64,000 bases of DNA from Blastocatellia bacterium. GTDB lineage: Bacteria > Acidobacteriota > Blastocatellia > UBA7656. Positions 1 to 64,000 of this stretch are shown one piece after another. The translations under genes and the position numbers were made by a program. The stretch spans positions 1,200-65,199 of the forward strand of contig JBJMGU010000271.1 of assembly GCA_045807765.1 (NCBI GenBank), in the 5' to 3' direction. Numbering within the stretch: position 1 is the stretch's first letter; each line of letters opens with the position of its first letter. The notes beneath the pieces are model-generated. The model did no database searches. It was not told where the DNA came from and worked only from the letters and a program-made list of their open reading frames with translations.

Positions 1-276
1 CGCCAAGCTGTTTGAAGACGATGGTCTGATTCTGCAACTGGCCCTTGAGCAAACGGGTGACGTTGACTTTGACGTAGGTGTTAATGGTCTGGTGATCGGC
101 ATCCCATTGGGCTTTGACTGATTGCACATCGCCGATCAGGATGACGCGCGACGAAGCAATCAACTCTTCGTCCGTGAGCATCACCGCCGTCGTCGCCGTG
201 CCGATGTTGGCAGCAAACAACAGAGCCAGTAGTAGTGCGAAAACCTGAGCCGCAGGCTTTAAGATCGAATGTTTCA
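1..276 (-). CDS. Hypothetical secreted protein, partial: only the N-terminus lies in the window and the gene continues past position 1
   Basis: Minus-strand ATG at 276-274 is preceded by GAGGAG about 8 nt upstream. Translation begins MKHSILKPAAQVFALLLALLFAANIGTATTAVMLTDEEL..., a signal-peptide-like N-terminus. The reading frame stays open to the window edge. It is absent from the ORF track because it is truncated. Confidence 0.5.
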
Positions 277-645
277 TCAAGCGAATCTCCTCTATGAAGT
301 TTCCGAGGCGCGACACGCGCCGCACGGGGACACTGGTTCGTAATCGGGACGGACGAATTGCAGGCCGATGATTCAAAGCACGAGTGAATCAACGCGAAAG
401 GCCGAAGGTGAGGGATTAGTGACCAATCAACCGACTTACCGGGACAACCTGCTGGCTCGTTCTTGCTGTTTTATCGGAACTGAGGCAACCGGGATTTTCC
501 CATAGACCGTGGACGCTGTCAATAATCGCAACATTTTCATCATAATTTGCCGGCCTTATCCGCTCTGCCGGGCAGTGGAAGATTTGTATTCACTCTATAG
601 GGGTGTTGAATTACACTCGCCTCGGAGCCCCGCTCAATTTGGAAG

Positions 646-2319
646 GTGCTGAAGATGCTTGAAACCGGAAGCGTACTGCAAGGCCGCTATGAAATTCTCA
701 AGCCGATTGGCGAGGGCGGCATGGGCGCCGTTTATCTGGCGCGCGATCAGCGGCTCGGCAACACCGTCGCCTTGAAAGAGACCTTCTTTTCGGACACGAC
801 GTTGCTGGCAGCGTTCGAGCGCGAGGCCCGCTTGCTTGCCGGGTTGCGCCACACGGCGCTGCCGAAAGTGATTGACCACTTCGCCGACAACGGTCAGTTT
901 CTCGTCATGGAATACATCCCCGGCGATGACCTGTACGACATGCTCGATGCCAGCATAGACCCGCCGCCGGTGGCCGACGTGCTGCAATGGGCTGACCAGT
1001 TGCTCGACGCGCTCGATTACTTGCACGCGCAAGAGCCGCCGATCATTCACCGCGATATCAAGCCGCAAAATTTGAAGCTGACGGTGAGGAATCAGATCGT
1101 CCTGCTCGACTTCGGCCTGGCCAAAGGCAAGACCGTCGAGATGACCTGTAGCGATTCGAACTCAAGTATCTTTGGTTACACGCCGAGCTATGCGCCGCTC
1201 GAACAGATTCAAGGTTCAGGCACGGATGTGCGCAGCGACATCTATGCGCTGGCCGCGACGCTTTATCACCTGCTAACCGCCCAGAAGCCGGTTGACGCAT
1301 TGACCCGCGCTTCGGCGGTCTTGGATGGACAGCCCGACCCGCTCGCTCCTGCCGCTGAAGTGAACGCGAAGGTAATGGCTCGCGTGAGCGATGTCATCAT
1401 GCAGGGCATGGCTTTGAACAAGAACCAGCGCCTGGCGAGCGCCGCCGAGATGCGCGAAAGGTTGCGCGAGGCGACGCGCCCGAGCCAACCCGAGGCGGCG
1501 AGAACGCCGTCGCCATTGCTCCGCACAGAGATCAACACGTCGGGCGGCCCCGCGGCCTTGCGCGGCGCTTCGACTAATGTCCTCGCTTCTACGCCCGCGA
1601 CTTTTGCGCCGGCGGCAGAGAAACCCGCTCCGCTGCCGATGCGCGCTTCGGCACCCACTTTGAAAAGCGCGGTGCCGGCGCGAATGAATGAAAGCCGCGT
1701 GAACCGCGTTCTGCCGGCGACATCGGCGCAGCGGCGTTCAGCGACCGTCGAGCTATCAAACCGCGACGTCAGCATGTCCAAAGTCATCGCCGCAGGTGCC
1801 ATTCTGGTAGTCGCGGTGGCGCTCGTCGTCTTTGTTTTTACACGCGGCGCAAAACGTGATGAGGCGAGCGCCGCTCCTATCACCCTTCCGAAGAATGAAC
1901 CGGCAACGGCTCCTGCGCCATCGAGCGAGCGCGCGACGAGCGCGGTCGAAGATCGCACAGGGTCAAATGCCGGCGCTCAACCGGTCGCCGCGAGCAAGCC
2001 GGCAACAAGCGCCGAACAACGCCCGCAGTCTGAAGAAACCGCAGCGAAGGAAACGCCGAAAGCAGAAGCGAGCGGCTCGCCTGAAGCCAGGCCGGCAGAG
2101 CCTGTGCGAGCGCAAGGACAGGTTCCGAGCATGCAAGAGCCTGAAGGGACAAAGCCATTGCCGCGCCCTGCGGAAGAAGAGCCGCGGCGCGAGCCTGTGC
2201 GCCAGGAACGGCCCATGCCACAACCGCCCGATCAAGGGCCACCGATGGATCGCATGCATCCGCCGCCACCTTTCCCGCCGCCGGGCGGCATGCCGCCTCC
2301 AGGTCGAAGGCGGCCTTGA
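646..2319 (+). CDS. Serine/threonine protein kinase with a C-terminal TM helix and a Pro/Ala-rich low-complexity tail
   Basis: Hanks kinase motifs are present: [11 protein letters not shown] (Gly loop), VALKE (Lys), HRDIKPQNL (catalytic loop) and DFGLAK. A hydrophobic segment [19 protein letters not shown] follows, then a P/A/E-rich tail. A GGAAGGTG ribosome-binding site lies upstream. Confidence 0.85.
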
Positions 2320-2602
2320 GACAGTTAATCGCCGGCAGGAAAGTTCAAACGCCATCTAAGACTAGATTTGAGCGGCGGGTATGGACTGTCTCTAAACTTG
2401 CCTTCTGATGTATTGCAATCCGGCATAACAAAGGAGTGCAGTATAGGTCACGAATTTCTCAGCCTGCTATTTTCTTGTTGAGTCCCGGCGAGATTCTGCA
2501 TATACTGGGCGCATCTTTTTTCAGGTTGAGACGAAGGGATTCGATGCCGAACCATCGCACCACACCTCGCCACTCTGGCCAAGCATAAGGAGCGCTTGTC
2601 GT

Positions 2603-3079
2603 ATGTCGGGCCTATGCGACCGATGCAATGAAAAGACCAGCCATCTCGTAAACATCACGCGCGTGCAGGAACTCGCCGCCCTTGCGCAGCTTGGCTACCG
2701 CCAGGTCTGCACCGCCTGCTACGACGATCTGCTGGCCGAAGCCAGCGAAGTCGAGGACGCCGACGAAGATCGCCGCTCGGAACGGCGCGCCCAGGTCGCC
2801 ATCAAAGCGCGCGTCGAGGGCAACACCACGCACCTTGCGCCATTTGCTGAAGAGATGACTATCGAAGAGATCAGTCCATCGGGCCTGCGCCTGCACACCG
2901 GGCGCGACATCGAGCCGGGCACCGTGCTGAAAGTCAGCGTGCCGTCATACGATTTTGACGTCACGGCCATCGTTGAAGCCGTCTGGCGCGATGGCGGCGA
3001 GCACAAGGTCGGACTCAAGCTCGTCGAGCCAAGCGAAGGCTGGCAACAATTGTGGAACGATAACGCGCCGGAAGAGTAG
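2603..3079 (+). CDS. PilZ-domain protein (putative c-di-GMP binding) with an N-terminal CxxC...CxxC zinc ribbon
   Basis: The N-terminus carries CDRC...CTAC (two CxxC pairs). The C-terminal half has PilZ-like RxxxR and D-x-S-x-x-G motifs (RRSERR ... DISPSGLRLHTG) followed by a beta-rich segment. Confidence 0.55.
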   Translation: MSGLCDRCNEKTSHLVNITRVQELAALAQLGYRQVCTACYDDLLAEASEVEDADEDRRSERRAQVAIKARVEGNTTHLAPFAEEMTIEEISPSGLRLHTGRDIEPGTVLKVSVPSYDFDVTAIVEAVWRDGGEHKVGLKLVEPSEGWQQLWNDNAPEE

Positions 3080-3186
3080 GGACTAGGGACTAGGGGCTAG
3101 GGGTGTGAGCGAAAGCCAGCGTCTAAAACCAGCCAGTGTTGAGACCAAATAGTGCCTCTTTATCCTAGCCCCTAGTCCCTAGCCCC
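3080..3186. repeat. Long intergenic inverted repeat whose stem is built from tandem GGGACTA/GGGGCTA heptamers
   Basis: Left arm gggactagggactaggggctagggg (3080-3104); right arm cctagcccctagtccctagcccc (3165-3186). The arms are reverse complements with a stem of about 20 bp and a loop of about 60 nt. It lies between the PilZ gene stop (3079) and the thrC start (3210). Confidence 0.6.
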
Positions 3187-3209
3187 TTCCCTCTGCTACC
3201 CTTCCTGCG

Positions 3210-4544
3210 ATGAGCGATACACATTCAACGGCGCGCTTGCGCTGCATCGAAGCGCATTGCGCGGCAACCTACAAAGCAACCGAGCGACTTTATACTTGTA
3301 CACATTGTGGCGGCCTGCTCGATGTCGCTTATGATTTCCGTTTGCCGGCCGGCGTTGCCGAGATGCGAGCGCGCTTCCGCGAGCGCCGCATGGCGAATGA
3401 TGCCATCGAGCGCAGCGGCGTCTGGCGCTTCCGCGAGCTATTGCCCTTCATTGACGACCCGGCGCAGATTGTCACACTGGCCGAAGGCAATACGCCGCTT
3501 TATACGGCGCCACGCTCGGCTGAGTATGCAGGATTAAAGAGCCTGCGATTGAAGCATCAAGGCATGAACCCTACGGGGTCGTTTAAAGATAACGGCATGA
3601 CGACCGGCGTGACCCAGGCCGTCCGTCTTGGCGCGACGGCGGTGGCCTGCGCCTCGACCGGCAACACTTCGGCTTCGATGGCGGCTTACGCGGCGCGCGC
3701 AGGCTTGCGGGCGCTGGTCTTCATTCCCGCCGGTCAGGTCGCTTACGGCAAGCTCTCGCAGGCGCTCGAATACAATGCGACGGTCATCGAGATTGAAGGT
3801 AATTTTGATGACGCCATGCGCATTGTCCGCGAGATTGCCAAAGAGACAGACATCTATCTGCTCAACTCGATCAATCCGTTTCGGCTCGAAGGCCAGAAGG
3901 CCATCGCCATCGAATTGTTCGAGCAGTGCGACTGGCAATCGCCTGATTGGATCGTCCTGCCCGGCGGCAACCTCGGCAATTCGTCGGCGTTTGGCAAAGC
4001 GATTGATGAGCTGGCGGCGCTCGGCTTCATCGAGCGGGTGCCCCGTCTGGCCATCATTCAGGCCGAAGGCGCTTCGCCTTTTTATGAGCTGTTCGCATCA
4101 GCCGATCACGCAACGTTCCGCTCGCAACCGCAGCCTGCGACCCTGGCGACCGCCATTCGCATTGGCAACCCAGTGTCGTGGAAGAAAGCGCTGCGCGCCA
4201 TCGAGCGCACCGGTGGCGTCGTCGAGCGCGTCAGCGAGCAGGAGATTGCCGACGCCAAAGCGATGATCGGGCGTGACGGCGTCGGCTGTGAGCCGGCTTC
4301 GGCGGCGACGCTCGCCGGCATCAAGAAGCTGGTCGCGGCAGGTGTAATCAAAACAACTGACGACGTAGCGGCGGTGTTGACCGGCAACCTGTTGAAAGAC
4401 CCGAGCTACACCGTCGCCTATCACACAGGCAAGCTGGCAATTGATCGTGAAGGCGAGCCGCAAGCCATCACCGGCAGCTTCGCCAATCGTCCCCTGCGCG
4501 TCGCGGCGGACAAGCAACAGATCAAGCGCTTGCTGGGCGCATAG
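3210..4544 (+). CDS. thrC: Threonine synthase
   Basis: 444 aa. PLP-fold motifs FKDNGMTTG (Lys) and [15 protein letters not shown] are present. An N-terminal Cys-rich segment (CIEAHC...CTHCGG) is typical of long-form ThrC. Confidence 0.9.
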
Positions 4545-4632
4545 GGTTGAGCCGCTCGGCGGTCACTTATCACATTCAAGATCGAGACCAATTATCGCAA
4601 TCAGGATCGAGACCGAAGTCGGAGGAGGACTT

Positions 4633-5429
4633 ATGCCGGAATGGTTCAAGCTATTAGGCATCGCTATTGTTGTCATCGGCCTGGCGCTCAAGCTGCGCAC
4701 GACGCTGGTCGTGGTCGTCGCGGCGCTGGTTACGGGATTGCTCGCCGGCATCCCGCTGTTTTCGAGCGCCGGCTTCTTTGAGGGCCTGCCTTATCTGACG
4801 CAGCCGGGCAAAGAAGGCATCATCAACATGCTGGGCCGCGCCTTTGTTGACAACCGTCTGATGACGCTATTTATGCTGACGCTGCCGGCCATCGGCCTTG
4901 CCGAGCGCTACGGCTTGCAAGAGCAATCGGCGCGATGGATTCAGCGAATTCGCGCCGCGACCGTCGGGCGGTTGAGCCTGGTTTATCAGTTGTTCCGCGT
5001 GCTGCACGGCATCATGGGCGTGCGGCTCAATGGCCATCCGCCGTTCGTCCGCCCGCTGGTCTTCCCGATGGCTTTAGGCGCTGCCCAATCGCAAGCGGGT
5101 CGGCAAAGCGCCGACGAGCTGCCCGAAGCAAAGGTCGAAGAGATTAAAGCGGCGACCGCCGCCGCTGAAAACTACGGCAACTTTTATGGACAGAACCTGT
5201 CGCCGGTGCAGCCGGGCATCCTGCTGGTCTTCGGCGTGATGGCGGGCCTCGGTTATCAAGTCAGCGTCTGGCGGCTGGTGCTGTTCACGACACCGATTGT
5301 TGGGTTATCAATTATCCTCGCCGCCCTGCAATTCCACTGGCTCGACCGACGTTATCGAAAAGAGGCGTCCGCCGCCGCGCCGCCAACTTCAGACGGCGAC
5401 GCGGCGCTCGAAGGAAAGGCGGTGTCGGT

Positions 5430-5433
<4 letters not shown>
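4633..5433 (+). CDS. Integral membrane protein, DUF969-like (first gene of a membrane-protein pair)
   Basis: ATG at 4633 is preceded by GGAGGAGG. The protein has multiple TM helices ([21 protein letters not shown]...). Its stop overlaps the next gene's start (ATGA). The family assignment is from memory of DUF969/DUF979 pairs and is not verified. Confidence 0.6.
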
Positions 5434-6413
<980 letters not shown>

Positions 6414-6440
6414 TCGCCGGGCCGCCTGCACGGCCCACGC

Positions 6441-7439
6441 TTACGACACGGCGAAGGCATCAATCATCGCGCGCACGTCGTCGCCGAGCGGGTATAGCAC
6501 AGGGCAGGTGCAGCCGGCTTCGATGTACTCGGCGACTTTGGCGCGGCATTCGTCGGGCGTTCCCGAAGCGGTTATCAGTTGCACGACCTCGTCGGGGACG
6601 AGCTTCATCGCTTCGCGTATCTGATGCTCTTCGGCGGGCCAGGTCAATACGCGGCTGATCTCGTCGAGCAACCCCTGACTAACGCCGCTGGCTTTCATGA
6701 TGTGCGGCTGCTGGCCGAGGTACTGCGTCACCAGCTTGCGGGCGTTATCGAGCGCGCGGCCCCGGTCTTCGTCAAGCGAGCAGACGACCAGTTGCGGGCG
6801 GTCAATTGCGGCCACGGTGCGACCCGCGCGCGCTGCGCCGGCTTCGAGATGCTGCATCGCTTCGCGGTTGTACGCCGGCGACACCAGATAATTGAGCAAC
6901 ACACCGTCAGCAATCTCGCCCGACAGCTCCATCATCTTCATGCCGGTCGCGCCGATGTAGATCGGCACGCGCTTGGGCGAGCGGTCGCCATGCACGATGT
7001 CTATCTCGATTTCTTCGACGTTGACGAACTCGCCTTTGAAGCTGACTTTCTCCATTGCCAGCAGTCGCCGAACGACTTCGACGGTTTCGCGCATGGCCAG
7101 TAGCGGCTTGCGGCGCTGGACGCCGACTTTGGTTGCAAGTGGTTCCCACCAGACGCCCAGCCCGCAGAGAATTCGTCCCGGCGCCAGATCGTCGAGCGTC
7201 GAGAAGGTCTGAGCGATGAGCGCAGCATTGCGCGTCCAGTTGTTGATGACGCCAGAGCCAACCTGTATGCGATTGGTGGTCGCGGCAAACGCCGCCATCG
7301 GCACAATAGCATCGCGCACCAGTCGCGATTCGGCCTGCCACACGGCTTCAAAGCCGCGCGCTTCGGCATAACGCACATACTCGATGGCTTCACTGAGCGG
7401 GTGCTTGTCTTGCAGGTAGAGCGCCACACGATGATTCAT
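6441..7439 (-). CDS. LLM-class (luciferase-like) flavin/F420-dependent oxidoreductase
   Basis: Luciferase-like TIM-barrel sequence features: ...[22 protein letters not shown]...[11 protein letters not shown].... Start chosen at MNHRVALY, with AAAGGAGAAAAG immediately upstream. Confidence 0.8.
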
Positions 7440-7589
7440 CTTTTCTCCTTTTCTGACCGACGACAATAGCTTAGAGCGCCGTCGCGGGGCAAGTTTGATC
7501 GGCTCCGGGCGGCGGCCGCGTTCTCGTGCAGCCGCGTGGCGGCTCTGCTAGACTTGAGCGCGCGGAATCTTGCTACATGGATGAATGTT

Positions 7590-9203
7590 ATGAAGACTCC
7601 AGACCTGGTTTTGAAACGTGGGATAATCTATGACGGCACAGGCCGCCCGCCTGTAACTGGCGACATCGGCATCTTTGGTGACTCCATTCAGGCGATTGAC
7701 GCCGCAGGCGCGCTGCACGGCGCGGACGAGATCGATTGCCAGGGCTTGAGTATCGCGCCCGGCTTCATCGATACGCACAGTCACTCGGACATCCGCGTTC
7801 TGACCGAGCCGCAGTTGCCGATGAAAGTCCGCCAGGGCATCACGCTTGAAGTCTTCGGCCAGGACGGCTTGTCGGTCGCGCCCATTCGCCGCGAGGATCG
7901 GCGGCAGGTGGCCGAGCAGCTCGCCGGCCTTGACGGCAGCCTCGATCACGAGTGGGAGTGGCATACGGTCGCCGAATACCTTGAGGCCATCGAGCGGGCG
8001 CGGCCTTCGCTCGACTGCGCTTACTTGATTCCGCACGGTCAGGTGCGGCTCTACGTGATGGGCATGGAAGACCGCCGGGCAACCGTCGAAGAAATCGCCG
8101 CCATGCAGCAACTCATTCGCGAAGCGATGCGCGATGGCGCGCTGGGATTGTCAACCGGCCTGATCTATCCACCCTGTTGTTATGCGGACACCGCTGAATT
8201 GATCGAGCTGGCGCGCGCGGTCGCCGAATTCGACGGCGTCTTCGTCGCGCACATGCGCAGCGAGAGCGATTACATCGAAGACTCTGTGGCCGAGATGATC
8301 GAGATCGGCCAGTCTGCCCAGGTGCGCGCTCACATCTCGCATTTCAAGATCGCCGGGCGCGAGAACTGGCCGCGCATCAATACGGTGCTCGAGATGATTC
8401 ACGCAGCGCAGGTGGCGGGCCTGCGATTGACTGCCGATCAGTATCCTTACATCGCCGGCTCGACTATGCTCAGCGCCATGCTGCCGCCGTGGGCGCACGC
8501 CGGCGGCGTCAAAGCAACGCTGGCGCGGCTGGTCAGTGCGGACGAGCGCCAGCGCATGCGGCGCGAGATGTTCGACCGCAGCCCGGCGCACTGGGACAAT
8601 TTCTGGAAGTGGTCAGGCCCCGAAGGCATCATCGTCTCTGACATCCCTTCGGGCAATCACCCTGAATACGTGGGCAAGAACCTTGCCGAAGCCGCCGCTC
8701 TGGCGCAACAGGCCGAGCAGGTCAGTGAAGAGGCCGCAATGGAGTTTGCGTTTGACTTGCTGGCCGCAGAGCGCCTGGGCGTCGGCATGATCAGCTTTAG
8801 CCAGTCGGAAGAGGTTGTCCGCAAGATCATCACGCAGCCTTACGTCAATGTCTGCACCGACGGCTTGCTCGGCGGCAAACCGCACCCGCGCGCTTACGGG
8901 ACGTATCCGCGCATCCTCGGTCGCTACGTGCGCGAGCAGAAGCAAATTTCACTTACGGAAGCGGTGCGCAAGATGACGGGGCTTGCGGCAGAGACCTTTC
9001 AGTTGAAACGTCACGGCGTGATCGCCGAGGGCCGACGGGCGAACCTGGTCGTCTTTGACGCCGCGCGCGTGATTGACACCGCGACGTTTAGCGATTCGCG
9101 GCAATACCCCGAAGGCATCGATCACGTTATTGTCGCCGGCCAGCCGGTGATTCGCGACGGCCAATCTTACATCGAAGGCAGCGGCACGGCCATCAAGCGA
9201 TAA
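7590..9203 (+). CDS. N-acyl-D-amino-acid deacylase (D-aminoacylase), amidohydrolase superfamily
   Basis: Amidohydrolase metal-binding motif GFIDTHSHSD and the overall ~540 aa D-aminoacylase architecture. The start is ambiguous among 7536, 7581 and 7590. Confidence 0.8.
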   Translation: MKTPDLVLKRGIIYDGTGRPPVTGDIGIFGDSIQAIDAAGALHGADEIDCQGLSIAPGFIDTHSHSDIRVLTEPQLPMKVRQGITLEVFGQDGLSVAPIRREDRRQVAEQLAGLDGSLDHEWEWHTVAEYLEAIERARPSLDCAYLIPHGQVRLYVMGMEDRRATVEEIAAMQQLIREAMRDGALGLSTGLIYPPCCYADTAELIELARAVAEFDGVFVAHMRSESDYIEDSVAEMIEIGQSAQVRAHISHFKIAGRENWPRINTVLEMIHAAQVAGLRLTADQYPYIAGSTMLSAMLPPWAHAGGVKATLARLVSADERQRMRREMFDRSPAHWDNFWKWSGPEGIIVSDIPSGNHPEYVGKNLAEAAALAQQAEQVSEEAAMEFAFDLLAAERLGVGMISFSQSEEVVRKIITQPYVNVCTDGLLGGKPHPRAYGTYPRILGRYVREQKQISLTEAVRKMTGLAAETFQLKRHGVIAEGRRANLVVFDAARVIDTATFSDSRQYPEGIDHVIVAGQPVIRDGQSYIEGSGTAIKR

Positions 9204-10032
9204 TCAGCCCGGCGTACTGGTCTACGAGTGGCATGACGGTGTCGCGGTCGGCAGGCGGCAGCATCAGGATAGCGCGCTCGACGCCAATGGCTTCGAGTTG
9301 ATCCAGGGCTTCGCGCTCGGGCTTCGCGCCAAAGATGGTAATCGAAATCGCCTGCGGGTCACGGTCCGCCTCTTCAGCGCGGCGGCGCAACTCAGCGATC
9401 TTTTCAGCCAACCCCTCCAGGCGATAACCGATTGGCATCCAGCCGTCACAGAACTCGGCCACGTAATCAAACGTCTTGGACGCAAATCCGCCCATGAAGA
9501 TCGGCGGGTGGGGCTTCTGCACAGGCTTCGGGTATGACCAGACGGGATCGAAGTTGACGAAGCGCCCGTGGAACTCGGCTTCCTCTTTCGTCCAGATCTC
9601 TTTCATCGCCAGCACGCGCTCGCGCAGCAGGCTGAAGCGCGTCTTGTAGGCGGTGCCGTGATTTTCCATCTCTTCAGCGTTCCAGCCAGCGCCGATGCCG
9701 AAGATGAAGCGCCCGTTCGACAGCCGGTCGAGACTGGCGACCTCTTTGGCCGTCGTGATGGGATCGCGCTCGATGATCAAACAGATGCCGGTCGCAACCT
9801 TGAGCTTCGTGGTGACGCTTGCCGCCGCCGTCAGCGCGACGAACGGGTCATAGGTGTGCCAGTACTCTTTCGGCAAATCGGTGCCGCCGGGGTAAGGCGT
9901 GCGGCGGCTTGCGGGAATGTGCGTGTGTTCGGGAACCCAGAGCGATTCAAAGCCGCGCGCTTCAAGCTCGCGCGCCAGATCGTCCGGGCGCATCGCGTAA
10001 TCGGTGGAAAACATGCCGGCGCCGTAAAGCAT
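9193..10032 (-). CDS. LLM-class F420-dependent oxidoreductase
   Basis: Luciferase-like family sequence: ...GFESLWVPEHTHIP...GICLIIERDP.... Start at MLYGAGMFST, with GGAGG 5 nt upstream. Confidence 0.8.
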   Translation of the reverse strand: MLYGAGMFSTDYAMRPDDLARELEARGFESLWVPEHTHIPASRRTPYPGGTDLPKEYWHTYDPFVALTAAASVTTKLKVATGICLIIERDPITTAKEVASLDRLSNGRFIFGIGAGWNAEEMENHGTAYKTRFSLLRERVLAMKEIWTKEEAEFHGRFVNFDPVWSYPKPVQKPHPPIFMGGFASKTFDYVAEFCDGWMPIGYRLEGLAEKIAELRRRAEEADRDPQAISITIFGAKPEREALDQLEAIGVERAILMLPPADRDTVMPLVDQYAGLIIA

Positions 10033-10100
10033 AACTGCCTCCAGTGTGATGATGTGCAAACGCCACCATCATACCGGCAGTCCGGCACAGACAGCAAAGT

Positions 10101-10181
10101 GGAACCACAGATGAACACAGATGAACACCGATAGAAATCTTTTCTTCTTATCTGTGTTCATCTGTGTTCATCTGTGGTTGC
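10101..10181. repeat. Palindromic intergenic element, copy 1: stem built of tandem ACAGATGAAC units (MITE/REP-like)
   Basis: ggaaccacagatgaacacagatgaacaccgata - loop (gaaatcttttcttctta) - tctgtgttcatctgtgttcatctgtggttgc. This gives a ~28 bp stem with one mismatch. The ends are shared with copy 2 at 27146-27222. Confidence 0.7.
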
Positions 10182-10187
10182 TTTTCC

Positions 10188-11060
10188 TTAGGCTACTGTT
10201 TCAGCGAGCGCGACTTCCGTGGGTTCGGCGGCGCGCGCGAAGATGGCACCTTGATAGAGCGCCGCCATCAGCCAGCAGCACGCGAACGTCCACAGCAGGT
10301 ACTGCTCGACGAACGTGGCCGCAGGCTTCGACCATCCCGACAGCAACGCCAGCGCCAGGAACGAACCGTCGCGCGCCACGCCCGCTACGACGACCATGTT
10401 CCAGACGCGCGCCACCGCGCCGCCGCCCATCTGCGAGGCGTAGCGGCGCACGACGATGCACAGCGACGCAATGACCGCGCCCACCGAAACGGCCACCAGC
10501 CGGTAGACCATCATGTAACCGTCCGGATTGGCGATGGCGGCCCGAATCAGATTGCCGCGGAAGATGAAGGTCACCACCGGCAGCGCGCACAGCGCCACGA
10601 CGTAGAAGTAATCTATGGGCAGCAGCTTGAAGGGCAGCCCCGTGCTCTTGTACGAGCGGATAGTGGTCAGCAGCGCGCCGACAAATAGCACATCGCTTGC
10701 GGTGTAGAGGTAGCGCAGCACGACGATGTAAAAGAACAGCGCCGCAGAAGCGCCCTCGTGATACTCAGGCAGAAGATTGAACGAGAGCGTCAACAGTCGG
10801 GCTTCGGCCACCAGGCGGACGGTCATAAAGACGACGATCAGCGTCCAGGTCACGTAGCCTGGATCGCCCGCCGCAAACGCCCGGCGGGCGCGGACGAACT
10901 GCGCCACGGCGAAGACCTCGACCAGCACGGTCGCGGCAAACAGCGTCAAGGTCACGGCGGTGCCGGCGGCGGCGCCTTTCAGGCTCATGGCCGCGGCAAA
11001 GATCGCCGGAAAAATCACGAGTGAGAAGACGAACGGCTTGACCAGAGATTTTGCGCTCAT
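10188..11060 (-). CDS. Polytopic integral membrane protein, function unknown
   Basis: 290 aa with about 8 predicted hydrophobic helices and good coding bias. A small ORF (11065-11295) lies 5 nt upstream. Confidence 0.6.
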   Translation of the reverse strand: MSAKSLVKPFVFSLVIFPAIFAAAMSLKGAAAGTAVTLTLFAATVLVEVFAVAQFVRARRAFAAGDPGYVTWTLIVVFMTVRLVAEARLLTLSFNLLPEYHEGASAALFFYIVVLRYLYTASDVLFVGALLTTIRSYKSTGLPFKLLPIDYFYVVALCALPVVTFIFRGNLIRAAIANPDGYMMVYRLVAVSVGAVIASLCIVVRRYASQMGGGAVARVWNMVVVAGVARDGSFLALALLSGWSKPAATFVEQYLLWTFACCWLMAALYQGAIFARAAEPTEVALAETVA

Positions 11061-11064
11061 TTGC

Positions 11065-11295
11065 TTAGACTCCTTTGCCCAGTCTGGCGATTTCTTCAGA
11101 GGCCCGCAGCGCGCCCGCCGTCCCCAACCAGACGGCCATCATCGGACGCATGGCGCTGGCCAGCTCAGGTACGCGGCTCGGCGCGATGTCGTCAAAGGGC
11201 ATGTGCATCTGTATGCAGTAATGTTTCAGCAAGTTCTTGGCGGTCGCTTCTCCAATCACCGGGGCAAGATAGCCGAGAATTTTTTCGTGCATCAT
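11065..11295 (-). CDS. Small hypothetical protein (76 aa) immediately upstream of the membrane protein
   Basis: This ORF has GC3 bias. Its stop is 5 nt from the downstream start, suggesting an operon arrangement. Confidence 0.45.
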   Translation of the reverse strand: MMHEKILGYLAPVIGEATAKNLLKHYCIQMHMPFDDIAPSRVPELASAMRPMMAVWLGTAGALRASEEIARLGKGV

Positions 11296-11606
11296 GACGG
11301 TTCCCTACCCTTCGCGCCTGTGGCGCAGGTGCAGGCGAATGCTGTCGCTGTAACGACGAAGCTCGAAACCGGGAGCGTTGCAAAGGGCATTGACGAGAGA
11401 AGCCTGAGCCGCGAGGCGTTGCTAAAGGACTATCGCTTACCTGGCGAGTTGCATTATAGTGCGGGCCAACTGCTGGTCAATAGTTTTTGCATGGGCATCG
11501 TCCGTGTGTCACTCAAGAAAGTGCCACACTTCCCCAGACTCGCGACAGCATTGCTCTATAAAATACTTCATCGGGAAGCCAAGAAAAGCTGCCTGCCGGA
11601 GGGACT

Positions 11607-11978
11607 ATGCTGAAGAGGGTTTCATCACTGACGCTGATCTTGCTGGTCCTCAGCACCGTCACGGTCGGACACGCCTACGGAAAAGACAATAAGAATCAGG
11701 AGCGTGCCGCATCGAAAATCAAACAGAAGCTCAACAAGTTTGAATTGCCTGCTCCCGTGATCGTGAAAGCAACTGATGGCAGAGAATGGAATGGCAGTCT
11801 CGTAGAAATCGATGATGATAGCTTCGTGCTTCTGTCGAGCGCGCAGAGAGACAGAATCGTCATCGCTTATTCCGAAGTCAAGCAGGTGAAATATAACGGA
11901 TCGACCGGCGGGGCAAACCTCGGCCCGGCATTCCTGGTCGCCGGTGCCGTGATTCTCTTGATCAGTCTGCTCCGTTGA
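11607..11978 (+). CDS. Small secreted or membrane-anchored hypothetical protein in a low-GC patch
   Basis: Signal peptide MLKRVSSLTLILLVLSTVTVGHA and a C-terminal hydrophobic segment AFLVAGAVILLISLL. The local GC is noticeably lower than the flanks (about 11430-11980). Confidence 0.5.
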   Translation: MLKRVSSLTLILLVLSTVTVGHAYGKDNKNQERAASKIKQKLNKFELPAPVIVKATDGREWNGSLVEIDDDSFVLLSSAQRDRIVIAYSEVKQVKYNGSTGGANLGPAFLVAGAVILLISLLR

Positions 11979-12023
11979 GCGATGCGGCAGCCCGCGCCGC
12001 CAGCAACACTACCCGGCGTCATC

Positions 12024-14795
12024 TTACTGGCTCGTCAGCAGCGCCACAGGGAAGCGGCGCAGCGCGTCGGCGACAACGATCTGTTTGATCGAAGGCAATG
12101 ATTCATCCGTGAACGCGTGACGCCATACGCGTGGCACCTGCTTTGGCAGCTCAACCGCTGTGTCGCCCCACAGATCGCCAATCGGCAACGCCGCCTCATC
12201 AATCAGCGACACCAACAAACGCGGCGCGATGACGACGGCCAGATGATCGCCGTGCCGCCGCGCAAAGGCGATGACATGCGCCGCGTGCTCGCCGGTCACC
12301 GCAAGCGGCAGGTACTCGCCCTGCTCGAACAGCTCGCGATGGTCGCGCCGCGCCTGCAACGCGCGGTGCGTCACAAACAGCTTGATGCGCCCGTCTTCGC
12401 GTGTCCTTAGCAATTCGTCGGCGAGCGTCGCCACGTTCGACTCGGCAGCTCGGCGCAGTTCGTCGAGCAGTCGCCGCCGCTGCTCGTAATCCACAGGCCG
12501 CCGATTGTCCGGGTCTACCAGACTGAAATCCCACAGCTCGGTTCCTTGATACAGGTCGGGCACGCCCGACACCGTGAGCTTGATGACGACCTGCGCCAGC
12601 GAATTGAAAACACCGTAATGCGCCACGCGCTTTTGAAACGCCGTGAAGCTCGCCAGAAACTCCGGCGACGCGATCAACAGCTTCTCCGTAAAATCGAGCA
12701 GCGCCGCTTCATACTCGGCGTTGTTGTCTAACCAGAAGGTGTGCGTCTTGGCTTCGCGCGCCGCCTTGAGCATGTACTGCTTCATGCGCTCGACAAAGCC
12801 ATTGCCCGCGCCCTCGGCAAATGGCCATGCGCCGATGAGCGTTTGATAGAGAAAGTATTCGCGATTGCGGCTCGGCACTTCTTCGTCCTCGACCGCGCGC
12901 TTTAGTCTTTGGTTCAGCTCATGCCATAGCTCGATGTGCCGCTGCCATTCGTCGGGCATCTCTGACAGCACATTGATGCGGGCTCGCATATCTTCACCGC
13001 GCTTGGTGTCGTGCGTCGCCGTGGCGTTCATGGTCTGTGGAAACGAGCGCGCCCGCCTTTCGATGGCTTGATGAAAATCCTCGACCGAGAAGCCAAAGCG
13101 CCCGGGATTGCCGCCGACTTCGTTGAGCGACACCAGCCGGTTGAAGACGTAAAACGCCGTGTCTTCCAGCCCCTTGGCCATCAGCGGCGAAGTGAACTGC
13201 TGGAAGCGCATCACAAAATCGCGCCACTGCGCCCGGTGGTCTTCGGCGAGGTATTCGGGATAATCGAGCAGCAGCACCTGGCGCAGAAAATCGAGGGCGC
13301 GCTCAAGCGATGGATTCCGCAGCTTCGCTTTTTCGATGGCCTCTTTGACCTGACGGCGCTCTTGGCGGCTGATCTCGCCGCCGGCGATGTAGGTTCGATA
13401 GACCGGGAAGACGGCGGCGGCTTCCGTGATCGCCTGCATCAAGGCTTCCCACGCCAGGTCAATGGCATCGCGCGCCGTCGTCGAGATGGTCTTCAGCAGC
13501 GAAGTCAAATTGTCGAGGTCGCCGGTCAGGTGGCGCTCGATGATCAACTTTTTCTTCTCATATAGCAGATCATCGTACGCCAGCGCCTCGCCACTGAAAG
13601 CCGAGTAGATTTCCTGAAAGCGCGCTTCGTTATTCTGATCAACGAACAGCTCATTGACGAAATTCATGAAGTCGTAGCCGGTCGTCCCTTGAACCGGCCA
13701 ATGCTCCGGCAGTTGCTCGCTCAGCTCAAGAATCTTTTCGACAACGATGAAAGCGTCGGGAGCGCGGCGGCGCAAGCGCTCGACGTATTCGGTCGGGTTA
13801 TACAGTCCGTCCACGTGATCGATGCGCAAGCCATCAATCTTGCCGTCACGCAGCAGGCCGAGCGCCAGGCGATGCACGACATCAAAGACCCGTTCGTCTT
13901 CCATGCGCAGCGAGATCAGCTCGTTGATGTTGAAGAAGCGCTGGTAATTGATCTCTTTTGAGGCGACGCGCCAGTAGGTGAATTGAAACCACTGCTGCGC
14001 CAGCATGGCGTCGAGCAGGTTGACATCGCCGTTGAACTCGACGACGCGGCGGTCAACAAATTCGCGCACCGCCGGGTTGTCGCGGTACATCGCCCAGAGC
14101 GCGTCACGCGCCAAAAGCATCTGCGCCGTGCGCGACAGCGGGTCGGCCTGGGCATTGTCGGCGAGGTTGGTCAGCACAACGACGATGCCGAGCATCTTGA
14201 TGAAGTCGGTGTCATCAGCGCCCAACCGCTCTTGCAGCTCGCTCAGTTGATGGCTGATGACCGTCGCATAAGATTCGATGCGCAGCGGGTAGACCGAATC
14301 ATAGTACTTCACGGCGAAATTGCCGTCGCCGTATTGCAAGGCAAGCTCGCCGCTTTCGAGCGTTTCGCCGTAAGGCTTGCCGAGGAATGGCGCGATGATC
14401 TTGCCGCGCAGGTTTTCGCGCAGGTGATTCCAGAGAATGTCGAAGAAGCCGAAGTAAGGCGAGCCGGGGCCTTTCTCGAAGACATCCATCAGCATGCGGT
14501 TGCGGCTGTCGTAAGCCATGTGGTTCGGCACGAAGTCCTGCAACCACGTCATCTCCTGTCGTTGAACCGTGGCAATCAAGGTATCGAACGCTTCCTCGGT
14601 GCCAAGCTCCGGGTTCAAATGATTCGGGTCTGTGATGTCATAGCCATGCGTGCTGCCGGGCCGCGCCTTGAAGATGGGCGAAGCGTAGACGGTCGAAACA
14701 CCAAGCGCTGCCAGGTAATCAATGATCCGCTCTGCATTGGCGAAACCGAACTCTGGCGTAAACTGCAACCGGTAAGTCGCCAGCCACTTGCTCAT
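12024..14795 (-). CDS. treY: Malto-oligosyltrehalose synthase
   Basis: 923 aa. The N-terminal GH13-type sequence YRLQFTPEFGFANAERIIDYLAALGVSTVYASPIFKA...HGYDITDP and the overall length are typical of TreY. Confidence 0.85.
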   Translation of the reverse strand: MSKWLATYRLQFTPEFGFANAERIIDYLAALGVSTVYASPIFKARPGSTHGYDITDPNHLNPELGTEEAFDTLIATVQRQEMTWLQDFVPNHMAYDSRNRMLMDVFEKGPGSPYFGFFDILWNHLRENLRGKIIAPFLGKPYGETLESGELALQYGDGNFAVKYYDSVYPLRIESYATVISHQLSELQERLGADDTDFIKMLGIVVVLTNLADNAQADPLSRTAQMLLARDALWAMYRDNPAVREFVDRRVVEFNGDVNLLDAMLAQQWFQFTYWRVASKEINYQRFFNINELISLRMEDERVFDVVHRLALGLLRDGKIDGLRIDHVDGLYNPTEYVERLRRRAPDAFIVVEKILELSEQLPEHWPVQGTTGYDFMNFVNELFVDQNNEARFQEIYSAFSGEALAYDDLLYEKKKLIIERHLTGDLDNLTSLLKTISTTARDAIDLAWEALMQAITEAAAVFPVYRTYIAGGEISRQERRQVKEAIEKAKLRNPSLERALDFLRQVLLLDYPEYLAEDHRAQWRDFVMRFQQFTSPLMAKGLEDTAFYVFNRLVSLNEVGGNPGRFGFSVEDFHQAIERRARSFPQTMNATATHDTKRGEDMRARINVLSEMPDEWQRHIELWHELNQRLKRAVEDEEVPSRNREYFLYQTLIGAWPFAEGAGNGFVERMKQYMLKAAREAKTHTFWLDNNAEYEAALLDFTEKLLIASPEFLASFTAFQKRVAHYGVFNSLAQVVIKLTVSGVPDLYQGTELWDFSLVDPDNRRPVDYEQRRRLLDELRRAAESNVATLADELLRTREDGRIKLFVTHRALQARRDHRELFEQGEYLPLAVTGEHAAHVIAFARRHGDHLAVVIAPRLLVSLIDEAALPIGDLWGDTAVELPKQVPRVWRHAFTDESLPSIKQIVVADALRRFPVALLTSQ

Positions 14796-14815
14796 GCTCT
14801 ACTCCCAACTTCCCT

Positions 14816-17239
14816 TTATGCGCTCTTGAGGCGCAAATAATCGCTCAAGCGAATGAAGCGCTCGATCCACAAGGTCGCGCTACGGTCGCCATTGGTGTTG
14901 CGCTCGATCATCTCGCCGAGCATCTGTTTGCTGGTCACAAAGAGTTGATTGCGCACCTTGAACAGATCGAGCGCCAGCCCCAGCCCTTCAAGCGCCGTTA
15001 GCATCGCGTGCAACTGTTCGAGCGGCGCGCTCTCTTGCGGGACGCGGCGGAACTGTTCGATCAACGATTGCGCGCGGCGACTGGCGACAAAGCCAAGCGT
15101 CGTGCGGTCAACCTCGAAGCGCCAGCGATTGACCTCTTCAATCAAGCCGGCCACCTGCGCGGCGTCGAACTCCGTCTGTTCAATTGCCTGCCGCAAGTCG
15201 CTGTTGATCGTCATCTCTGCCGTCACCAGCAGGGCTTTCGGAATCGGCGCATGCTGCTCGCGCATCGCCCGCATGATCGGGTAGTGGTGGCCGTAGATGC
15301 TGCGAAACGAGCCGGCCACTTCGTCCAGCGTCGTCTTCAGGATGCGATCCCACACCCGGCGCTGCTCGTCGCGGAACAGGTGCCACAGCGAATAGTTGTG
15401 CGTCTCGAAATGCTTGTCCATCAGGCGAATGATCTCCGCAAGATCGCTGCGGTCAAACGCCTCTTTGATGTCGCGGCGCATAGTGGCGAAGCTCGCTTCG
15501 TCCTTAAGCTCGCAAACGCCGCCGAGCAGGTTGTGATCGCCGAGGTGCAAGACGGCGAAACTTATCAGGCTCTCGGCGGCGGTGACGTTCGAGCGCAGGT
15601 GCGCCGAACCGAGGGCCAGTTTCTGGCGGCCCGCTTCACGGCGCTCGTACGCTCCGCGCTTTGCCTTGTAAGCGTAGATCGTCACCTCGTCGGCGTAATC
15701 TTCAAACAGCGATGACACCGCGTAATGCGCGCCGACGCGCAGCAGATCAACCTGCATCGGCTTGACGAAGCTGTGATAAACATCCGCGCCGGTCGGATGC
15801 TCGGCGAGGTTCGACGGCGCGTGAGCGAGTAGCTTGATGAATTGCGGCTCAAGATCAACGCCGGTGGTCTTGTGAGCCAGTTGGATGGCGCGCGCCGCGT
15901 AGGCCATTACCTGCGTCGTTTCGATGCCGGAGATTTCGTCAAAGAACCAGCCGCAACTGGTATACATCAGCATGGCGTGGCGCTGCATTTCGAGCAGCCG
16001 GAAAGCGCGCACCTCGTCGGCCTTCGACCACTCGCGCACGGCATGGGCCGCGAAAAAGCGCGCGACGTTTTCATCGCCGCGGTCGAGGATAACGCGGATG
16101 TAATCGTCGCGTGCCTGCCACGGGTCGCGGACATATTCGGCCATCGTCTTTGCGTAAAGCACGGCCATCTCGTCGCGCAGCCAGTCCATTGCTTCGCGCA
16201 AGGGCCGACGCCATGCCTGTGACCAGTCCTTGCGGCCCATGTTGCAGCCGCAGTTGCTGCGCCAGCGCTCGACGCCGTGCGCGCAACTCCACGAGGTGTT
16301 CTCGATGATCTCGACTTCGTGGGTCGGCGGGTGCTGTTCGAGGAACTCGCCATAGACCGCCAGCCGCGCCAGATGGTTCGCTTCGATGTGGTGCAGGCAA
16401 TAGGCGAGCGCCATGTCGCCGAAGCGGTGATGGTGGCCGTAGGTTTCGCCGTCGGTGGCGACGTGGGCCAGTTGGGTGTCGTTGCGCCGGGCGTCAAAGC
16501 CGCCGAGCAAACGGTTGGCGAATTCGACGCCGCTGGCGAGCAGCCCGCCGAAAGCGACCTCTTGAGCAATCGGCCCATCATAGAAGAACAGGTTGATCGA
16601 GCGGCCCGACGGCAGGCGGCAGCGATAGGCCATGCGCGAATCGATGCGCCCGCCCGAAGCGTCGCGCCAGCGCCGCAGGTTGCGCTTGCGGACGCGCCCG
16701 GCCTGGCGCGGCGCAAGAATCGTGAAAAGGATTTCCTGTTCGGCGAGCGCTTCAAGCGTCGCCAGATCAACGGCGGTCTCGGCCAGCCACATGCCTTCGG
16801 GCCGGCGACCGAAGCGATGCGCGAAATCTTCGATGCCCCAGATGACCTGCGTGCGCTGATCGCGCGCGCTCGCCAGCGGCATGATCATATGATTGTAGAC
16901 CTGTGCGATGGCTGCGCCGTGGCCGTTGAAGCGCCGCCGGCTTTCGTGATCGGCTTCGACGATGGCCGCATGAACGTCACGGGCGTGACGCGCCATCCAG
17001 CTCATCAGCGTCGGCCCGAAGTTAAAGCTGATTCGCGAATAGTTGTTGACGATTTCAGTGATGCTCTTATCCGCCGCCAGAATGCGCGAGGCGGCGTTCG
17101 GGGCGTAGCATTCCGAGGTGACGCGCTCGTTCCAGTCGTGATATGGGTAAGCCGAATCCTGTAGCTCGACCTCTTCGAGCCAGGGATTCTCGCGCGGCGG
17201 CTGGTAGAAATGTCCGTGAATGCAAATCTGGCGATCCAT
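14816..17239 (-). CDS. Glycoside hydrolase family 57 protein (alpha-glucan-active; long DUF3536-type C-terminus)
   Basis: N-terminal HGHFYQPPRENPW is the hallmark GH57 motif. 807 aa. It sits 20 nt upstream of treY on the same strand. Confidence 0.8.
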   Translation of the reverse strand: MDRQICIHGHFYQPPRENPWLEEVELQDSAYPYHDWNERVTSECYAPNAASRILAADKSITEIVNNYSRISFNFGPTLMSWMARHARDVHAAIVEADHESRRRFNGHGAAIAQVYNHMIMPLASARDQRTQVIWGIEDFAHRFGRRPEGMWLAETAVDLATLEALAEQEILFTILAPRQAGRVRKRNLRRWRDASGGRIDSRMAYRCRLPSGRSINLFFYDGPIAQEVAFGGLLASGVEFANRLLGGFDARRNDTQLAHVATDGETYGHHHRFGDMALAYCLHHIEANHLARLAVYGEFLEQHPPTHEVEIIENTSWSCAHGVERWRSNCGCNMGRKDWSQAWRRPLREAMDWLRDEMAVLYAKTMAEYVRDPWQARDDYIRVILDRGDENVARFFAAHAVREWSKADEVRAFRLLEMQRHAMLMYTSCGWFFDEISGIETTQVMAYAARAIQLAHKTTGVDLEPQFIKLLAHAPSNLAEHPTGADVYHSFVKPMQVDLLRVGAHYAVSSLFEDYADEVTIYAYKAKRGAYERREAGRQKLALGSAHLRSNVTAAESLISFAVLHLGDHNLLGGVCELKDEASFATMRRDIKEAFDRSDLAEIIRLMDKHFETHNYSLWHLFRDEQRRVWDRILKTTLDEVAGSFRSIYGHHYPIMRAMREQHAPIPKALLVTAEMTINSDLRQAIEQTEFDAAQVAGLIEEVNRWRFEVDRTTLGFVASRRAQSLIEQFRRVPQESAPLEQLHAMLTALEGLGLALDLFKVRNQLFVTSKQMLGEMIERNTNGDRSATLWIERFIRLSDYLRLKSA

Positions 17240-17454
17240 TCGCCGTCTCCATCATCTGCCCTGCGAAGCATCCGTGTCGGTCATCAACTCACAGGCTCTT
17301 ACGACCATGCTTAACTATGGCGTAAGCAACCGCCGCGAGCAAGCATGCGCGGGGCGCGTTTCCCACTTGACAGAACCTGACATTCGTAGACGGATAAACT
17401 ACAATGGTGAGCGCCGCGCACCAGCCGGCAATGATTCGTGGTGAGATTGAGCCT

Positions 17455-18090
17455 ATGAGCTTACCGCATTCGCAGCCTCGTTATACAGTCGAAGAATACC
17501 TCGCGCTGGAGCGCGCCGCGGAAGCGCGTCATGAATTTCTCGATGGCCAGGTGTATCTGATGGCGGGCGAAAGCCTGGAGCACGGGACGATCTGCACCAA
17601 CCTCAGCGGCCAGCTTTATAACCAGCTCAGAGGAAAACCCTGTCAGGTGTTTTCCAAAGACATGAAAGTCCGCAGCGGCCCGGAGCCAAAATCGCGCTAC
17701 GAGAGCAAAGGCCTGTACTCGTATCCTGATCTGGTGGTGGTTTGCGGAGAAGCCCGGTTTCATGACGAACATCGTGACGTACTGCTCAACCCGACGGCCA
17801 TCATTGAAGTCTTATCGCCGACGACCGAAGCCTTTGACCGGGGCGAAAAATGGTCGCGTTATCAAACATGGCTGCCGTCGCTGACGCATTACGTTCTCGT
17901 CTCGCAAGCCAAGTCGCAGCTTGAACACTACCTGCGCCAGCCGAATGGCGAATGGCTTTACTCCTCTGTGAAAGAGCGAACGGGAAGTCTCTATCTTGCG
18001 GCGATTGATTCTACGCTACGGCTGGCCGAAGTTTACGACCGCGTCGTTTTTCCCATCCAGTCAGTCGAGCAGCCAGATGAAAAGGGATGA
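17455..18090 (+). CDS. Uma2-family (DUF820) putative restriction-endonuclease-like protein
   Basis: Characteristic Uma2 sequence: YTVEEYLALERAAEARHEFLDGQVYLMAGESLEHGTICTNL...PDLVVVC...EVLSPTT. Start at MSLPHS. Confidence 0.75.
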   Translation: MSLPHSQPRYTVEEYLALERAAEARHEFLDGQVYLMAGESLEHGTICTNLSGQLYNQLRGKPCQVFSKDMKVRSGPEPKSRYESKGLYSYPDLVVVCGEARFHDEHRDVLLNPTAIIEVLSPTTEAFDRGEKWSRYQTWLPSLTHYVLVSQAKSQLEHYLRQPNGEWLYSSVKERTGSLYLAAIDSTLRLAEVYDRVVFPIQSVEQPDEKG

Positions 18091-18110
18091 GCGTTGTCGG
18101 CTCTCGCAGG

Positions 18111-19115
18111 TCAGTCGGCAGTGGCCGCGAACTCGCGCCAGAGCGCCGTCAGGCGCGCTTTCAGCTCGTCATCCTTGAAGCCATGCAGGTAAGGCGAGAA
18201 GGGCTTGCGGCGGGTGTGGTAGAGGTCGAAGTAGCCGAGCATCTTTTCGTCTTCGTTGCGAATCAGCAATCGCGCAAACTGGTTGTTGTAGAGGCGATCA
18301 AAGGCCGCGTCAATTCCCTGCACCATCAAGAACTCGATGAAGCGTTCCTTGCGGTCGAGCAGGGCGATGACCAGCGGGTCGGTCGGCGCGGGGTCGCTTT
18401 CGCCTGCTTCATCGCGCCCGGCCCTCTCGGCGAGCGCGCCCTGTTTGGCGAGCTGGTCGGCGCGCTCGTTCCAGCGATTACCGGTGTGCGCGGCGACCTT
18501 GCGCCAGCGAATGCGTATGCCCGACTGGCGCACCGTTTGGCCATACGCCTGAGTCATTGACTGATTGGCCTTCCACGCGCCGGTCGCCCATTTCTCGACG
18601 CCATAGTAATCGTAAAAAATCTCGACTTCACCGACCTCGTGTTCCCGGCACCAGCCTAAGCCTTCTTCGACGGCGCGCAGCTCGCCCGCGACCTGACGCG
18701 TGCCGTTGACTTCGATTGCTGCGACCGGGCCACACAGCTCGGTGACGACCGCGCCGTCGCGCAAGATCACCACGGCGTAGCCGGTCGCATGGTTGATGTA
18801 CGAGCCGTCAACGTACATCTGCCAGCCGCGCGCCGTCGTTGCGGCTGAGCGTGGCTCGTCGTGCCAGCAATCTTCAAGACGGGCGACGAGTGCTTGGTCT
18901 TTCAGCTCATGCGTCTTCAGCGAAAAGGCGTTGGCCTTTGGGCTGAAATAGAGATTGACGTTTCCGTAATCTCGGCCACCAACCGACACGGCGACCTTAA
19001 CGGTGTAGTCGCGGAAAGAATCATCGAGGATTGCGCCGCTGATGTCGGCGCGAGCGAGCGCAGCAATGAACGCCCTGGCGCGCTCGCGCAGCTTGTCTTC
19101 AAACAGATAGCCCAT
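18111..19115 (-). CDS. RNase H-like domain protein with extra N-terminal (~90 aa) and C-terminal (~100 aa) domains
   Basis: RNase H type-1 catalytic pattern: YVDGSY (Asp), AGELRAVEEGL (Glu), IFYDY (Asp), and AAHTGNRWNERADQLA (His/Asp). The flanking regions have no recognisable family. Confidence 0.75.
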   Translation of the reverse strand: MGYLFEDKLRERARAFIAALARADISGAILDDSFRDYTVKVAVSVGGRDYGNVNLYFSPKANAFSLKTHELKDQALVARLEDCWHDEPRSAATTARGWQMYVDGSYINHATGYAVVILRDGAVVTELCGPVAAIEVNGTRQVAGELRAVEEGLGWCREHEVGEVEIFYDYYGVEKWATGAWKANQSMTQAYGQTVRQSGIRIRWRKVAAHTGNRWNERADQLAKQGALAERAGRDEAGESDPAPTDPLVIALLDRKERFIEFLMVQGIDAAFDRLYNNQFARLLIRNEDEKMLGYFDLYHTRRKPFSPYLHGFKDDELKARLTALWREFAATAD

Positions 19116-19226
19116 CGGTTCGTCTCATCAATCAAGAATTGCCCGCAGCGCCGGCGCGTGGCGCGTGCCTGCGGCGCAATTAAGGATAAGACTTTTTGCG
19201 CGATTCGTCGCCTGCCGGCGCGGCGC

Positions 19227-21458
19227 TCACTCTCTGGCCGAAGTATCTGTGATAGAGGTATTCGGGCGGCTGTATTGAAAATGCGTGGCGTCGCCGTCGC
19301 CGCCCCAACTGAAATCGAACTCGCGGAGAACCGGCACCAGCTCAAGGATGGAGCCGCGCTGGCCGAGCGGCATGGCGTGCTGGCCGGGCTGATTGTATTG
19401 GCGATTGAGGTCGAAGCCAATGCCGAGCGCGTGCGTCGAAGGACCGCCGCCCTGGCCACGCTTGAAGTTGAGGATCAGCGGATCGTCAGGCCGCACAAAG
19501 CCGTAATCCCAGGTCAGGACGCGGTCCAGCAAGCCGCGCGCTTTGATCGCCCGGAACGCCTGCTGCAACTGCGCCGCCGCTATGCGATTGAACTTGATCG
19601 TGCTGTCGTACGGCTGATCGATCTCGCGCAGCTCCGGCACATTAACATCAATGAGGTTACGTTCAATCCAATTGTCGTAAAACTCCATGCGGCCATCGGC
19701 GAGGCGGCGCAATTTAATGTCGCCGACAATCGGGTGCGGATAGGTGACTTCGTCGCCTCGGAAATAGTCGTCAGCAATGTCGAGCAGTTTCTCGTTCTGG
19801 CGACCCAGCGATTCTTCTTGTTGCAAGCGCTCCTCGACGACCTTGTCGCGCTGTTGTTCGACGACGTGCAGGAGCTGGTCTTTGTGCTCGGCCTCGCGCG
19901 CCAGGTTATAGTTTTTAACCAGCGTATAAGCGCCCGCCGAGCCGATCAACAGCAACGGCACGAGGATATAAAAGGTCATCACTAGGTAGCGATGGCGGCG
20001 GCGGCTGATGTCGAGAAAGCTCATCGCCGCAGCAAAATCTTCGTTGTAACGCGCCGCCCACGCTGCCGTCGGCTGCTTCTGCGCCTGCCATTCGAGCGCG
20101 TAGCCGAGCTGCGGATTGCGCCACGGCTTCGAGCGCCCCTCGCGGTAGAGCAGCGCGGCGTCAACGATGCGCAGGTAAATCTTGCGCGATTCGGCTTCGA
20201 GGTTGACCCAGTCGCCGAGCCGTGTCCACTGGCGGATCAAGCTCTCGTGCGAGATGTCTATGGTCACGTCGCCGGTCAACTTGTCTTCGTAGAGGTTGAC
20301 GAAGTTGCGCCGATTCGAGCGGAAGCGCTCGATGATGGCAAGCAGTGGCGGGCGCGCTGCTCCGGTAATGGCTTCGATCTCGCTTAGACGCGCCGGGCGG
20401 CGGATGCGGCGGCCCCGCGCGTCTGTGTCGGTGAGCGCCTGGAACATGCGTTTGGTAATTCTTACCTCGTCGTCGTTCAAGCCGGCGAGGGCCGCCTCGG
20501 CATCTTTCGACAACGCCTCCTTGATGGTGCCGATGTTCTCGTAATGTGTCAGATCAATCGCGCCTTCGCGCGTGCGTTGCCAGTCTTCCCATGTGCGCAT
20601 CAAGGCATGCTGCATGACCGGCAACTGGTCGGACTTATCGCCGGCGTCGTTCAGCACGCGGTCGAGCAGGCGCTGTGAGATGCTCGCGCCGAACAAGCGG
20701 ATCGGCCCTTCGATGGCTTCCTGCCGCTGGCGGCGCGTCAGGCGCGGCACCAGGTATTGACTCTGGTTCATGGCTTCCGGCAGGCCGAAGAAGTTGTCAC
20801 AGTCGCCGATGAAATCCGAGCGCATGGTGAGGACGACGAAGATCGCCAGCTCGCGCTGCGCCGCCAGCTCCAAGATCAGCGCCACGAACTCTTCGGCTTC
20901 GTTGCGCTTTACCGGATCGTCATCACGCAAGGCGAAGCGGAACAGCTCTTCAAACTGGTCAACCAGCAGCAGCAGGTTAGAGTCTTCATCGCCAAGCGCC
21001 TCTTGCAGGCGAGTGATGACGGCCTGCGCGCCTTCGCCGCGAACCGCTTCGACCAGGCTGTTGATGTTCGCCTTGCTGGCTTCGACCGAAGCGGCTTCGA
21101 GCAGCGCGACGGCCATGTTTTCAAGCGGCGCGTCGCCCGGCTTCATGGTGGCGACGTGCCAGAGGTCGCGTTCTTCGACCAGGAAGCCGGCCTTGAGCTT
21201 GGGGATCAACCCGGCGCGCACCAACGACGATTTGCCGCAGCCCGAGCTGCCGACGACCGCGAGAAAGCGGGTGGCGTGCAGCCTTTGCAGCAGCTCGATG
21301 GCCTGCTCGCGCCGCCCGAAAAAGAGCAAGCTCTCTTCGCTCTCGAACGGGCGCAGCCCGACAAATGGGTTCAGCGCCTCGGTGCCGGCATCGCTGCCTG
21401 CAAGCAACGCCGGCGTCTGCTTTAAAGATCTCGTCGTACGCTCCGGTCTCATAATCAT
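19227..21458 (-). CDS. Transmembrane STAND NTPase (nSTAND1-like) with a C-terminal VanY/peptidase-M15-like domain
   Basis: nSTAND1 signature NPFVGLRPFESEESLLFFGRREQ..RFLAVVGSSGCGKSSLVRAGL (Walker A) and LLLLVDQFEELF (Walker B). One TM helix YLVMTFYILVPLLLIGSAGAYTLV is preceded by RRRHR. A coiled-coil region follows, then M15/VanY-like motifs IAAAQLQQAFRAIKARGLLDRVLTWDYGF, STHALGIGFD (SxHxxGxxxD) and DATHFQY ([DE]xxH[FY]xY). Confidence 0.8.
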   Translation of the reverse strand: MIMRPERTTRSLKQTPALLAGSDAGTEALNPFVGLRPFESEESLLFFGRREQAIELLQRLHATRFLAVVGSSGCGKSSLVRAGLIPKLKAGFLVEERDLWHVATMKPGDAPLENMAVALLEAASVEASKANINSLVEAVRGEGAQAVITRLQEALGDEDSNLLLLVDQFEELFRFALRDDDPVKRNEAEEFVALILELAAQRELAIFVVLTMRSDFIGDCDNFFGLPEAMNQSQYLVPRLTRRQRQEAIEGPIRLFGASISQRLLDRVLNDAGDKSDQLPVMQHALMRTWEDWQRTREGAIDLTHYENIGTIKEALSKDAEAALAGLNDDEVRITKRMFQALTDTDARGRRIRRPARLSEIEAITGAARPPLLAIIERFRSNRRNFVNLYEDKLTGDVTIDISHESLIRQWTRLGDWVNLEAESRKIYLRIVDAALLYREGRSKPWRNPQLGYALEWQAQKQPTAAWAARYNEDFAAAMSFLDISRRRHRYLVMTFYILVPLLLIGSAGAYTLVKNYNLAREAEHKDQLLHVVEQQRDKVVEERLQQEESLGRQNEKLLDIADDYFRGDEVTYPHPIVGDIKLRRLADGRMEFYDNWIERNLIDVNVPELREIDQPYDSTIKFNRIAAAQLQQAFRAIKARGLLDRVLTWDYGFVRPDDPLILNFKRGQGGGPSTHALGIGFDLNRQYNQPGQHAMPLGQRGSILELVPVLREFDFSWGGDGDATHFQYSRPNTSITDTSARE

Positions 21459-21466
21459 CTAACGGC

Positions 21467-22984
21467 TCAAACCGCTTCGAGCAGCGGCTTGAGCGCCTGC
21501 GGGTTGCCGAGGTCAGCCGCGTCAAAGGTATAAACCGGGAACAGGCCGAGGCGGAAATCGCTGTCGACGCTCTTGCGCCGCGCGCCCGCATAAAAGACGC
21601 CGCAGGCTTTCAGCGGGCAGCCTTCGGTGATGGCGATCTCGACTGCCGCGCCGAGCCGCGCCCGCACCCATTCCGAAGTCACCGAGCCGAAGACGATGAT
21701 CAGCTTGGTCACCTGCTTCAAGCGCTCTTCAAGGATGCGAATGTTTTTGCGCGGGTCATCTTCTTCAGGGTTGATGTAGGGCTGCACGTTCTTGTCCGAC
21801 AGAAAGCGGATCAGGTCGAGGGCGTAGAGCTGATCTTTGAAGTGCGTATCAACCAGCGCCGCCATCGGCGCGGCATCGGCGGGCGGGCGGCGTTGCGCGG
21901 CTTCGATCTCGTCGAGGATTTCGCGCGGCAACTCGGCGGGCAGGCCGCGCAGGAATTTGTAGGTCGCCTCGCTGCGCTCGCCGTTCTCCAGGCGGTCGAG
22001 GAACTCTTTATACGTGCCGTCTTCAAGCGCCGCCAGATCAAGCGCTTTCGGCACCCAGATGAACTGCGAGCGCGCATGCTCAATGCTCAGCTCGACCTGG
22101 CGCTGGGCATAGGATTTCTCTTCGGCGTCTTCAATCTCGCGGCCCGGAAAGGTGTCGAGCAGATGCACAGCCAGATGCGCGCCGCTAATGGCAGCAATGG
22201 CGCGCTCTTCGTGTGCCGCGGCTTCGTAAGGCGGCGGCACATCGGCGATGACCCGTATGCCTTTGCTCTGTAGCTCGGCGGTGACGCGCCTGCGCAACGT
22301 GCGCAGCGAATCGGCGGTGTCGGCCAGAAAGACCGTGAAGGCGTCCGACGCCGGCGACGCGGCACTCGCGCCAGCGGCGGGCGCCGCCGTAACCGGCGCA
22401 GACGCGACCGACGGCGCCGCGGCGGGTAAGCTCTCTTTCATTGCGCAGAGCGTGCGATAAACCGCTTCGACGAGCTTGCGCATCTGCAATTGAAAAGGTT
22501 TCTCCTGCGGGTCTGCCGGGTAGCCGAAATCGTCCGGCGATTCCGCATCGTGAAACGGAAAGCCGCTCGTGCGCCCGAACTCGGTGGGCCATTCGCCGAA
22601 CGGGATGTTATTGAGCAGCACGTTAAAGATGCGCAGCCGGTCGCCGACCGCCAGCCCCGATGGCTCTTTGCCGGCCTTGGCCTCGAACAAGCGCAGCTCC
22701 TGTTTGCAGTAATCCGAGGCCAGATAACCGGACGAGTTGAGGGCGATGAAGATCGCTGAACTGTTGATGGCGTCTTCGATTGTCTTGTCGAAAAGCTGGC
22801 TGCCTTCGAGCGTCGGGTCTTGCCAGATTTTGACCGCGCCCATGCGCCCAACGCGCTTCGACATTTGCAGGTCGAGGTGTTCGCGAAACTGCGTCACCCA
22901 GCCATCGGCTGCATCAACCGCGGCGTTGTCAACGTGCGCGTAGCTGATAAAAATGTCGTGCTGAAAACCGGGTAAGTACCCCAT
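21467..22984 (-). CDS. TIR-domain protein; the C-terminal half has a second TIR-like/Rossmann-like region
   Basis: N-terminal TIR motifs HDIFISYAHVDN and SSAIFIALNSSGYLASDYCKQEL. ATG at 22984 has GGAGG 5 nt upstream (the longer ORF to 23032 would need a TTG start). Its stop is 8 nt before the STAND gene start. Confidence 0.8.
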   Translation of the reverse strand: MGYLPGFQHDIFISYAHVDNAAVDAADGWVTQFREHLDLQMSKRVGRMGAVKIWQDPTLEGSQLFDKTIEDAINSSAIFIALNSSGYLASDYCKQELRLFEAKAGKEPSGLAVGDRLRIFNVLLNNIPFGEWPTEFGRTSGFPFHDAESPDDFGYPADPQEKPFQLQMRKLVEAVYRTLCAMKESLPAAAPSVASAPVTAAPAAGASAASPASDAFTVFLADTADSLRTLRRRVTAELQSKGIRVIADVPPPYEAAAHEERAIAAISGAHLAVHLLDTFPGREIEDAEEKSYAQRQVELSIEHARSQFIWVPKALDLAALEDGTYKEFLDRLENGERSEATYKFLRGLPAELPREILDEIEAAQRRPPADAAPMAALVDTHFKDQLYALDLIRFLSDKNVQPYINPEEDDPRKNIRILEERLKQVTKLIIVFGSVTSEWVRARLGAAVEIAITEGCPLKACGVFYAGARRKSVDSDFRLGLFPVYTFDAADLGNPQALKPLLEAV

Positions 22985-23122
22985 CACGCCTCCGGTCGTG
23001 CGCAAGGTGGTTGGCTTGCGCAGCGTCTTCAACTTGTTGCTGGTAATCTGTTGAGTGCGGAGTAAGGGTAAGCGAAAACACTGATGAATGCAACGCGATC
23101 AGTAAAGCGGCGGCGTGGTGGC

Positions 23123-25422
23123 TCATTGCTGGAGCCTGGCGTACTCGCGCCTGGCTTCGATCAAGACGGGGATGTCCGCGTCGGCGTCTTTCCACAGCGC
23201 CAGGAAGTCTTTATAAGCCTTGCGGCTTTTGTCTGTCTCGCCGCTGAGCGCCGCCGCGCGTGCGAGTCCGAGGTGCGCAAGGGGATATAGATAAGAAGTA
23301 GGATCCCATCCCCGGTGATCGAGGATCTTTTGGAACTCGGCTCGCGCTTCTGCCCCCGCTTTTTGTCGGAGATAGCCTTGTGCTCGAATATAATTGGGCC
23401 AGAACAACATCGCCGCTTCATAAGGGCCAACCGATTGCAGGAGTTGTATGGCGCCGGCTGTATTATCCTTGCGCAGTTCGATGGCCGCCCGAATCGTCGG
23501 CAGCCAGATGGCGTTGACCCAAGTAACTTTCGGATTCTCATTGGCGAGTTCATTGGCAAGCGATTGCGCCTGAGCGCTTTCGCCACACAACGCGAGCGCG
23601 AGCGCTTCGTACACCTTCGGGGTATCGTTAGGCGCTAAGGTTAGAGCCCGCGCGGCGTTTTCCCGTGCTTGACGGCAATTACCCAGGACAGCGTTTCTCG
23701 CTGCATCCTGCGCAGCCAGGTTTGCCGCAGTCTCTGCGTCACCGGGCTGGGCACGCCCAATCTCGCGATGGGAGAATTCCTGGACCTGTCGCATCTGTCC
23801 CGAAAACGCCGCCGTTAAGGCTTGCCAGGCGAACGCCCCAGAGCCATTTGACGGCTCGCTCGCCCAATCAATTTGTTGCTTCATCGCCGCCGCATCACCG
23901 TCTATGAAAGCGAGCATGTAAAGGTGGTAGTGGAATATTCTGCCATCCCCTTTCATTGTCGGTGCCTGCTCCAGAATCTCCCTGGCCTCGGCGAAACGCC
24001 CGAGATAGATGAGTTGCGCGGCGAGGTTGTCATACGGTAAAGCCCAATTGGGGAGCAGGCTAACGACTTCCCGGAACTCTTCCACGGCGTTTTCGTTTTG
24101 CCCGAGCGTGCCATACAAAATGCCCAGCAGGTTGCGCGCCGGTGGATAACGGGGATATATCTGCTTCAGCCATCCCGCCGCTTCGATGGCGTTTTCCAAT
24201 TCTCCGGAAACGTTTAAGTAGTATTGCGCCGTAATCCAAAGCTTTTCCCGCTCACTTGCTCGCTCGCGCAATTCAAACGCTTTGGTGGCGTATTCGCGAG
24301 CCGCTTTTGTCTCCCCGACGTTAAGGCACGTGACTGCCAGGACGCCGTAGCCAAGGGCGAATTGCGGGTCGAGTGCCACGGCGCTCTTGAGCAGAGGGAT
24401 GGCGTCCCGCTCTTTGCCTTGCAAATGCAGGTCGCGTCCGGCAGAGAAGGCCTTGAAAGCCTCGAGTGACGAAGTCGTGACGGCCATGGGCGCATCGAAC
24501 TTCTGGATCGTGCTCAGCGACTCGCCCAGCTTCTCGCGCAAACGCCTGGCCATCTTGCCCAGCACGCTCAGCACCTGCTCCTTGGTCTCGGCCTCCTCCT
24601 GTTGACGCGCCAGCACATCGCCGGTGCGCGCGTTGGTTGCCTCCAGCGCAATGACGTAGTGGCTGCCGAGATTCGAGACCGATCCCACCAGCACGGCTTT
24701 GATTCCCTGACGTTCGCAAATCTCGCGCGCGATCTCTTTCGTCACGCGCTCGTCGAGCGGGCGTCCCATGTAACGCAGCGTCTCCCGCACGCGCTCGTCC
24801 GAGAATAGATTCAAGAAGGGGGATTGCTCCAGTTGCACCGCCAGCGCCGTCTTCAGCGTGCCGTCAAGGACCGCATCGCCCGTCGTGTTGATAAAGTCCG
24901 CCAGCAGGATGGTGTCTTTATCAGTCAGTGCTGGTGCGCGGTTAAAGTAGAAGAAAAGGCCTGCCGCCGCGACGATCAACGTCGCCACCGCAATCATCGC
25001 TAACCGCTTCGTCCTTTGCCGCCTGGCCACGGCCTTCGCCTTGATGCCTTCATCCGTCGGTTGGCTCTGCGCTGGCGCTGCCGCCGCGCCGTTCTCCTCC
25101 CACGACTCCTTCACGCTGACTTTGAAGCGATAGCCGCGCTTCGGGATGGTCTCGATGTAGGGCGGCCCTTCGCCCAGGGCCTGCCGCAGCGTGAAGATGT
25201 TGCGCGTCAGGTTGCCTTCCTCAACGAAGCTGTCGCGCCACACCAGCCGCATTAACTCGTCTTTCTCGACCACGTGTTCGCTGCGTTCGACGAGCACCAA
25301 CAGCACGTCGAAGGCTTTCGGCGTCAGCCCCACGGGTTGACCATCGCGCCGCAGAACCCGCTCGCCGGCATCCAGGCAGAACGGGCCGAACTCGTACAGG
25401 TGCTTTGTTTTGACTGCCATAA
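23123..25422 (-). CDS. Transcriptional regulator: OmpR/PhoB-type winged-helix DNA-binding domain, TM helix and TPR repeats
   Basis: Winged-helix sequence VGLTPKAFDVLLVLVERSEHVVEKDELMRLVWRDSFVEEGNLTRNIFTLRQALG...IETIPKRGYRF. TM helix MIAVATLIVAAAGLFFYF, then a long TPR-rich C-terminus. Start at MAVKTK, with GGAG upstream. Confidence 0.8.
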
Positions 25423-25604
25423 CGGCTCCAAGAAGTCTGTAAGAACTTTCCAATGATTTTCCAAGCCGATTGAAAGGACTTCCAACCCGCGCTTCGACTA
25501 CGGTCAGCCGTGAGATGAGCCGGTATCGGATGGACAAAGAGTACGGAAACTTGATGCCGCGCCCATTCTAGTCGAAAGCCTCGGTCAGCGAAAGGAGAAA
25601 CCCC

Positions 25605-26273
25605 ATGCGGTGGATCACTCAGCAGGCAAGCGACATTTACGATTCTCTGAAGCAATCAAGCCCAGCGGCAAGGCGCGTCATTGCCAGCACCCTTTCTCCG
25701 GCCCTCCTCATCGCGGCGCTCACTGTCTCGGCGACGACAGCCGCATCCGCGCAACCGAACTCGGATTCGCGAGCGGTTAAGCATTCCCGCTTTGACACCG
25801 CCAGGATCAATGAGCCGGTGGTCAGAGAATTCAACAACGCCTGGCAGAGTGTCGGCTGCGGCGTTCTAAATACAGAAATCGTCGTCTTGATCTTCAAGAA
25901 AGCTGATGGCGCTTACATGGCGGCTTCGCTGGGCATGTCCAACGAGAGTAAGCAATTCAGCTTTGTCTGGAATCCGGCGACGATAGCCCTTGTGCACACC
26001 CACCCGAACACTTGTAACGAACGACCGAGCTGGCCGGACAGGGATATCGCCGATAAGTACCACGTGCCAATCCTCACGATTACTTCCAGAGGCATGTTCA
26101 TGTATGACCCGGAAACGAAGAAGATCAGCAAAGTGCAGGACGGCCTCAATTGGCTCAAGCTCGACAAGTGGGCGCGGAATTCATTGGTTGCTCAGGCCGC
26201 GGCTGCCGCGCCGTCGGTCAGCATCTCCATGAACTTGCGCGCCGCGGCGCTGAAGATCTTCCCTTTGCGGTGA
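25605..26273 (+). CDS. Secreted hypothetical protein with a JAB/MPN (RadC-like) metal-binding motif
   Basis: Signal peptide ...ALLIAALTVSATTAASAQP. The motif HTHPNTCNERPSWPD resembles the JAMM/RadC pattern HxHP-x5/6-PSxxD. It lies in a low-GC patch. Its 3' end overlaps the convergent lysR-type gene by about 80 nt. Confidence 0.5.
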   Translation: MRWITQQASDIYDSLKQSSPAARRVIASTLSPALLIAALTVSATTAASAQPNSDSRAVKHSRFDTARINEPVVREFNNAWQSVGCGVLNTEIVVLIFKKADGAYMAASLGMSNESKQFSFVWNPATIALVHTHPNTCNERPSWPDRDIADKYHVPILTITSRGMFMYDPETKKISKVQDGLNWLKLDKWARNSLVAQAAAAAPSVSISMNLRAAALKIFPLR

Positions 26274-27085
26274 ATGATGCCGATGGGGCGCAGGAAGGTG
26301 TCGTTAAACTCGATGGCCCGCAATGCCCCCGAACGCAGCTCGTTTTCGACGGCGGCGCGCGGGATGATCGTCACACCGAGGCCGGCTTCGACCGAGCGCT
26401 TGATGGTCTCGATGTTGTCGAATTCCATGACGTACTGCACCGTGGCGTCGTTGTCGCGGAGGATTTTATCTACCGCCTTGCGCGAAGACATATCGCGCTC
26501 GAAGCCGACGAAGTGCTGACCGCCAAGGTCGGCAACCGCCAGCCGCTTGCGCCGCGCCAGTTCGTGCTCCGGGCTACAGACAAAAACCAGCCGGTCGCTG
26601 CGGAAAGGGATGATATCGATCTGCGGGCGCGGCACCGGGTAAGCAACGATGCCGAGGTCTATCGTGTGGTTAATAACATCTTCGTAGACTTTGTTGGCGC
26701 GGCTGTATTCGATGTGGATGTTGGCGTGCGGAAACTCTTTGATGAACTGTTTGACGACTGGCGCTAGCTCGTGCAGGCCGACTGTGTAGATCGTCGCGAC
26801 GCGCACCTGGCCGCTGATCGTGTCGCCCAGCCCCTTCATCTCGTCGTTGAGCGAAGTGAAGCGCTCGATGATCTCGCGGCAGCCTTGATAGAAGGTCAGG
26901 CCGGCGGGCGTCGGCACCAGTCCGCCGCCGCGACTGCGCTCGACCAGGCGCTTGTCAAAGCGGTCTTCGAAAGCGCGCACCTGCTGGCTGACCGCCGACT
27001 GCGAGATGAAATTCTTGACCGCCGCCTTCGAGAAACTGCGCGTGTCAATCAAGTCGCAAAACACTTTGAGCGATTCGATATGCAT
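26192..27085 (-). CDS. LysR-family transcriptional regulator
   Basis: N-terminal HTH MHIESLKVFCDLIDTRSFSKAAVKNFISQSAVSQQVRAFEDRF and a ~300 aa LysR substrate-binding fold. Confidence 0.9.
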   Translation of the reverse strand: MHIESLKVFCDLIDTRSFSKAAVKNFISQSAVSQQVRAFEDRFDKRLVERSRGGGLVPTPAGLTFYQGCREIIERFTSLNDEMKGLGDTISGQVRVATIYTVGLHELAPVVKQFIKEFPHANIHIEYSRANKVYEDVINHTIDLGIVAYPVPRPQIDIIPFRSDRLVFVCSPEHELARRKRLAVADLGGQHFVGFERDMSSRKAVDKILRDNDATVQYVMEFDNIETIKRSVEAGLGVTIIPRAAVENELRSGALRAIEFNDTFLRPIGIIHRKGKIFSAAARKFMEMLTDGAAAAA

Positions 27086-27145
27086 AACGTCACCTTATGA
27101 GGGCCATGCCTACCTTTCATTCATACTTATAACATATTTTTTTAT

Positions 27146-27222
27146 GGAACCACAGATGAACACCGATGGAAGGATCAGCGTGAAACTCTCCGCCTTCTCC
27201 ATCGGTGTTCATCTGTGGTTGC
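27146..27222. repeat. Palindromic intergenic element, copy 2 (same family as 10101-10181), in the divergent lysR/MFS promoter region
   Basis: ggaaccacagatgaacaccgatggaagga - loop - cttctccatcggtgttcatctgtggttgc. Stem about 24 bp. The terminal 16-mers GGAACCACAGATGAAC / GTTCATCTGTGGTTGC are identical to copy 1. Confidence 0.7.
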
Positions 27223-27251
27223 TTCTTCTCTGGCTTTGCTAGAATGCATAA

Positions 27252-28586
27252 ATGCAAGAGAGCAGGCCGGGCCGAAAGGTTGGATACGTCGAGCTGTTGC
27301 GCGGCAATCGCCACTTTCGGCGGCTGACGATTGGCCGGCTGATCTCGCAGACCGGCGACTGGTTCAACAGCGTCGCCCTCTTTACCCTGCTCTTGAACCT
27401 CACGGGATCGGGCGAAGCCATCGGCCTCGTCCTTATCATCAAGCTGCTGCCGCAATTTCTGGTCGGGCCGCTGGCCGGCGTCGTCGCCGACCGCTTCAAC
27501 CGCAAAGCCATCATGATCTGGGCCGACTTGCTGCGCGGGGTGCTGGTCTTCGGCTTTCTCTTCGTCAATCGCCCCGAACAGGTGTGGATCGTTTATCTGC
27601 TCGCGGGGCTCGAAATCATCCTCTCATCTTTTTTTGAGCCTGCCGAATCTGCCGCCGTGCCGACGATTGTCAAGCGCGAAGAGTTGATCGCCGCTAATGC
27701 CCTGAGCGGCGCAACCTGGTCACTGACGCTGGCCTTCGGCGCAGCACTGGGCGGCGCGGTGACCGACCTCTTCGGCAGAAATACCGCTTTCGTCATTGAC
27801 GCTATTTCGTTCTTCATCTCTGCCGCCTTCATCTGGGCGACGCACATTCCGCCGCTGCCGAAACGCGAGCGTGACAGCGCCCAGCGCATGTCGTGGCTTG
27901 AGCTGACCGGCATCGCCGACATGATCGAAGGCGCGCGGTATTTGAAGACTAACCCGCACGTCATCGCTCTGCTGCTGGTCAAGAGCGGCTGGGGGCTGGG
28001 CGGCGGCGTGCTGTTGTTGCTGGCCATCTTTGGCCGCGAGATATTTCCGATGGGACATGACGGCAGCGCGTCGATTGGCTTGCTCTATGCGGCGCGCGGC
28101 ACGGGAGCGCTGCTCGGGCCGATGATCGCCACATGGATCACCGACGATTCGCCGCGCCCAATGCGCCGCACGATCAGCATCGCCTTTTTTGTCTCGGCCA
28201 TCTTCTACCTGTTATTCTCGGGCTCGCCGTCGCTCGTGCTGGCGCTGCTGTTCGTCATCGGCGCGCACGCGGGCGGCAGCACCCAGTGGGTCTTTTCGAC
28301 GACGCTGTTACAACTGGCGGTGCCGAATCGTTTCCTCGGTCGCGTCTTCGCGCTAGAGATGGGCTTTCTGACGCTGGCGATGTCGCTGTCAACTTACGTG
28401 ACCGGCTGGGGCATAGACCACGCCGGCCTGAGCGCCCGACAGATGGCCGCCTGGCTTGGCGCGGCTTTCCTGATACCGGGGCTGGCGTGGCTGGCCTTGC
28501 AACGCCAGCTTGATCGCTGGGAACAGAACGAGCGCGGCGCGCTTCTACCCACCACAACCATCGCCGATCAAGAGAGCGCACCCTGA
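27252..28586 (+). CDS. MFS transporter
   Basis: 444 aa with about 12 TM segments and typical MFS loop motifs, e.g. GPLAGVVADRFNRK. Confidence 0.85.
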   Translation: MQESRPGRKVGYVELLRGNRHFRRLTIGRLISQTGDWFNSVALFTLLLNLTGSGEAIGLVLIIKLLPQFLVGPLAGVVADRFNRKAIMIWADLLRGVLVFGFLFVNRPEQVWIVYLLAGLEIILSSFFEPAESAAVPTIVKREELIAANALSGATWSLTLAFGAALGGAVTDLFGRNTAFVIDAISFFISAAFIWATHIPPLPKRERDSAQRMSWLELTGIADMIEGARYLKTNPHVIALLLVKSGWGLGGGVLLLLAIFGREIFPMGHDGSASIGLLYAARGTGALLGPMIATWITDDSPRPMRRTISIAFFVSAIFYLLFSGSPSLVLALLFVIGAHAGGSTQWVFSTTLLQLAVPNRFLGRVFALEMGFLTLAMSLSTYVTGWGIDHAGLSARQMAAWLGAAFLIPGLAWLALQRQLDRWEQNERGALLPTTTIADQESAP

Positions 28587-28752
28587 ATGGGGAAGCCAGC
28601 CACAGGCCATGCAAGAAGCCGTGGCGTCGGCATTCAATCCATGCAGTCAACAGAGTAAACGGCTGCCGGCTCCGGCATGGATAACAGACCGGAGAGAGAA
28701 GAAACAACCAGCGATATTCAGCTATCGGCCCGTGCAGTTCAGGAGAGAGTCA

Positions 28753-30957
28753 ATGAGATTCAGGTTACTTGCTGTGCTTGGGTTCGTTCTTTTTATGGGC
28801 GGTGCCGCCTTCGGCCAGGGGGTCATCATCCCCGACGAATGCCACCGCTGCCCGCCGCTGCCCCACCCGCTGCCGCAACCGCTGCCACGCGTCCTCAACG
28901 TCAAATCGGTAAAGATCACTACAAAGATCGATTCGCAGGTAGCGACGACGAAAGTCGAACAGGTCTTCGAGAACCCGTCGCCTTACCGGCTCGAAGGCGC
29001 TTACTTCTTTCCCATCCCCGAGAGCGCTTCGATCTCGGATTTCGCCATCTATGACGGCGACAAGCGCATGGCCGCAGAGATCGTTGAAAAAGCGCGCGCA
29101 CGGCAAATCTATAACGAGATTGTCCGCCGGCAGATCGATCCCGGCCTGCTCGAATACGTCGGCAAAGACCTCTTTCAAGCGAGCGTCTTCCCCATCGAGC
29201 CGCGCTCGACCAAGAAGATCGAGCTGACCTATTCGCAGGTGCTCAAGAGCGAAGGCGGCACCGTCAGCTACCGTTATGATCTGGGCTCAGGCCGCCGCAT
29301 TCAGCCATCGCCCATCAAAGAGATTGCCGCCTCGGTCGAGATCAACTCGCCGATCGATCTGAAAAACATCTTCTCGCCGTCGCACAAAATCTCCATCACT
29401 CGCGACGGCGAGCGACGAGCGCGTTTGAGCTTTGAAGGCGTCGGCGCTGACACGCAAAAAGATTTCCTGCTCTATTACTCGCTATCGGAAAAAGATTTCG
29501 GGCTGTCGCTGTTGACCAACCGCGAGCCGGGCAAAGACGGTTACTTTTTAATGCTGGTTTCGCCGAAGTCGAACATTGCCGATCAGGAGCGCCTGGCGAA
29601 AGACATCGTCTTCGTGCTCGACACCTCGGGCTCGATGAGCGGCGAGAAGATAGACAAGGCGAAGGCGGCTTTAAAGTTCGGCGTCGAATCCTTAGGCGAG
29701 CGCGACCGTTTCAACGTCATCTCGTTTTCCGGCGAAGAACATCTGATGAAAGCCGGCTTGATCCAGGCCGACCGCGCTGGCAAGCAGGCGGGCGTGAAAT
29801 TCATCGATAACCTGCGCGCCGAAGGTGGCACCAACATCAACGACGCGCTGATCGCCGCGCTCAAACAGTTTCAATCCGCCGAGCGTCCGGCAATGGTGGT
29901 CTTTCTTACAGACGGCCTGCCGACGGTCGGCCCCACAGACGTCAAAGACATCGTCCGTAATGCCGCCGGCGCCAACCGCGCCAATGTGCGGCTGTTCACC
30001 TTCGGCGTCGGCTATGACGTGAACACCAACCTGCTCGACAAGCTGGCGGCGGACAATCGCGGCGTCAGCGATTACATCGAGCCGCAGGAAGACCTCGAAA
30101 TCAAAGTCTCGAACTTCTTCGCGCGCGTCAACTACCCGGTGTTGTCGGATCTGAAGCTCGACTTCGGCGGCGTCGAAGCCGAGCTGCTCTACCCGCGCAC
30201 GCTCGGCGATCTGTTCAAGAACTCGCAACTGGTGATCGTCGGGCGCTATAAGAACAATGTGAGCGCCGCCACCATCCGCCTGACCGGCAAGGTCGGCAAC
30301 CGCGAAGAGACGTTTACTTTCGCGGGTCAGCAGTTTCCCGCCGAGCGCAGCGACAACGCTTTTCTCGGGCGGCTGTGGGCGACGCGGCGTGTCGGCTACC
30401 TGCTCGAACAGATTCGCCTGAACGGCGAGAACACGGAAGTCAAAGACGAGATCATTCAGCTCGGCACGCGCTATGGCATCGTCACGCCGTACACATCTTT
30501 CCTGGTGACTGAAGACATGAAAGACATCGGCAGGATCAGGCGTCCTGGCGAGCCGCTGCCGCCGCCGTCAGCCCGGCGCGCGCTTGACGCCATGACCAAG
30601 GCTGCGCCCGCCAGCGATTCCGGCTTTGAGGGCACGGGGGCGCGACAATCGAGCGGCGAATCGGCAGTCGTCTACAGTCAGGCCGAAAAGAAGATGAAGG
30701 AATCGGACAAAGTAGACAGCCCCGATTCGTACCTGATGAGTGTTCGCACCGTCGCTGACAAGACCTTCAAGCTCAAAGGCGACGAGTGGGTGGACACCGA
30801 GTTCAAAGACACAGGGGCGCTGCCGCAGGTCAACCTGCAATTCGGCAGCGACGAATTCTTCAACCTGATTGCCAAAGAGCCGAAGCTCGCCGAGTACTTT
30901 GCGCTCGGCAAGAAGGTCACGGTCGTCTACAAAGGCAAGGTCTATCGCGTGACATAG
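28753..30957 (+). CDS. Secreted VIT (vault/inter-alpha-trypsin) plus von Willebrand factor A domain protein
   Basis: Start MRFRLLAVLGFVLFMGGAAFG (signal peptide), AGGAGAGAG upstream. MIDAS motif VFVLDTSGSMSGEKIDKAKAAL. The N-terminal VIT-like region precedes the vWA domain. Confidence 0.8.
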   Translation: MRFRLLAVLGFVLFMGGAAFGQGVIIPDECHRCPPLPHPLPQPLPRVLNVKSVKITTKIDSQVATTKVEQVFENPSPYRLEGAYFFPIPESASISDFAIYDGDKRMAAEIVEKARARQIYNEIVRRQIDPGLLEYVGKDLFQASVFPIEPRSTKKIELTYSQVLKSEGGTVSYRYDLGSGRRIQPSPIKEIAASVEINSPIDLKNIFSPSHKISITRDGERRARLSFEGVGADTQKDFLLYYSLSEKDFGLSLLTNREPGKDGYFLMLVSPKSNIADQERLAKDIVFVLDTSGSMSGEKIDKAKAALKFGVESLGERDRFNVISFSGEEHLMKAGLIQADRAGKQAGVKFIDNLRAEGGTNINDALIAALKQFQSAERPAMVVFLTDGLPTVGPTDVKDIVRNAAGANRANVRLFTFGVGYDVNTNLLDKLAADNRGVSDYIEPQEDLEIKVSNFFARVNYPVLSDLKLDFGGVEAELLYPRTLGDLFKNSQLVIVGRYKNNVSAATIRLTGKVGNREETFTFAGQQFPAERSDNAFLGRLWATRRVGYLLEQIRLNGENTEVKDEIIQLGTRYGIVTPYTSFLVTEDMKDIGRIRRPGEPLPPPSARRALDAMTKAAPASDSGFEGTGARQSSGESAVVYSQAEKKMKESDKVDSPDSYLMSVRTVADKTFKLKGDEWVDTEFKDTGALPQVNLQFGSDEFFNLIAKEPKLAEYFALGKKVTVVYKGKVYRVT

Positions 30958-30971
30958 ATCGCCGGCACAGG

Positions 30972-31070
30972 AAATGATGAATGATGAATGATGAACGATG
31001 AATTAGGGAGACCAGTCCCATTGCGGTGGGCGCAAGCTCCGGCAGTTCATCATTCATCATTCATCATTTG
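30972..31070. repeat. Intergenic hairpin with a stem of tandem ATGATGA heptamers
   Basis: aaatgatgaatgatgaatgatgaacgatgaa - ~40-nt loop - ttcatcattcatcattcatcattt. The core stem is 24 bp perfect. It lies between the vWA gene stop and the purD start. The ORF-track 30988 'MMNDE' start is an artefact of this repeat. Confidence 0.6.
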
Positions 31071-31122
31071 CCTTGATGTGGCTTTGTTTTTTCGTAGCGG
31101 CGCGAAGTACAATCGCGATGCT

Positions 31123-32391
31123 ATGAACATACTGGTCATCGGCTCTGGCGGGCGCGAGCATGCGCTCTGCTGGAAGCTCAAACAATCGCCGCGCACCACA
31201 GCGCTCTTCTGCGCGCCCGGCAACGCCGGCATCGCCAGGATCGCCGACTGCTTGCCCGCCGATGTGAAGGATGCGGGCAGCCTCGCCAACCTCGCCGAAG
31301 CCATCAAAGCCGACCTCACCATCATTGGCCCTGAAGCGCCGCTGGTCGCTGGCATCAGTGAAGCCTTTCAGGCGCGCGGCCTCAGACTGGTCGGCCCATC
31401 TGCCGACGCAGCACGGCTCGAAGGCAGCAAGATTTTCGCCAAGCAGTTCATGGCACGTCACCAGATTCCCACGGCGCAATTTACTGCCTGTCATTCGCCC
31501 GAATCGGCGCGCGCCGCGCGTGAGCTTGAATTTCGCTTCCCCGTCGTCATCAAAGCCGACGGATTGGCCGCCGGCAAGGGCGTGCGAATCGCTCAAAATG
31601 AAAGCGAGTTCGACGCCGCGATTCAAGACTTGATGGTTGACCGCATCTTCGGCGACGCCGGGACGCGCATCGTCCTCGAAGAATGTCTTGTCGGGCGCGA
31701 AGCCTCTGTGATGATCTTTACAGACGGGCTGGATTACAAAGTGATCGCCCCGGCGCAGGACTACAAGCGCGTCAATGATCATGACGAAGGGCCGAACACC
31801 GGCGGCATGGGGGCGTTTTCGATGCCGGGGCTGATTGACGAAGCGACGATGGCTCGCATCCGTGCTGAAGTGATCGAGCCGGCGCTCGCCGGATTGCGCG
31901 CTGAAGGTTATCCGTTCAAGGGCTTCCTCTACGCCGGTCTGATGTTGACCGCTGACGGCCCGAAGGTCATCGAGTTCAACGCACGCCTGGGCGACCCGGA
32001 GACTCAGCCCATCCTGATGCGCCTCGATAGCGATCTGGTTGACATCTGCGAAGCCATTGTCGACAGGCGTATCGGCGCAACCGAAGTGCGCTGGAGCGAT
32101 GATGCGACGGTGTGTGTCGTCGCGGCGTCGGGCGGTTATCCCGGCGATTTTGAGAAGGGCAAGGCCATAAGCGGGCTTGATGAAGCGGGCGCGGTCGAGG
32201 GCGTCGTCGTCTTTCATGCCGGCACGGCGCGCGATACAGGCGGCGGCCTCGTGACCTCAGGCGGGCGCGTGCTGGGCGTCACGGCGTGGGCGGCGTCGCT
32301 CGAATCGGCGCGGGCGCGGGCTTACGAAGCAATAGGCAAGATTCACTTCGAGCGAATGCACTATCGCAAAGACATTGCCGCGCAAGGATGA
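31123..32391 (+). CDS. purD: Phosphoribosylamine--glycine ligase
   Basis: MNILVIGSGGREHALCWKL... is the classic PurD N-terminus. ATP-grasp fold, about 422 aa. Confidence 0.9.
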   Translation: MNILVIGSGGREHALCWKLKQSPRTTALFCAPGNAGIARIADCLPADVKDAGSLANLAEAIKADLTIIGPEAPLVAGISEAFQARGLRLVGPSADAARLEGSKIFAKQFMARHQIPTAQFTACHSPESARAARELEFRFPVVIKADGLAAGKGVRIAQNESEFDAAIQDLMVDRIFGDAGTRIVLEECLVGREASVMIFTDGLDYKVIAPAQDYKRVNDHDEGPNTGGMGAFSMPGLIDEATMARIRAEVIEPALAGLRAEGYPFKGFLYAGLMLTADGPKVIEFNARLGDPETQPILMRLDSDLVDICEAIVDRRIGATEVRWSDDATVCVVAASGGYPGDFEKGKAISGLDEAGAVEGVVVFHAGTARDTGGGLVTSGGRVLGVTAWAASLESARARAYEAIGKIHFERMHYRKDIAAQG

Positions 32392-32419
32392 GCTATCCGA
32401 ACCATCGCGAGCGGATCAT

Positions 32420-33361
32420 ATGATGAAAATCACTCGACCGATCACTTTTACCGCATCGTTGCTGCTATCGCTCGCTCTCTGCGCCATGGCGCAGACCGTC
32501 GGCCCGCGTCCGCTGACCCCGGCGACCATGCCTCTGGGCGACCGTATGCGCAAAGAGCTGGCCGAGTTCAAAGGCAAGGCCACTTTATTCGCCAAGAATC
32601 TCGACAGCGGCGCGAGCTTTGGCGTCGGCGAAGACCAGCGCGTCAGCACCGCCAGCACCATCAAAGTCACAGTGATGATCGAAGCCTTTGCCCGCGTCGC
32701 CGAAGGCAAAGCGAAATGGCGCGACGAAGTCGTGCTGACGGACGCCAAGAAAGTTGGCGGCTCAGGCATTCTGCATGACCTCTCGGATGGCCTGCGCCTC
32801 AGCCTGCGCGACGCCGTCACCTTGATGATGACGATCAGTGACAACACGGCGACCAACCTGGTGCTGGACTTTCTCGGCATTGATACGGTGAACGCCCGCA
32901 TGGAATCGCTCGGGCTGCACCAGACGCGTGTGCTGCGCAAAGCCTTCGGCGGCGGTACAAGCCGCGCGGGCGAAGACCCTGCGCTCAAGCCTTACGGATT
33001 GGGCGTGACGACGCCGCGCGAGATGGTGACGTTGTTGGAAAAGCTGGAACGCGGCGAGGTGATCAGCCGCGAAGCATCACAAGAGATGCTGGCGCTGATG
33101 AAGCGCGAGCAGATGCACGACGGCATCGGGCGGACGTTGAACGGCGTCGAGATGGCGACCAAGTCGGGCGCGCTCGATCAACTGCGCAGCAACGTCGGCA
33201 TCATCTACACCAGGCGTGGTCGCATCGCGATGGCGATTACCTGTAATGACATGCCGGAGGTTGATTGGACAGAAGAGAATGCCGGCCTGCTGATGCTGTC
33301 GCGGCTGTCGCTCATCCTCATGGATGGGCTAGGGCAATCGCCCGCTGACCCACATCGGTAA
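32420..33361 (+). CDS. Class A beta-lactamase-related serine hydrolase (secreted)
   Basis: Signal peptide MMKITRPITFTASLLLSLALCAMAQ. Class A motifs STIKV (SxxK), SDN (ISDNTATN) and KSG (ATKSGA). Confidence 0.75.
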   Translation: MMKITRPITFTASLLLSLALCAMAQTVGPRPLTPATMPLGDRMRKELAEFKGKATLFAKNLDSGASFGVGEDQRVSTASTIKVTVMIEAFARVAEGKAKWRDEVVLTDAKKVGGSGILHDLSDGLRLSLRDAVTLMMTISDNTATNLVLDFLGIDTVNARMESLGLHQTRVLRKAFGGGTSRAGEDPALKPYGLGVTTPREMVTLLEKLERGEVISREASQEMLALMKREQMHDGIGRTLNGVEMATKSGALDQLRSNVGIIYTRRGRIAMAITCNDMPEVDWTEENAGLLMLSRLSLILMDGLGQSPADPHR

Positions 33362-33363
33362 GT

Positions 33364-33409
33364 CCCGGCGTTGAAAAGCCGGGCTAAATTCATTGCGCCG
33401 CTACGCGGC
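33364..33409. other. Conserved ~46-nt two-hairpin intergenic element, copy A (copy B at 58883-58929)
   Basis: cccggcg TTGAAAAGCC gggCTAAAtTCATtgcGCCGCtACGCGGC. About 85% identical to copy B. Hairpin 1 is CCCGGC/GCCGGG, with compensatory variation in copy B. Hairpin 2 is GCCGC-NAC-GCGGC. Confidence 0.4.
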
Positions 33410-33447
33410 GACAAACATTGCGAACGCAATGGAGCTCGTTAACTCAA

Positions 33448-33804
33448 TTACTTCGGCTCGACCGCGCCGCCGACATCGAGCCATGCATCGAAGCCGCCTT
33501 CTAAGGCATATGACCGCTGGAAATCATGATCACGGAGTACTTGCGCCACACGGGCGCTTGAGCCTTCGTGCGGTCAGGTGCAATAAGTCACGATCATGCG
33601 GTTGCGCGGCATGTCGGCCAGATGTTGCTCGATTGCATCAGCCGGCACACGCACCGCGCCCGGCAAGCGCGTGTCGGCGGCGGCCCAGGCTTGCGGGTTG
33701 CGCGCGTCAACGAAGTAAACCGCTTCGCCGCGATTCATTCTATCGATCACATCGCTCGCCGAGATTCGCAAAGGCTCTGGCGCATTCTGCACATTGGCGC
33801 TCAT
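33448..33804 (-). CDS. Single-domain rhodanese-like sulfurtransferase with an in-frame TGA at 33576-33574: candidate selenoprotein (Sec at the catalytic position) or nonsense pseudogene
   Basis: The ORF track ends at ...MIVTYCT*. Reading through the TGA in the same frame continues PHEGSSARVAQVLRDHDFQRSYALEGGFDAWLDVGGAVEPK* to a TAA at 33450-33448. The downstream segment aligns with the GlpE catalytic segment (quoted from memory) (C)YHGNSSKGAAQYL...DGGFEAW, with the TGA at the catalytic Cys column. Confidence 0.6.
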
Positions 33805-34031
33805 TTGTGTTACCTCCTGGATGAATTCGCGCTCATCTGAAATTAAAAGGCAATCACTATACCGCGCGCCCGCGGCGTCTGGGTCAACACGGCGCGTCAG
33901 GTTGTATGGTTCGCGCGCTCAGGCTGTCCGATTCGCCGCCATTGACACTGCCTCTGAAGCTCAACTATCATCGGGATTAATGCATTTGACTCGTCTGCGA
34001 ATGCCTTTGACCTTTAGCCAAGGAGAAGCGA

Positions 34032-35711
<1,680 letters not shown>

Positions 35712-35727
35712 TGAAAGGCGATAAGCA

Positions 35728-35946
35728 ATGGGCACCCATCAGCATTCCATACGAGGCGTCATTGAAGGCGGTCAGGTTAAGCTGCTTGAGCCGATCACGC
35801 TTGCCGATGGAACGGTTGTCGAAGTCATGATTACTGTGCCATCGGGAAACGAGCAGGCGCGCGAGCGTCAACGCCAGCTCTTGCGCAGGGGGCTTCATCT
35901 CGGCGGCCCGCCGTATCCGCGGCGTGAGGAACTCTATGAGCGATAG
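35728..35946 (+). CDS. vapB: VapB-like antitoxin (SpoVT/AbrB-like fold)
   Basis: 72 aa. IRGVIEGGQVKLLEPITLADGTVVEV is typical of AbrB-type antitoxins. It overlaps the downstream PIN gene. Confidence 0.6.
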   Translation: MGTHQHSIRGVIEGGQVKLLEPITLADGTVVEVMITVPSGNEQARERQRQLLRRGLHLGGPPYPRREELYER

Positions 35947-36361
35947 AATGCTCGTGGACACGAATATTCTAGTTTATGCTTATGACGTTGATGCCGGATC
36001 GAAGCAAGTGAAGGCGGCAGAGGTTCTCGACAAGCTTTGGGTTCAAGGCAATGGTGTACTTGCCACACAGGTGCTTGCTGAATTCTTTATCACAATTACT
36101 CGCAAGGTCAAACAACCTCTAGCCCTGCCTGATGCCCGACAGATAGTTGAAGATTACTGCAATGGTTGGGCGATTCTAAACACCACGCCCGACTTTGTAA
36201 TCAAGGCGATTGCAGGTGTCGAGCGATACAAGCTATCGTTTTGGGACGCAATGATCTGGGCGGCGGCAGCATTGAACGAAGTGCCGACCATTTATAGTGA
36301 GGATATGCAGCACGGCCAGATCATTGAAGGCGTGCGAATCGAGAATCCCTTGAATATTTGA
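35936..36361 (+). CDS. vapC: PIN-domain toxin VapC
   Basis: [13 protein letters not shown] (first Asp), [10 protein letters not shown], and [10 protein letters not shown] (PIN acidic residues). It lies in a low-GC segment. Alternative starts are at 35924 and 35948. Confidence 0.8.
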
Positions 36362-36365
36362 TCTT

Positions 36366-36785
36366 ATGACTGACCAACGCATCAGAGTGTTGTTAGCCAA
36401 GCCCGGTCTCGACGGCCATGACCGCGGCGTCAAAGTCATCGCGCGCGCGCTGCGCGACGCCGGCATGGAAGTGATCTACACCGGCCTCAGGCAGACGCCC
36501 GAAATGGTTGTCGGGGCTGCCGTGCAGGAAGACGTAGACGCCATCGGCCTGTCCATTCTGTCCGGCGCGCATATGACCCTCTTTCCGCGCGTCGTCGAAC
36601 TGGCGCGCGAAGCCGGGCTCGATGATGTGATCGTCTTCGGTGGCGGCATCATCCCCGACGAAGACATTCCGAAGCTGAAAGAGCAAGGCGTCTCCGCCGT
36701 CTTTACCCCCGGCACACGCATGGAAGAGATCATCGAATTCATCCGCCGCCACGCCCGCCGCGCCACAGCCATCAACAGCAACTAA
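36366..36785 (+). CDS. Cobalamin (B12)-binding subunit of a methylmalonyl-CoA mutase family enzyme
   Basis: 139 aa. B12-binding motif [30 protein letters not shown] (DxHxxG). Confidence 0.85.
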
Positions 36786-36862
36786 ATTCAGAAGCCGTGC
36801 GCCGCGCACCCGGCTGTCATATACTTCGCTCATCGCTAGCGACTAATTATTTGGACAAAGCG

Positions 36863-37444
36863 ATGGGCGAAGGGCTGGCTGATATGATGGACGGCGCGCA
36901 ACTGAGAGAAGCGCTCGAAGCGCACCACCGTGACGCCTGGGGCTGGGCGCTGGCCTGTTGCGTGCGCCATCCAGGGGACGCCGAAAGCGTTTTGCAGATG
37001 GCTTATCTGAAGATACTTGAAGGCAAAGCGCGCTTTGGCGGCGCCTCGTCGTTTCGCACCTGGCTGTTTGCCGTGGTGCGCAACACGGCGAGCGATTATC
37101 GCCGCCGCGAATGGCTCAACCGATTGCGGCTGAGCCGCCACGCCGAGAGCGCGCCGCCACCTGCCGCCCGCCACTTCGACGACGACGTTTATCGTTCACA
37201 AGTGCAGTCACTCTTTCAGCGCGCGCTACGCGCTTTGCCGCGCCGCCAGCAGGAAGCCTTGCAACTGGTCTTTTATCACGACCTCAGCGTGGCGGAAGCG
37301 GCTGAAGTGATGGGCATTACCGTCGGTTCGGCGCGCACACATTACGAGCGCGGCAAGCGACATCTGCGCCGGCTGATGGCCGAGTCAGGAGTTAACGATG
37401 AATCGCAACTCGGAAGAGCAGAAAATCAAGCGATGGTTCCATGA
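36863..37444 (+). CDS. ECF-type RNA polymerase sigma-70 factor
   Basis: Region 2 FRTWLFAVVRNTASDYRRRE; region 4 LPRRQQEALQLVFYHDLSVAEAAEVMGITVGSARTHYERGKRHLRRLM. The start is uncertain between 36797, 36863 and 36884. Confidence 0.8.
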   Translation: MGEGLADMMDGAQLREALEAHHRDAWGWALACCVRHPGDAESVLQMAYLKILEGKARFGGASSFRTWLFAVVRNTASDYRRREWLNRLRLSRHAESAPPPAARHFDDDVYRSQVQSLFQRALRALPRRQQEALQLVFYHDLSVAEAAEVMGITVGSARTHYERGKRHLRRLMAESGVNDESQLGRAENQAMVP

Positions 37445-37934
37445 AGCGCGACAGGCGGACGCCGCGCTTGCGCCTTCGTTTGCAGAGACGGTCACGGTGG
37501 CGCGAGCGAAACAACTACCCGCTGCCCGGTGGTCGCTCGCCTGGCGCTTTGCTCTGGGCGCCGTCGTGCTGGTGGCCATCGGCGTTGCCGCTCTGGTCTT
37601 CTTTAAGCGGTCAACACCGCAACCCAATCAGCAGACCGCCGAACAGGTGGAGATTCCAGAGCCGCCACCGGCCAACGTTGCGCCGGAGATTACTGCCACC
37701 GTTCCCGCGCCAGTAGTCAAAGCGCGTGCGGTGGCTTTGCGGGTCACGCCGCGTCGGCCACGCGCCACCCGGCCACGACCGGAGATTGAGCCGGCAGCGC
37801 TTTTGAGCTTCAAGTGGCAATCGCCAACCGACTTTTTGTTGCGCACGCCGGGCGCTGACTTGCTGAAAACCGTGCCGCGCGTCAACGACTCAGTAGTTCG
37901 CTTCGACATTATTCGCCCTGATGAACAAAACTGA
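37398..37934 (+). CDS. Putative anti-sigma factor (single-pass membrane protein)
   Basis: It overlaps the sigma gene 3' end by 47 nt. It has one TM helix LAWRFALGAVVLVAIGVAALVFF and a Pro-rich periplasmic tail. Confidence 0.55.
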   Translation: MNRNSEEQKIKRWFHEARQADAALAPSFAETVTVARAKQLPAARWSLAWRFALGAVVLVAIGVAALVFFKRSTPQPNQQTAEQVEIPEPPPANVAPEITATVPAPVVKARAVALRVTPRRPRATRPRPEIEPAALLSFKWQSPTDFLLRTPGADLLKTVPRVNDSVVRFDIIRPDEQN

Positions 37935-37946
37935 AATGGAGGATTT

Positions 37947-38378
37947 ATGAGAGGACTCATGAGCCGAAGAATTCTTACCTTAATCACCTTCTTACTCTTG
38001 ACCGTTGCCACAGCGCGCGCCCAACAGCCCGCAACCGATCACCTGGGCGAGGCGTTCTTTTCGCCCGATCTGGTGATGCAGCATCAACAGATCATCGGCC
38101 TAACCGAGCAGCAGAAGTCCATCTTCAAGACTGAGCTGCGCAAGGCGCAAATGCGCTTCACCGAGTTGCAATGGCAACTGAGCGACGAATCGGAAAAGCT
38201 GGTGGCACTCGTCAAACAGGAAGCTGTGGATGAGCAGGCGGTCCTGACGCAACTCGACAAAGTGCTCAACGCCGAGCGCGAGGTCAAACGGACGCAACTG
38301 TCGCTGCTCATCCAGATTCGCAACAACCTGACGCCCGAACAGCGCGCCAAGCTTACCGAATTGAAACGCGAGAAATGA
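37947..38378 (+). CDS. Periplasmic Spy/CpxP-family (LTxxQ motif) protein
   Basis: Signal peptide MRGLMSRRILTLITFLLLTVATARA. Repeated LTxxQ motifs: GLTEQQKSIF and NLTPEQRAKL. Confidence 0.6.
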   Translation: MRGLMSRRILTLITFLLLTVATARAQQPATDHLGEAFFSPDLVMQHQQIIGLTEQQKSIFKTELRKAQMRFTELQWQLSDESEKLVALVKQEAVDEQAVLTQLDKVLNAEREVKRTQLSLLIQIRNNLTPEQRAKLTELKREK

Positions 38379-38470
38379 TGAAGCGAAGCGATGAGTGATG
38401 AACGGATGTGATGACGGCAGGCATCTCGCCGCCTGCCTTCCCGCAATTCATCACTCATCGCCCATCATTA
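38372..38470. repeat. Imperfect long hairpin rich in GATGA units between convergent genes
   Basis: aaatgatgaagcgaagcgatgagtgatgaacggatgtgatgacggcaggc / gcctgccttcccgcaattcatcactcatcgcccatcattatttt. There is a central ggcaggc...gcctgcc stem, and gatgagtgatgaa pairs with ttcatcactcatc. Confidence 0.5.
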
Positions 38471-38842
38471 TTTTTCGCCGCCTTCGGGGCCGTAAAACAG
38501 CACCCACACGGCGAAGTCGTCGCTGAAGCGCTCGAACCAGTGGGCCTCGCCGGCGGCGGCAAACAGGAAATCGCCCGCCTCGAACATCTGCCGCGCACCC
38601 TCGCAGACATACTCGCCGTGACCGCTGACGACAATGTAAACCTCGTCGCGGCTGTGCGGCTTCTGCGGATCGAAGCCACGCGGCGCGTAGACTTCGAGTT
38701 GTAGGCTGCCATGCGTGAATAAAGTCACAAAACGCTGACCGCCCTCTTCGGGGAGTTTGGCCAGCGCTTCTTGAAAGCCAACCTTTCGTCGGCCCTCGAC
38801 TTCGGTATTATCAGTGTTATGGGAAGTGGGATCGTTGCTCAT
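38468..38842 (-). CDS. Cupin-domain protein
   Basis: 124 aa. Cupin motifs G(X)5HxH... are approximated by FTHGSLQLEVYAP...VYIVVSGHGEYV...AGEAHWF. Confidence 0.75.
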   Translation of the reverse strand: MSNDPTSHNTDNTEVEGRRKVGFQEALAKLPEEGGQRFVTLFTHGSLQLEVYAPRGFDPQKPHSRDEVYIVVSGHGEYVCEGARQMFEAGDFLFAAAGEAHWFERFSDDFAVWVLFYGPEGGEK

Positions 38843-39114
38843 CGTCCACCTGAGTCTAATGATGTTCAGAGCCGTTTGCGATTGAGTTTGCCATGTAGCG
38901 CAATCCGATAGATTGCGCTACACCCAATTGAAAACCGCTCTAAGGCAGCTAACCGTGATTGTCCGACAGAACGTTGGGCGAGAGCAAGCGACGCGACGCC
39001 CGCCAGTCCATCGCCGTCATAGCGCCGGACTTTTTCTGTCGTTATAGTATGCTTCGTAGGCGCGATGCTTGAGCAGCCTTTGTGCGCTGCGAGAATCTGG
39101 CAGGAGAGAATAAG

Positions 39115-40062
39115 ATGGAAAAGCGTCAACTCGGCAAATCAGGATTACAGGTTGCCCCGCTCACATTCGGCGGCAACGTCTTTGGCTGGACGGCAGACGA
39201 GCCGACCTCGTTTCGGCTGCTGGACGCCTTTGTCGCCGCCGGCTTCAACTTCATAGACACGGCAGACATCTACTCCCGGTGGAAGCCGGGCAATCAGGGC
39301 GGCGAATCTGAAACCATCATCGGCAAGTGGCTGCGGCAGCGCGGCAACCGAGACCGTGTGATCATCGCCACAAAAGTCGGCCTGGACATGGGGGACGGCA
39401 AGAAGGGACTATCGGCGTCTTATATCCAGCGTGCCGCTGACGATTCGCTGGCGCGTTTGCAGACTGACTACATCGATCTCTACCAGTCACACACGGACGA
39501 TACGGAGACGCCGCTCGAAGAGACGCTAGGGGCCTTCGCGCAGTTGATTGAACAGGGTAAGGTGCGCGCCATCGGCGCGTCGAACTATTCGGGCAAGCGG
39601 TTAGCCGAAGCCCTGGAAGTCAGCCGCAAGCACGGCTATCCGCGTTACGAGAGCCTGCAACCGAACTATAACCTCTACGACCGCGCGGAGTATGAGGCCG
39701 ACATGGAGCCGGTCTGTCTTGAGCACGGCGTTGGCGTTATCAGTTACTATTCGCTGGCCAGTGGCTTTCTAACGGGCAAGTACCGTTCGGAGGCGGACCT
39801 GGCAAAAAGCCCGCGCGGCAAGGGCGTCCAGGCTTATCTGAACGAGCGCGGCTTTCGGATTCTGCGAGCGCTCGACGAAGTTGCCGGCGCTTATCATTCG
39901 ACGCCGGCGCAGGTGGCGCTTGCCTGGCTGATTGCCCGTCCGAGCATCACTGCTCCTATCGCCAGCGCCACCAGCCTGGAACAACTTGACGACCTGATCG
40001 CCGCCGCGCATCTGCAATTGGATCAGCCGGCGATTGAGAAATTGAATCAGGCGAGCGCCTGA
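39115..40062 (+). CDS. Aldo/keto reductase
   Basis: MEKRQLGKSGLQVAPLTFGGNVFGW...DTADIYS...; AKR family, about 315 aa. Confidence 0.9.
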   Translation: MEKRQLGKSGLQVAPLTFGGNVFGWTADEPTSFRLLDAFVAAGFNFIDTADIYSRWKPGNQGGESETIIGKWLRQRGNRDRVIIATKVGLDMGDGKKGLSASYIQRAADDSLARLQTDYIDLYQSHTDDTETPLEETLGAFAQLIEQGKVRAIGASNYSGKRLAEALEVSRKHGYPRYESLQPNYNLYDRAEYEADMEPVCLEHGVGVISYYSLASGFLTGKYRSEADLAKSPRGKGVQAYLNERGFRILRALDEVAGAYHSTPAQVALAWLIARPSITAPIASATSLEQLDDLIAAAHLQLDQPAIEKLNQASA

Positions 40063-40116
40063 GCGCCTGCCCTGATTAACCGATGCGAGCGGCTGACGGC
40101 GCGGCTAGATAGCCTG

Positions 40117-40515
40117 CTACTCTCTGGTCGTGCCGAGCCGCTCTGCTGTTTCAACGCCAATCAACAGGTTCCAGAGGTTGTAATGCACGTCGTCTTTGGC
40201 GACGTAGTAATTCTCAGGCTCCGCCGTCATGTCACCTGTAGCGGTGAACTCGCCGCGCTCCAGGTCCTTCAGATCAACATAGGTCGCGCCCTGCTTCAGC
40301 CGCGCCCCTTCGGGCTGCACGACGATCTGCTTGAGGTCGTCATCGAGCAGATCGTTTAACCGACGGTGCGCGTCTTTGATGTCGTAAGCCGTGCGCGTCG
40401 GAGCCGCAGCCGGCGTACCGATGTTCTGCCCGGCCATCGGGTTCGTGTTCAAGTCGCGCATGTACTCCTGCGGGTGTTTGTCGAGGTCGGCTTCCTGCGG
40501 TTTTTCCTTTGACAT
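40117..40515 (-). CDS. Hypothetical protein (132 aa)
   Basis: Start MSKEKPQEADL, with GGGAGGAG 4 nt upstream. The longer ORF-track N-terminal extension lacks an RBS. Confidence 0.6.
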   Translation of the reverse strand: MSKEKPQEADLDKHPQEYMRDLNTNPMAGQNIGTPAAAPTRTAYDIKDAHRRLNDLLDDDLKQIVVQPEGARLKQGATYVDLKDLERGEFTATGDMTAEPENYYVAKDDVHYNLWNLLIGVETAERLGTTRE

Positions 40516-40660
40516 AACTCCTCCCTGATAGGCAATTGCCCAACAGCGCCCGCTTATCATAATTGCAACGGCCATGCCATGCGCGGCGCGGCTTCTGCGG
40601 CCTTCACCGGCGCAACGGGCTGCCAGGCTGAAACGAAAAAAGACGTATGAGTTTGCTGCA

Positions 40661-40885
40661 ATGTTTGACAATTCTGCCAAAGTCGAAGCGCTTATCAAGC
40701 GGGCCGAGGACTTCCACACACGGCGGCGCGACAGTTTTCCGAATATTGCCGACCCGTTTCCGAAAGTCCACCGGCATACCTTTCACCGCACCGCCACGCA
40801 AGGGAAACAATTCTTTTACTACTATGACCCTGCCGCCTGCGGCTCGGCGAACCCCACCTACGGCACGATCATCATCAAGCCGTAA
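40661..40885 (+). CDS. Small hypothetical protein (74 aa)
   Basis: GC3-biased ORF MFDNSAKVEALIKRAEDFH.... An alternative minus-strand ORF covers the same region, so this call is weak. Confidence 0.35.
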   Translation: MFDNSAKVEALIKRAEDFHTRRRDSFPNIADPFPKVHRHTFHRTATQGKQFFYYYDPAACGSANPTYGTIIIKP

Positions 40886-41078
40886 CCGCCGCGCCACGGC
40901 TGGCGGTCGCTCTGGCCTGAAATGTAAAAAGATGTCCGCTCTCGACTTTCCGTTTGACGACGCCACAAAAAACGCATAGCTTCATCGGTGGAGAGCAGTT
41001 CCCTGCTCTCCACATCTTAACCTGTGGCTGCCGCCCGGTGGTTGCGCAGCCAGGAATCTAACCCGAAAGAGAATTCCG

Positions 41079-42554
41079 ATGAAACATAAACTTGTGACGT
41101 TTGTGTTTCTGCTCGCCCTGGCTGCGCCAGCGGCGGCGCAGGCAAAGAAGACAGAGGCCACAGACTGGCACGATGTCACCCGTGACGTCTTCGTCAACAA
41201 CGATCTGGACCGCGGCGCGCAGGTCTTGACCGCCGATAACCCGACGCGCCTGGCGCTGATCTCGGCCAAGCTCGATGCCGCCATCGTGCTCGATGTCACA
41301 GAGAAGACCATGAGCGCGATGCCGAAAGACGCTTTTCATTTCGCTGCCGACCGCGCCTCGGCGAAATCCGATGCTGGCGTCGAGCTGAAGCCCGCGGGCA
41401 AGTTCACGCGCATCGACGGGCCGATCTATTCGTTTGCAGTCGGCGGCCTGCCGGTGTTGATCCGCGCGCATCCGGGCGCAGTCGGCGAACTGACTTTTGA
41501 CAAGCTCTGGGAGACCGTCCCGGTGTGGCGCGCCGAGATGGAGGCTTACACGCCCGACGCCAGGGCGGTCGCGGCGCTTAAAGCCATTGATAAAGACACA
41601 CAGCTCACTGTGATCTTCGGCACATGGTGTGGCGACAGCAAATACTATGTGCCGCGGCTGCTGCGGGCGTTGAAAGAGGCCGGCAACAACCATCTGCAAG
41701 TTAAGCTCGTCGGCGTAGACAATCAATTTCACGAGCCGGTCGCCACAGTGCAGCCGCGCCAGTTAACCAATGTGCCGACCATCATCGTCGAACGCGATGG
41801 GCACGAGACCGGGCGCATCGTCGAGACGCCTGCCGTCGAGCTGATCGAGCAAGACCTCGCAGACCTCTTGAGCGGCAAGGCAAATCCGCACAAGGGGCGC
41901 TTGGAGCGCGGCGCGAAAATCGCCTCGGGGGCTTATCAATACAAGGACGCGGGCGGCAAGCTGCGCGGCTCGGAAGATTGGGAGATGTTCAACACCGCAG
42001 ACGGTGGCCTGCTCCTGCACAGCCGCGTGGTGATGGGCGATGTCGTCACGGAAGTCTTCGAGCGCACCAACGCGCAGCACGCGCCGACCTATGTCGAGAT
42101 CACCCGCCAGCGCAATGAAGCGCGATCTCGCACCCGCATCAACATTGACAGCCACACGCTGACCGCCCGCATGCGCAGCAGCATCAGCGGCATCATTCAA
42201 CAGACGGTCGAACTGCCTGACGCGTTCAGCCTCCGCCTGCCGGCGATTGCCGCTGATGGCCTGCGGCTCGCCGACCTGAAAAGTGGTGAAACCTACAAGG
42301 CAGCTTGCTACCTCTCGCCGGCAGAGTTCGACGGCGCAATGGGGTCGCTGGCTGAGATGAGGATTGAGAGCAAAGCCGACGAAGCGGTGCGCGTGCCGGC
42401 GGGCGATTTTCAGGCGCGTCATTTCATCCGCAAGGGCGAAAAGGAGACGAGCCACCTGTGGCTGCACCCGCAACTCGGCGTGCCTGTGCGCGGCGAGGCC
42501 AATGGGTTGGCGTTCGTGCTAACCGCGCTTGAGCTTGCGCCGCCAGCGAAGTAA
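41079..42554 (+). CDS. Secreted hypothetical protein with a thioredoxin-like segment
   Basis: Signal peptide MKHKLVTFVFLLALAAPAAAQA. The segment TVIFGTWCGDSKYYVPRLLRALKEAGNNHLQVKLVGVD resembles a thioredoxin-fold beta-alpha-beta unit with a single Cys. Confidence 0.7.
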   Translation: MKHKLVTFVFLLALAAPAAAQAKKTEATDWHDVTRDVFVNNDLDRGAQVLTADNPTRLALISAKLDAAIVLDVTEKTMSAMPKDAFHFAADRASAKSDAGVELKPAGKFTRIDGPIYSFAVGGLPVLIRAHPGAVGELTFDKLWETVPVWRAEMEAYTPDARAVAALKAIDKDTQLTVIFGTWCGDSKYYVPRLLRALKEAGNNHLQVKLVGVDNQFHEPVATVQPRQLTNVPTIIVERDGHETGRIVETPAVELIEQDLADLLSGKANPHKGRLERGAKIASGAYQYKDAGGKLRGSEDWEMFNTADGGLLLHSRVVMGDVVTEVFERTNAQHAPTYVEITRQRNEARSRTRINIDSHTLTARMRSSISGIIQQTVELPDAFSLRLPAIAADGLRLADLKSGETYKAACYLSPAEFDGAMGSLAEMRIESKADEAVRVPAGDFQARHFIRKGEKETSHLWLHPQLGVPVRGEANGLAFVLTALELAPPAK

Positions 42555-42617
42555 GCTATCGGCATCAAAGCTTGCGTGGACTCTCCAAATGTCAAGTTGA
42601 ACCAGGAGGAACCTTCA

Positions 42618-42875
42618 ATGAAGACCCGAATCAGTCGTCGCTCAGTGTTGAACACGATTGTGCCGGCGGCGCTTGTCAGCTTCGCATTTCCGGCGAGCGC
42701 CAAAGCCGCCGACCAGCCACATATGCAAGCGGCGCTCGATGCGCTCAGGCTCGCCAAGCGCGAGCTTGAACAGGCGACCGATGACAAAGGCGGCCACCGC
42801 GGCAAGGCCATCGGCCTGGTCAATCAAGCGATGAATCAGGTCGAGCGCGGCATTCAGTTCGACCGCAGGCATTAA
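42618..42875 (+). CDS. Small secreted hypothetical protein (85 aa)
   Basis: Start MKTRISRRSVLNTIVPAALVSFAFPASAKA (RR-containing signal peptide), with GGAGGAAC upstream. Confidence 0.5.
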   Translation: MKTRISRRSVLNTIVPAALVSFAFPASAKAADQPHMQAALDALRLAKRELEQATDDKGGHRGKAIGLVNQAMNQVERGIQFDRRH

Positions 42876-42946
42876 TCGTCGAGCGGCTGGCGAGTGGCGG
42901 TTGTCATCTTCGCCAGCCGCGCCGCTTGTACGGTGCGCCGCGTCGT

Positions 42947-43828
42947 TCATTGGACGCGGCGGCTGGCCTGCGGCAGCGCATGGCGCTGGAAGAACTCGAC
43001 CACGAGCGGCAGCGCCTCGGTCGGAAATTCGTGGCCGCCCGGATGCAGGTAAGTCGCCAGCTCGATCCCGTCGCTCCCCGGCTCAATTCTTAGATATCCT
43101 TTGCTGACCGCCCGCGCCGCTTCGGTATGCAGCACACGGCGCGCCAGCCCAACGCTTAACATCTGCCCTTCGTAAGGCACGAGCGGATCACGCTCGCCGG
43201 CGATGATGAAGAGGGAGCGCGGCTTAACCTGTTCGAGCAGCCGCCCGCCCTGTCCCGAAGCCGAGCAGAAAGCGGCGAACGGTTCGCCGCGCATTGCCCA
43301 TAAGACGTTCACAAAGCGCGCGCCGTTCGAGTGACCGAGCGCGTAGACGCGGCTCGGATCAACTTTGTAACGCCTTTCAATCTCGCCCTGCATCGCATCA
43401 ACAAAGCGCACGTCGCGGTCATTCATCTCGCCGGGATTCTTCTGCCAGCCATTGCGCTTGCCTTCCGGGTCGGTGATGCCGACGACGCCCGGCAACCCTT
43501 GCAGGTAAGCGACCGTGGCTTGCGGCCACAGCTCGTGCAGGCGCATGCGGCGCGCGACGAGCTGCGCGGTGCCGCCGTGGCCATGAAAGACCAGAACGAG
43601 CGGCGCGCCGCCCTGCGGCACGGGCGACGTGGCGGCAAAGACCAGCGCGGTGCGCGGCGCGCCGTCCACTGTGACCGTCAGGGTCGCCGCTTCACCGCGG
43701 GCGCTAACGAAACTCGCGGGATTGCGGCCCTGCCTTGCGGCGGCGTCCGAGCGCACGCCACAGCCGGCGGCGATCAACAATCCAATTATCAAGCTCAAGG
43801 CTACAACGGTTCGAGAGATGGCTCGCAT
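42947..43828 (-). CDS. Lipoprotein alpha/beta-hydrolase (esterase / PHB-depolymerase-like)
   Basis: Lipobox LLIAAGC. Oxyanion-hole region LVFHGHGG; nucleophile elbow GHSNGA. Confidence 0.75.
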   Translation of the reverse strand: MRAISRTVVALSLIIGLLIAAGCGVRSDAAARQGRNPASFVSARGEAATLTVTVDGAPRTALVFAATSPVPQGGAPLVLVFHGHGGTAQLVARRMRLHELWPQATVAYLQGLPGVVGITDPEGKRNGWQKNPGEMNDRDVRFVDAMQGEIERRYKVDPSRVYALGHSNGARFVNVLWAMRGEPFAAFCSASGQGGRLLEQVKPRSLFIIAGERDPLVPYEGQMLSVGLARRVLHTEAARAVSKGYLRIEPGSDGIELATYLHPGGHEFPTEALPLVVEFFQRHALPQASRRVQ

Positions 43829-44083
43829 GGCATATCCTTTCTACCTTTCATCGGCTGGCGCTGCTTTATTCGGCGCCGTTTCTTTAGACAGTCGCCGGCC
43901 CGCGAAAGTCGTGATAGTTATTTGAAAAGCCGTGCGCCGCGCCCGCCGCTTGCCGCTGATTTTTCGCCGCCGACCGCGCTTGACAAGCCGCGCCGGGTAC
44001 ACGATGCTAATTGTTTGGCTAAGGGCGATAATTTCCGCCCAGTGCGCATCACGAACTTATCAGAACTCATAGGAGACTGTCAG

Positions 44084-46858
<2,775 letters not shown>

Positions 46859-46918
46859 ACAGAGTTTGACAATATTGAGCCTGACGGCGGTGAGTTTGCG
46901 AGCGTTTCGTTTAGCATC

Positions 46919-49900
46919 TCACCGCCCTTTCTTCTTGTGCTTACCCTTTCTTTGCTTGCTAGTCGGGGGTATCCGAAAACCCGGCATCTTTCTCAAAAGT
47001 TCCTGCCTCTGCTCTCTAACCCTTTCGTAACTCGGATGGTCACTGGGAAGCCCCCGAAAGTAATCCTCAATAGTCTGCCGTGCTTCGAGGCGGCGATTTA
47101 GCTGAAAAAGAGAGTACATCACACCCACTACAGAATTAGCCGTATCAGGATGATGCTCTCCAAGTAAATCTCTGCGAATCTCCAGCCCCTTCTGCAGAAA
47201 CTCTAGTGCCCGCTTGTGGTCGCCGAGAGCGCTATAGGTACTACCAACGTTGTTGAACGACAAGGCGGTGTCAGGATGCTTGTCGCCGAACAGCTCCTGG
47301 CGAATCTCCAGCGCCCTTTGTTTAAGCTCCAGCGCCCGCTTGTGATCGCCGAGATCGCCATAAGTGCCGCCGACGTTGTCGAATGATGTGGCGGTGTCAG
47401 GATGCCTGTCGCCAAACAGCTCCTGGCGAATCTCCAGCGCTTTCTGCAGAAATTCCAGTGCGCGCTTGTGATCGCCGAGCTTACCATAACTGCTGCCAAC
47501 GTTGTTGAATGACGCGGCAGTGTCAGGATGCTTGTCGCCAAATAGCTTCTGCTGAATCTCCAGCGCTTTCTGCAGAAATTCCAGTGCGCGCTTGTGATCG
47601 CCGAGCTTACCATAACTGCTGCCAACGTTGTTGAATGACGCGGCAGTGTCAGGATGCTTGTCGCCAAACAGCTCCTGGCGAATCTCCAGCGCCTTCTGCT
47701 GAAACTCCAGCGCCCGCTTGTAATCGCCCAAAGCGGAATAACTAAAGCCAAGATCGTTTAATATATGTGCTTTCAACGCCAAATCGCTGATATTGCTTTG
47801 TTCGAAGGCTGCCCATGCTTTTTCAAGCTGCGTACGAACATCGTGGTAGCGTCCGTGATGATACGACGGATATGCTTGTAGCCACATCAAATGACTTTCG
47901 TATTTCGGCGCATATGCTGAGGCATGTTGCTCCCACGCTTGCAGGTGGTCAATCTCGCTCTCAAAAAACGGTAATTGATTGAACTCTACTCGCTTATCTT
48001 CAAACCATTTTGCCATCCGCTCACAGATTGTAGCTATCCAACTCTCCTGGCCTTTTAGTGGAACATCTTCACGCCGAACTTCGCGCACGAGCCGGTGAAT
48101 GGCATAGCTTTCTGCGGCAAGGGTCTTTTGTAGCAACCGAAGTGCAGTGCCGAGACTCAACGCGCCAGTCAATTCAGCCGGATTCGGAATATCAAGTAGT
48201 GCGCACATCAAAGATAAGCTCATCGGTGCGGAACCGCTCCACGTCAATAAATTCAGAATGTCGCGTAGTAACGGCTCGTCTTGAAAAATCCCCTCGTTGA
48301 TCTTTAGCGTCGAGTAAATGTCTTTTTCATGCTTGGTGAAGCTGCCCAGGAATTTGCCCGAAAGGGCCGCTTTGACGTTCTGTTGTAGAAGTTCCAGGTA
48401 CTGTCGCCAGGGTAGTTGCCGATAGCGGACGTAGGCCCCTGCCAGTTCAAGCGCCAGTGGGAGGCCATCTAACATTCCGGCGATTTCCCTTGCCGCTCGC
48501 GCTTCGTCTTCTCCGGCGGGCGTTTGCTCACGTCCCGCTTCCTGTAACAATAGCTTGAGCGAAAGCTCATGATCTAATAGCTTCAGTTGAACAGGCTTGA
48601 ATCCTGGTTGCTCAAGCCGGCTTGTGATGAGAATGTGGGGGCTGGCTTGCGGCTCAGGCAAGTATGGTTCGATGGCATTGGTCGCTTCAACGTTATCGAA
48701 CACCAGCAGACAATCCGAGTAAGTGCGTATACGTTGCAGGGCAATCTCCAGCTTATATTTATGCTCGGATTCCGGTGCAACCCACCGGGCTTTCTCGGCA
48801 ATGTGGATCAATTGCGAATCAATATCCTGGTCTGCATTCACCCAGATGACACCATTGGGGTATTCATTCTGAAAGCGATACGTATACTCGACGGCGAGTT
48901 GAGTCTTACCTAACCCGCCTAGCCCTTGAAACGCGGCGGTCTGGCCGATCACCGTGCGGCGGCCATTGGTGAGCTGCTCGCGCACTGCCAAAATGGTTTC
49001 CTCGCGTCCAACCACCTGAGTGCCCTTTTGCGGAAAAGGAACGTAGAAGACTGGATTGCGGGGATCGTAGGATGCGATTGGCTGACTACGAGGCGGATCG
49101 GTTTGCTCTGGCTCTGGTTTTTTTCTTGCTGGACCTGCTGCGGCAGCAACCCTGCTCAACTCACGTACTCCCTCTAGCAGCGGTAAGCCGTAATCCGCAA
49201 CCGTGACTGGCTCTACTGGCAGAGCCAATCTCTGTATATTCTCGCGCTCGGCGGCGCGAGTCAGAACGTAATGCGGGCCGGTTGTGCCATTGAAGATGTC
49301 GCTGATGCCGCGCAATTGCACACCGAAATAGGCATCATCGAGGCTGAAGCCGATAAACAAGAATGTGTGCGAGGCCATCAATTGATGCAATGTTGCCAGA
49401 GCTGCCCGGTAGCGGTGTTCAGCTTCTCCCACTTCAGGATAAAGCCGACGATAGCCATCAGGAGTTAGAATCAAATTCGTTGCGTTATGAATATAGCCAT
49501 GAAGATGCCAGACCGTTGGGTGATTTATCTCTCCGCGCAGTAAGCCACTCTGTTCAGCCGGAGCCTCAATGTCCCAAACCACCAGATCATCACGCTGAGG
49601 GCATGCCCAGTGCAGCACACGATCATAGTTGGTAGTAATAACAAGCTGGCTCCCTAATTGCCATACCGCTCTTGCTAGATCAAGACTGCTATCATCAGCG
49701 TCCTTGCTCCTGCGATCAAGATGCTCCTTAATGAACTGAAACCAAACCGGGCCTAATCCTTGCCGCGCCCGCCTTGCCGCATCGAGGTAATCAGGAGGCT
49801 CAATCTGCAATAGGCCACGCACTGTATTTGCATAAGGCGACTTCTTTTCTTCATCAAGCCGGTCTGCCGCTGCCTCAAGCAGATTCTTCCAACTAGGGAA

Positions 49901-50008
49901 AAGGCGCTCGCCATGCTTATCCTTGACGGCCATAGAAACGCCTGCACCAACAAAGGGAATCACTTTGCCTTCGCGAAGACGTTCACCCAATGTTCTTGGA
50001 ATATCCAT
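46919..50008 (-). CDS. STAND protein: N-terminal SIR2-like domain, NB-ARC-type NTPase and C-terminal TPR repeats (antiphage-STAND-like architecture)
   Basis: SIR2_2-like GKVIPFVGAGVS; P-loop GLGGLGKTQLAVEY; Walker B CLLVFDNVE. At least five 42-aa TPR units (ALEIRQELFGDKHPDTA...). The gene sits in a lower-GC island. Confidence 0.85.
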   Translation of the reverse strand: MDIPRTLGERLREGKVIPFVGAGVSMAVKDKHGERLFPSWKNLLEAAADRLDEEKKSPYANTVRGLLQIEPPDYLDAARRARQGLGPVWFQFIKEHLDRRSKDADDSSLDLARAVWQLGSQLVITTNYDRVLHWACPQRDDLVVWDIEAPAEQSGLLRGEINHPTVWHLHGYIHNATNLILTPDGYRRLYPEVGEAEHRYRAALATLHQLMASHTFLFIGFSLDDAYFGVQLRGISDIFNGTTGPHYVLTRAAERENIQRLALPVEPVTVADYGLPLLEGVRELSRVAAAAGPARKKPEPEQTDPPRSQPIASYDPRNPVFYVPFPQKGTQVVGREETILAVREQLTNGRRTVIGQTAAFQGLGGLGKTQLAVEYTYRFQNEYPNGVIWVNADQDIDSQLIHIAEKARWVAPESEHKYKLEIALQRIRTYSDCLLVFDNVEATNAIEPYLPEPQASPHILITSRLEQPGFKPVQLKLLDHELSLKLLLQEAGREQTPAGEDEARAAREIAGMLDGLPLALELAGAYVRYRQLPWRQYLELLQQNVKAALSGKFLGSFTKHEKDIYSTLKINEGIFQDEPLLRDILNLLTWSGSAPMSLSLMCALLDIPNPAELTGALSLGTALRLLQKTLAAESYAIHRLVREVRREDVPLKGQESWIATICERMAKWFEDKRVEFNQLPFFESEIDHLQAWEQHASAYAPKYESHLMWLQAYPSYHHGRYHDVRTQLEKAWAAFEQSNISDLALKAHILNDLGFSYSALGDYKRALEFQQKALEIRQELFGDKHPDTAASFNNVGSSYGKLGDHKRALEFLQKALEIQQKLFGDKHPDTAASFNNVGSSYGKLGDHKRALEFLQKALEIRQELFGDRHPDTATSFDNVGGTYGDLGDHKRALELKQRALEIRQELFGDKHPDTALSFNNVGSTYSALGDHKRALEFLQKGLEIRRDLLGEHHPDTANSVVGVMYSLFQLNRRLEARQTIEDYFRGLPSDHPSYERVREQRQELLRKMPGFRIPPTSKQRKGKHKKKGR
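47160..47770. repeat. 126-bp tandem DNA repeats (about 5 copies; copies at 47453-47578 and 47579-47704 near-identical) encoding the TPR units of the STAND protein
   Basis: cgcttgtg(g/a)tcgccgag recurs at 47202, 47327, 47453, 47579 and 47705. The two central copies differ at only about 8 positions. Confidence 0.8.
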
Positions 50009-50341
50009 TGCTCACTCCAACCCGGCAAACTTAATGGTGCTCGAACCTTTGACCTGTAAATAAGAGAAGGTAACAAATGCCACCTGAGTACAGGCGAAAT
50101 ATATCATTACCTTGCAGTTTATTCCTAGAACTGGTTTTAACTGAGTTGGCCGGTGCGCAACTTGTGATGCGATATATGGCTCTGCACTACATCTGACAAG
50201 TGTTATGGAAACCCTGAGCAAATTGGCATAGTGTCCGCTGATTATCTCGAAGGGATGGCCATTCGTGGTCACCCCGTTTTATTGACACGCCGCACCAGGC
50301 CGCAGATAATCTCGAACAAAATTAGTCTAAGGTGGTGCGGA

Positions 50342-50623
50342 ATGAGTAACGATCCTGACTTTGAACGCCGAATCGACAACCAGTTAGCGACAATCGCTGA
50401 GAATCAAGCACGCTTCGATGAGAAGATGGCTGTTATGCAAGAGGCCATCGCCGGTTTAATTCAGGTGGCGCGCATCCATGACGAGCAGATTGACCGCAAC
50501 AGCCAGCAGATCAAAGAAAACTCTGAGGCGATTAAAGAACTCAGGGAAGGCTTGAGAGATCAGCGGGAAAACATCAACGCCTTGATCCGCGTCGTGGAAG
50601 ATCACGTGACGAATCACCCGTAG
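50342..50623 (+). CDS. Small coiled-coil hypothetical protein (93 aa), divergent from the SIR2-STAND gene
   Basis: Start MSNDPDFERRIDNQLATIAENQARFDEK..., with AAGGTGG upstream. Heptad-like pattern. Lower GC. Confidence 0.5.
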   Translation: MSNDPDFERRIDNQLATIAENQARFDEKMAVMQEAIAGLIQVARIHDEQIDRNSQQIKENSEAIKELREGLRDQRENINALIRVVEDHVTNHP

Positions 50624-50851
50624 GAACGTGAAAGGATTCCAGTTGATTTACCGCCTCGGCGTGACGAGCTTGCGACGGCCTGAGCCGAAGCCGCTCACCA
50701 GCACGGCGCAAACCCTCGTCACACTCGAAACCATCCTCGGCCCATTGCAGGCGGCACTGCTCGCTCTGGCCATTCGCCGCAAGTTCATGCGCTGACCACA
50801 GGCTTTCAGGTATACTCACTCGCTCACACCATCAGGCAGAAGGTTGAAGCA

Positions 50852-51259
50852 ATGAAACGAAAGCGACTGACGGCAAAGCGCAAGTCCGAACTCTGCGTCC
50901 TCTGCGGCAAGTGCTGTATGGCCATGACATTTTACGGCGGCGAGGTGGATGACGAATCGCGCGACGAGATTCACTGGATGGAGCTGCACGGCTTCAAGAT
51001 CGATTACGTCAAGACAGACGACGCGACGGATTACTACTTCAGCATCCCGCAACGCTGCAACGCGCTGCAAGAGACGCGCGGCGATGACGGGCTGATGCGC
51101 TACACCTGCGGCGTCTACGAAACCCGCCCGCAGATGTGCCGCGATTACGATGGCAGTCAGCCGGGGCCGCTTGGCGTCATTGATTGTTTCTGGCGATTGG
51201 AAAAAGAAGGCAAGCCGCTGCCGGTCACCGGTCTCGTACAACTAGAGACTTCGCGCTAG
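50852..51259 (+). CDS. YkgJ-family cysteine-cluster (CxxCxxCC) protein
   Basis: CVLCGKCC near the N-terminus plus additional Cys at CNAL / CGVY / CRDY, consistent with the UPF0153/YkgJ zinc/iron-chelating domain. Confidence 0.7.
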   Translation: MKRKRLTAKRKSELCVLCGKCCMAMTFYGGEVDDESRDEIHWMELHGFKIDYVKTDDATDYYFSIPQRCNALQETRGDDGLMRYTCGVYETRPQMCRDYDGSQPGPLGVIDCFWRLEKEGKPLPVTGLVQLETSR

Positions 51260-51279
51260 CCACTTAAAAACGAATCGCT

Positions 51280-52422
51280 TCAACAGATTCTCGGCAACTG
51301 CTCGCCGGCGAGCATGTCTACGATGCGTGTGCCGCCAAAGCCTGTGACCATCGCAACGATGCCTCTGGGCTCGGCCTTGACTTCGCCGATGATGCACGCC
51401 TCACGGCCATAGCGGCTGCTTGTCATCCGCGCTACCAGCGCGTCAGCAATCTCCCCGGCGACGATGGCGATTAACTTGCCTTCGTTGGCAACGTAGAGCG
51501 GATCGAGCCCCAATATCTCGCAAGCGCCTTTCACCTCTTCTCGCACAGGAATGCGATCTTCGTAAATCTGCACATAGACTTCAGAAGTGAGGGCGATCTC
51601 GTTCAGTGTCGTCGCCACGCCGCCGCGCGTCGGATCGCGCAGACAATGAATCCCGTCAAGAAGCTCGGCGCGGGCGGCCTCATCGAGCATATCGCCGACC
51701 AGCGAGCCGAGCGGCGCGCAATCGCTTTCGATGTCGGTTTCAAGCTCAAGCTCACCGCGCGCAATCATGATCGTCGTGCCATGATCGCCAACCGTACCGC
51801 TGAGAATCACCTTATCGCCGGGACGGGCGCGCGCCGCAGAGATGGTGACGGGCGACTCGATAACGCCGATGCCCGCCGTGTTAATAAATATCTTGTCGGC
51901 GCTGCCTTTCTGCACGACTTTGGTGTCGCCGGTGACGATCTGTATGCCCGCTTCGGCGCTAGCTTCACGCATGGATTGCAAGATGCGCTTCAGGTCTGCG
52001 ATGGCAAACCCTTCTTCAAGAATAAAGCCGGCGGATAGATAAAGCGGGCGCGCGCCGCTCATTGCCAGGTCATTGACCGTGCCGTTGACGGCGAGCTTGC
52101 CGATGTCGCCTCCTGGAAAGAAGATCGGATCAACCACAAATGAATCGGTAGTGAACGCTAGCTTCATAGGTTGCCGAGCGGCAGTAAGCTCCGCCGCCGT
52201 CACGCCGCCGGTCTGTGGAACTTCAAAGACCGCCTGGTCTTCGAGCCGCTCTAGCAAAGGGTTTCTCAAGTACTCAAGGAACAGTCCCTCGACCAGCTCA
52301 TGCATCGCTTTGCCGCCGCTGCCATGAGCCAGCGTAATGTGTGTTTCTCTGATCCGGACTTTTCTTCGCCTTGCTCTCTCGACTCTCGCAAAGAGAGGCG
52401 ATGCGGTGAATTCTTCAGTCAT
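51280..52422 (-). CDS. hypE: Hydrogenase maturation factor HypE
   Basis: AIR-synthase-like fold. Motif HGSGGKAMHELVEG and the C-terminal PRIC tail characteristic of HypE. Confidence 0.9.
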   Translation of the reverse strand: MTEEFTASPLFARVERARRRKVRIRETHITLAHGSGGKAMHELVEGLFLEYLRNPLLERLEDQAVFEVPQTGGVTAAELTAARQPMKLAFTTDSFVVDPIFFPGGDIGKLAVNGTVNDLAMSGARPLYLSAGFILEEGFAIADLKRILQSMREASAEAGIQIVTGDTKVVQKGSADKIFINTAGIGVIESPVTISAARARPGDKVILSGTVGDHGTTIMIARGELELETDIESDCAPLGSLVGDMLDEAARAELLDGIHCLRDPTRGGVATTLNEIALTSEVYVQIYEDRIPVREEVKGACEILGLDPLYVANEGKLIAIVAGEIADALVARMTSSRYGREACIIGEVKAEPRGIVAMVTGFGGTRIVDMLAGEQLPRIC

Positions 52423-52440
52423 AGCTCTATCCGCCGTGCG

Positions 52441-53568
52441 TTATGGCCGCGCTTGCAGGCCCGACCGTTCAGCAACTTTCGAGAGACGCCCGAAGTTGTA
52501 ATACGCCGCGCAAGCGCCTTCCGAAGAGACCATGCAGGAGCCGATAGGCGTCTCAGGTGTGCAGGCGGTGCCGAAGACTTTGCACTCCCAGGGCTTCTTC
52601 ACGCCCTTTAAAATCTCGCCGCACTGACAGGCCTTCGGATCGGCAATTTTCAATCCCGGCACGGCGAACTTCAACTCCGCATCAAACGCTGCGTACTTCT
52701 TCTGCAACTTCATGCCGCTGTGAGGAATCGAGCCCAGTCCACGCCACTCGAAATAATCGCGCGGCTCAAATACATCGAAGATCACTTCCAGCGCCTTGAC
52801 GTTGCCTTCGCGCAGGACGACGCGCGAATACTGATTCTCGACTTCCTTGCGGCCTTCGACCGCCTGTTTGACGATCATATAAACCGACTGCAAAATGTCG
52901 AGCGGCTCGAATCCTGACACCACGATGGGCTTGCCATAGTCGCGCGGCACGAAATCATAACAGCGGGTGCCGATGACCGTGCTGACGTGGCCTGGCCCCA
53001 GGAAGCCATCGAGCTTCAGGTCGGGCGAATCGAGCATCGCTTTGAGCGCCGGCACGATCATGATGTGGTTGCAGAAGACGCTAAAATTTTCGACGCCGTC
53101 TTTTGCCGCCTGCCTTATGGTCATGGCAGTTGACGGCGCGGTGGTCTCAAACCCGAGCGCCAGAAAGACGACCTGGCGGTCGGGATTCTTCTTGGCAATC
53201 TTCAAAGCATCAAGCGGCGAATAGACCATGCGCACGTCGGCGCCAGCGGCCTTGGCATCGAACAGGTTGGTGTTCGAGCCGGGCACGCGCATCATATCGC
53301 CGAATGTGGTGAAGATCACGCCCGGCTTCAAGGCCAGCGAGATCGAATCATCTGTTCGCCCCAGCGGAATAACGCACACAGGGCATCCCGGCCCATGAAT
53401 CATCTCGATGTTCGGCGGCAGCAAATCTTCAATGCCATACTTGAAGATCGTATGCGTGTGACCGCCGCAGACCTCCATCAGCTTGAGCGGCTCGTCGGTC
53501 AACTGCGCAATCTGATCGGCGAGCCGGCGGGCCAGTTCGCTCTGCCGGTATTCATCAACGAATTTCAT
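52441..53568 (-). CDS. hypD: Hydrogenase maturation factor HypD
   Basis: CGGHTHTIFKYGIEDLLP (CGxH motif), GPGCPVCV, and C-terminal Cys motifs. Confidence 0.9.
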   Translation of the reverse strand: MKFVDEYRQSELARRLADQIAQLTDEPLKLMEVCGGHTHTIFKYGIEDLLPPNIEMIHGPGCPVCVIPLGRTDDSISLALKPGVIFTTFGDMMRVPGSNTNLFDAKAAGADVRMVYSPLDALKIAKKNPDRQVVFLALGFETTAPSTAMTIRQAAKDGVENFSVFCNHIMIVPALKAMLDSPDLKLDGFLGPGHVSTVIGTRCYDFVPRDYGKPIVVSGFEPLDILQSVYMIVKQAVEGRKEVENQYSRVVLREGNVKALEVIFDVFEPRDYFEWRGLGSIPHSGMKLQKKYAAFDAELKFAVPGLKIADPKACQCGEILKGVKKPWECKVFGTACTPETPIGSCMVSSEGACAAYYNFGRLSKVAERSGLQARP

Positions 53569-53584
53569 TTGTGCCCCCCTGGTT

Positions 53585-54274
53585 TCAGCCTTCGACCATC
53601 GAGCGATGCTCTAAGTAGGTATGCACCATATCCCACATCGTGTGGTAGAGCGTAACGTGGCTTTCCTGTATGCGATGGATGCTCGAAGTCGGAACGGTCA
53701 AGCAGAAGTCCAGCCGCTCGCTTTCGTGCAGCCTGGCCATCTGTCCTCCATTACCGCCCGCATAAGCAATGGTGATCAGCTTCATCCGCCGCGCAGTTTC
53801 GAAAGCGTGCATTAAGTTTTCGGAGTTGCCACTGGTTGACAGCCCAAGCAGCAGATCACCTTCGCGTCCGAGCGCGATGATCTGCCGCGAGAAGACATCG
53901 GCAAACCCGACATCGTTCGAGACGGCTGTAACCATGGCCATGTCGTTGGTCAGGCAGATGGCCGGCAGCGCTTTGCGCCCGACCGTGATCGGGTGCATGA
54001 ACTCGACGGCGATGTGCTGCGCATCGGTCGCCGAGCCGCCGTTGCCGCAGACCAGCAGCTTGCCGCCGCGTTGAAAACTCCGGGCCATCGCCAGCGATGC
54101 GGCGAGGATGGCGTCGGCGTTGGCTTCAAAGAATTGCTGTTTGACCTCGGCGCTTTCGTGCGCCTTTTCAAGCAGCGAGAAGCGCAGCTCTTCCTGCAAG
54201 TCCTGCGGCTTCTTGTCGGCATCGTGCAGGAAGGGGTAAAACGAACGAGAAAAATCTTCTATCGTTTTTGCCAT
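53585..54274 (-). CDS. SIS-domain protein (GmhA/DiaA-like sugar-phosphate isomerase fold) embedded in the hyp operon
   Basis: SIS motifs KLLVCGNGGSATDAQHIAVEF and LLLGLSTSGNSEN. Confidence 0.8.
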   Translation of the reverse strand: MAKTIEDFSRSFYPFLHDADKKPQDLQEELRFSLLEKAHESAEVKQQFFEANADAILAASLAMARSFQRGGKLLVCGNGGSATDAQHIAVEFMHPITVGRKALPAICLTNDMAMVTAVSNDVGFADVFSRQIIALGREGDLLLGLSTSGNSENLMHAFETARRMKLITIAYAGGNGGQMARLHESERLDFCLTVPTSSIHRIQESHVTLYHTMWDMVHTYLEHRSMVEG

Positions 54275-54283
54275 GTCGCCACC

Positions 54284-54550
54284 CTACTGAATCGAGCCCT
54301 TGAACTGATTCATCTCCTCTTCATATGAACCCAGCTCTTCAAGCAGCCTGAGCGTTTCCCTGGCTTCTTTCTCGTCAATCTTGCTCATCGCGAAGCCGAC
54401 GTGAATCAACACGTAATCGCCGATGCGTGCGTCGTCACGGTCGAGCATGCCGATATTGACATTGCGCCGCACGCCTCCGACCTCGACTTTGGCGATCTGA
54501 TTTTCTTCGTCAACGATCTCGACGATCTTTCCAGGTATGGCAAGACACAT
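54284..54550 (-). CDS. hypC: Hydrogenase maturation factor HypC
   Basis: Begins MCLAIPGKIVEI (conserved MC(L/I)(A/G)IP N-terminus). 88 aa. Confidence 0.85.
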   Translation of the reverse strand: MCLAIPGKIVEIVDEENQIAKVEVGGVRRNVNIGMLDRDDARIGDYVLIHVGFAMSKIDEKEARETLRLLEELGSYEEEMNQFKGSIQ

Positions 54551-56848
54551 TTACAAAATCCTCCCCGCCAGCCATCGGGCGTTAGCGACCACCGCCTGGC
54601 CGAGCGAGATGCCGCCGTCGTTGGGCGGCACGCGATGATGGGTGAAGACCTCGAAGCCATCAGCCGTAAGCCTTCGGCAGGTCTGTTCGAGAAGAAACAT
54701 ATTTTGAAAGACGCCGCCCGACAGGACGACGCGATTGAGCCGGTGTTCGCCTCGCGCTTTGCACGCGACGAACGCAATCAAGCGGGCGACGCCGTGATGA
54801 AACTTTGCTGACACCGATGCCGGAGAAGCGCCGTCGAGCAAATCCGCGACCGCCTGTTGAATCACTGCGTCAGCTTTGATGATGTCGCCCGCCGTGTCGA
54901 ACTCATAGCCGGCGGTTGAATTGCGATCCGCTATCGCTTCCAGCTCAATCGCCGCCTGCCCTTCGAAGTTCACCACGTTGCGCAAACCGAGCAGGCTCGA
55001 CACCGCGTCAAAGAGCCTTCCCATGCTCGAAGTCTGCGGGCTGTTCGTGCCGCTTTCGGCCATGCGCTGAAGCGTCGTCCAACGGCGACGATCAAGCTGT
55101 TGCACAAACGGCAAATCCAGATTGAGGAATTCATTGCCCATTGTACGATGCAGGTAGATTGCCGCCATGCGCCAGGGTTCGCGGATGGCGCGCGCGCCGC
55201 CGGGCATCGGCACATAATCGAGATGCGCAATCCGTTCGGCGTTGACGAAGTCGGCGACAAAAAACTCGCCGCCCCAGAACCGGCCATCAGAGCCAAATCC
55301 AAGTCCATCCATCGCCACGCCGATCACCTGGTCTTGAATGCCGTTGTCGGCCATGCAGCTTGCGATGTGCGCGTGATGATGCGGCACGCCGACCTTGATG
55401 GCGATGTCGTCAAGCGCCAGCGCGTACTTGCTCGACAGGTATTCCGGGTGCAAGTCGTAGGCAATCATCTCAGGGTGAAGATTGAAGAGTTGCTTGAAGT
55501 GGGCGATGCCTTGCTCGTATGAGCGGAGCGTTTCGAGGTTTTCCAGGTCGCCGATATGATGACTGACAAACGCATAATTCTCATGCGTCAGGCAGAAGGT
55601 ATTCTTCAGCTCCGCCCCGCAGGCGAGAATCTCTTGTGCAAATCGAAACGCGCAGCGGAGAGGCGCGGGCGCATAACCGCGCGAGCGCCGCAAAATCATC
55701 GCGCGCCCATTGAACACGCGAGCGACTGAATCATCCGAACGCATGTGTATGCGCCGGTCGTGCAGCAAGAGCGCATCGGCGATCTTGCCGATGCGTCGGC
55801 CAGCGTCTTCGTCCTCGTAACAGATCGGCTCATCAGACAGGTTGCCACTGGTCATCACCAGCGGGCGCTCCAGACCATCGTGCAGCAGGTGATGCAGCGG
55901 CGAGTACGGCAACATGAAGCCGAGCGAGCGGACGCCGGGCGCAACCGCCGCTGGGATCGTTGAATCGGGCTTTCTTTCAAGCAAGACGACGGGACGCTGC
56001 GCCGACCGCAGCAACGCCGCTTCAGCCTCGGATACGAAGCAATGTTCCAAAAGCAAATCTATTGAAGCGGCCATCAAAGCGAAGGGCTTATCTTCGCGGT
56101 ATTTTCTTTGTCGCAAGCGCGCCACCGCTTCCGCGTTCAGCCCGTCGCAGGCGAGATGAAAGCCGCCGATGCCTTTGATGGCGACAATCTGTCCGGCGAG
56201 TAACCGGGCGCGTGTCCTCGCGATGGCGTCTTCACCGCTCGCCGCATCGCTAATGATTTCGTGTCCATTCTCATCGGCAAGAAAAACCCGCGGGCCGCAA
56301 GCCGGGCAAGCAGTCGGCTCGGCATGAAAGCGGCGGTCGAGCGGATTCTCGTACTCGGCGCGACAGGCCGCGCACATCACGAATTCCCACATCGTCGTCT
56401 TGTCGCGGTCATACGGCACGTCTTCGATGATCGTGAAGCGTGGGCCGCAGTTCGTGCAGTTGATGAACGGATAGCGGTAGCGACGATCCGCGGGGTCAAA
56501 CAATTCTTTGAGGCAATCATCGCAAGTTGCGATGTCTGCCGAGATGGGAATGAACTTCTCGCCGGCAGCGTCGCTCTCGACGATGCGGAAGTCGGCGTAG
56601 TTGGCAGGCGTCAGATGATCGCGGCGCTCGACCGATTCGATCACAGACAGTGGCGGCGGGCTTAATCTGATTTCGTCAATGAGCTGGCCGATGGCGTCGA
56701 TCTCGCCTTCAACGTCTATGAACACGCCTGTCGTGTTGTTCAGGACGCGGCCCTTGAGCGCCCGCCGCTGCGCCTGCGAGAAGATGAACGGGCGGAAGCC
56801 GACCCCCTGGACAATGCCCCGCACCAGTATTTGAACGCGCGCGTCCAT
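54551..56848 (-). CDS. hypF: Carbamoyltransferase HypF
   Basis: Acylphosphatase domain VRGIVQGVGFRPFIF; two CxxC...CxxC zinc fingers; YrdC and Kae1-like domains. Start chosen at MDARVQ. The ORF-track extension to 56947 overlaps hypB. Confidence 0.9.
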   Translation of the reverse strand: MDARVQILVRGIVQGVGFRPFIFSQAQRRALKGRVLNNTTGVFIDVEGEIDAIGQLIDEIRLSPPPLSVIESVERRDHLTPANYADFRIVESDAAGEKFIPISADIATCDDCLKELFDPADRRYRYPFINCTNCGPRFTIIEDVPYDRDKTTMWEFVMCAACRAEYENPLDRRFHAEPTACPACGPRVFLADENGHEIISDAASGEDAIARTRARLLAGQIVAIKGIGGFHLACDGLNAEAVARLRQRKYREDKPFALMAASIDLLLEHCFVSEAEAALLRSAQRPVVLLERKPDSTIPAAVAPGVRSLGFMLPYSPLHHLLHDGLERPLVMTSGNLSDEPICYEDEDAGRRIGKIADALLLHDRRIHMRSDDSVARVFNGRAMILRRSRGYAPAPLRCAFRFAQEILACGAELKNTFCLTHENYAFVSHHIGDLENLETLRSYEQGIAHFKQLFNLHPEMIAYDLHPEYLSSKYALALDDIAIKVGVPHHHAHIASCMADNGIQDQVIGVAMDGLGFGSDGRFWGGEFFVADFVNAERIAHLDYVPMPGGARAIREPWRMAAIYLHRTMGNEFLNLDLPFVQQLDRRRWTTLQRMAESGTNSPQTSSMGRLFDAVSSLLGLRNVVNFEGQAAIELEAIADRNSTAGYEFDTAGDIIKADAVIQQAVADLLDGASPASVSAKFHHGVARLIAFVACKARGEHRLNRVVLSGGVFQNMFLLEQTCRRLTADGFEVFTHHRVPPNDGGISLGQAVVANARWLAGRIL

Positions 56849-56864
56849 AATCTTAGTAAAGACC

Positions 56865-57566
56865 TTAGTAATGTGCGGCTCGCCCGCTGCGCGCTTCACC
56901 GCGCAACACAGCCAGGCGCGATTCGAGAAATTGCAAGAACGGCTCAAGTCCCGCGCCGGTCTTCGCCGAAGCTTCGAATACCTGCATGCCTGGACGAACC
57001 GCTTGAATGTTACGGTGCGCCGCCGCCGGATCGAATTCGACGGCCTGCGCCAGATCGATCTTCGTAATCAAGGCGATGTCCGCTGTGTTAAAGATCGTCG
57101 GGTACTTGAGCGGCTTGTCTTCACCTTCGGTCACAGACATCAGCACCAGCCGCAGGTCTTCGCCGAGGTCATAGCTCGACGGGCAAACCATATTGCCGAC
57201 GTTTTCGATGAACAGAATATCCAGGTCTTCCAGTTGCCAGCCGTCGAGCGCGCGCTCGACCATCGCGGCTTCAAGATGACAGACCGTGCCGGTGATGATC
57301 TGCCTGACCGGAGCCTGACTGCGTGCCAACCGCGCCGCGTCATTCTCGGTTGCAAGATCGCCGACCAGCGCCGCCACCGCGTACAACTCGCGAAGGCGCG
57401 TCAGCAGCTTTTCAAGAAACATGGTTTTGCCTGCACCGGGACTTGATACCAGGCTGACGACGTAGACGCCGGCTTCACGGAAACGTTCGCGCAACGAGCG
57501 GGCAAGCTGATCGTTTTGCTTCAGAACCTTTTGCCTGACTTCGACCAGACGTGGTGGCGTGCTCAT
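56865..57566 (-). CDS. hypB: Hydrogenase nickel-incorporation GTPase HypB
   Basis: P-loop SSPGAGKT; CobW/HypB G-domain, ~230 aa. Overlaps hypA by 4 nt. Confidence 0.9.
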   Translation of the reverse strand: MSTPPRLVEVRQKVLKQNDQLARSLRERFREAGVYVVSLVSSPGAGKTMFLEKLLTRLRELYAVAALVGDLATENDAARLARSQAPVRQIITGTVCHLEAAMVERALDGWQLEDLDILFIENVGNMVCPSSYDLGEDLRLVLMSVTEGEDKPLKYPTIFNTADIALITKIDLAQAVEFDPAAAHRNIQAVRPGMQVFEASAKTGAGLEPFLQFLESRLAVLRGEARSGRAAHY

Positions 57567-57907
57567 TGCTGTATCTCCAGGGCGGTCACTTCAAGCTCGC
57601 GGCCACGAACGACCTCAGGCGTCGGGCTGTCGCAAACCGAACAACAGAATCGCTGCACCGAATCTAGCGTGCGCTCGGCCCGACACGCCGGGCAGTAGAC
57701 CACCGTCGGAACTTCCTCAATCAGCAGATGCGAGCCTTCAAGCAGAGTGCCTTCGCAAGCCAGGTCATAAGAAAAGAGCAGCGCTTCTTTGACAACGCCC
57801 GAAAGCGTCCCCAGCTTGAGGTGCACGGCATTGACCTGAACGCCGCGCTCTCTGGCCTCTTCTTCGGCCATCGAGATAATGCTCAGAGCAATGGATAACT
57901 CGTGCAT
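57563..57907 (-). CDS. hypA: Hydrogenase nickel-insertion protein HypA
   Basis: MHELSIALSIISMAEEEA N-terminus (MHE Ni site). Zinc motif CPACRAE...CSVCDS. Confidence 0.85.
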   Translation of the reverse strand: MHELSIALSIISMAEEEARERGVQVNAVHLKLGTLSGVVKEALLFSYDLACEGTLLEGSHLLIEEVPTVVYCPACRAERTLDSVQRFCCSVCDSPTPEVVRGRELEVTALEIQQ

Positions 57908-57936
57908 AGTTTCTCAACGATCAGCCGCCACCCGAA

Positions 57937-58506
57937 CTATTGCCGATAAGCGACGATGTCAAACGAGAACTTCAATTCATCTTTCAGCTTGATCGTGCCG
58001 CCGACGGCGCTGACCTGCTTGATATTGAAATCGCTCTGCCGCAGCGGGAATTCGCCATTGGCGCGCAGCGTGTCTTCGCCGGCGATCACCTGCGCATCGA
58101 TCACACACTGGCGAGTGACGCCATGCATAGACATGTTGCCGCTGATCCGCGCGCGGTACTGGCTGTCCATCACCTTTTCCGCAGCGACGCTGGTGCTCTC
58201 GAAAACGATCTCCGGGTAACGAGCGGTTTCGAGCACTTCTTCGCGCATCTGCCGTTCCATCTCTCGACGGTCGCTGTCGCGCACATCGTCGGCGACGGCG
58301 AGCGACTCGGCTTTAATCCGCAAGCCGAGCGCGGCGGCGTCGAGGTGATCGGGCGAGAACCGCACCTCGCCCGTGAAGTCGCGGATGGCTATCGTCGGAC
58401 TGTGACCGAAGGCTGAGAGCAGTCCCGTAGCGAAGGCTTTCACGACAAAGCGGCTGCGGCGGCCATCGACACGGTAGCTCGCCGCGCCGGGTTCATTAGC
58501 GCTCAT
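57937..58506 (-). CDS. YceI-like domain protein
   Basis: 189 aa beta-barrel family sequence: ...RFVVKAFATGLLSAFGHSPTIAIRDFTGEVRF.... Confidence 0.7.
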   Translation of the reverse strand: MSANEPGAASYRVDGRRSRFVVKAFATGLLSAFGHSPTIAIRDFTGEVRFSPDHLDAAALGLRIKAESLAVADDVRDSDRREMERQMREEVLETARYPEIVFESTSVAAEKVMDSQYRARISGNMSMHGVTRQCVIDAQVIAGEDTLRANGEFPLRQSDFNIKQVSAVGGTIKLKDELKFSFDIVAYRQ

Positions 58507-58647
58507 CTAATCACCTGTCTTCCCTTCCAGCGCAACCTGACACGGACGCCTGTTCCGCACTCGCCTGCGATAGTTTGCCCAATCCTTGCTCGTTCTTTCA
58601 TGCGAGCCGAACGCCGGAATATCAATCTCATTGCCGCTGGGCTCATC

Positions 58648-58839
58648 TCACATGGTGTGCATTTTTATAAGCCGTTTGATATCTGGAAAATTCGTTACCA
58701 GCCCATAGGCAAGAGCTGCCAGCGTTGTGCCGCCGATGATTTTCCAGACAAGGTGGTTTGACGATGTCTTTTTGTGAAAAAGGTCCATACTGTAAATTCT
58801 CCCCTTCCAAGAATCACTCACAGCACCACACCTTTCCAC
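58648..58839 (-). CDS. Possible small membrane protein (45-63 aa) in an AT-rich patch
   Basis: ORF with a hydrophobic segment IIGGTTLAALAYGLV. Weak coding evidence, low GC. Confidence 0.3.
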   Translation of the reverse strand: MERCGAVSDSWKGRIYSMDLFHKKTSSNHLVWKIIGGTTLAALAYGLVTNFPDIKRLIKMHTM

Positions 58840-58882
58840 GGTACTTTAACAATAGACTCTTTTGAGTGATTCAATCAATCTT

Positions 58883-58929
58883 ACCGGCTTTGAAAAGCCG
58901 GCCTAAACTCATCCCGCCGCGACGCGGCT
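58883..58929. other. Conserved two-hairpin intergenic element, copy B (copy A at 33364-33409)
   Basis: accggct TTGAAAAGCC ggcCTAAAcTCATcccGCCGCgACGCGGC. It sits 16 nt downstream of the hydrogenase protease stop codon. Confidence 0.4.
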
Positions 58930-58945
58930 GACGAGTTGTCGTGAC

Positions 58946-59461
58946 TCAACACGCCGCCCGCTGCCGGCTCTCGTTAAGAATCCCGGCGATCAACGACTCG
59001 ACTACGTGAACCGCATCAGTGACGGCGGCTTCGACCACTTCGCTCAAGCCTAGTTGTCCTTCTTCGGGGCCGAGCGTCGCCGGCTCGCAGCCGACCAGCA
59101 AGATGCGCTTGAACTCGCCGCCCATCGCCTTGACCATCGCCAGCACTTTCATTGGATTCATGCCGTGCGGCTCGACCAGCGCGGCTTGCGCGTCTAATTC
59201 GGCCAGCTCACTCAAGTCAGGCTCGATGGTGTAGAGTGTGCCGGGCTCGGCGCCGCGCGGCGTCGCATCAATAAAAATCGTTACGTCGTAGCCGTCCATC
59301 AGCGCATAGGCGAGATCAAAGCCGCGGATGCCGAAATCAACGACGCGCACTTCACAGGGCTGCGAGCGGCTGGCTAGCTGCCGCGCCACTTCCGAGCCGA
59401 AGCCGTCATCACCGAGAAAGATATTGCCGATGCCGGCGATCAGAATGTGTGGCTGTGTCAT
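58946..59461 (-). CDS. Hydrogenase maturation protease (HyaD/HybD/HupD family)
   Basis: MTQPHILIAGIGNIFLGDDGFGSEVARQL is the classic N-terminus (Asp/Gly motif) of [NiFe]-hydrogenase C-terminal processing endopeptidases. Confidence 0.85.
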   Translation of the reverse strand: MTQPHILIAGIGNIFLGDDGFGSEVARQLASRSQPCEVRVVDFGIRGFDLAYALMDGYDVTIFIDATPRGAEPGTLYTIEPDLSELAELDAQAALVEPHGMNPMKVLAMVKAMGGEFKRILLVGCEPATLGPEEGQLGLSEVVEAAVTDAVHVVESLIAGILNESRQRAAC

Positions 59462-59784
59462 GTATTCTTCTCTTCGGCCTCGCCGGGCAGTAGCGGCTCG
59501 ACCTCTTCGACTGTAAAGAAGAAGCGATGGCCGGGTTGACGAAGCAACCCCAGGTCGCGCCCCGGATCGTCATCAATGATCACCGCCAGGTGAATCTTGT
59601 TTTCATAATCCTGTTCGATGGATTCAATCGTCGCGATCTTTCCGGCAAGCGCCAGATCCAGAATGTCGCCGCCGGGCCGCGGACGCAGGCGTACACGGTC
59701 GCCTTGCTTGAGATCAGTCCCCCACACAGAGACATGATCCAACTGAGTTTTTTCTTCGAGCAGTTGCCACTCCCATTCGTTCAT
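59458..59784 (-). CDS. Conserved hypothetical protein, hydrogenase-cluster associated
   Basis: 108 aa. Overlaps both neighbours by 4 nt (translationally coupled chain). Confidence 0.6.
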   Translation of the reverse strand: MNEWEWQLLEEKTQLDHVSVWGTDLKQGDRVRLRPRPGGDILDLALAGKIATIESIEQDYENKIHLAVIIDDDPGRDLGLLRQPGHRFFFTVEEVEPLLPGEAEEKNT

Positions 59785-60845
59785 CGCTCGTCCTCTTCAA
59801 CAGAACGCCGGCTACGCATCGCGCCATGCATCTTCATCAGTTGCTCGGCTGGCATGGTCTCGGTTCGTTCAAGTATCCGCCGAGCGCGTTCGTCTACGCC
59901 GCGCATGGCGCGTTTCTCTTCTTCGGTCAACGTCAGAATGCGCAGCGTCAGAATCTCATCAATCTCTGTCCCGTCGAAGAGATCGCCAGGACTTTCCGGC
60001 GCGATCTCCGGGTAGTCATACAGGATGATCGGTGATGACAACATGCAATCACGCTCGCCCGCTTCGCCGACCAGCACCGGCCAGGTGCCGACGTTCCGGC
60101 AATCGGCCACTCGCTCGCGCAAGCCTGCGGGCGGGTCGAGCAACGAAACGAACTCGCCATCACGAAGGCTGAGAATCGTGTGCGTTGAAACCAGTGATTG
60201 CATCAATGCCTCGTCGCGGCTCTTCGATGCAGCGTCCTCAAACTGTGTGCGATTCAGTATTCGCACCGTGAACTTAAACAAGTTATCGCCGGCAGGCCGG
60301 GTGGTTATTTCGAGAGTTCCTTTGAGCGATTCTTGCTTGCGGACGATCACGCCGACAATCTTGCCGCTTGCATCACGCAAAGGCTCAATCTCGCGCGACG
60401 ACGGAAAGGCAAACATCAGCCGCCGCGCTTCAGTAACCAGATCATTCAAGTCGAGCGGCGGCGCGCTCGTCTCGCGTTCGACGGCTTCCTGCCAGCTTTG
60501 AAAAAGCTGATCGCCGACCTCAAGACTTTCGACCAGATGAAAATCCGGCTCCGCGCCTTCTGATAACTCGACGACCGGGGTCGTCAGTTTTCCGACTTCG
60601 CGCGCCAGCAGGTGCAGGAAACGTCCCTTCACATCTATCGTCGTATGCGGCCCACCCATCACCAAACATTCTGTCTGCATGCTCCAGGCTTCCGTGCCGC
60701 GCTGCGCATGGCTATAGCTTTCAGGGCAGAGCGCGCCGAAGTTAAAGCGCTGCTGATTCTTCACCGCCGAGGGCCGATAAGGGTAGAGGATGTACCCCTC
60801 GTAGAGCACGGCGTTGACCAGTCTTTCTACCAGCCGGAGATTCAT
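59781..60845 (-). CDS. Conserved hypothetical protein, hydrogenase-cluster associated
   Basis: 354 aa. Coding bias; overlapping start/stop with neighbours. Confidence 0.65.
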   Translation of the reverse strand: MNLRLVERLVNAVLYEGYILYPYRPSAVKNQQRFNFGALCPESYSHAQRGTEAWSMQTECLVMGGPHTTIDVKGRFLHLLAREVGKLTTPVVELSEGAEPDFHLVESLEVGDQLFQSWQEAVERETSAPPLDLNDLVTEARRLMFAFPSSREIEPLRDASGKIVGVIVRKQESLKGTLEITTRPAGDNLFKFTVRILNRTQFEDAASKSRDEALMQSLVSTHTILSLRDGEFVSLLDPPAGLRERVADCRNVGTWPVLVGEAGERDCMLSSPIILYDYPEIAPESPGDLFDGTEIDEILTLRILTLTEEEKRAMRGVDERARRILERTETMPAEQLMKMHGAMRSRRSVEEDER

Positions 60846-61522
60846 CAGTGGACTCTCTCCTCGGTGCCGGGGCGCTCGTGGTCAGGCCGCTCCTCTTCAG
60901 GCAGTAGGCTTTCGAGCGCCTGCTCAAAGGTCGGAATGCCGCGCCGCACCTTGTAACGATACAAACGGTCGAAGACATCTCGGCGCAACGCAAGCCAGGC
61001 GCTATTCGGATAATAGATGTCCATCATCTGCTGCCAGACCGCGACCGGCAGGCGATAGCGCGCTTCCTTGTCCCAGGGAATCTGCGCCACTTGCAGAGCG
61101 CCTTCGTCGGTCGCATAAAAGACCGTGCCGCTGAACAAGAGATTGAGCGACACCTCGCCATCCGTCAGCCCTGCAAAATACTTCGTTGCCGCCACATTGA
61201 AGTCGAAGGTGCAAGGCACCTGTAGATCAACCACAGAGCTTCCGGTGAACGAGGGGACAATGACGCTCGTGTGTGTCCAGAGCATCGGGCGCAGGGTCTG
61301 GCCCCAACGTTCCGGCTCGCCGAACAGATCGCGCAAGCGCTCCTGCTCATCATCCTGATAACGGCGTCGCGCCGGATCGATCATGATCTGGCAGCGCAGC
61401 GCAATCGTGTGAATCGGCTCACCTACAACCGCGTTGCTGACACACAGCTTGAAAGCCAGCAACGGCGCGGCGGCATAGGGAACCGCTTCTGCCGTTTCCA
61501 CCTCGAAGCTCAGGTCAGGCAT
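60845..61522 (-). CDS. Conserved hypothetical protein, hydrogenase-cluster associated
   Basis: 225 aa. Translationally coupled with neighbours. Confidence 0.65.
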   Translation of the reverse strand: MPDLSFEVETAEAVPYAAAPLLAFKLCVSNAVVGEPIHTIALRCQIMIDPARRRYQDDEQERLRDLFGEPERWGQTLRPMLWTHTSVIVPSFTGSSVVDLQVPCTFDFNVAATKYFAGLTDGEVSLNLLFSGTVFYATDEGALQVAQIPWDKEARYRLPVAVWQQMMDIYYPNSAWLALRRDVFDRLYRYKVRRGIPTFEQALESLLPEEERPDHERPGTEERVH

Positions 61523-62174
61523 TCGCTTTTTCTCCGACGGCGACCGCTCGCTCTTTTAAGCGATTAAAGAAGACGGCAATCTCTTCCCAAACTTTGGTGC
61601 CGCCCGATAGGCCGCGCCAGTGCGTGCGAATCAATCCCACCAGCTTATAGCATTCATCAATCGGCACGAGATAATACTGCGCCTCATTGTAGCCGCGGGC
61701 GCTGCCGACGCGATTGACGAGCAGCGCTTCGGTATCCGGCTCTATCTGGTTGAGAATCGGGTTGGCTTGCACGATCTCGTCCCAGGCGTCGAGCGTCAGC
61801 AGCGATTCGGTCGGGCCGGCGGGACTGGGATAGAGGGCAATGACGTGCCCCGCGGGCGTGCTGTGAAAGAAGAACGCCAGATTGATCGGGATCATCAAGC
61901 TCTCCCATTGCGCATCCGACAGTTGAAAGCTCGTCAACGCGCGAATGCGCCGGGGGACGCGCCGGTATTTGGTCTCTGCCGAGCCGCTGAAGAGAATGGC
62001 GCAGGCATCACAGGCGCAGACCAGCTTGCGGCTTAAAGGTTCGATCAGGTGCGGATGATCGGCGGCCAGTTCATGGCTGCACATCTCGCACCGCTCGACC
62101 GGCGCGCGCTGGCGGATGAACTGGCGCAACGTCGCAAACGAGCTATTCGGCCCTGGTGATCGCCTCGAACTCAT
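61515..62174 (-). CDS. Cysteine-rich conserved hypothetical protein, hydrogenase-cluster associated
   Basis: 219 aa. N-terminal CEMCSHEL...LVCACDACAILF has a four-Cys metal-binding-like pattern. Confidence 0.65.
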   Translation of the reverse strand: MSSRRSPGPNSSFATLRQFIRQRAPVERCEMCSHELAADHPHLIEPLSRKLVCACDACAILFSGSAETKYRRVPRRIRALTSFQLSDAQWESLMIPINLAFFFHSTPAGHVIALYPSPAGPTESLLTLDAWDEIVQANPILNQIEPDTEALLVNRVGSARGYNEAQYYLVPIDECYKLVGLIRTHWRGLSGGTKVWEEIAVFFNRLKERAVAVGEKANA

Positions 62175-62259
62175 ATTGGTTTAGGCATCCACGAATGACA
62201 CGGAGGAGCAAAGCAGAAAGCCGGGTTCGCGTCCTTCGTGTCATTCATCGAGTTGCTGT

Positions 62260-62484
62260 TTATGACGGCGGCATATTCGGGCTATTCGGGTCTATGGGAT
62301 TGCGATCATCGGGATTGATGCTCGTTGAGTCCCTGGCCGTCGAGCCGCCAGAGGGCCGATTGTCCCCGCTTTGCTCTTTGTCGTGGCGGCCCGATTCTTT
62401 GCCTTCATCGTCAAGAAGCTCTTCGCCCTTTCTCGCACCCGGATGATGCGTCGGCGCGTCGCGTGAAGTATCGTGATCTGCCAT
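62260..62484 (-). CDS. Small acidic hydrophilic low-complexity protein (74 aa)
   Basis: Start MADHDTSRD, with AGGAGGG 7 nt upstream. Highly charged D/E/R/P/S composition. Uncertain. Confidence 0.4.
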   Translation of the reverse strand: MADHDTSRDAPTHHPGARKGEELLDDEGKESGRHDKEQSGDNRPSGGSTARDSTSINPDDRNPIDPNSPNMPPS

Positions 62485-62512
62485 AGTCATTCCCTCCTAT
62501 GCTCAAGTCCAA

Positions 62513-62580
62513 CGGATGTAGCGCAAGGCGGTTAGCTCGCGTGAGTCTCTGCGCAAGCTAACCGCCTTGCGCTACATGGT
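62513..62580 (-). terminator. Strong 23-bp perfect inverted repeat immediately downstream of the NifU-like gene
   Basis: ggatgtagcgcaaggcggttagct - cgcgtgagtctctgcgca - agctaaccgccttgcgctacatgg. It lies 15 nt after the NifU-like gene stop (62595). There is no clear U-tract. Confidence 0.55.
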
Positions 62581-62594
62581 GAAACCGCTCCAGA

Positions 62595-63137
62595 TCATCG
62601 CTTGCTCGAAGACCCGGCCAACTGCACAAGGCCGGACGGAAAGGCTTGCGCCACGCCATCTTCAACCTGGAGCGCCGTGATATCCGGGGCCGCCGCATAG
62701 ATCGCCTCTTCGACCGCCGACCGCAAGCCTTGCGCTGACGACCCGCACCCTCCAGCACTACGGTCAAGGCGCAGCCGCACCACGCCATCATGAACGCTGA
62801 GTAATTTGACCTGCGCCCCATGCGAGCGCAGCTCAGGGCGCAGCCGTTCAAGCGCCTGCGCGACGCGCGATTGCAGATCGAGCGGGTGCAGCCCATACAG
62901 CAAGAGCAGGCTGCCAACCAGATCGTCACGCCCAAGCCGGTCAATGATCGCCTGGCCCGGTTCGCCGGCTTCATAGATGATCGTCATCATGCGCTCGACG
63001 CTGGCCCCGTGAAGTTCCATGACCAGTTGAAAAAGCTCCAGGGCGCTGGTGCGCGCTCCCGTATCGGCCAGGCTCTCGATCTTGTGAACCAGCGCCTCGA
63101 TCTTCTGTATGCGTTGTTGAAACTCTTGCTCTTCCAT
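62595..63137 (-). CDS. NifU-like domain protein (C-terminal thioredoxin-like NifU fold)
   Basis: The C-terminal region RLRLDRSAGGCGSSAQGLRSAVEEAIYAAAPDITALQVEDG resembles a NifU C-terminal domain (typically CxxC). The position next to the hydrogenase large subunit is as in high-affinity-hydrogenase loci. Confidence 0.65.
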   Translation of the reverse strand: MEEQEFQQRIQKIEALVHKIESLADTGARTSALELFQLVMELHGASVERMMTIIYEAGEPGQAIIDRLGRDDLVGSLLLLYGLHPLDLQSRVAQALERLRPELRSHGAQVKLLSVHDGVVRLRLDRSAGGCGSSAQGLRSAVEEAIYAAAPDITALQVEDGVAQAFPSGLVQLAGSSSKR

Positions 63138-63146
63138 AGCGCGAGA

Positions 63147-63262
63147 TCAGAATTCAGAAGTCAGGAGCCAGAAGTCAGAATGAATTTGGAAGGCGCGATA
63201 AGCGGACTCGCTGCCGCCGACTTCCTTGTTTATTCTGACTTCTGACTTCTGGCTCCTGACTC
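63147..63262. repeat. Intergenic hairpin with stem built of CAGAAGT(CAG) units
   Basis: gaattcagaagtcaggagccagaagtcagaatgaa ... ttattctgacttctgacttctggctcctgactcc. About 26 bp of pairing. It lies between the hydrogenase large-subunit stop and the NifU-like gene start. Confidence 0.6.
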
Positions 63263-63272
63263 CTTTCTTCTT

Positions 63273-64000
63273 TCATTTCCCAACCACACCGAACATCGGC
63301 GAATGGTGCGTCTCAAGCACTTTGCCGTTGCCCAGATACATATGCACGCCGCAGGGCAGACAAGGGTCAAAGCTGCGCACGGCGCGCATGATGTCTATGC
63401 CCTTGAATTTATCCGGCCCGTTTTCCTCAAAAATCGGCGTGTTCTGCACTGCGTCTTCATAGGGGCCGGGCGTGCCGTAGATGTCACGCGGATTGGCGTT
63501 CCACGGCGTCGGCGGGTAGGGATGATAATTAGCGATCTTGCCATCGCGGATGACGACGTGATGCGACAGCACGCCGCGCACCGCTTCGTGGAAGCCGCAG
63601 CCAATCGCTTCATCCGGCACCTGAAACTCTGACCACGTCTTCGTCCTGCCGGCATGAAGCTCGCCCATCGCCTTCTCCATGAAGTAGAGCGCCGCGGCGG
63701 CGGCATAAGCCTGGAAGTAAGTCCGCGCGCGGTCGCGTTCAATCGCATTCGACCATTGCGGAACCTTCCATTCGAACTCGACTTCGGGCAAGGTCGCGGA
63801 CTTCGGCAGGTAAATTTTCACGCTGTGGCCGGTGGCTTTGATGTAGCCGATGTCGACGAGTCCGGCGAGCGCCGTTGACCAGAGCCTCGCGATTGGCCCG
63901 CCGCCGGTGTCGAGCGCCAGATGATCGCCGGTGCGCTCGTCGTACCAGCGCGGCGACATCACCCAACTATATTTGTCGTCGAAGTCGCGCTTCTGCGGGC
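63273..64000 (-). CDS. [NiFe]-hydrogenase large subunit, C-terminal part only (5' end lies beyond the window)
   Basis: C-terminal Ni-binding motif FDPCLPCGVHM (DPCxxCxxH) followed by a short extension (substrate of the maturation protease). The frame is open to position 64000 (...DKYSWVMSPRWYDERTGDHL...). Confidence 0.85.
   Translation of the reverse strand, partial: PQKRDFDDKYSWVMSPRWYDERTGDHLALDTGGGPIARLWSTALAGLVDIGYIKATGHSVKIYLPKSATLPEVEFEWKVPQWSNAIERDRARTYFQAYAAAAALYFMEKAMGELHAGRTKTWSEFQVPDEAIGCGFHEAVRGVLSHHVVIRDGKIANYHPYPPTPWNANPRDIYGTPGPYEDAVQNTPIFEENGPDKFKGIDIMRAVRSFDPCLPCGVHMYLGNGKVLETHHSPMFGVVGK

Follow-up and report, generated by a model that had tools for sequence, protein, structure and literature searches.

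The coding sequence at positions 46919..50008 (-) of the window, the whole 64,000-nucleotide (64-kb) stretch of DNA analysed here, encodes a single-gene bacterial NLR-like protein of immune type. It combines a predicted NAD-destroying SIR2 domain, an ATP switch of the Apaf-1/plant-NLR type and a variable TPR sensor. The protein is a known kind of antiviral protein in an uncharacterised variant, and no new principle is involved. We consider it likely that a single polypeptide acts here as a stand-alone NLR-like (STAND) receptor in conflict or immunity, with the destruction of NAD+ as output. No experimental study of a family member, or of any bacterial SIR2-NB-ARC protein, was found in literature searches.

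Gene and domain architecture

The open reading frame is intact. Its start codon is backed by a GGAG sequence 8-9 nt upstream of the ATG, and M1 is nearly invariant among 121 homologues, in line with this start. The catalytic and switch motifs are kept across the 121 homologues (R464 and H638 nearly so in one alignment). The AF2 model of the 1029-aa protein has a mean pLDDT of 88.3. An earlier note on this DNA had described a SIR2-like N-terminus, a P-loop NTPase and kinesin-light-chain-type TPRs. All three parts were recovered with Pfam (SIR2_2, NB-ARC and TPR_12/TPR_10), and the motifs quoted are present in the protein (GKVIPFVGAGVS, residues 14-25; GLGGLGKTQLAVEY, residues 362-375). The following parts were distinguished:

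46919..50008 (-): complete CDS of the SIR2_2 - NB-ARC - TPR STAND/NLR-like protein (ATG start, 1029 aa)
49139..50008 (-): SIR2_2 effector domain, residues 1-290 (Pfam, conservation, fold matches)
residues 21-25 (-): Rossmann motif GAGVS of the SIR2 domain
49628-49630 (-): catalytic N127 in TTNYD of the SIR2 domain
49499-49501 (-): catalytic H170 in WHLHG of the SIR2 domain
49034..49138 (-): low-complexity, disordered linker between effector and NTPase, residues 291-325 (pLDDT, conservation)
48059..49033 (-): NB-ARC (AP-ATPase clade) nucleotide-binding oligomerisation module, residues 326-650 (Pfam, invariant columns)
48902-48925 (-): Walker A GLGGLGKT of the NB-ARC module, residues 362-369
48695-48697 (-): Walker B D438 of the NB-ARC module, followed by N439
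residue 464: arginine (sensor-1 Arg) of the TSR motif in the NB-ARC module
48452-48466 (-): GLPLA of the NB-ARC module, residues 515-519
48095-48097 (-): H638 of the MHD-like motif IH638R in the NB-ARC module
47771..48058 (-): helical spacer and degenerate TPR-like cap, residues 651-746 (AF2 secondary structure, conservation)
47141..47770 (-): five tandem 42-residue kinesin-light-chain-type TPR units, residues 747-956 (tandem repeat, profile matches)
46922..47140 (-): C-terminal capping helices, residues 957-1015, and polybasic tail, residues 1016-1029 (TSKQRKGKHKKKGR; 46922-46963)

SIR2 effector domain

Whether the N-terminal domain scores as SIR2-like had been set beforehand as a test of the reading. 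It is matched by Pfam SIR2_2 (E 2.6e-22, 79.9 bits against a cut-off of 24.5, residues 122-259) and by the PADLOC SIR2 models LmuA (4e-23), ThsA (2e-14) and Dsr2 (1e-7), and also by Dsr1 and PDC-S25. All 121 sequences have N127, D129 and H170. In alignments, N127 and H170 fall on the catalytic residues N163/H206 of FAM118B and N112/H152 of ThsA, and mutation of these residues abolishes the NADase activity of the two proteins (bioRxiv 10.1101/2024.09.18.613514; PMC12700824). Residues 1-295 contain a single cysteine, which means that the Zn-ribbon of sirtuins is absent. The SIR2 domain modelled alone reached a pLDDT of 84.6, and all 50 PDB neighbours among the Foldseek matches listed are immune NADases, led by FAM118B (TM 0.71), ThsA, DSR2, KomBC and EfAvs5. 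The domain belongs with the immune NADase sirtuins (SIR2_2 or "SIRim") and not with the deacetylases; the NADase activity itself is predicted.

Linker and NB-ARC switch

The linker that follows is the segment least conserved among orthologues, and residues 294-311 of the AF2 model have pLDDT values below 50. The other effector domains found in relatives join at about residue 300. The NTPase can be assigned to the NB-ARC clade from a Pfam match above the gathering score (E 5.7e-12, 45.9 bits against a cut-off of 23.5, residues 337-544) and the full motif set. K368 of Walker A, D438 of Walker B and GLPLA do not vary among the 121 sequences. R464 is invariant in A1 and nearly invariant in A4, and H638 is invariant in A4 and nearly invariant in A1. 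A family profile of the SIR2 and NOD parts was compared with the PDB and matched AfsR (4e-14), NRC1 (1e-9) and Apaf-1 (3e-6), and also NRG1, ADR1, ZAR1 and Roq1; no Avs or NACHT structure was matched at E<=1. Walker B reads D438-N439 and not DD as in Apaf-1 and plant NLRs. ATP may thus be hydrolysed weakly, and the switch may cycle in a different way.

TPR array and C-terminus

H688 and W692 of the spacer and cap are invariant. The TPR array behind them, presumably the ligand sensor, is the most divergent part of the protein between orthologues. Pfam matches the repeats with TPR_12 (E 1.6e-79) and TPR_10 (E 1.4e-64), and the best sequence matches of the array are KLC1 (E 1.5e-35)/KLC2 and the Podospora 42-residue-repeat structure 4y6c (E 2.4e-22). 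At the DNA level, TRF detected a repeat at 47174-47728 with a period of 126, 4.4 copies and 86% matches, and find_repeats recovered the array as family D1. The five units share a mean identity of 74%, with one pair reaching up to 93%, and units 2 and 3 are 95% identical as DNA. Repeats are gained and lost among orthologues in exact steps of 42 aa: the 95% identical orthologue P0001 has exactly two units fewer and L038 has one more. Positions 2, 9, 10, 12, 13, 17, 24, 29 and 38 of the unit are hypervariable, and the variation is concentrated in helix A (positions 2, 9, 10, 12 and 13). At the C-terminus, the last 15 residues contain at least five K/R in 105 of 120 homologues, often after a PGFRxP motif.

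Insertion site and composition

The locus comprises three further features:

46859..50851 (.): insertion ("island") from the PPDK stop to the start of the CxxCxxCC gene (occupied versus empty sites in relatives)
50009..50342 (-): AT-rich (46% GC) 5' leader/promoter region of the STAND gene (GC, alignment with L001-L003)
50343..50623 (+): divergent 93-aa coiled-coil ORF within the low-GC segment (conserved only in L001, 86%, and L002, 76%)

The interval between PPDK and the CxxCxxCC gene measures about 4.0 kb here versus 110-270 bp in relatives with an empty site. The order CxxCxxCC gene - STAND - PPDK is common to four Blastocatellia relatives (L001, L002, L003, L038). In two others, L087 and L088 (PPDK 81% identical), the CxxC gene directly follows PPDK with no STAND gene between, and outside the Blastocatellia lineage the flanking genes are unrelated. 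The site, filled in four relatives and empty in two, therefore points to an old accessory insertion. A housekeeping gene in a conserved syntenic context, named beforehand as the contrary outcome, does not agree with the two empty sites and the unrelated flanks, although synteny does extend over four relatives. The STAND gene is convergent with PPDK and not in an operon. No flanking direct repeats and no integrase were found at the island.

Across the four relatives, the identities are 97.5/94/91/82% for PPDK versus 82/92/75/~56% for the STAND gene, which indicates that the STAND gene evolves faster than its flanks and incongruently with them. Several Blastocatellia lineages have also stably kept it beside housekeeping genes at a single chromosomal site, an observation that counts against an immune reading.

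In composition, the accessory insertion is foreign-like. GC is 0.52-0.53 at 47-51 kb versus 0.595 for the window, and at 0.545 the GC3 of the gene is below that of every other ORF in the window with a length of 150 aa or more (38 ORFs, median 0.744, z = -3.2). The earlier note had taken the AT-rich island as a sign of horizontal acquisition. The low GC stands, but it is no evidence of a recent acquisition because orthologues share it as a family-wide trait: the gene is AT-richer than its flanks at 31 of 33 loci, with a mean difference of 6.5 points.

Within the leader, an inverted repeat or hairpin is conserved at about 50067-50113 (AAGGTAAT...TTACCTT); a T-rich tract comes after it, and terminator-like matches were obtained. 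The consensus fold comprises 29 pairs without any compensatory change, and Rfam gave no match. Conservation with L001-L003 is concentrated in one block. An 86-aa ORF at 50012-50272 (-) is unlikely to be a gene, since the indels in this alignment are not multiples of 3. The 93-aa ORF, beside which a near-consensus sigma-70-like promoter lies at 50282-50310, has no Pfam or NCBIfam family and counts as an optional passenger rather than as a conserved partner. Elsewhere in the window, the second STAND-type locus mentioned in the earlier note is real: an nSTAND1 gene (PF20703, E 8e-94) at 19227..21458 (-), adjoined by a TIR_2 gene at 21467..23032 (-).

Distribution and effector exchange

The family is spread patchily over many phyla. 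Homologues of Binatia (64% identity), a "delta proteobacterium" (59%) and Methylobacter (54%) compare with 64% for the syntenic Blastocatellia orthologue L038. Other N-termini were found on the same NB-ARC-TPR chassis, namely Metallophos (5 of 10 tested), HD-CE, DUF4062, TIR_2, EAD1 and a Rossmann domain. These effector-swapped relatives are 44-61% identical over residues ~300-1029, and the same SIR2 subtype is found on other chassis, too. From these comparisons, the effector position is modular.

No conserved partner gene was detected: no family is represented by more than 4 of the 150 flanking proteins collected at 41 loci. Small genes of toxin-antitoxin type (DUF433, DUF5615, PhdYeFM) recur among the flanking proteins. 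A survey of the +/-2 neighbours found defence and toxin-antitoxin genes sporadically and no clear enrichment in defence islands. Neither IMG/VR viral contigs nor GenBank phages yielded relatives. The modular chassis, the lack of a partner gene, the patchy spread, the varying repeats and the AT-richness fit an immune or conflict receptor.

Proposed function and alternative explanations

Most likely, a ligand triggers oligomerisation, which would switch on NAD+ hydrolysis. In the resting state, the NB-ARC module would be ADP-bound and the protein closed. A foreign protein, most likely one of a phage, would bind to the concave side of the array of 42-residue TPRs. By homology to Apaf-1, plant NLRs and Avs, this binding would lift auto-inhibition and permit ADP/ATP exchange at Walker A/B. 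The NB-ARC modules might then assemble into a ring, as in the Apaf-1/NLR clade, or into a filament, as in Avs5, ThsA and FAM118B, and bring the N-terminal SIR2 domains together. The assembled domains would hydrolyse NAD+ via N127/H170, and NAD+ depletion would arrest the infected cell (abortive infection).

The same output could serve a conflict other than phage infection, with the receptor sensing plasmids, injected toxins or non-kin cells (allorecognition). Very similar 42-residue repeats with polymorphic unit numbers are typical of fungal NLRs (NB-ARC/TPR, WD40, ANK), Podospora 4y6c is among the best matches of the sensor, and SIR2-NACHT/NB-ARC-TPR/ANK architectures occur in the fungal and animal SIRim clade A. 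The family is also common among soil Acidobacteriota of complex lifestyle, L001 and L003 have giant RHS/teneurin-like toxin genes 5-7 kb away, and phage-borne relatives were not seen. However, the characterised bacterial SIR2-effector systems and Avs proteins all act against phages, the loci show no contact-dependent system as conserved context and the window contains no RHS gene, so that we regard a non-phage role as rather unlikely. A cellular function outside defence, as an AfsR-like regulator or a NAD-dependent protein-modifying enzyme for local metabolism (PPDK, hydrogenase maturation), is improbable. PPDK adjacency is conserved in four relatives, hyp genes are adjacent both in the window and at the locus of a distant homologue (L005/L012), and the best solved relative of the NOD is the transcriptional regulator AfsR. 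But Pfam finds no DNA-binding domain, the gene stands convergent to PPDK outside any operon, and the site is empty in L087 and L088. The hyp adjacency occurs in one other genome only among the fetched loci, where HypE is 54% identical. The single cysteine leaves no deacylase Zn-ribbon, the fold neighbours listed are all NADases, the gene is a GC3 outlier, and exchange of the effector with nucleases/phosphoesterases and TIR would ill suit a dedicated metabolic regulator.

Two assignments to named systems are still less probable than these. The NCBIfam equivalog NF040586 (FxSxx_TPR, fxsT) scores 310.9 bits against a cut-off of 300, and NCBI applies this name to the homologues P0002 and P0019 and to plasmid-borne NB-ARC-TPR proteins. 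A role as TPR component of an FxSxx-COOH peptide-maturation system can nevertheless hardly be credited, as the best-scoring stretch (326-668) is the generic NB-ARC part and leaves the SIR2 domain outside. No radical-SAM/SPASM, HEXXH-peptidase or FxSxx-peptide gene is among the neighbours (PPDK, the 93-aa ORF, the CxxCxxCC gene, hypE/D), and no such family recurs among the 150 flanking proteins. PGAP would probably give the protein the wrong label "FxSxx-COOH system TPR protein". It is also very doubtful that the protein truly belongs to AVAST type 5 (Avs5), a SIR2-STAND NADase whose activation by phage proteins has been demonstrated in experiments (PMC11897194; PMC12931631). EfAvs5 is the best whole-protein Foldseek match (9jap, E 1.3e-13) and PaAvs5 (9nc9) also ranks high; the alignment with EfAvs5, however, has 13% identity and a TM of 0.24. 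Avs5 is defined by an nSTAND3-type NTPase, PF20720 (PMC12931631), whereas Pfam gives NB-ARC here and nSTAND3 is absent at E<=0.01. The single sequence misses 9jap and 9nc9 at E<=0.01, and the SIR2+NOD profile misses both at E<=1. No Avs model of PADLOC-DB 2.0.0 matches at E<=0.01; only SIR2 and generic TPR models do, so that standard defence finders would probably overlook the gene. The description "Avs-like" from the earlier note is accurate for logic and overall fold; it does not extend to membership of Avs5 or any PADLOC Avs family.

Comparison with known systems

A conflict receptor with NAD+ destruction as output would nonetheless have much in common with Avs5. Both are single polypeptides in which an N-terminal SIR2_2 domain (PF13289) is followed by a STAND NTPase in the centre and a helical-repeat sensor at the C-terminus, both use the same catalytic Asn/His logic, and the same sequence from phage protein via oligomerisation to NAD+ hydrolysis is expected. 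They differ in the NTPase (NB-ARC/AP-ATPase here, nSTAND3 in Avs5) and in the sensor, which consists of regular 42-residue KLC-type TPRs here and of irregular SAMD9-like TPR/Sel1 repeats in Avs5. The polybasic C-terminal tail is a feature of the present family.

ThsA, DSR1/DSR2, LmuA-SIR2 and KomBC/HAM-SIR2 share the SIR2_2 fold and catalytic residues, and the PADLOC/NCBIfam matches to them are confined to the SIR2 part; the regulator here, in contrast, is an in-cis NB-ARC switch. Thoeris was rejected because ThsA matches the SIR2 part only and both a SLOG domain and a ThsB partner are lacking; the closest TIR gene lies at a distance of 24 kb, paired with the nSTAND1 gene. For Lamassu (LmuA-SIR2), there is no LmuB/LmuC partner and no SMC gene nearby, the sole LmuB signal being a coiled-coil match of 14 bits (E 0.003) in a 130-aa ORF. 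DSR1/DSR2, which have no NTPase, do not apply either, since their C-terminal domain is absent and Dsr2 and Dsr1 score 26.6 and 14.4 bits against cut-offs of 1400.

The AP-ATPase-TPR conflict systems of "multicellular" bacteria are multi-gene ternary systems with EAD-coupled effectors (Kaur, Burroughs, Iyer, Aravind 2020/2021). STAND NTPase, fast-diversifying TPR arrays and swappable effector/EAD domains, with EAD1 on the present chassis, are common to both, but here one gene suffices and the effector is fused directly. SIR2 is mentioned in these papers only for another system, and the FxSxx-COOH naming stems from AP-ATPase-TPR systems.

With Apaf-1, plant CNL/TNL/RNL proteins and Streptomyces AfsR, the protein shares a NOD of the same clade (Walker A, hhhhD, TSR, GLPL, MHD-like His). 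In place of CARD, CC, TIR, RPW8 or a SARP DNA-binding domain, it has SIR2 as effector. Its Walker B reads DN where Apaf-1 and plant NLRs have DD, and its sensor consists of TPRs, which AfsR and fungal NLRs also have, and not of LRR or WD40 repeats. The closest solved SIR2 relative by sequence (profile E 1e-17) and fold (21% identity at the TM given above) is FAM118B, which, however, has no NOD or repeats. SIRim clade A is reported to include fungal and animal SIR2-NACHT/NB-ARC-TPR/ANK proteins (bioRxiv 10.1101/2024.09.18.613514). These have the same three-part layout as the present protein, which is bacterial.

Domain architecture of the STAND protein

The open reading frame 46919..50008 on the minus strand is real and intact. 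It starts with ATG, has a GGAG 8-9 nt 5' of the start codon and encodes 1029 aa. The alignment with 120 homologues starts at residue 1 of its N-terminus (MDIPRTL...GKVIPFVGAGVS). The earlier note had described a SIR2-like domain, a P-loop NTPase and kinesin-light-chain-type TPR repeats, and Pfam-A recovered these three parts as SIR2_2, NB-ARC and TPR_12/TPR_10. A full-length AF2 model of the protein has a pLDDT of 88.3. An exact-sequence look-up of the protein returned no record.

Features of the STAND protein
Residues 1-290: SIR2 domain with Rossmann GAGVS, TTN127YD and WHLH170G motifs
Residues 122-259: SIR2_2, Pfam-A E 2.6e-22
Residues ~291-325: disordered linker, pLDDT <50 at 294-311
Residues 337-544: NB-ARC, Pfam-A E 5.7e-12
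NB-ARC motifs: Walker A GLGGLGK368TQ, Walker B LLVFD438N, TSR464, GLPLA515-519, MHD-like IH638R
Residues ~745-990: kinesin-light-chain-type TPR, Pfam-A TPR_12 E 1.6e-79, TPR_10 E 1.4e-64
Residues 747-956 (window 47141-47770, minus strand): sensor of five tandem 42-residue TPR units plus caps

In the SIR2 domain, N127 and H170 align with N112/H152 of ThsA and N163/H206 of FAM118B, residues whose mutation abolishes NADase activity (bioRxiv 10.1101/2024.09.18.613514; PMC12700824). T125, N127, D129 and H170 show no variation in 121 sequences. The domain has a single cysteine and therefore lacks the Zn-ribbon of deacylase sirtuins. Modelled alone, it reaches a pLDDT of 84.6 (AF2), and its fold neighbours among the 50 PDB matches listed are all immune NADases, including FAM118B (TM 0.71), ThsA, DSR2, KomBC/HAM-SIR2 and EfAvs5.

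The nucleotide-binding oligomerisation module (NOD) is of the true NB-ARC type, with motif residues that vary little or not at all across the family alignments. A profile built from the first 700 residues of 34 family members, covering SIR2 and NOD, retrieved AfsR (4e-14), NRC1 (1e-9) and Apaf-1 (3e-6) from the PDB, together with NRG1, ADR1, NRC2/3, ZAR1, Roq1 and Sr35; no Avs, NACHT or MalT structure was found with it at E<=1. The Walker B box (48692-48697, minus strand; D438-N439) reads hhhhDN where Apaf-1 and plant NLRs have DD. D438 is invariant, and N439 is near-invariant in 121 sequences and invariant in the set of 34. Given this DN box, the family may hydrolyse ATP slowly or not at all.

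In the DNA, the TPR array is a 126-bp tandem repeat of 4.4 copies with 86% matches, and units 2 and 3 share 95% DNA identity. The array is the most divergent part among syntenic orthologues: it is 84% identical between the window protein and its homologue P0001, against 99% for the nucleotide-binding domain, and 60% against 80% for P0003. P0001 is shorter by exactly 84 residues, which equals two TPR units, and the orthologue at locus L038 has one unit more. Across 559 units from 117 proteins, positions 2, 9, 10, 12, 13, 17, 24, 29 and 38 are variable (entropy >3 bits), whereas the structural positions 1, 8, 15, 21, 27, 28, 36 and 39 are nearly fixed. In the TPR analysis of Magliery and Regan, the helix A positions 2, 5, 9, 12 and 13 are said to face the concave, ligand-binding side.

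The C-terminus is a polybasic tail, KQRKGKHKKKGR (46922-46963, minus strand). Of 120 homologues (P0001-P0120), 105 have five or more K/R within their final 15 residues, and PGFRxP often precedes these. The tail is a family signature, and membrane or nucleic-acid binding are possible roles.

Genomic site and neighbouring genes

The STAND gene is convergent with the gene for pyruvate phosphate dikinase (PPDK), with a spacer of 60 nt. On its other side follow an AT-rich leader, a divergent coiled-coil ORF of 93 aa, a CxxCxxCC (PF03692) gene and a hydrogenase-maturation cluster.

Features around the STAND gene
43331-46858, plus strand: mechanical ORF of PPDK
50009-50342: leader of the STAND gene
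50067-50113, minus strand: inverted repeat/hairpin AAGGTAAT..CGCCTGTACTCAGGTGG..TTACCTT, then a T-rich tract, in the leader
50282-50310: near-consensus promoter TTGACA-17-GATAAT for the 93-aa ORF
50343-50623, plus strand: 93-aa coiled-coil ORF within the low-GC segment, without family match
51280-56947, minus strand: hypE, hypD, SIS-domain gene and hypF, adjoining the low-GC segment

The order CxxC - STAND - PPDK is also found in the related loci L001, L002, L003 and L038. PPDK is 97.5, 94, 91 and 82% identical to that of the window in L002, L001, L003 and L038, compared with 82, 92, 75 and ~56% for the STAND protein. Judged by these identities, the STAND protein is faster-evolving than its flanks and incongruent with them. 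In two metagenomic loci with a PPDK of 81% identity (L087, L088), the CxxC gene follows 110-270 bp after PPDK and the STAND gene is absent. The segment 46859-50851 (~4.0 kb) is thus a polymorphic insertion, present in some relatives and absent from others. Its ends show neither direct repeats nor an integrase or recombinase, and the empty-site spacers are too diverged to fix the exact insertion junction.

Outside loci with window-like synteny, the flanks of the family are unrelated. Among 150 proteins flanking 41 loci, no conserved partner gene was found and no protein family is represented by more than four members, so the gene operates with no dedicated partner. The recurrent flanking families at these 41 loci are small toxin-antitoxin-type proteins (DUF433, DUF5615, PhdYeFM) and HD domains, with a few PADLOC candidate systems, and there is no clear defence-island enrichment in this set. 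The 93-aa coiled-coil ORF does not qualify as a partner because it recurs in no more than two close relatives. An 86-aa ORF directly upstream of the STAND gene (50012-50272) is probably not a gene: its indels are not multiples of three, and its conservation is limited to one non-coding-like block. The leader hairpin lies ~60-105 nt 5' of the STAND start codon and is conserved in L001-L003 with no compensatory changes. Its role may be that of an operator or a leader attenuator; the leader has no match in Rfam.

An Acidobacteriota genome of 9.5 Mb has a hyp cluster too, 2.4 kb away from its homologue of 56% identity (L005 583-7581; L005/L012). Hyp genes are absent at all other fetched loci, and the association was treated as local synteny or, probably, coincidence. 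Beyond PPDK by 5-7 kb, giant proteins (>2500 aa) with BACON/PKD/teneurin-YD-shell/RHS repeats are encoded in L001 (19262-22838) and L003 (17933-22823); they are absent from the window. The mechanical PPDK ORF gives 1175 aa from GTG 43331, ~250 codons more than its orthologues of 923-924 aa. The extra upstream part overlaps an opposite-strand ORF of 293 aa (42947..43828), and the true start is probably near 44084.

Base composition and distribution of the family

The AT-rich surroundings reported in the earlier note were confirmed, with a GC of 0.52-0.53 at 47-51 kb against 0.595 for the window. The GC3 of the STAND gene (0.545) is the lowest among the 38 window ORFs of >=150 aa (median 0.744; z = -3.2). 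Its orthologues in L001-L003 are equally low, at 0.53-0.54 versus 0.82-0.84 in PPDK, and at 31 of 33 loci, sampled from hosts of 27-71% GC, the family gene has a higher AT content than the flanking DNA, the mean difference being 6.5 points. The anomaly thus belongs to the family as a whole, which fits continual transfer among genomes or weak codon adaptation. The low GC had been taken as consistent with horizontal acquisition; it gives no sign that the gene entered this genome recently.

A word-indexed search retrieved at least 777 proteins at E<=1e-10, the best 120 of which all share the architecture of the window protein, at 52-95% identity over residues 1-703. An exhaustive search of 50%-identity cluster representatives gave 556 at E<=1e-30. 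Named sources are mostly Acidobacteriota (Blastocatellia, Pyrinomonadaceae, Thermoanaerobaculia, Aminicenantes), and full-length members occur beyond them in Binatia, Nitrospinia, Methylobacter, Marinomonas shanghaiensis DSL-35, Phenylobacterium, Acetothermia, Rhodothermales, Fimbriimonadaceae and Sulfuricurvum. The M. shanghaiensis DSL-35 homologue (L036) comes from a cultured bacterium and is 42-43% identical. Over 700 residues, proteins of a Binatia MAG (64%) and a 'delta proteobacterium' MAG (59%) are as similar to the window protein as the syntenic Blastocatellia orthologue of L038 (64%), which in these sequences indicates horizontal spread. No relatives were found in IMG/VR contigs or GenBank phages.

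Distant full-length relatives occur on plasmids of Bacillus wiedmannii and B. mycoides (24-25% identity, residues 7-658 and 117-649). One of them, the SIR2-NB-ARC protein WP_311230835.1 (1119 aa, 'tetratricopeptide repeat protein'; L167 7974-11333, B. wiedmannii plasmid NZ_CP133559.1; 24% identity, residues 7-658), is encoded next to XerS and a SocA antitoxin gene and, its host being culturable, may serve as an experimentally tractable model. Three of 36 full-length homologues (L028, L051, L082) carry stops or frameshifts in the first 700 codons (42, 4 and 7 in-frame stops), which makes them either pseudogenes or products of faulty MAG assembly. Paralogous expansion is suggested by a Phenylobacterium MAG (L030/L037) and an Aminicenantes MAG (L054/L085), each with two family members or chassis relatives on separate contigs.

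Exchange of effector domains

Many loci match only the NB-ARC-TPR chassis (residues ~300-1029), at 41-61% identity. In all ten examined, the ORF runs upstream into a different N-terminal domain: a calcineurin-like phosphoesterase in five, and HD-CE, DUF4062, TIR_2, EAD1 or Rossmann domains in the others. DUF4062 is presented as a TIR-like NADase in a preprint (bioRxiv 10.64898/2026.05.01.722283). Conversely, the same SIR2 subtype (residues 1-~295, 50-59% identical) occurs on proteins of differing length and layout. In a study that distinguishes 589 STAND clades, effector exchange on a constant NOD-sensor chassis is the hallmark by which defence-associated clades are recognised (PMC12803255).

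A second STAND locus in the window, also claimed before, was found as an nSTAND1 gene directly downstream of a TIR_2 gene. Together the TIR and nSTAND1 genes resemble a conflict or defence system of two genes.

Genes at the second STAND locus
19227..21458, minus strand: nSTAND1 protein, 743 aa, PF20703 E 8e-94
21467..23032, minus strand: TIR_2 protein, 521 aa
23123..25537, minus strand: Trans_reg_C and TPR protein, 804 aa

Proposed function

The STAND gene is likely to encode an NLR-like receptor that acts in immunity or conflict as a one-gene system. The TPR array would bind a foreign protein, most probably of a phage; ADP would then be exchanged for ATP at the NB-ARC module, followed by oligomerisation, and the clustered SIR2 domains would hydrolyse NAD+ and arrest the cell. 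The motifs, the fold relationships and the modularity are observed, as are the sensor's variability, the gene's accessory status and the absence of partners; the ligand, the geometry of the oligomer, the NADase activity and protection from phage are predictions. Our confidence is tempered by the atypical DN Walker B box, by the stable retention at one site in the lineage and by two negative results: no clear defence-island enrichment at the 41 loci and, in the literature searched, no experimental precedent for a bacterial NB-ARC-SIR2 protein.

It seems rather unlikely that the family goes further and is the prokaryotic counterpart of eukaryotic SIR2-type NLRs, with an NB-ARC ring resistosome, repeat-shuffled specificity and a tail function. 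For each of the three modules, the closest solved relatives belong to eukaryotic immune or fungal NLR-type proteins: human FAM118B for the SIR2 domain, plant NLRs and Apaf-1, besides bacterial AfsR, for the NOD, and kinesin-light-chain/Podospora 42-residue repeats for the sensor. If the family were such a counterpart, a ring rather than an Avs5-type filament could activate the SIR2 NADase. Unequal recombination among near-identical TPR units would diversify specificity, giving a bacterial precedent for receptor diversification by repeat shuffling, which fungal NLRs show. A further role, in localisation or nucleic-acid sensing and not known from Avs proteins, could come from the polybasic tail shared across the family.

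As a one-gene receptor, the family would offer a bacterial model for the activation of enzymatic effectors by NB-ARC oligomers and a test case for sensor diversification through repeat gain and loss. It is abundant (556 representatives), common in poorly studied soil phyla and probably missed by current defence finders.

Comparison with known systems

NCBIfam NF040586 ('FxSxx-COOH system TPR protein') matches the STAND protein with a score of 310.9 against a cut-off of 300, and the homologues P0002 and P0019 as well as the plasmid matches H8 and H14 are already named 'FxSxx-COOH system tetratricopeptide repeat protein' at NCBI. This identity was rejected. Fxs genes are absent nearby, so the name over-extends an HMM that recognises mainly NB-ARC plus TPR. 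The PGAP naming is probably a systematic over-annotation of NB-ARC-TPR proteins, which recognition of the family would correct. Thoeris, Lamassu and DSR were rejected as well, since partner genes or domains are missing. The SIR2 domain is closest to FAM118B, whose eukaryotic clade is reported to hold fungal and animal SIR2-NACHT/NB-ARC-TPR/ANK proteins (bioRxiv 10.1101/2024.09.18.613514).

Avs5 is defined by SIR2 (PF13289), nSTAND3 (PF20720) and a TPR/Sel1 sensor clustering with SAMD9 (PMC12931631; PMC12803255). Phage proteins trigger its filaments, leading to NAD+ hydrolysis (PMC11897194). The STAND protein has the same layout and, taken as a whole, is closest in fold to Avs5: Foldseek with the whole model ranked EfAvs5 first in the PDB (9jap, E 1.3e-13, 13% identity), followed by a Pyrococcus STAND-TPR protein (6mfv), PaAvs5 (9nc9) and KLC TPR domains. 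However, the nSTAND3, PADLOC-HMM and sequence-similarity tests were all negative. By analogy, the STAND protein would work like Avs5, but it is not Avs5. The observation of the earlier note is confirmed and its antiphage-like, NAD-depleting interpretation supported, with the corrections that the protein is not Avs5 and its acquisition not recent. It is an uncharacterised variant, useful for annotation and experiments and no surprise to a specialist. Experimental study of SIR2-STAND proteins has so far concerned only the nSTAND3 type (Avs5); the family described here would join NADase output to an NB-ARC switch of the Apaf-1/plant NLR type and a regular, evolvable TPR array.
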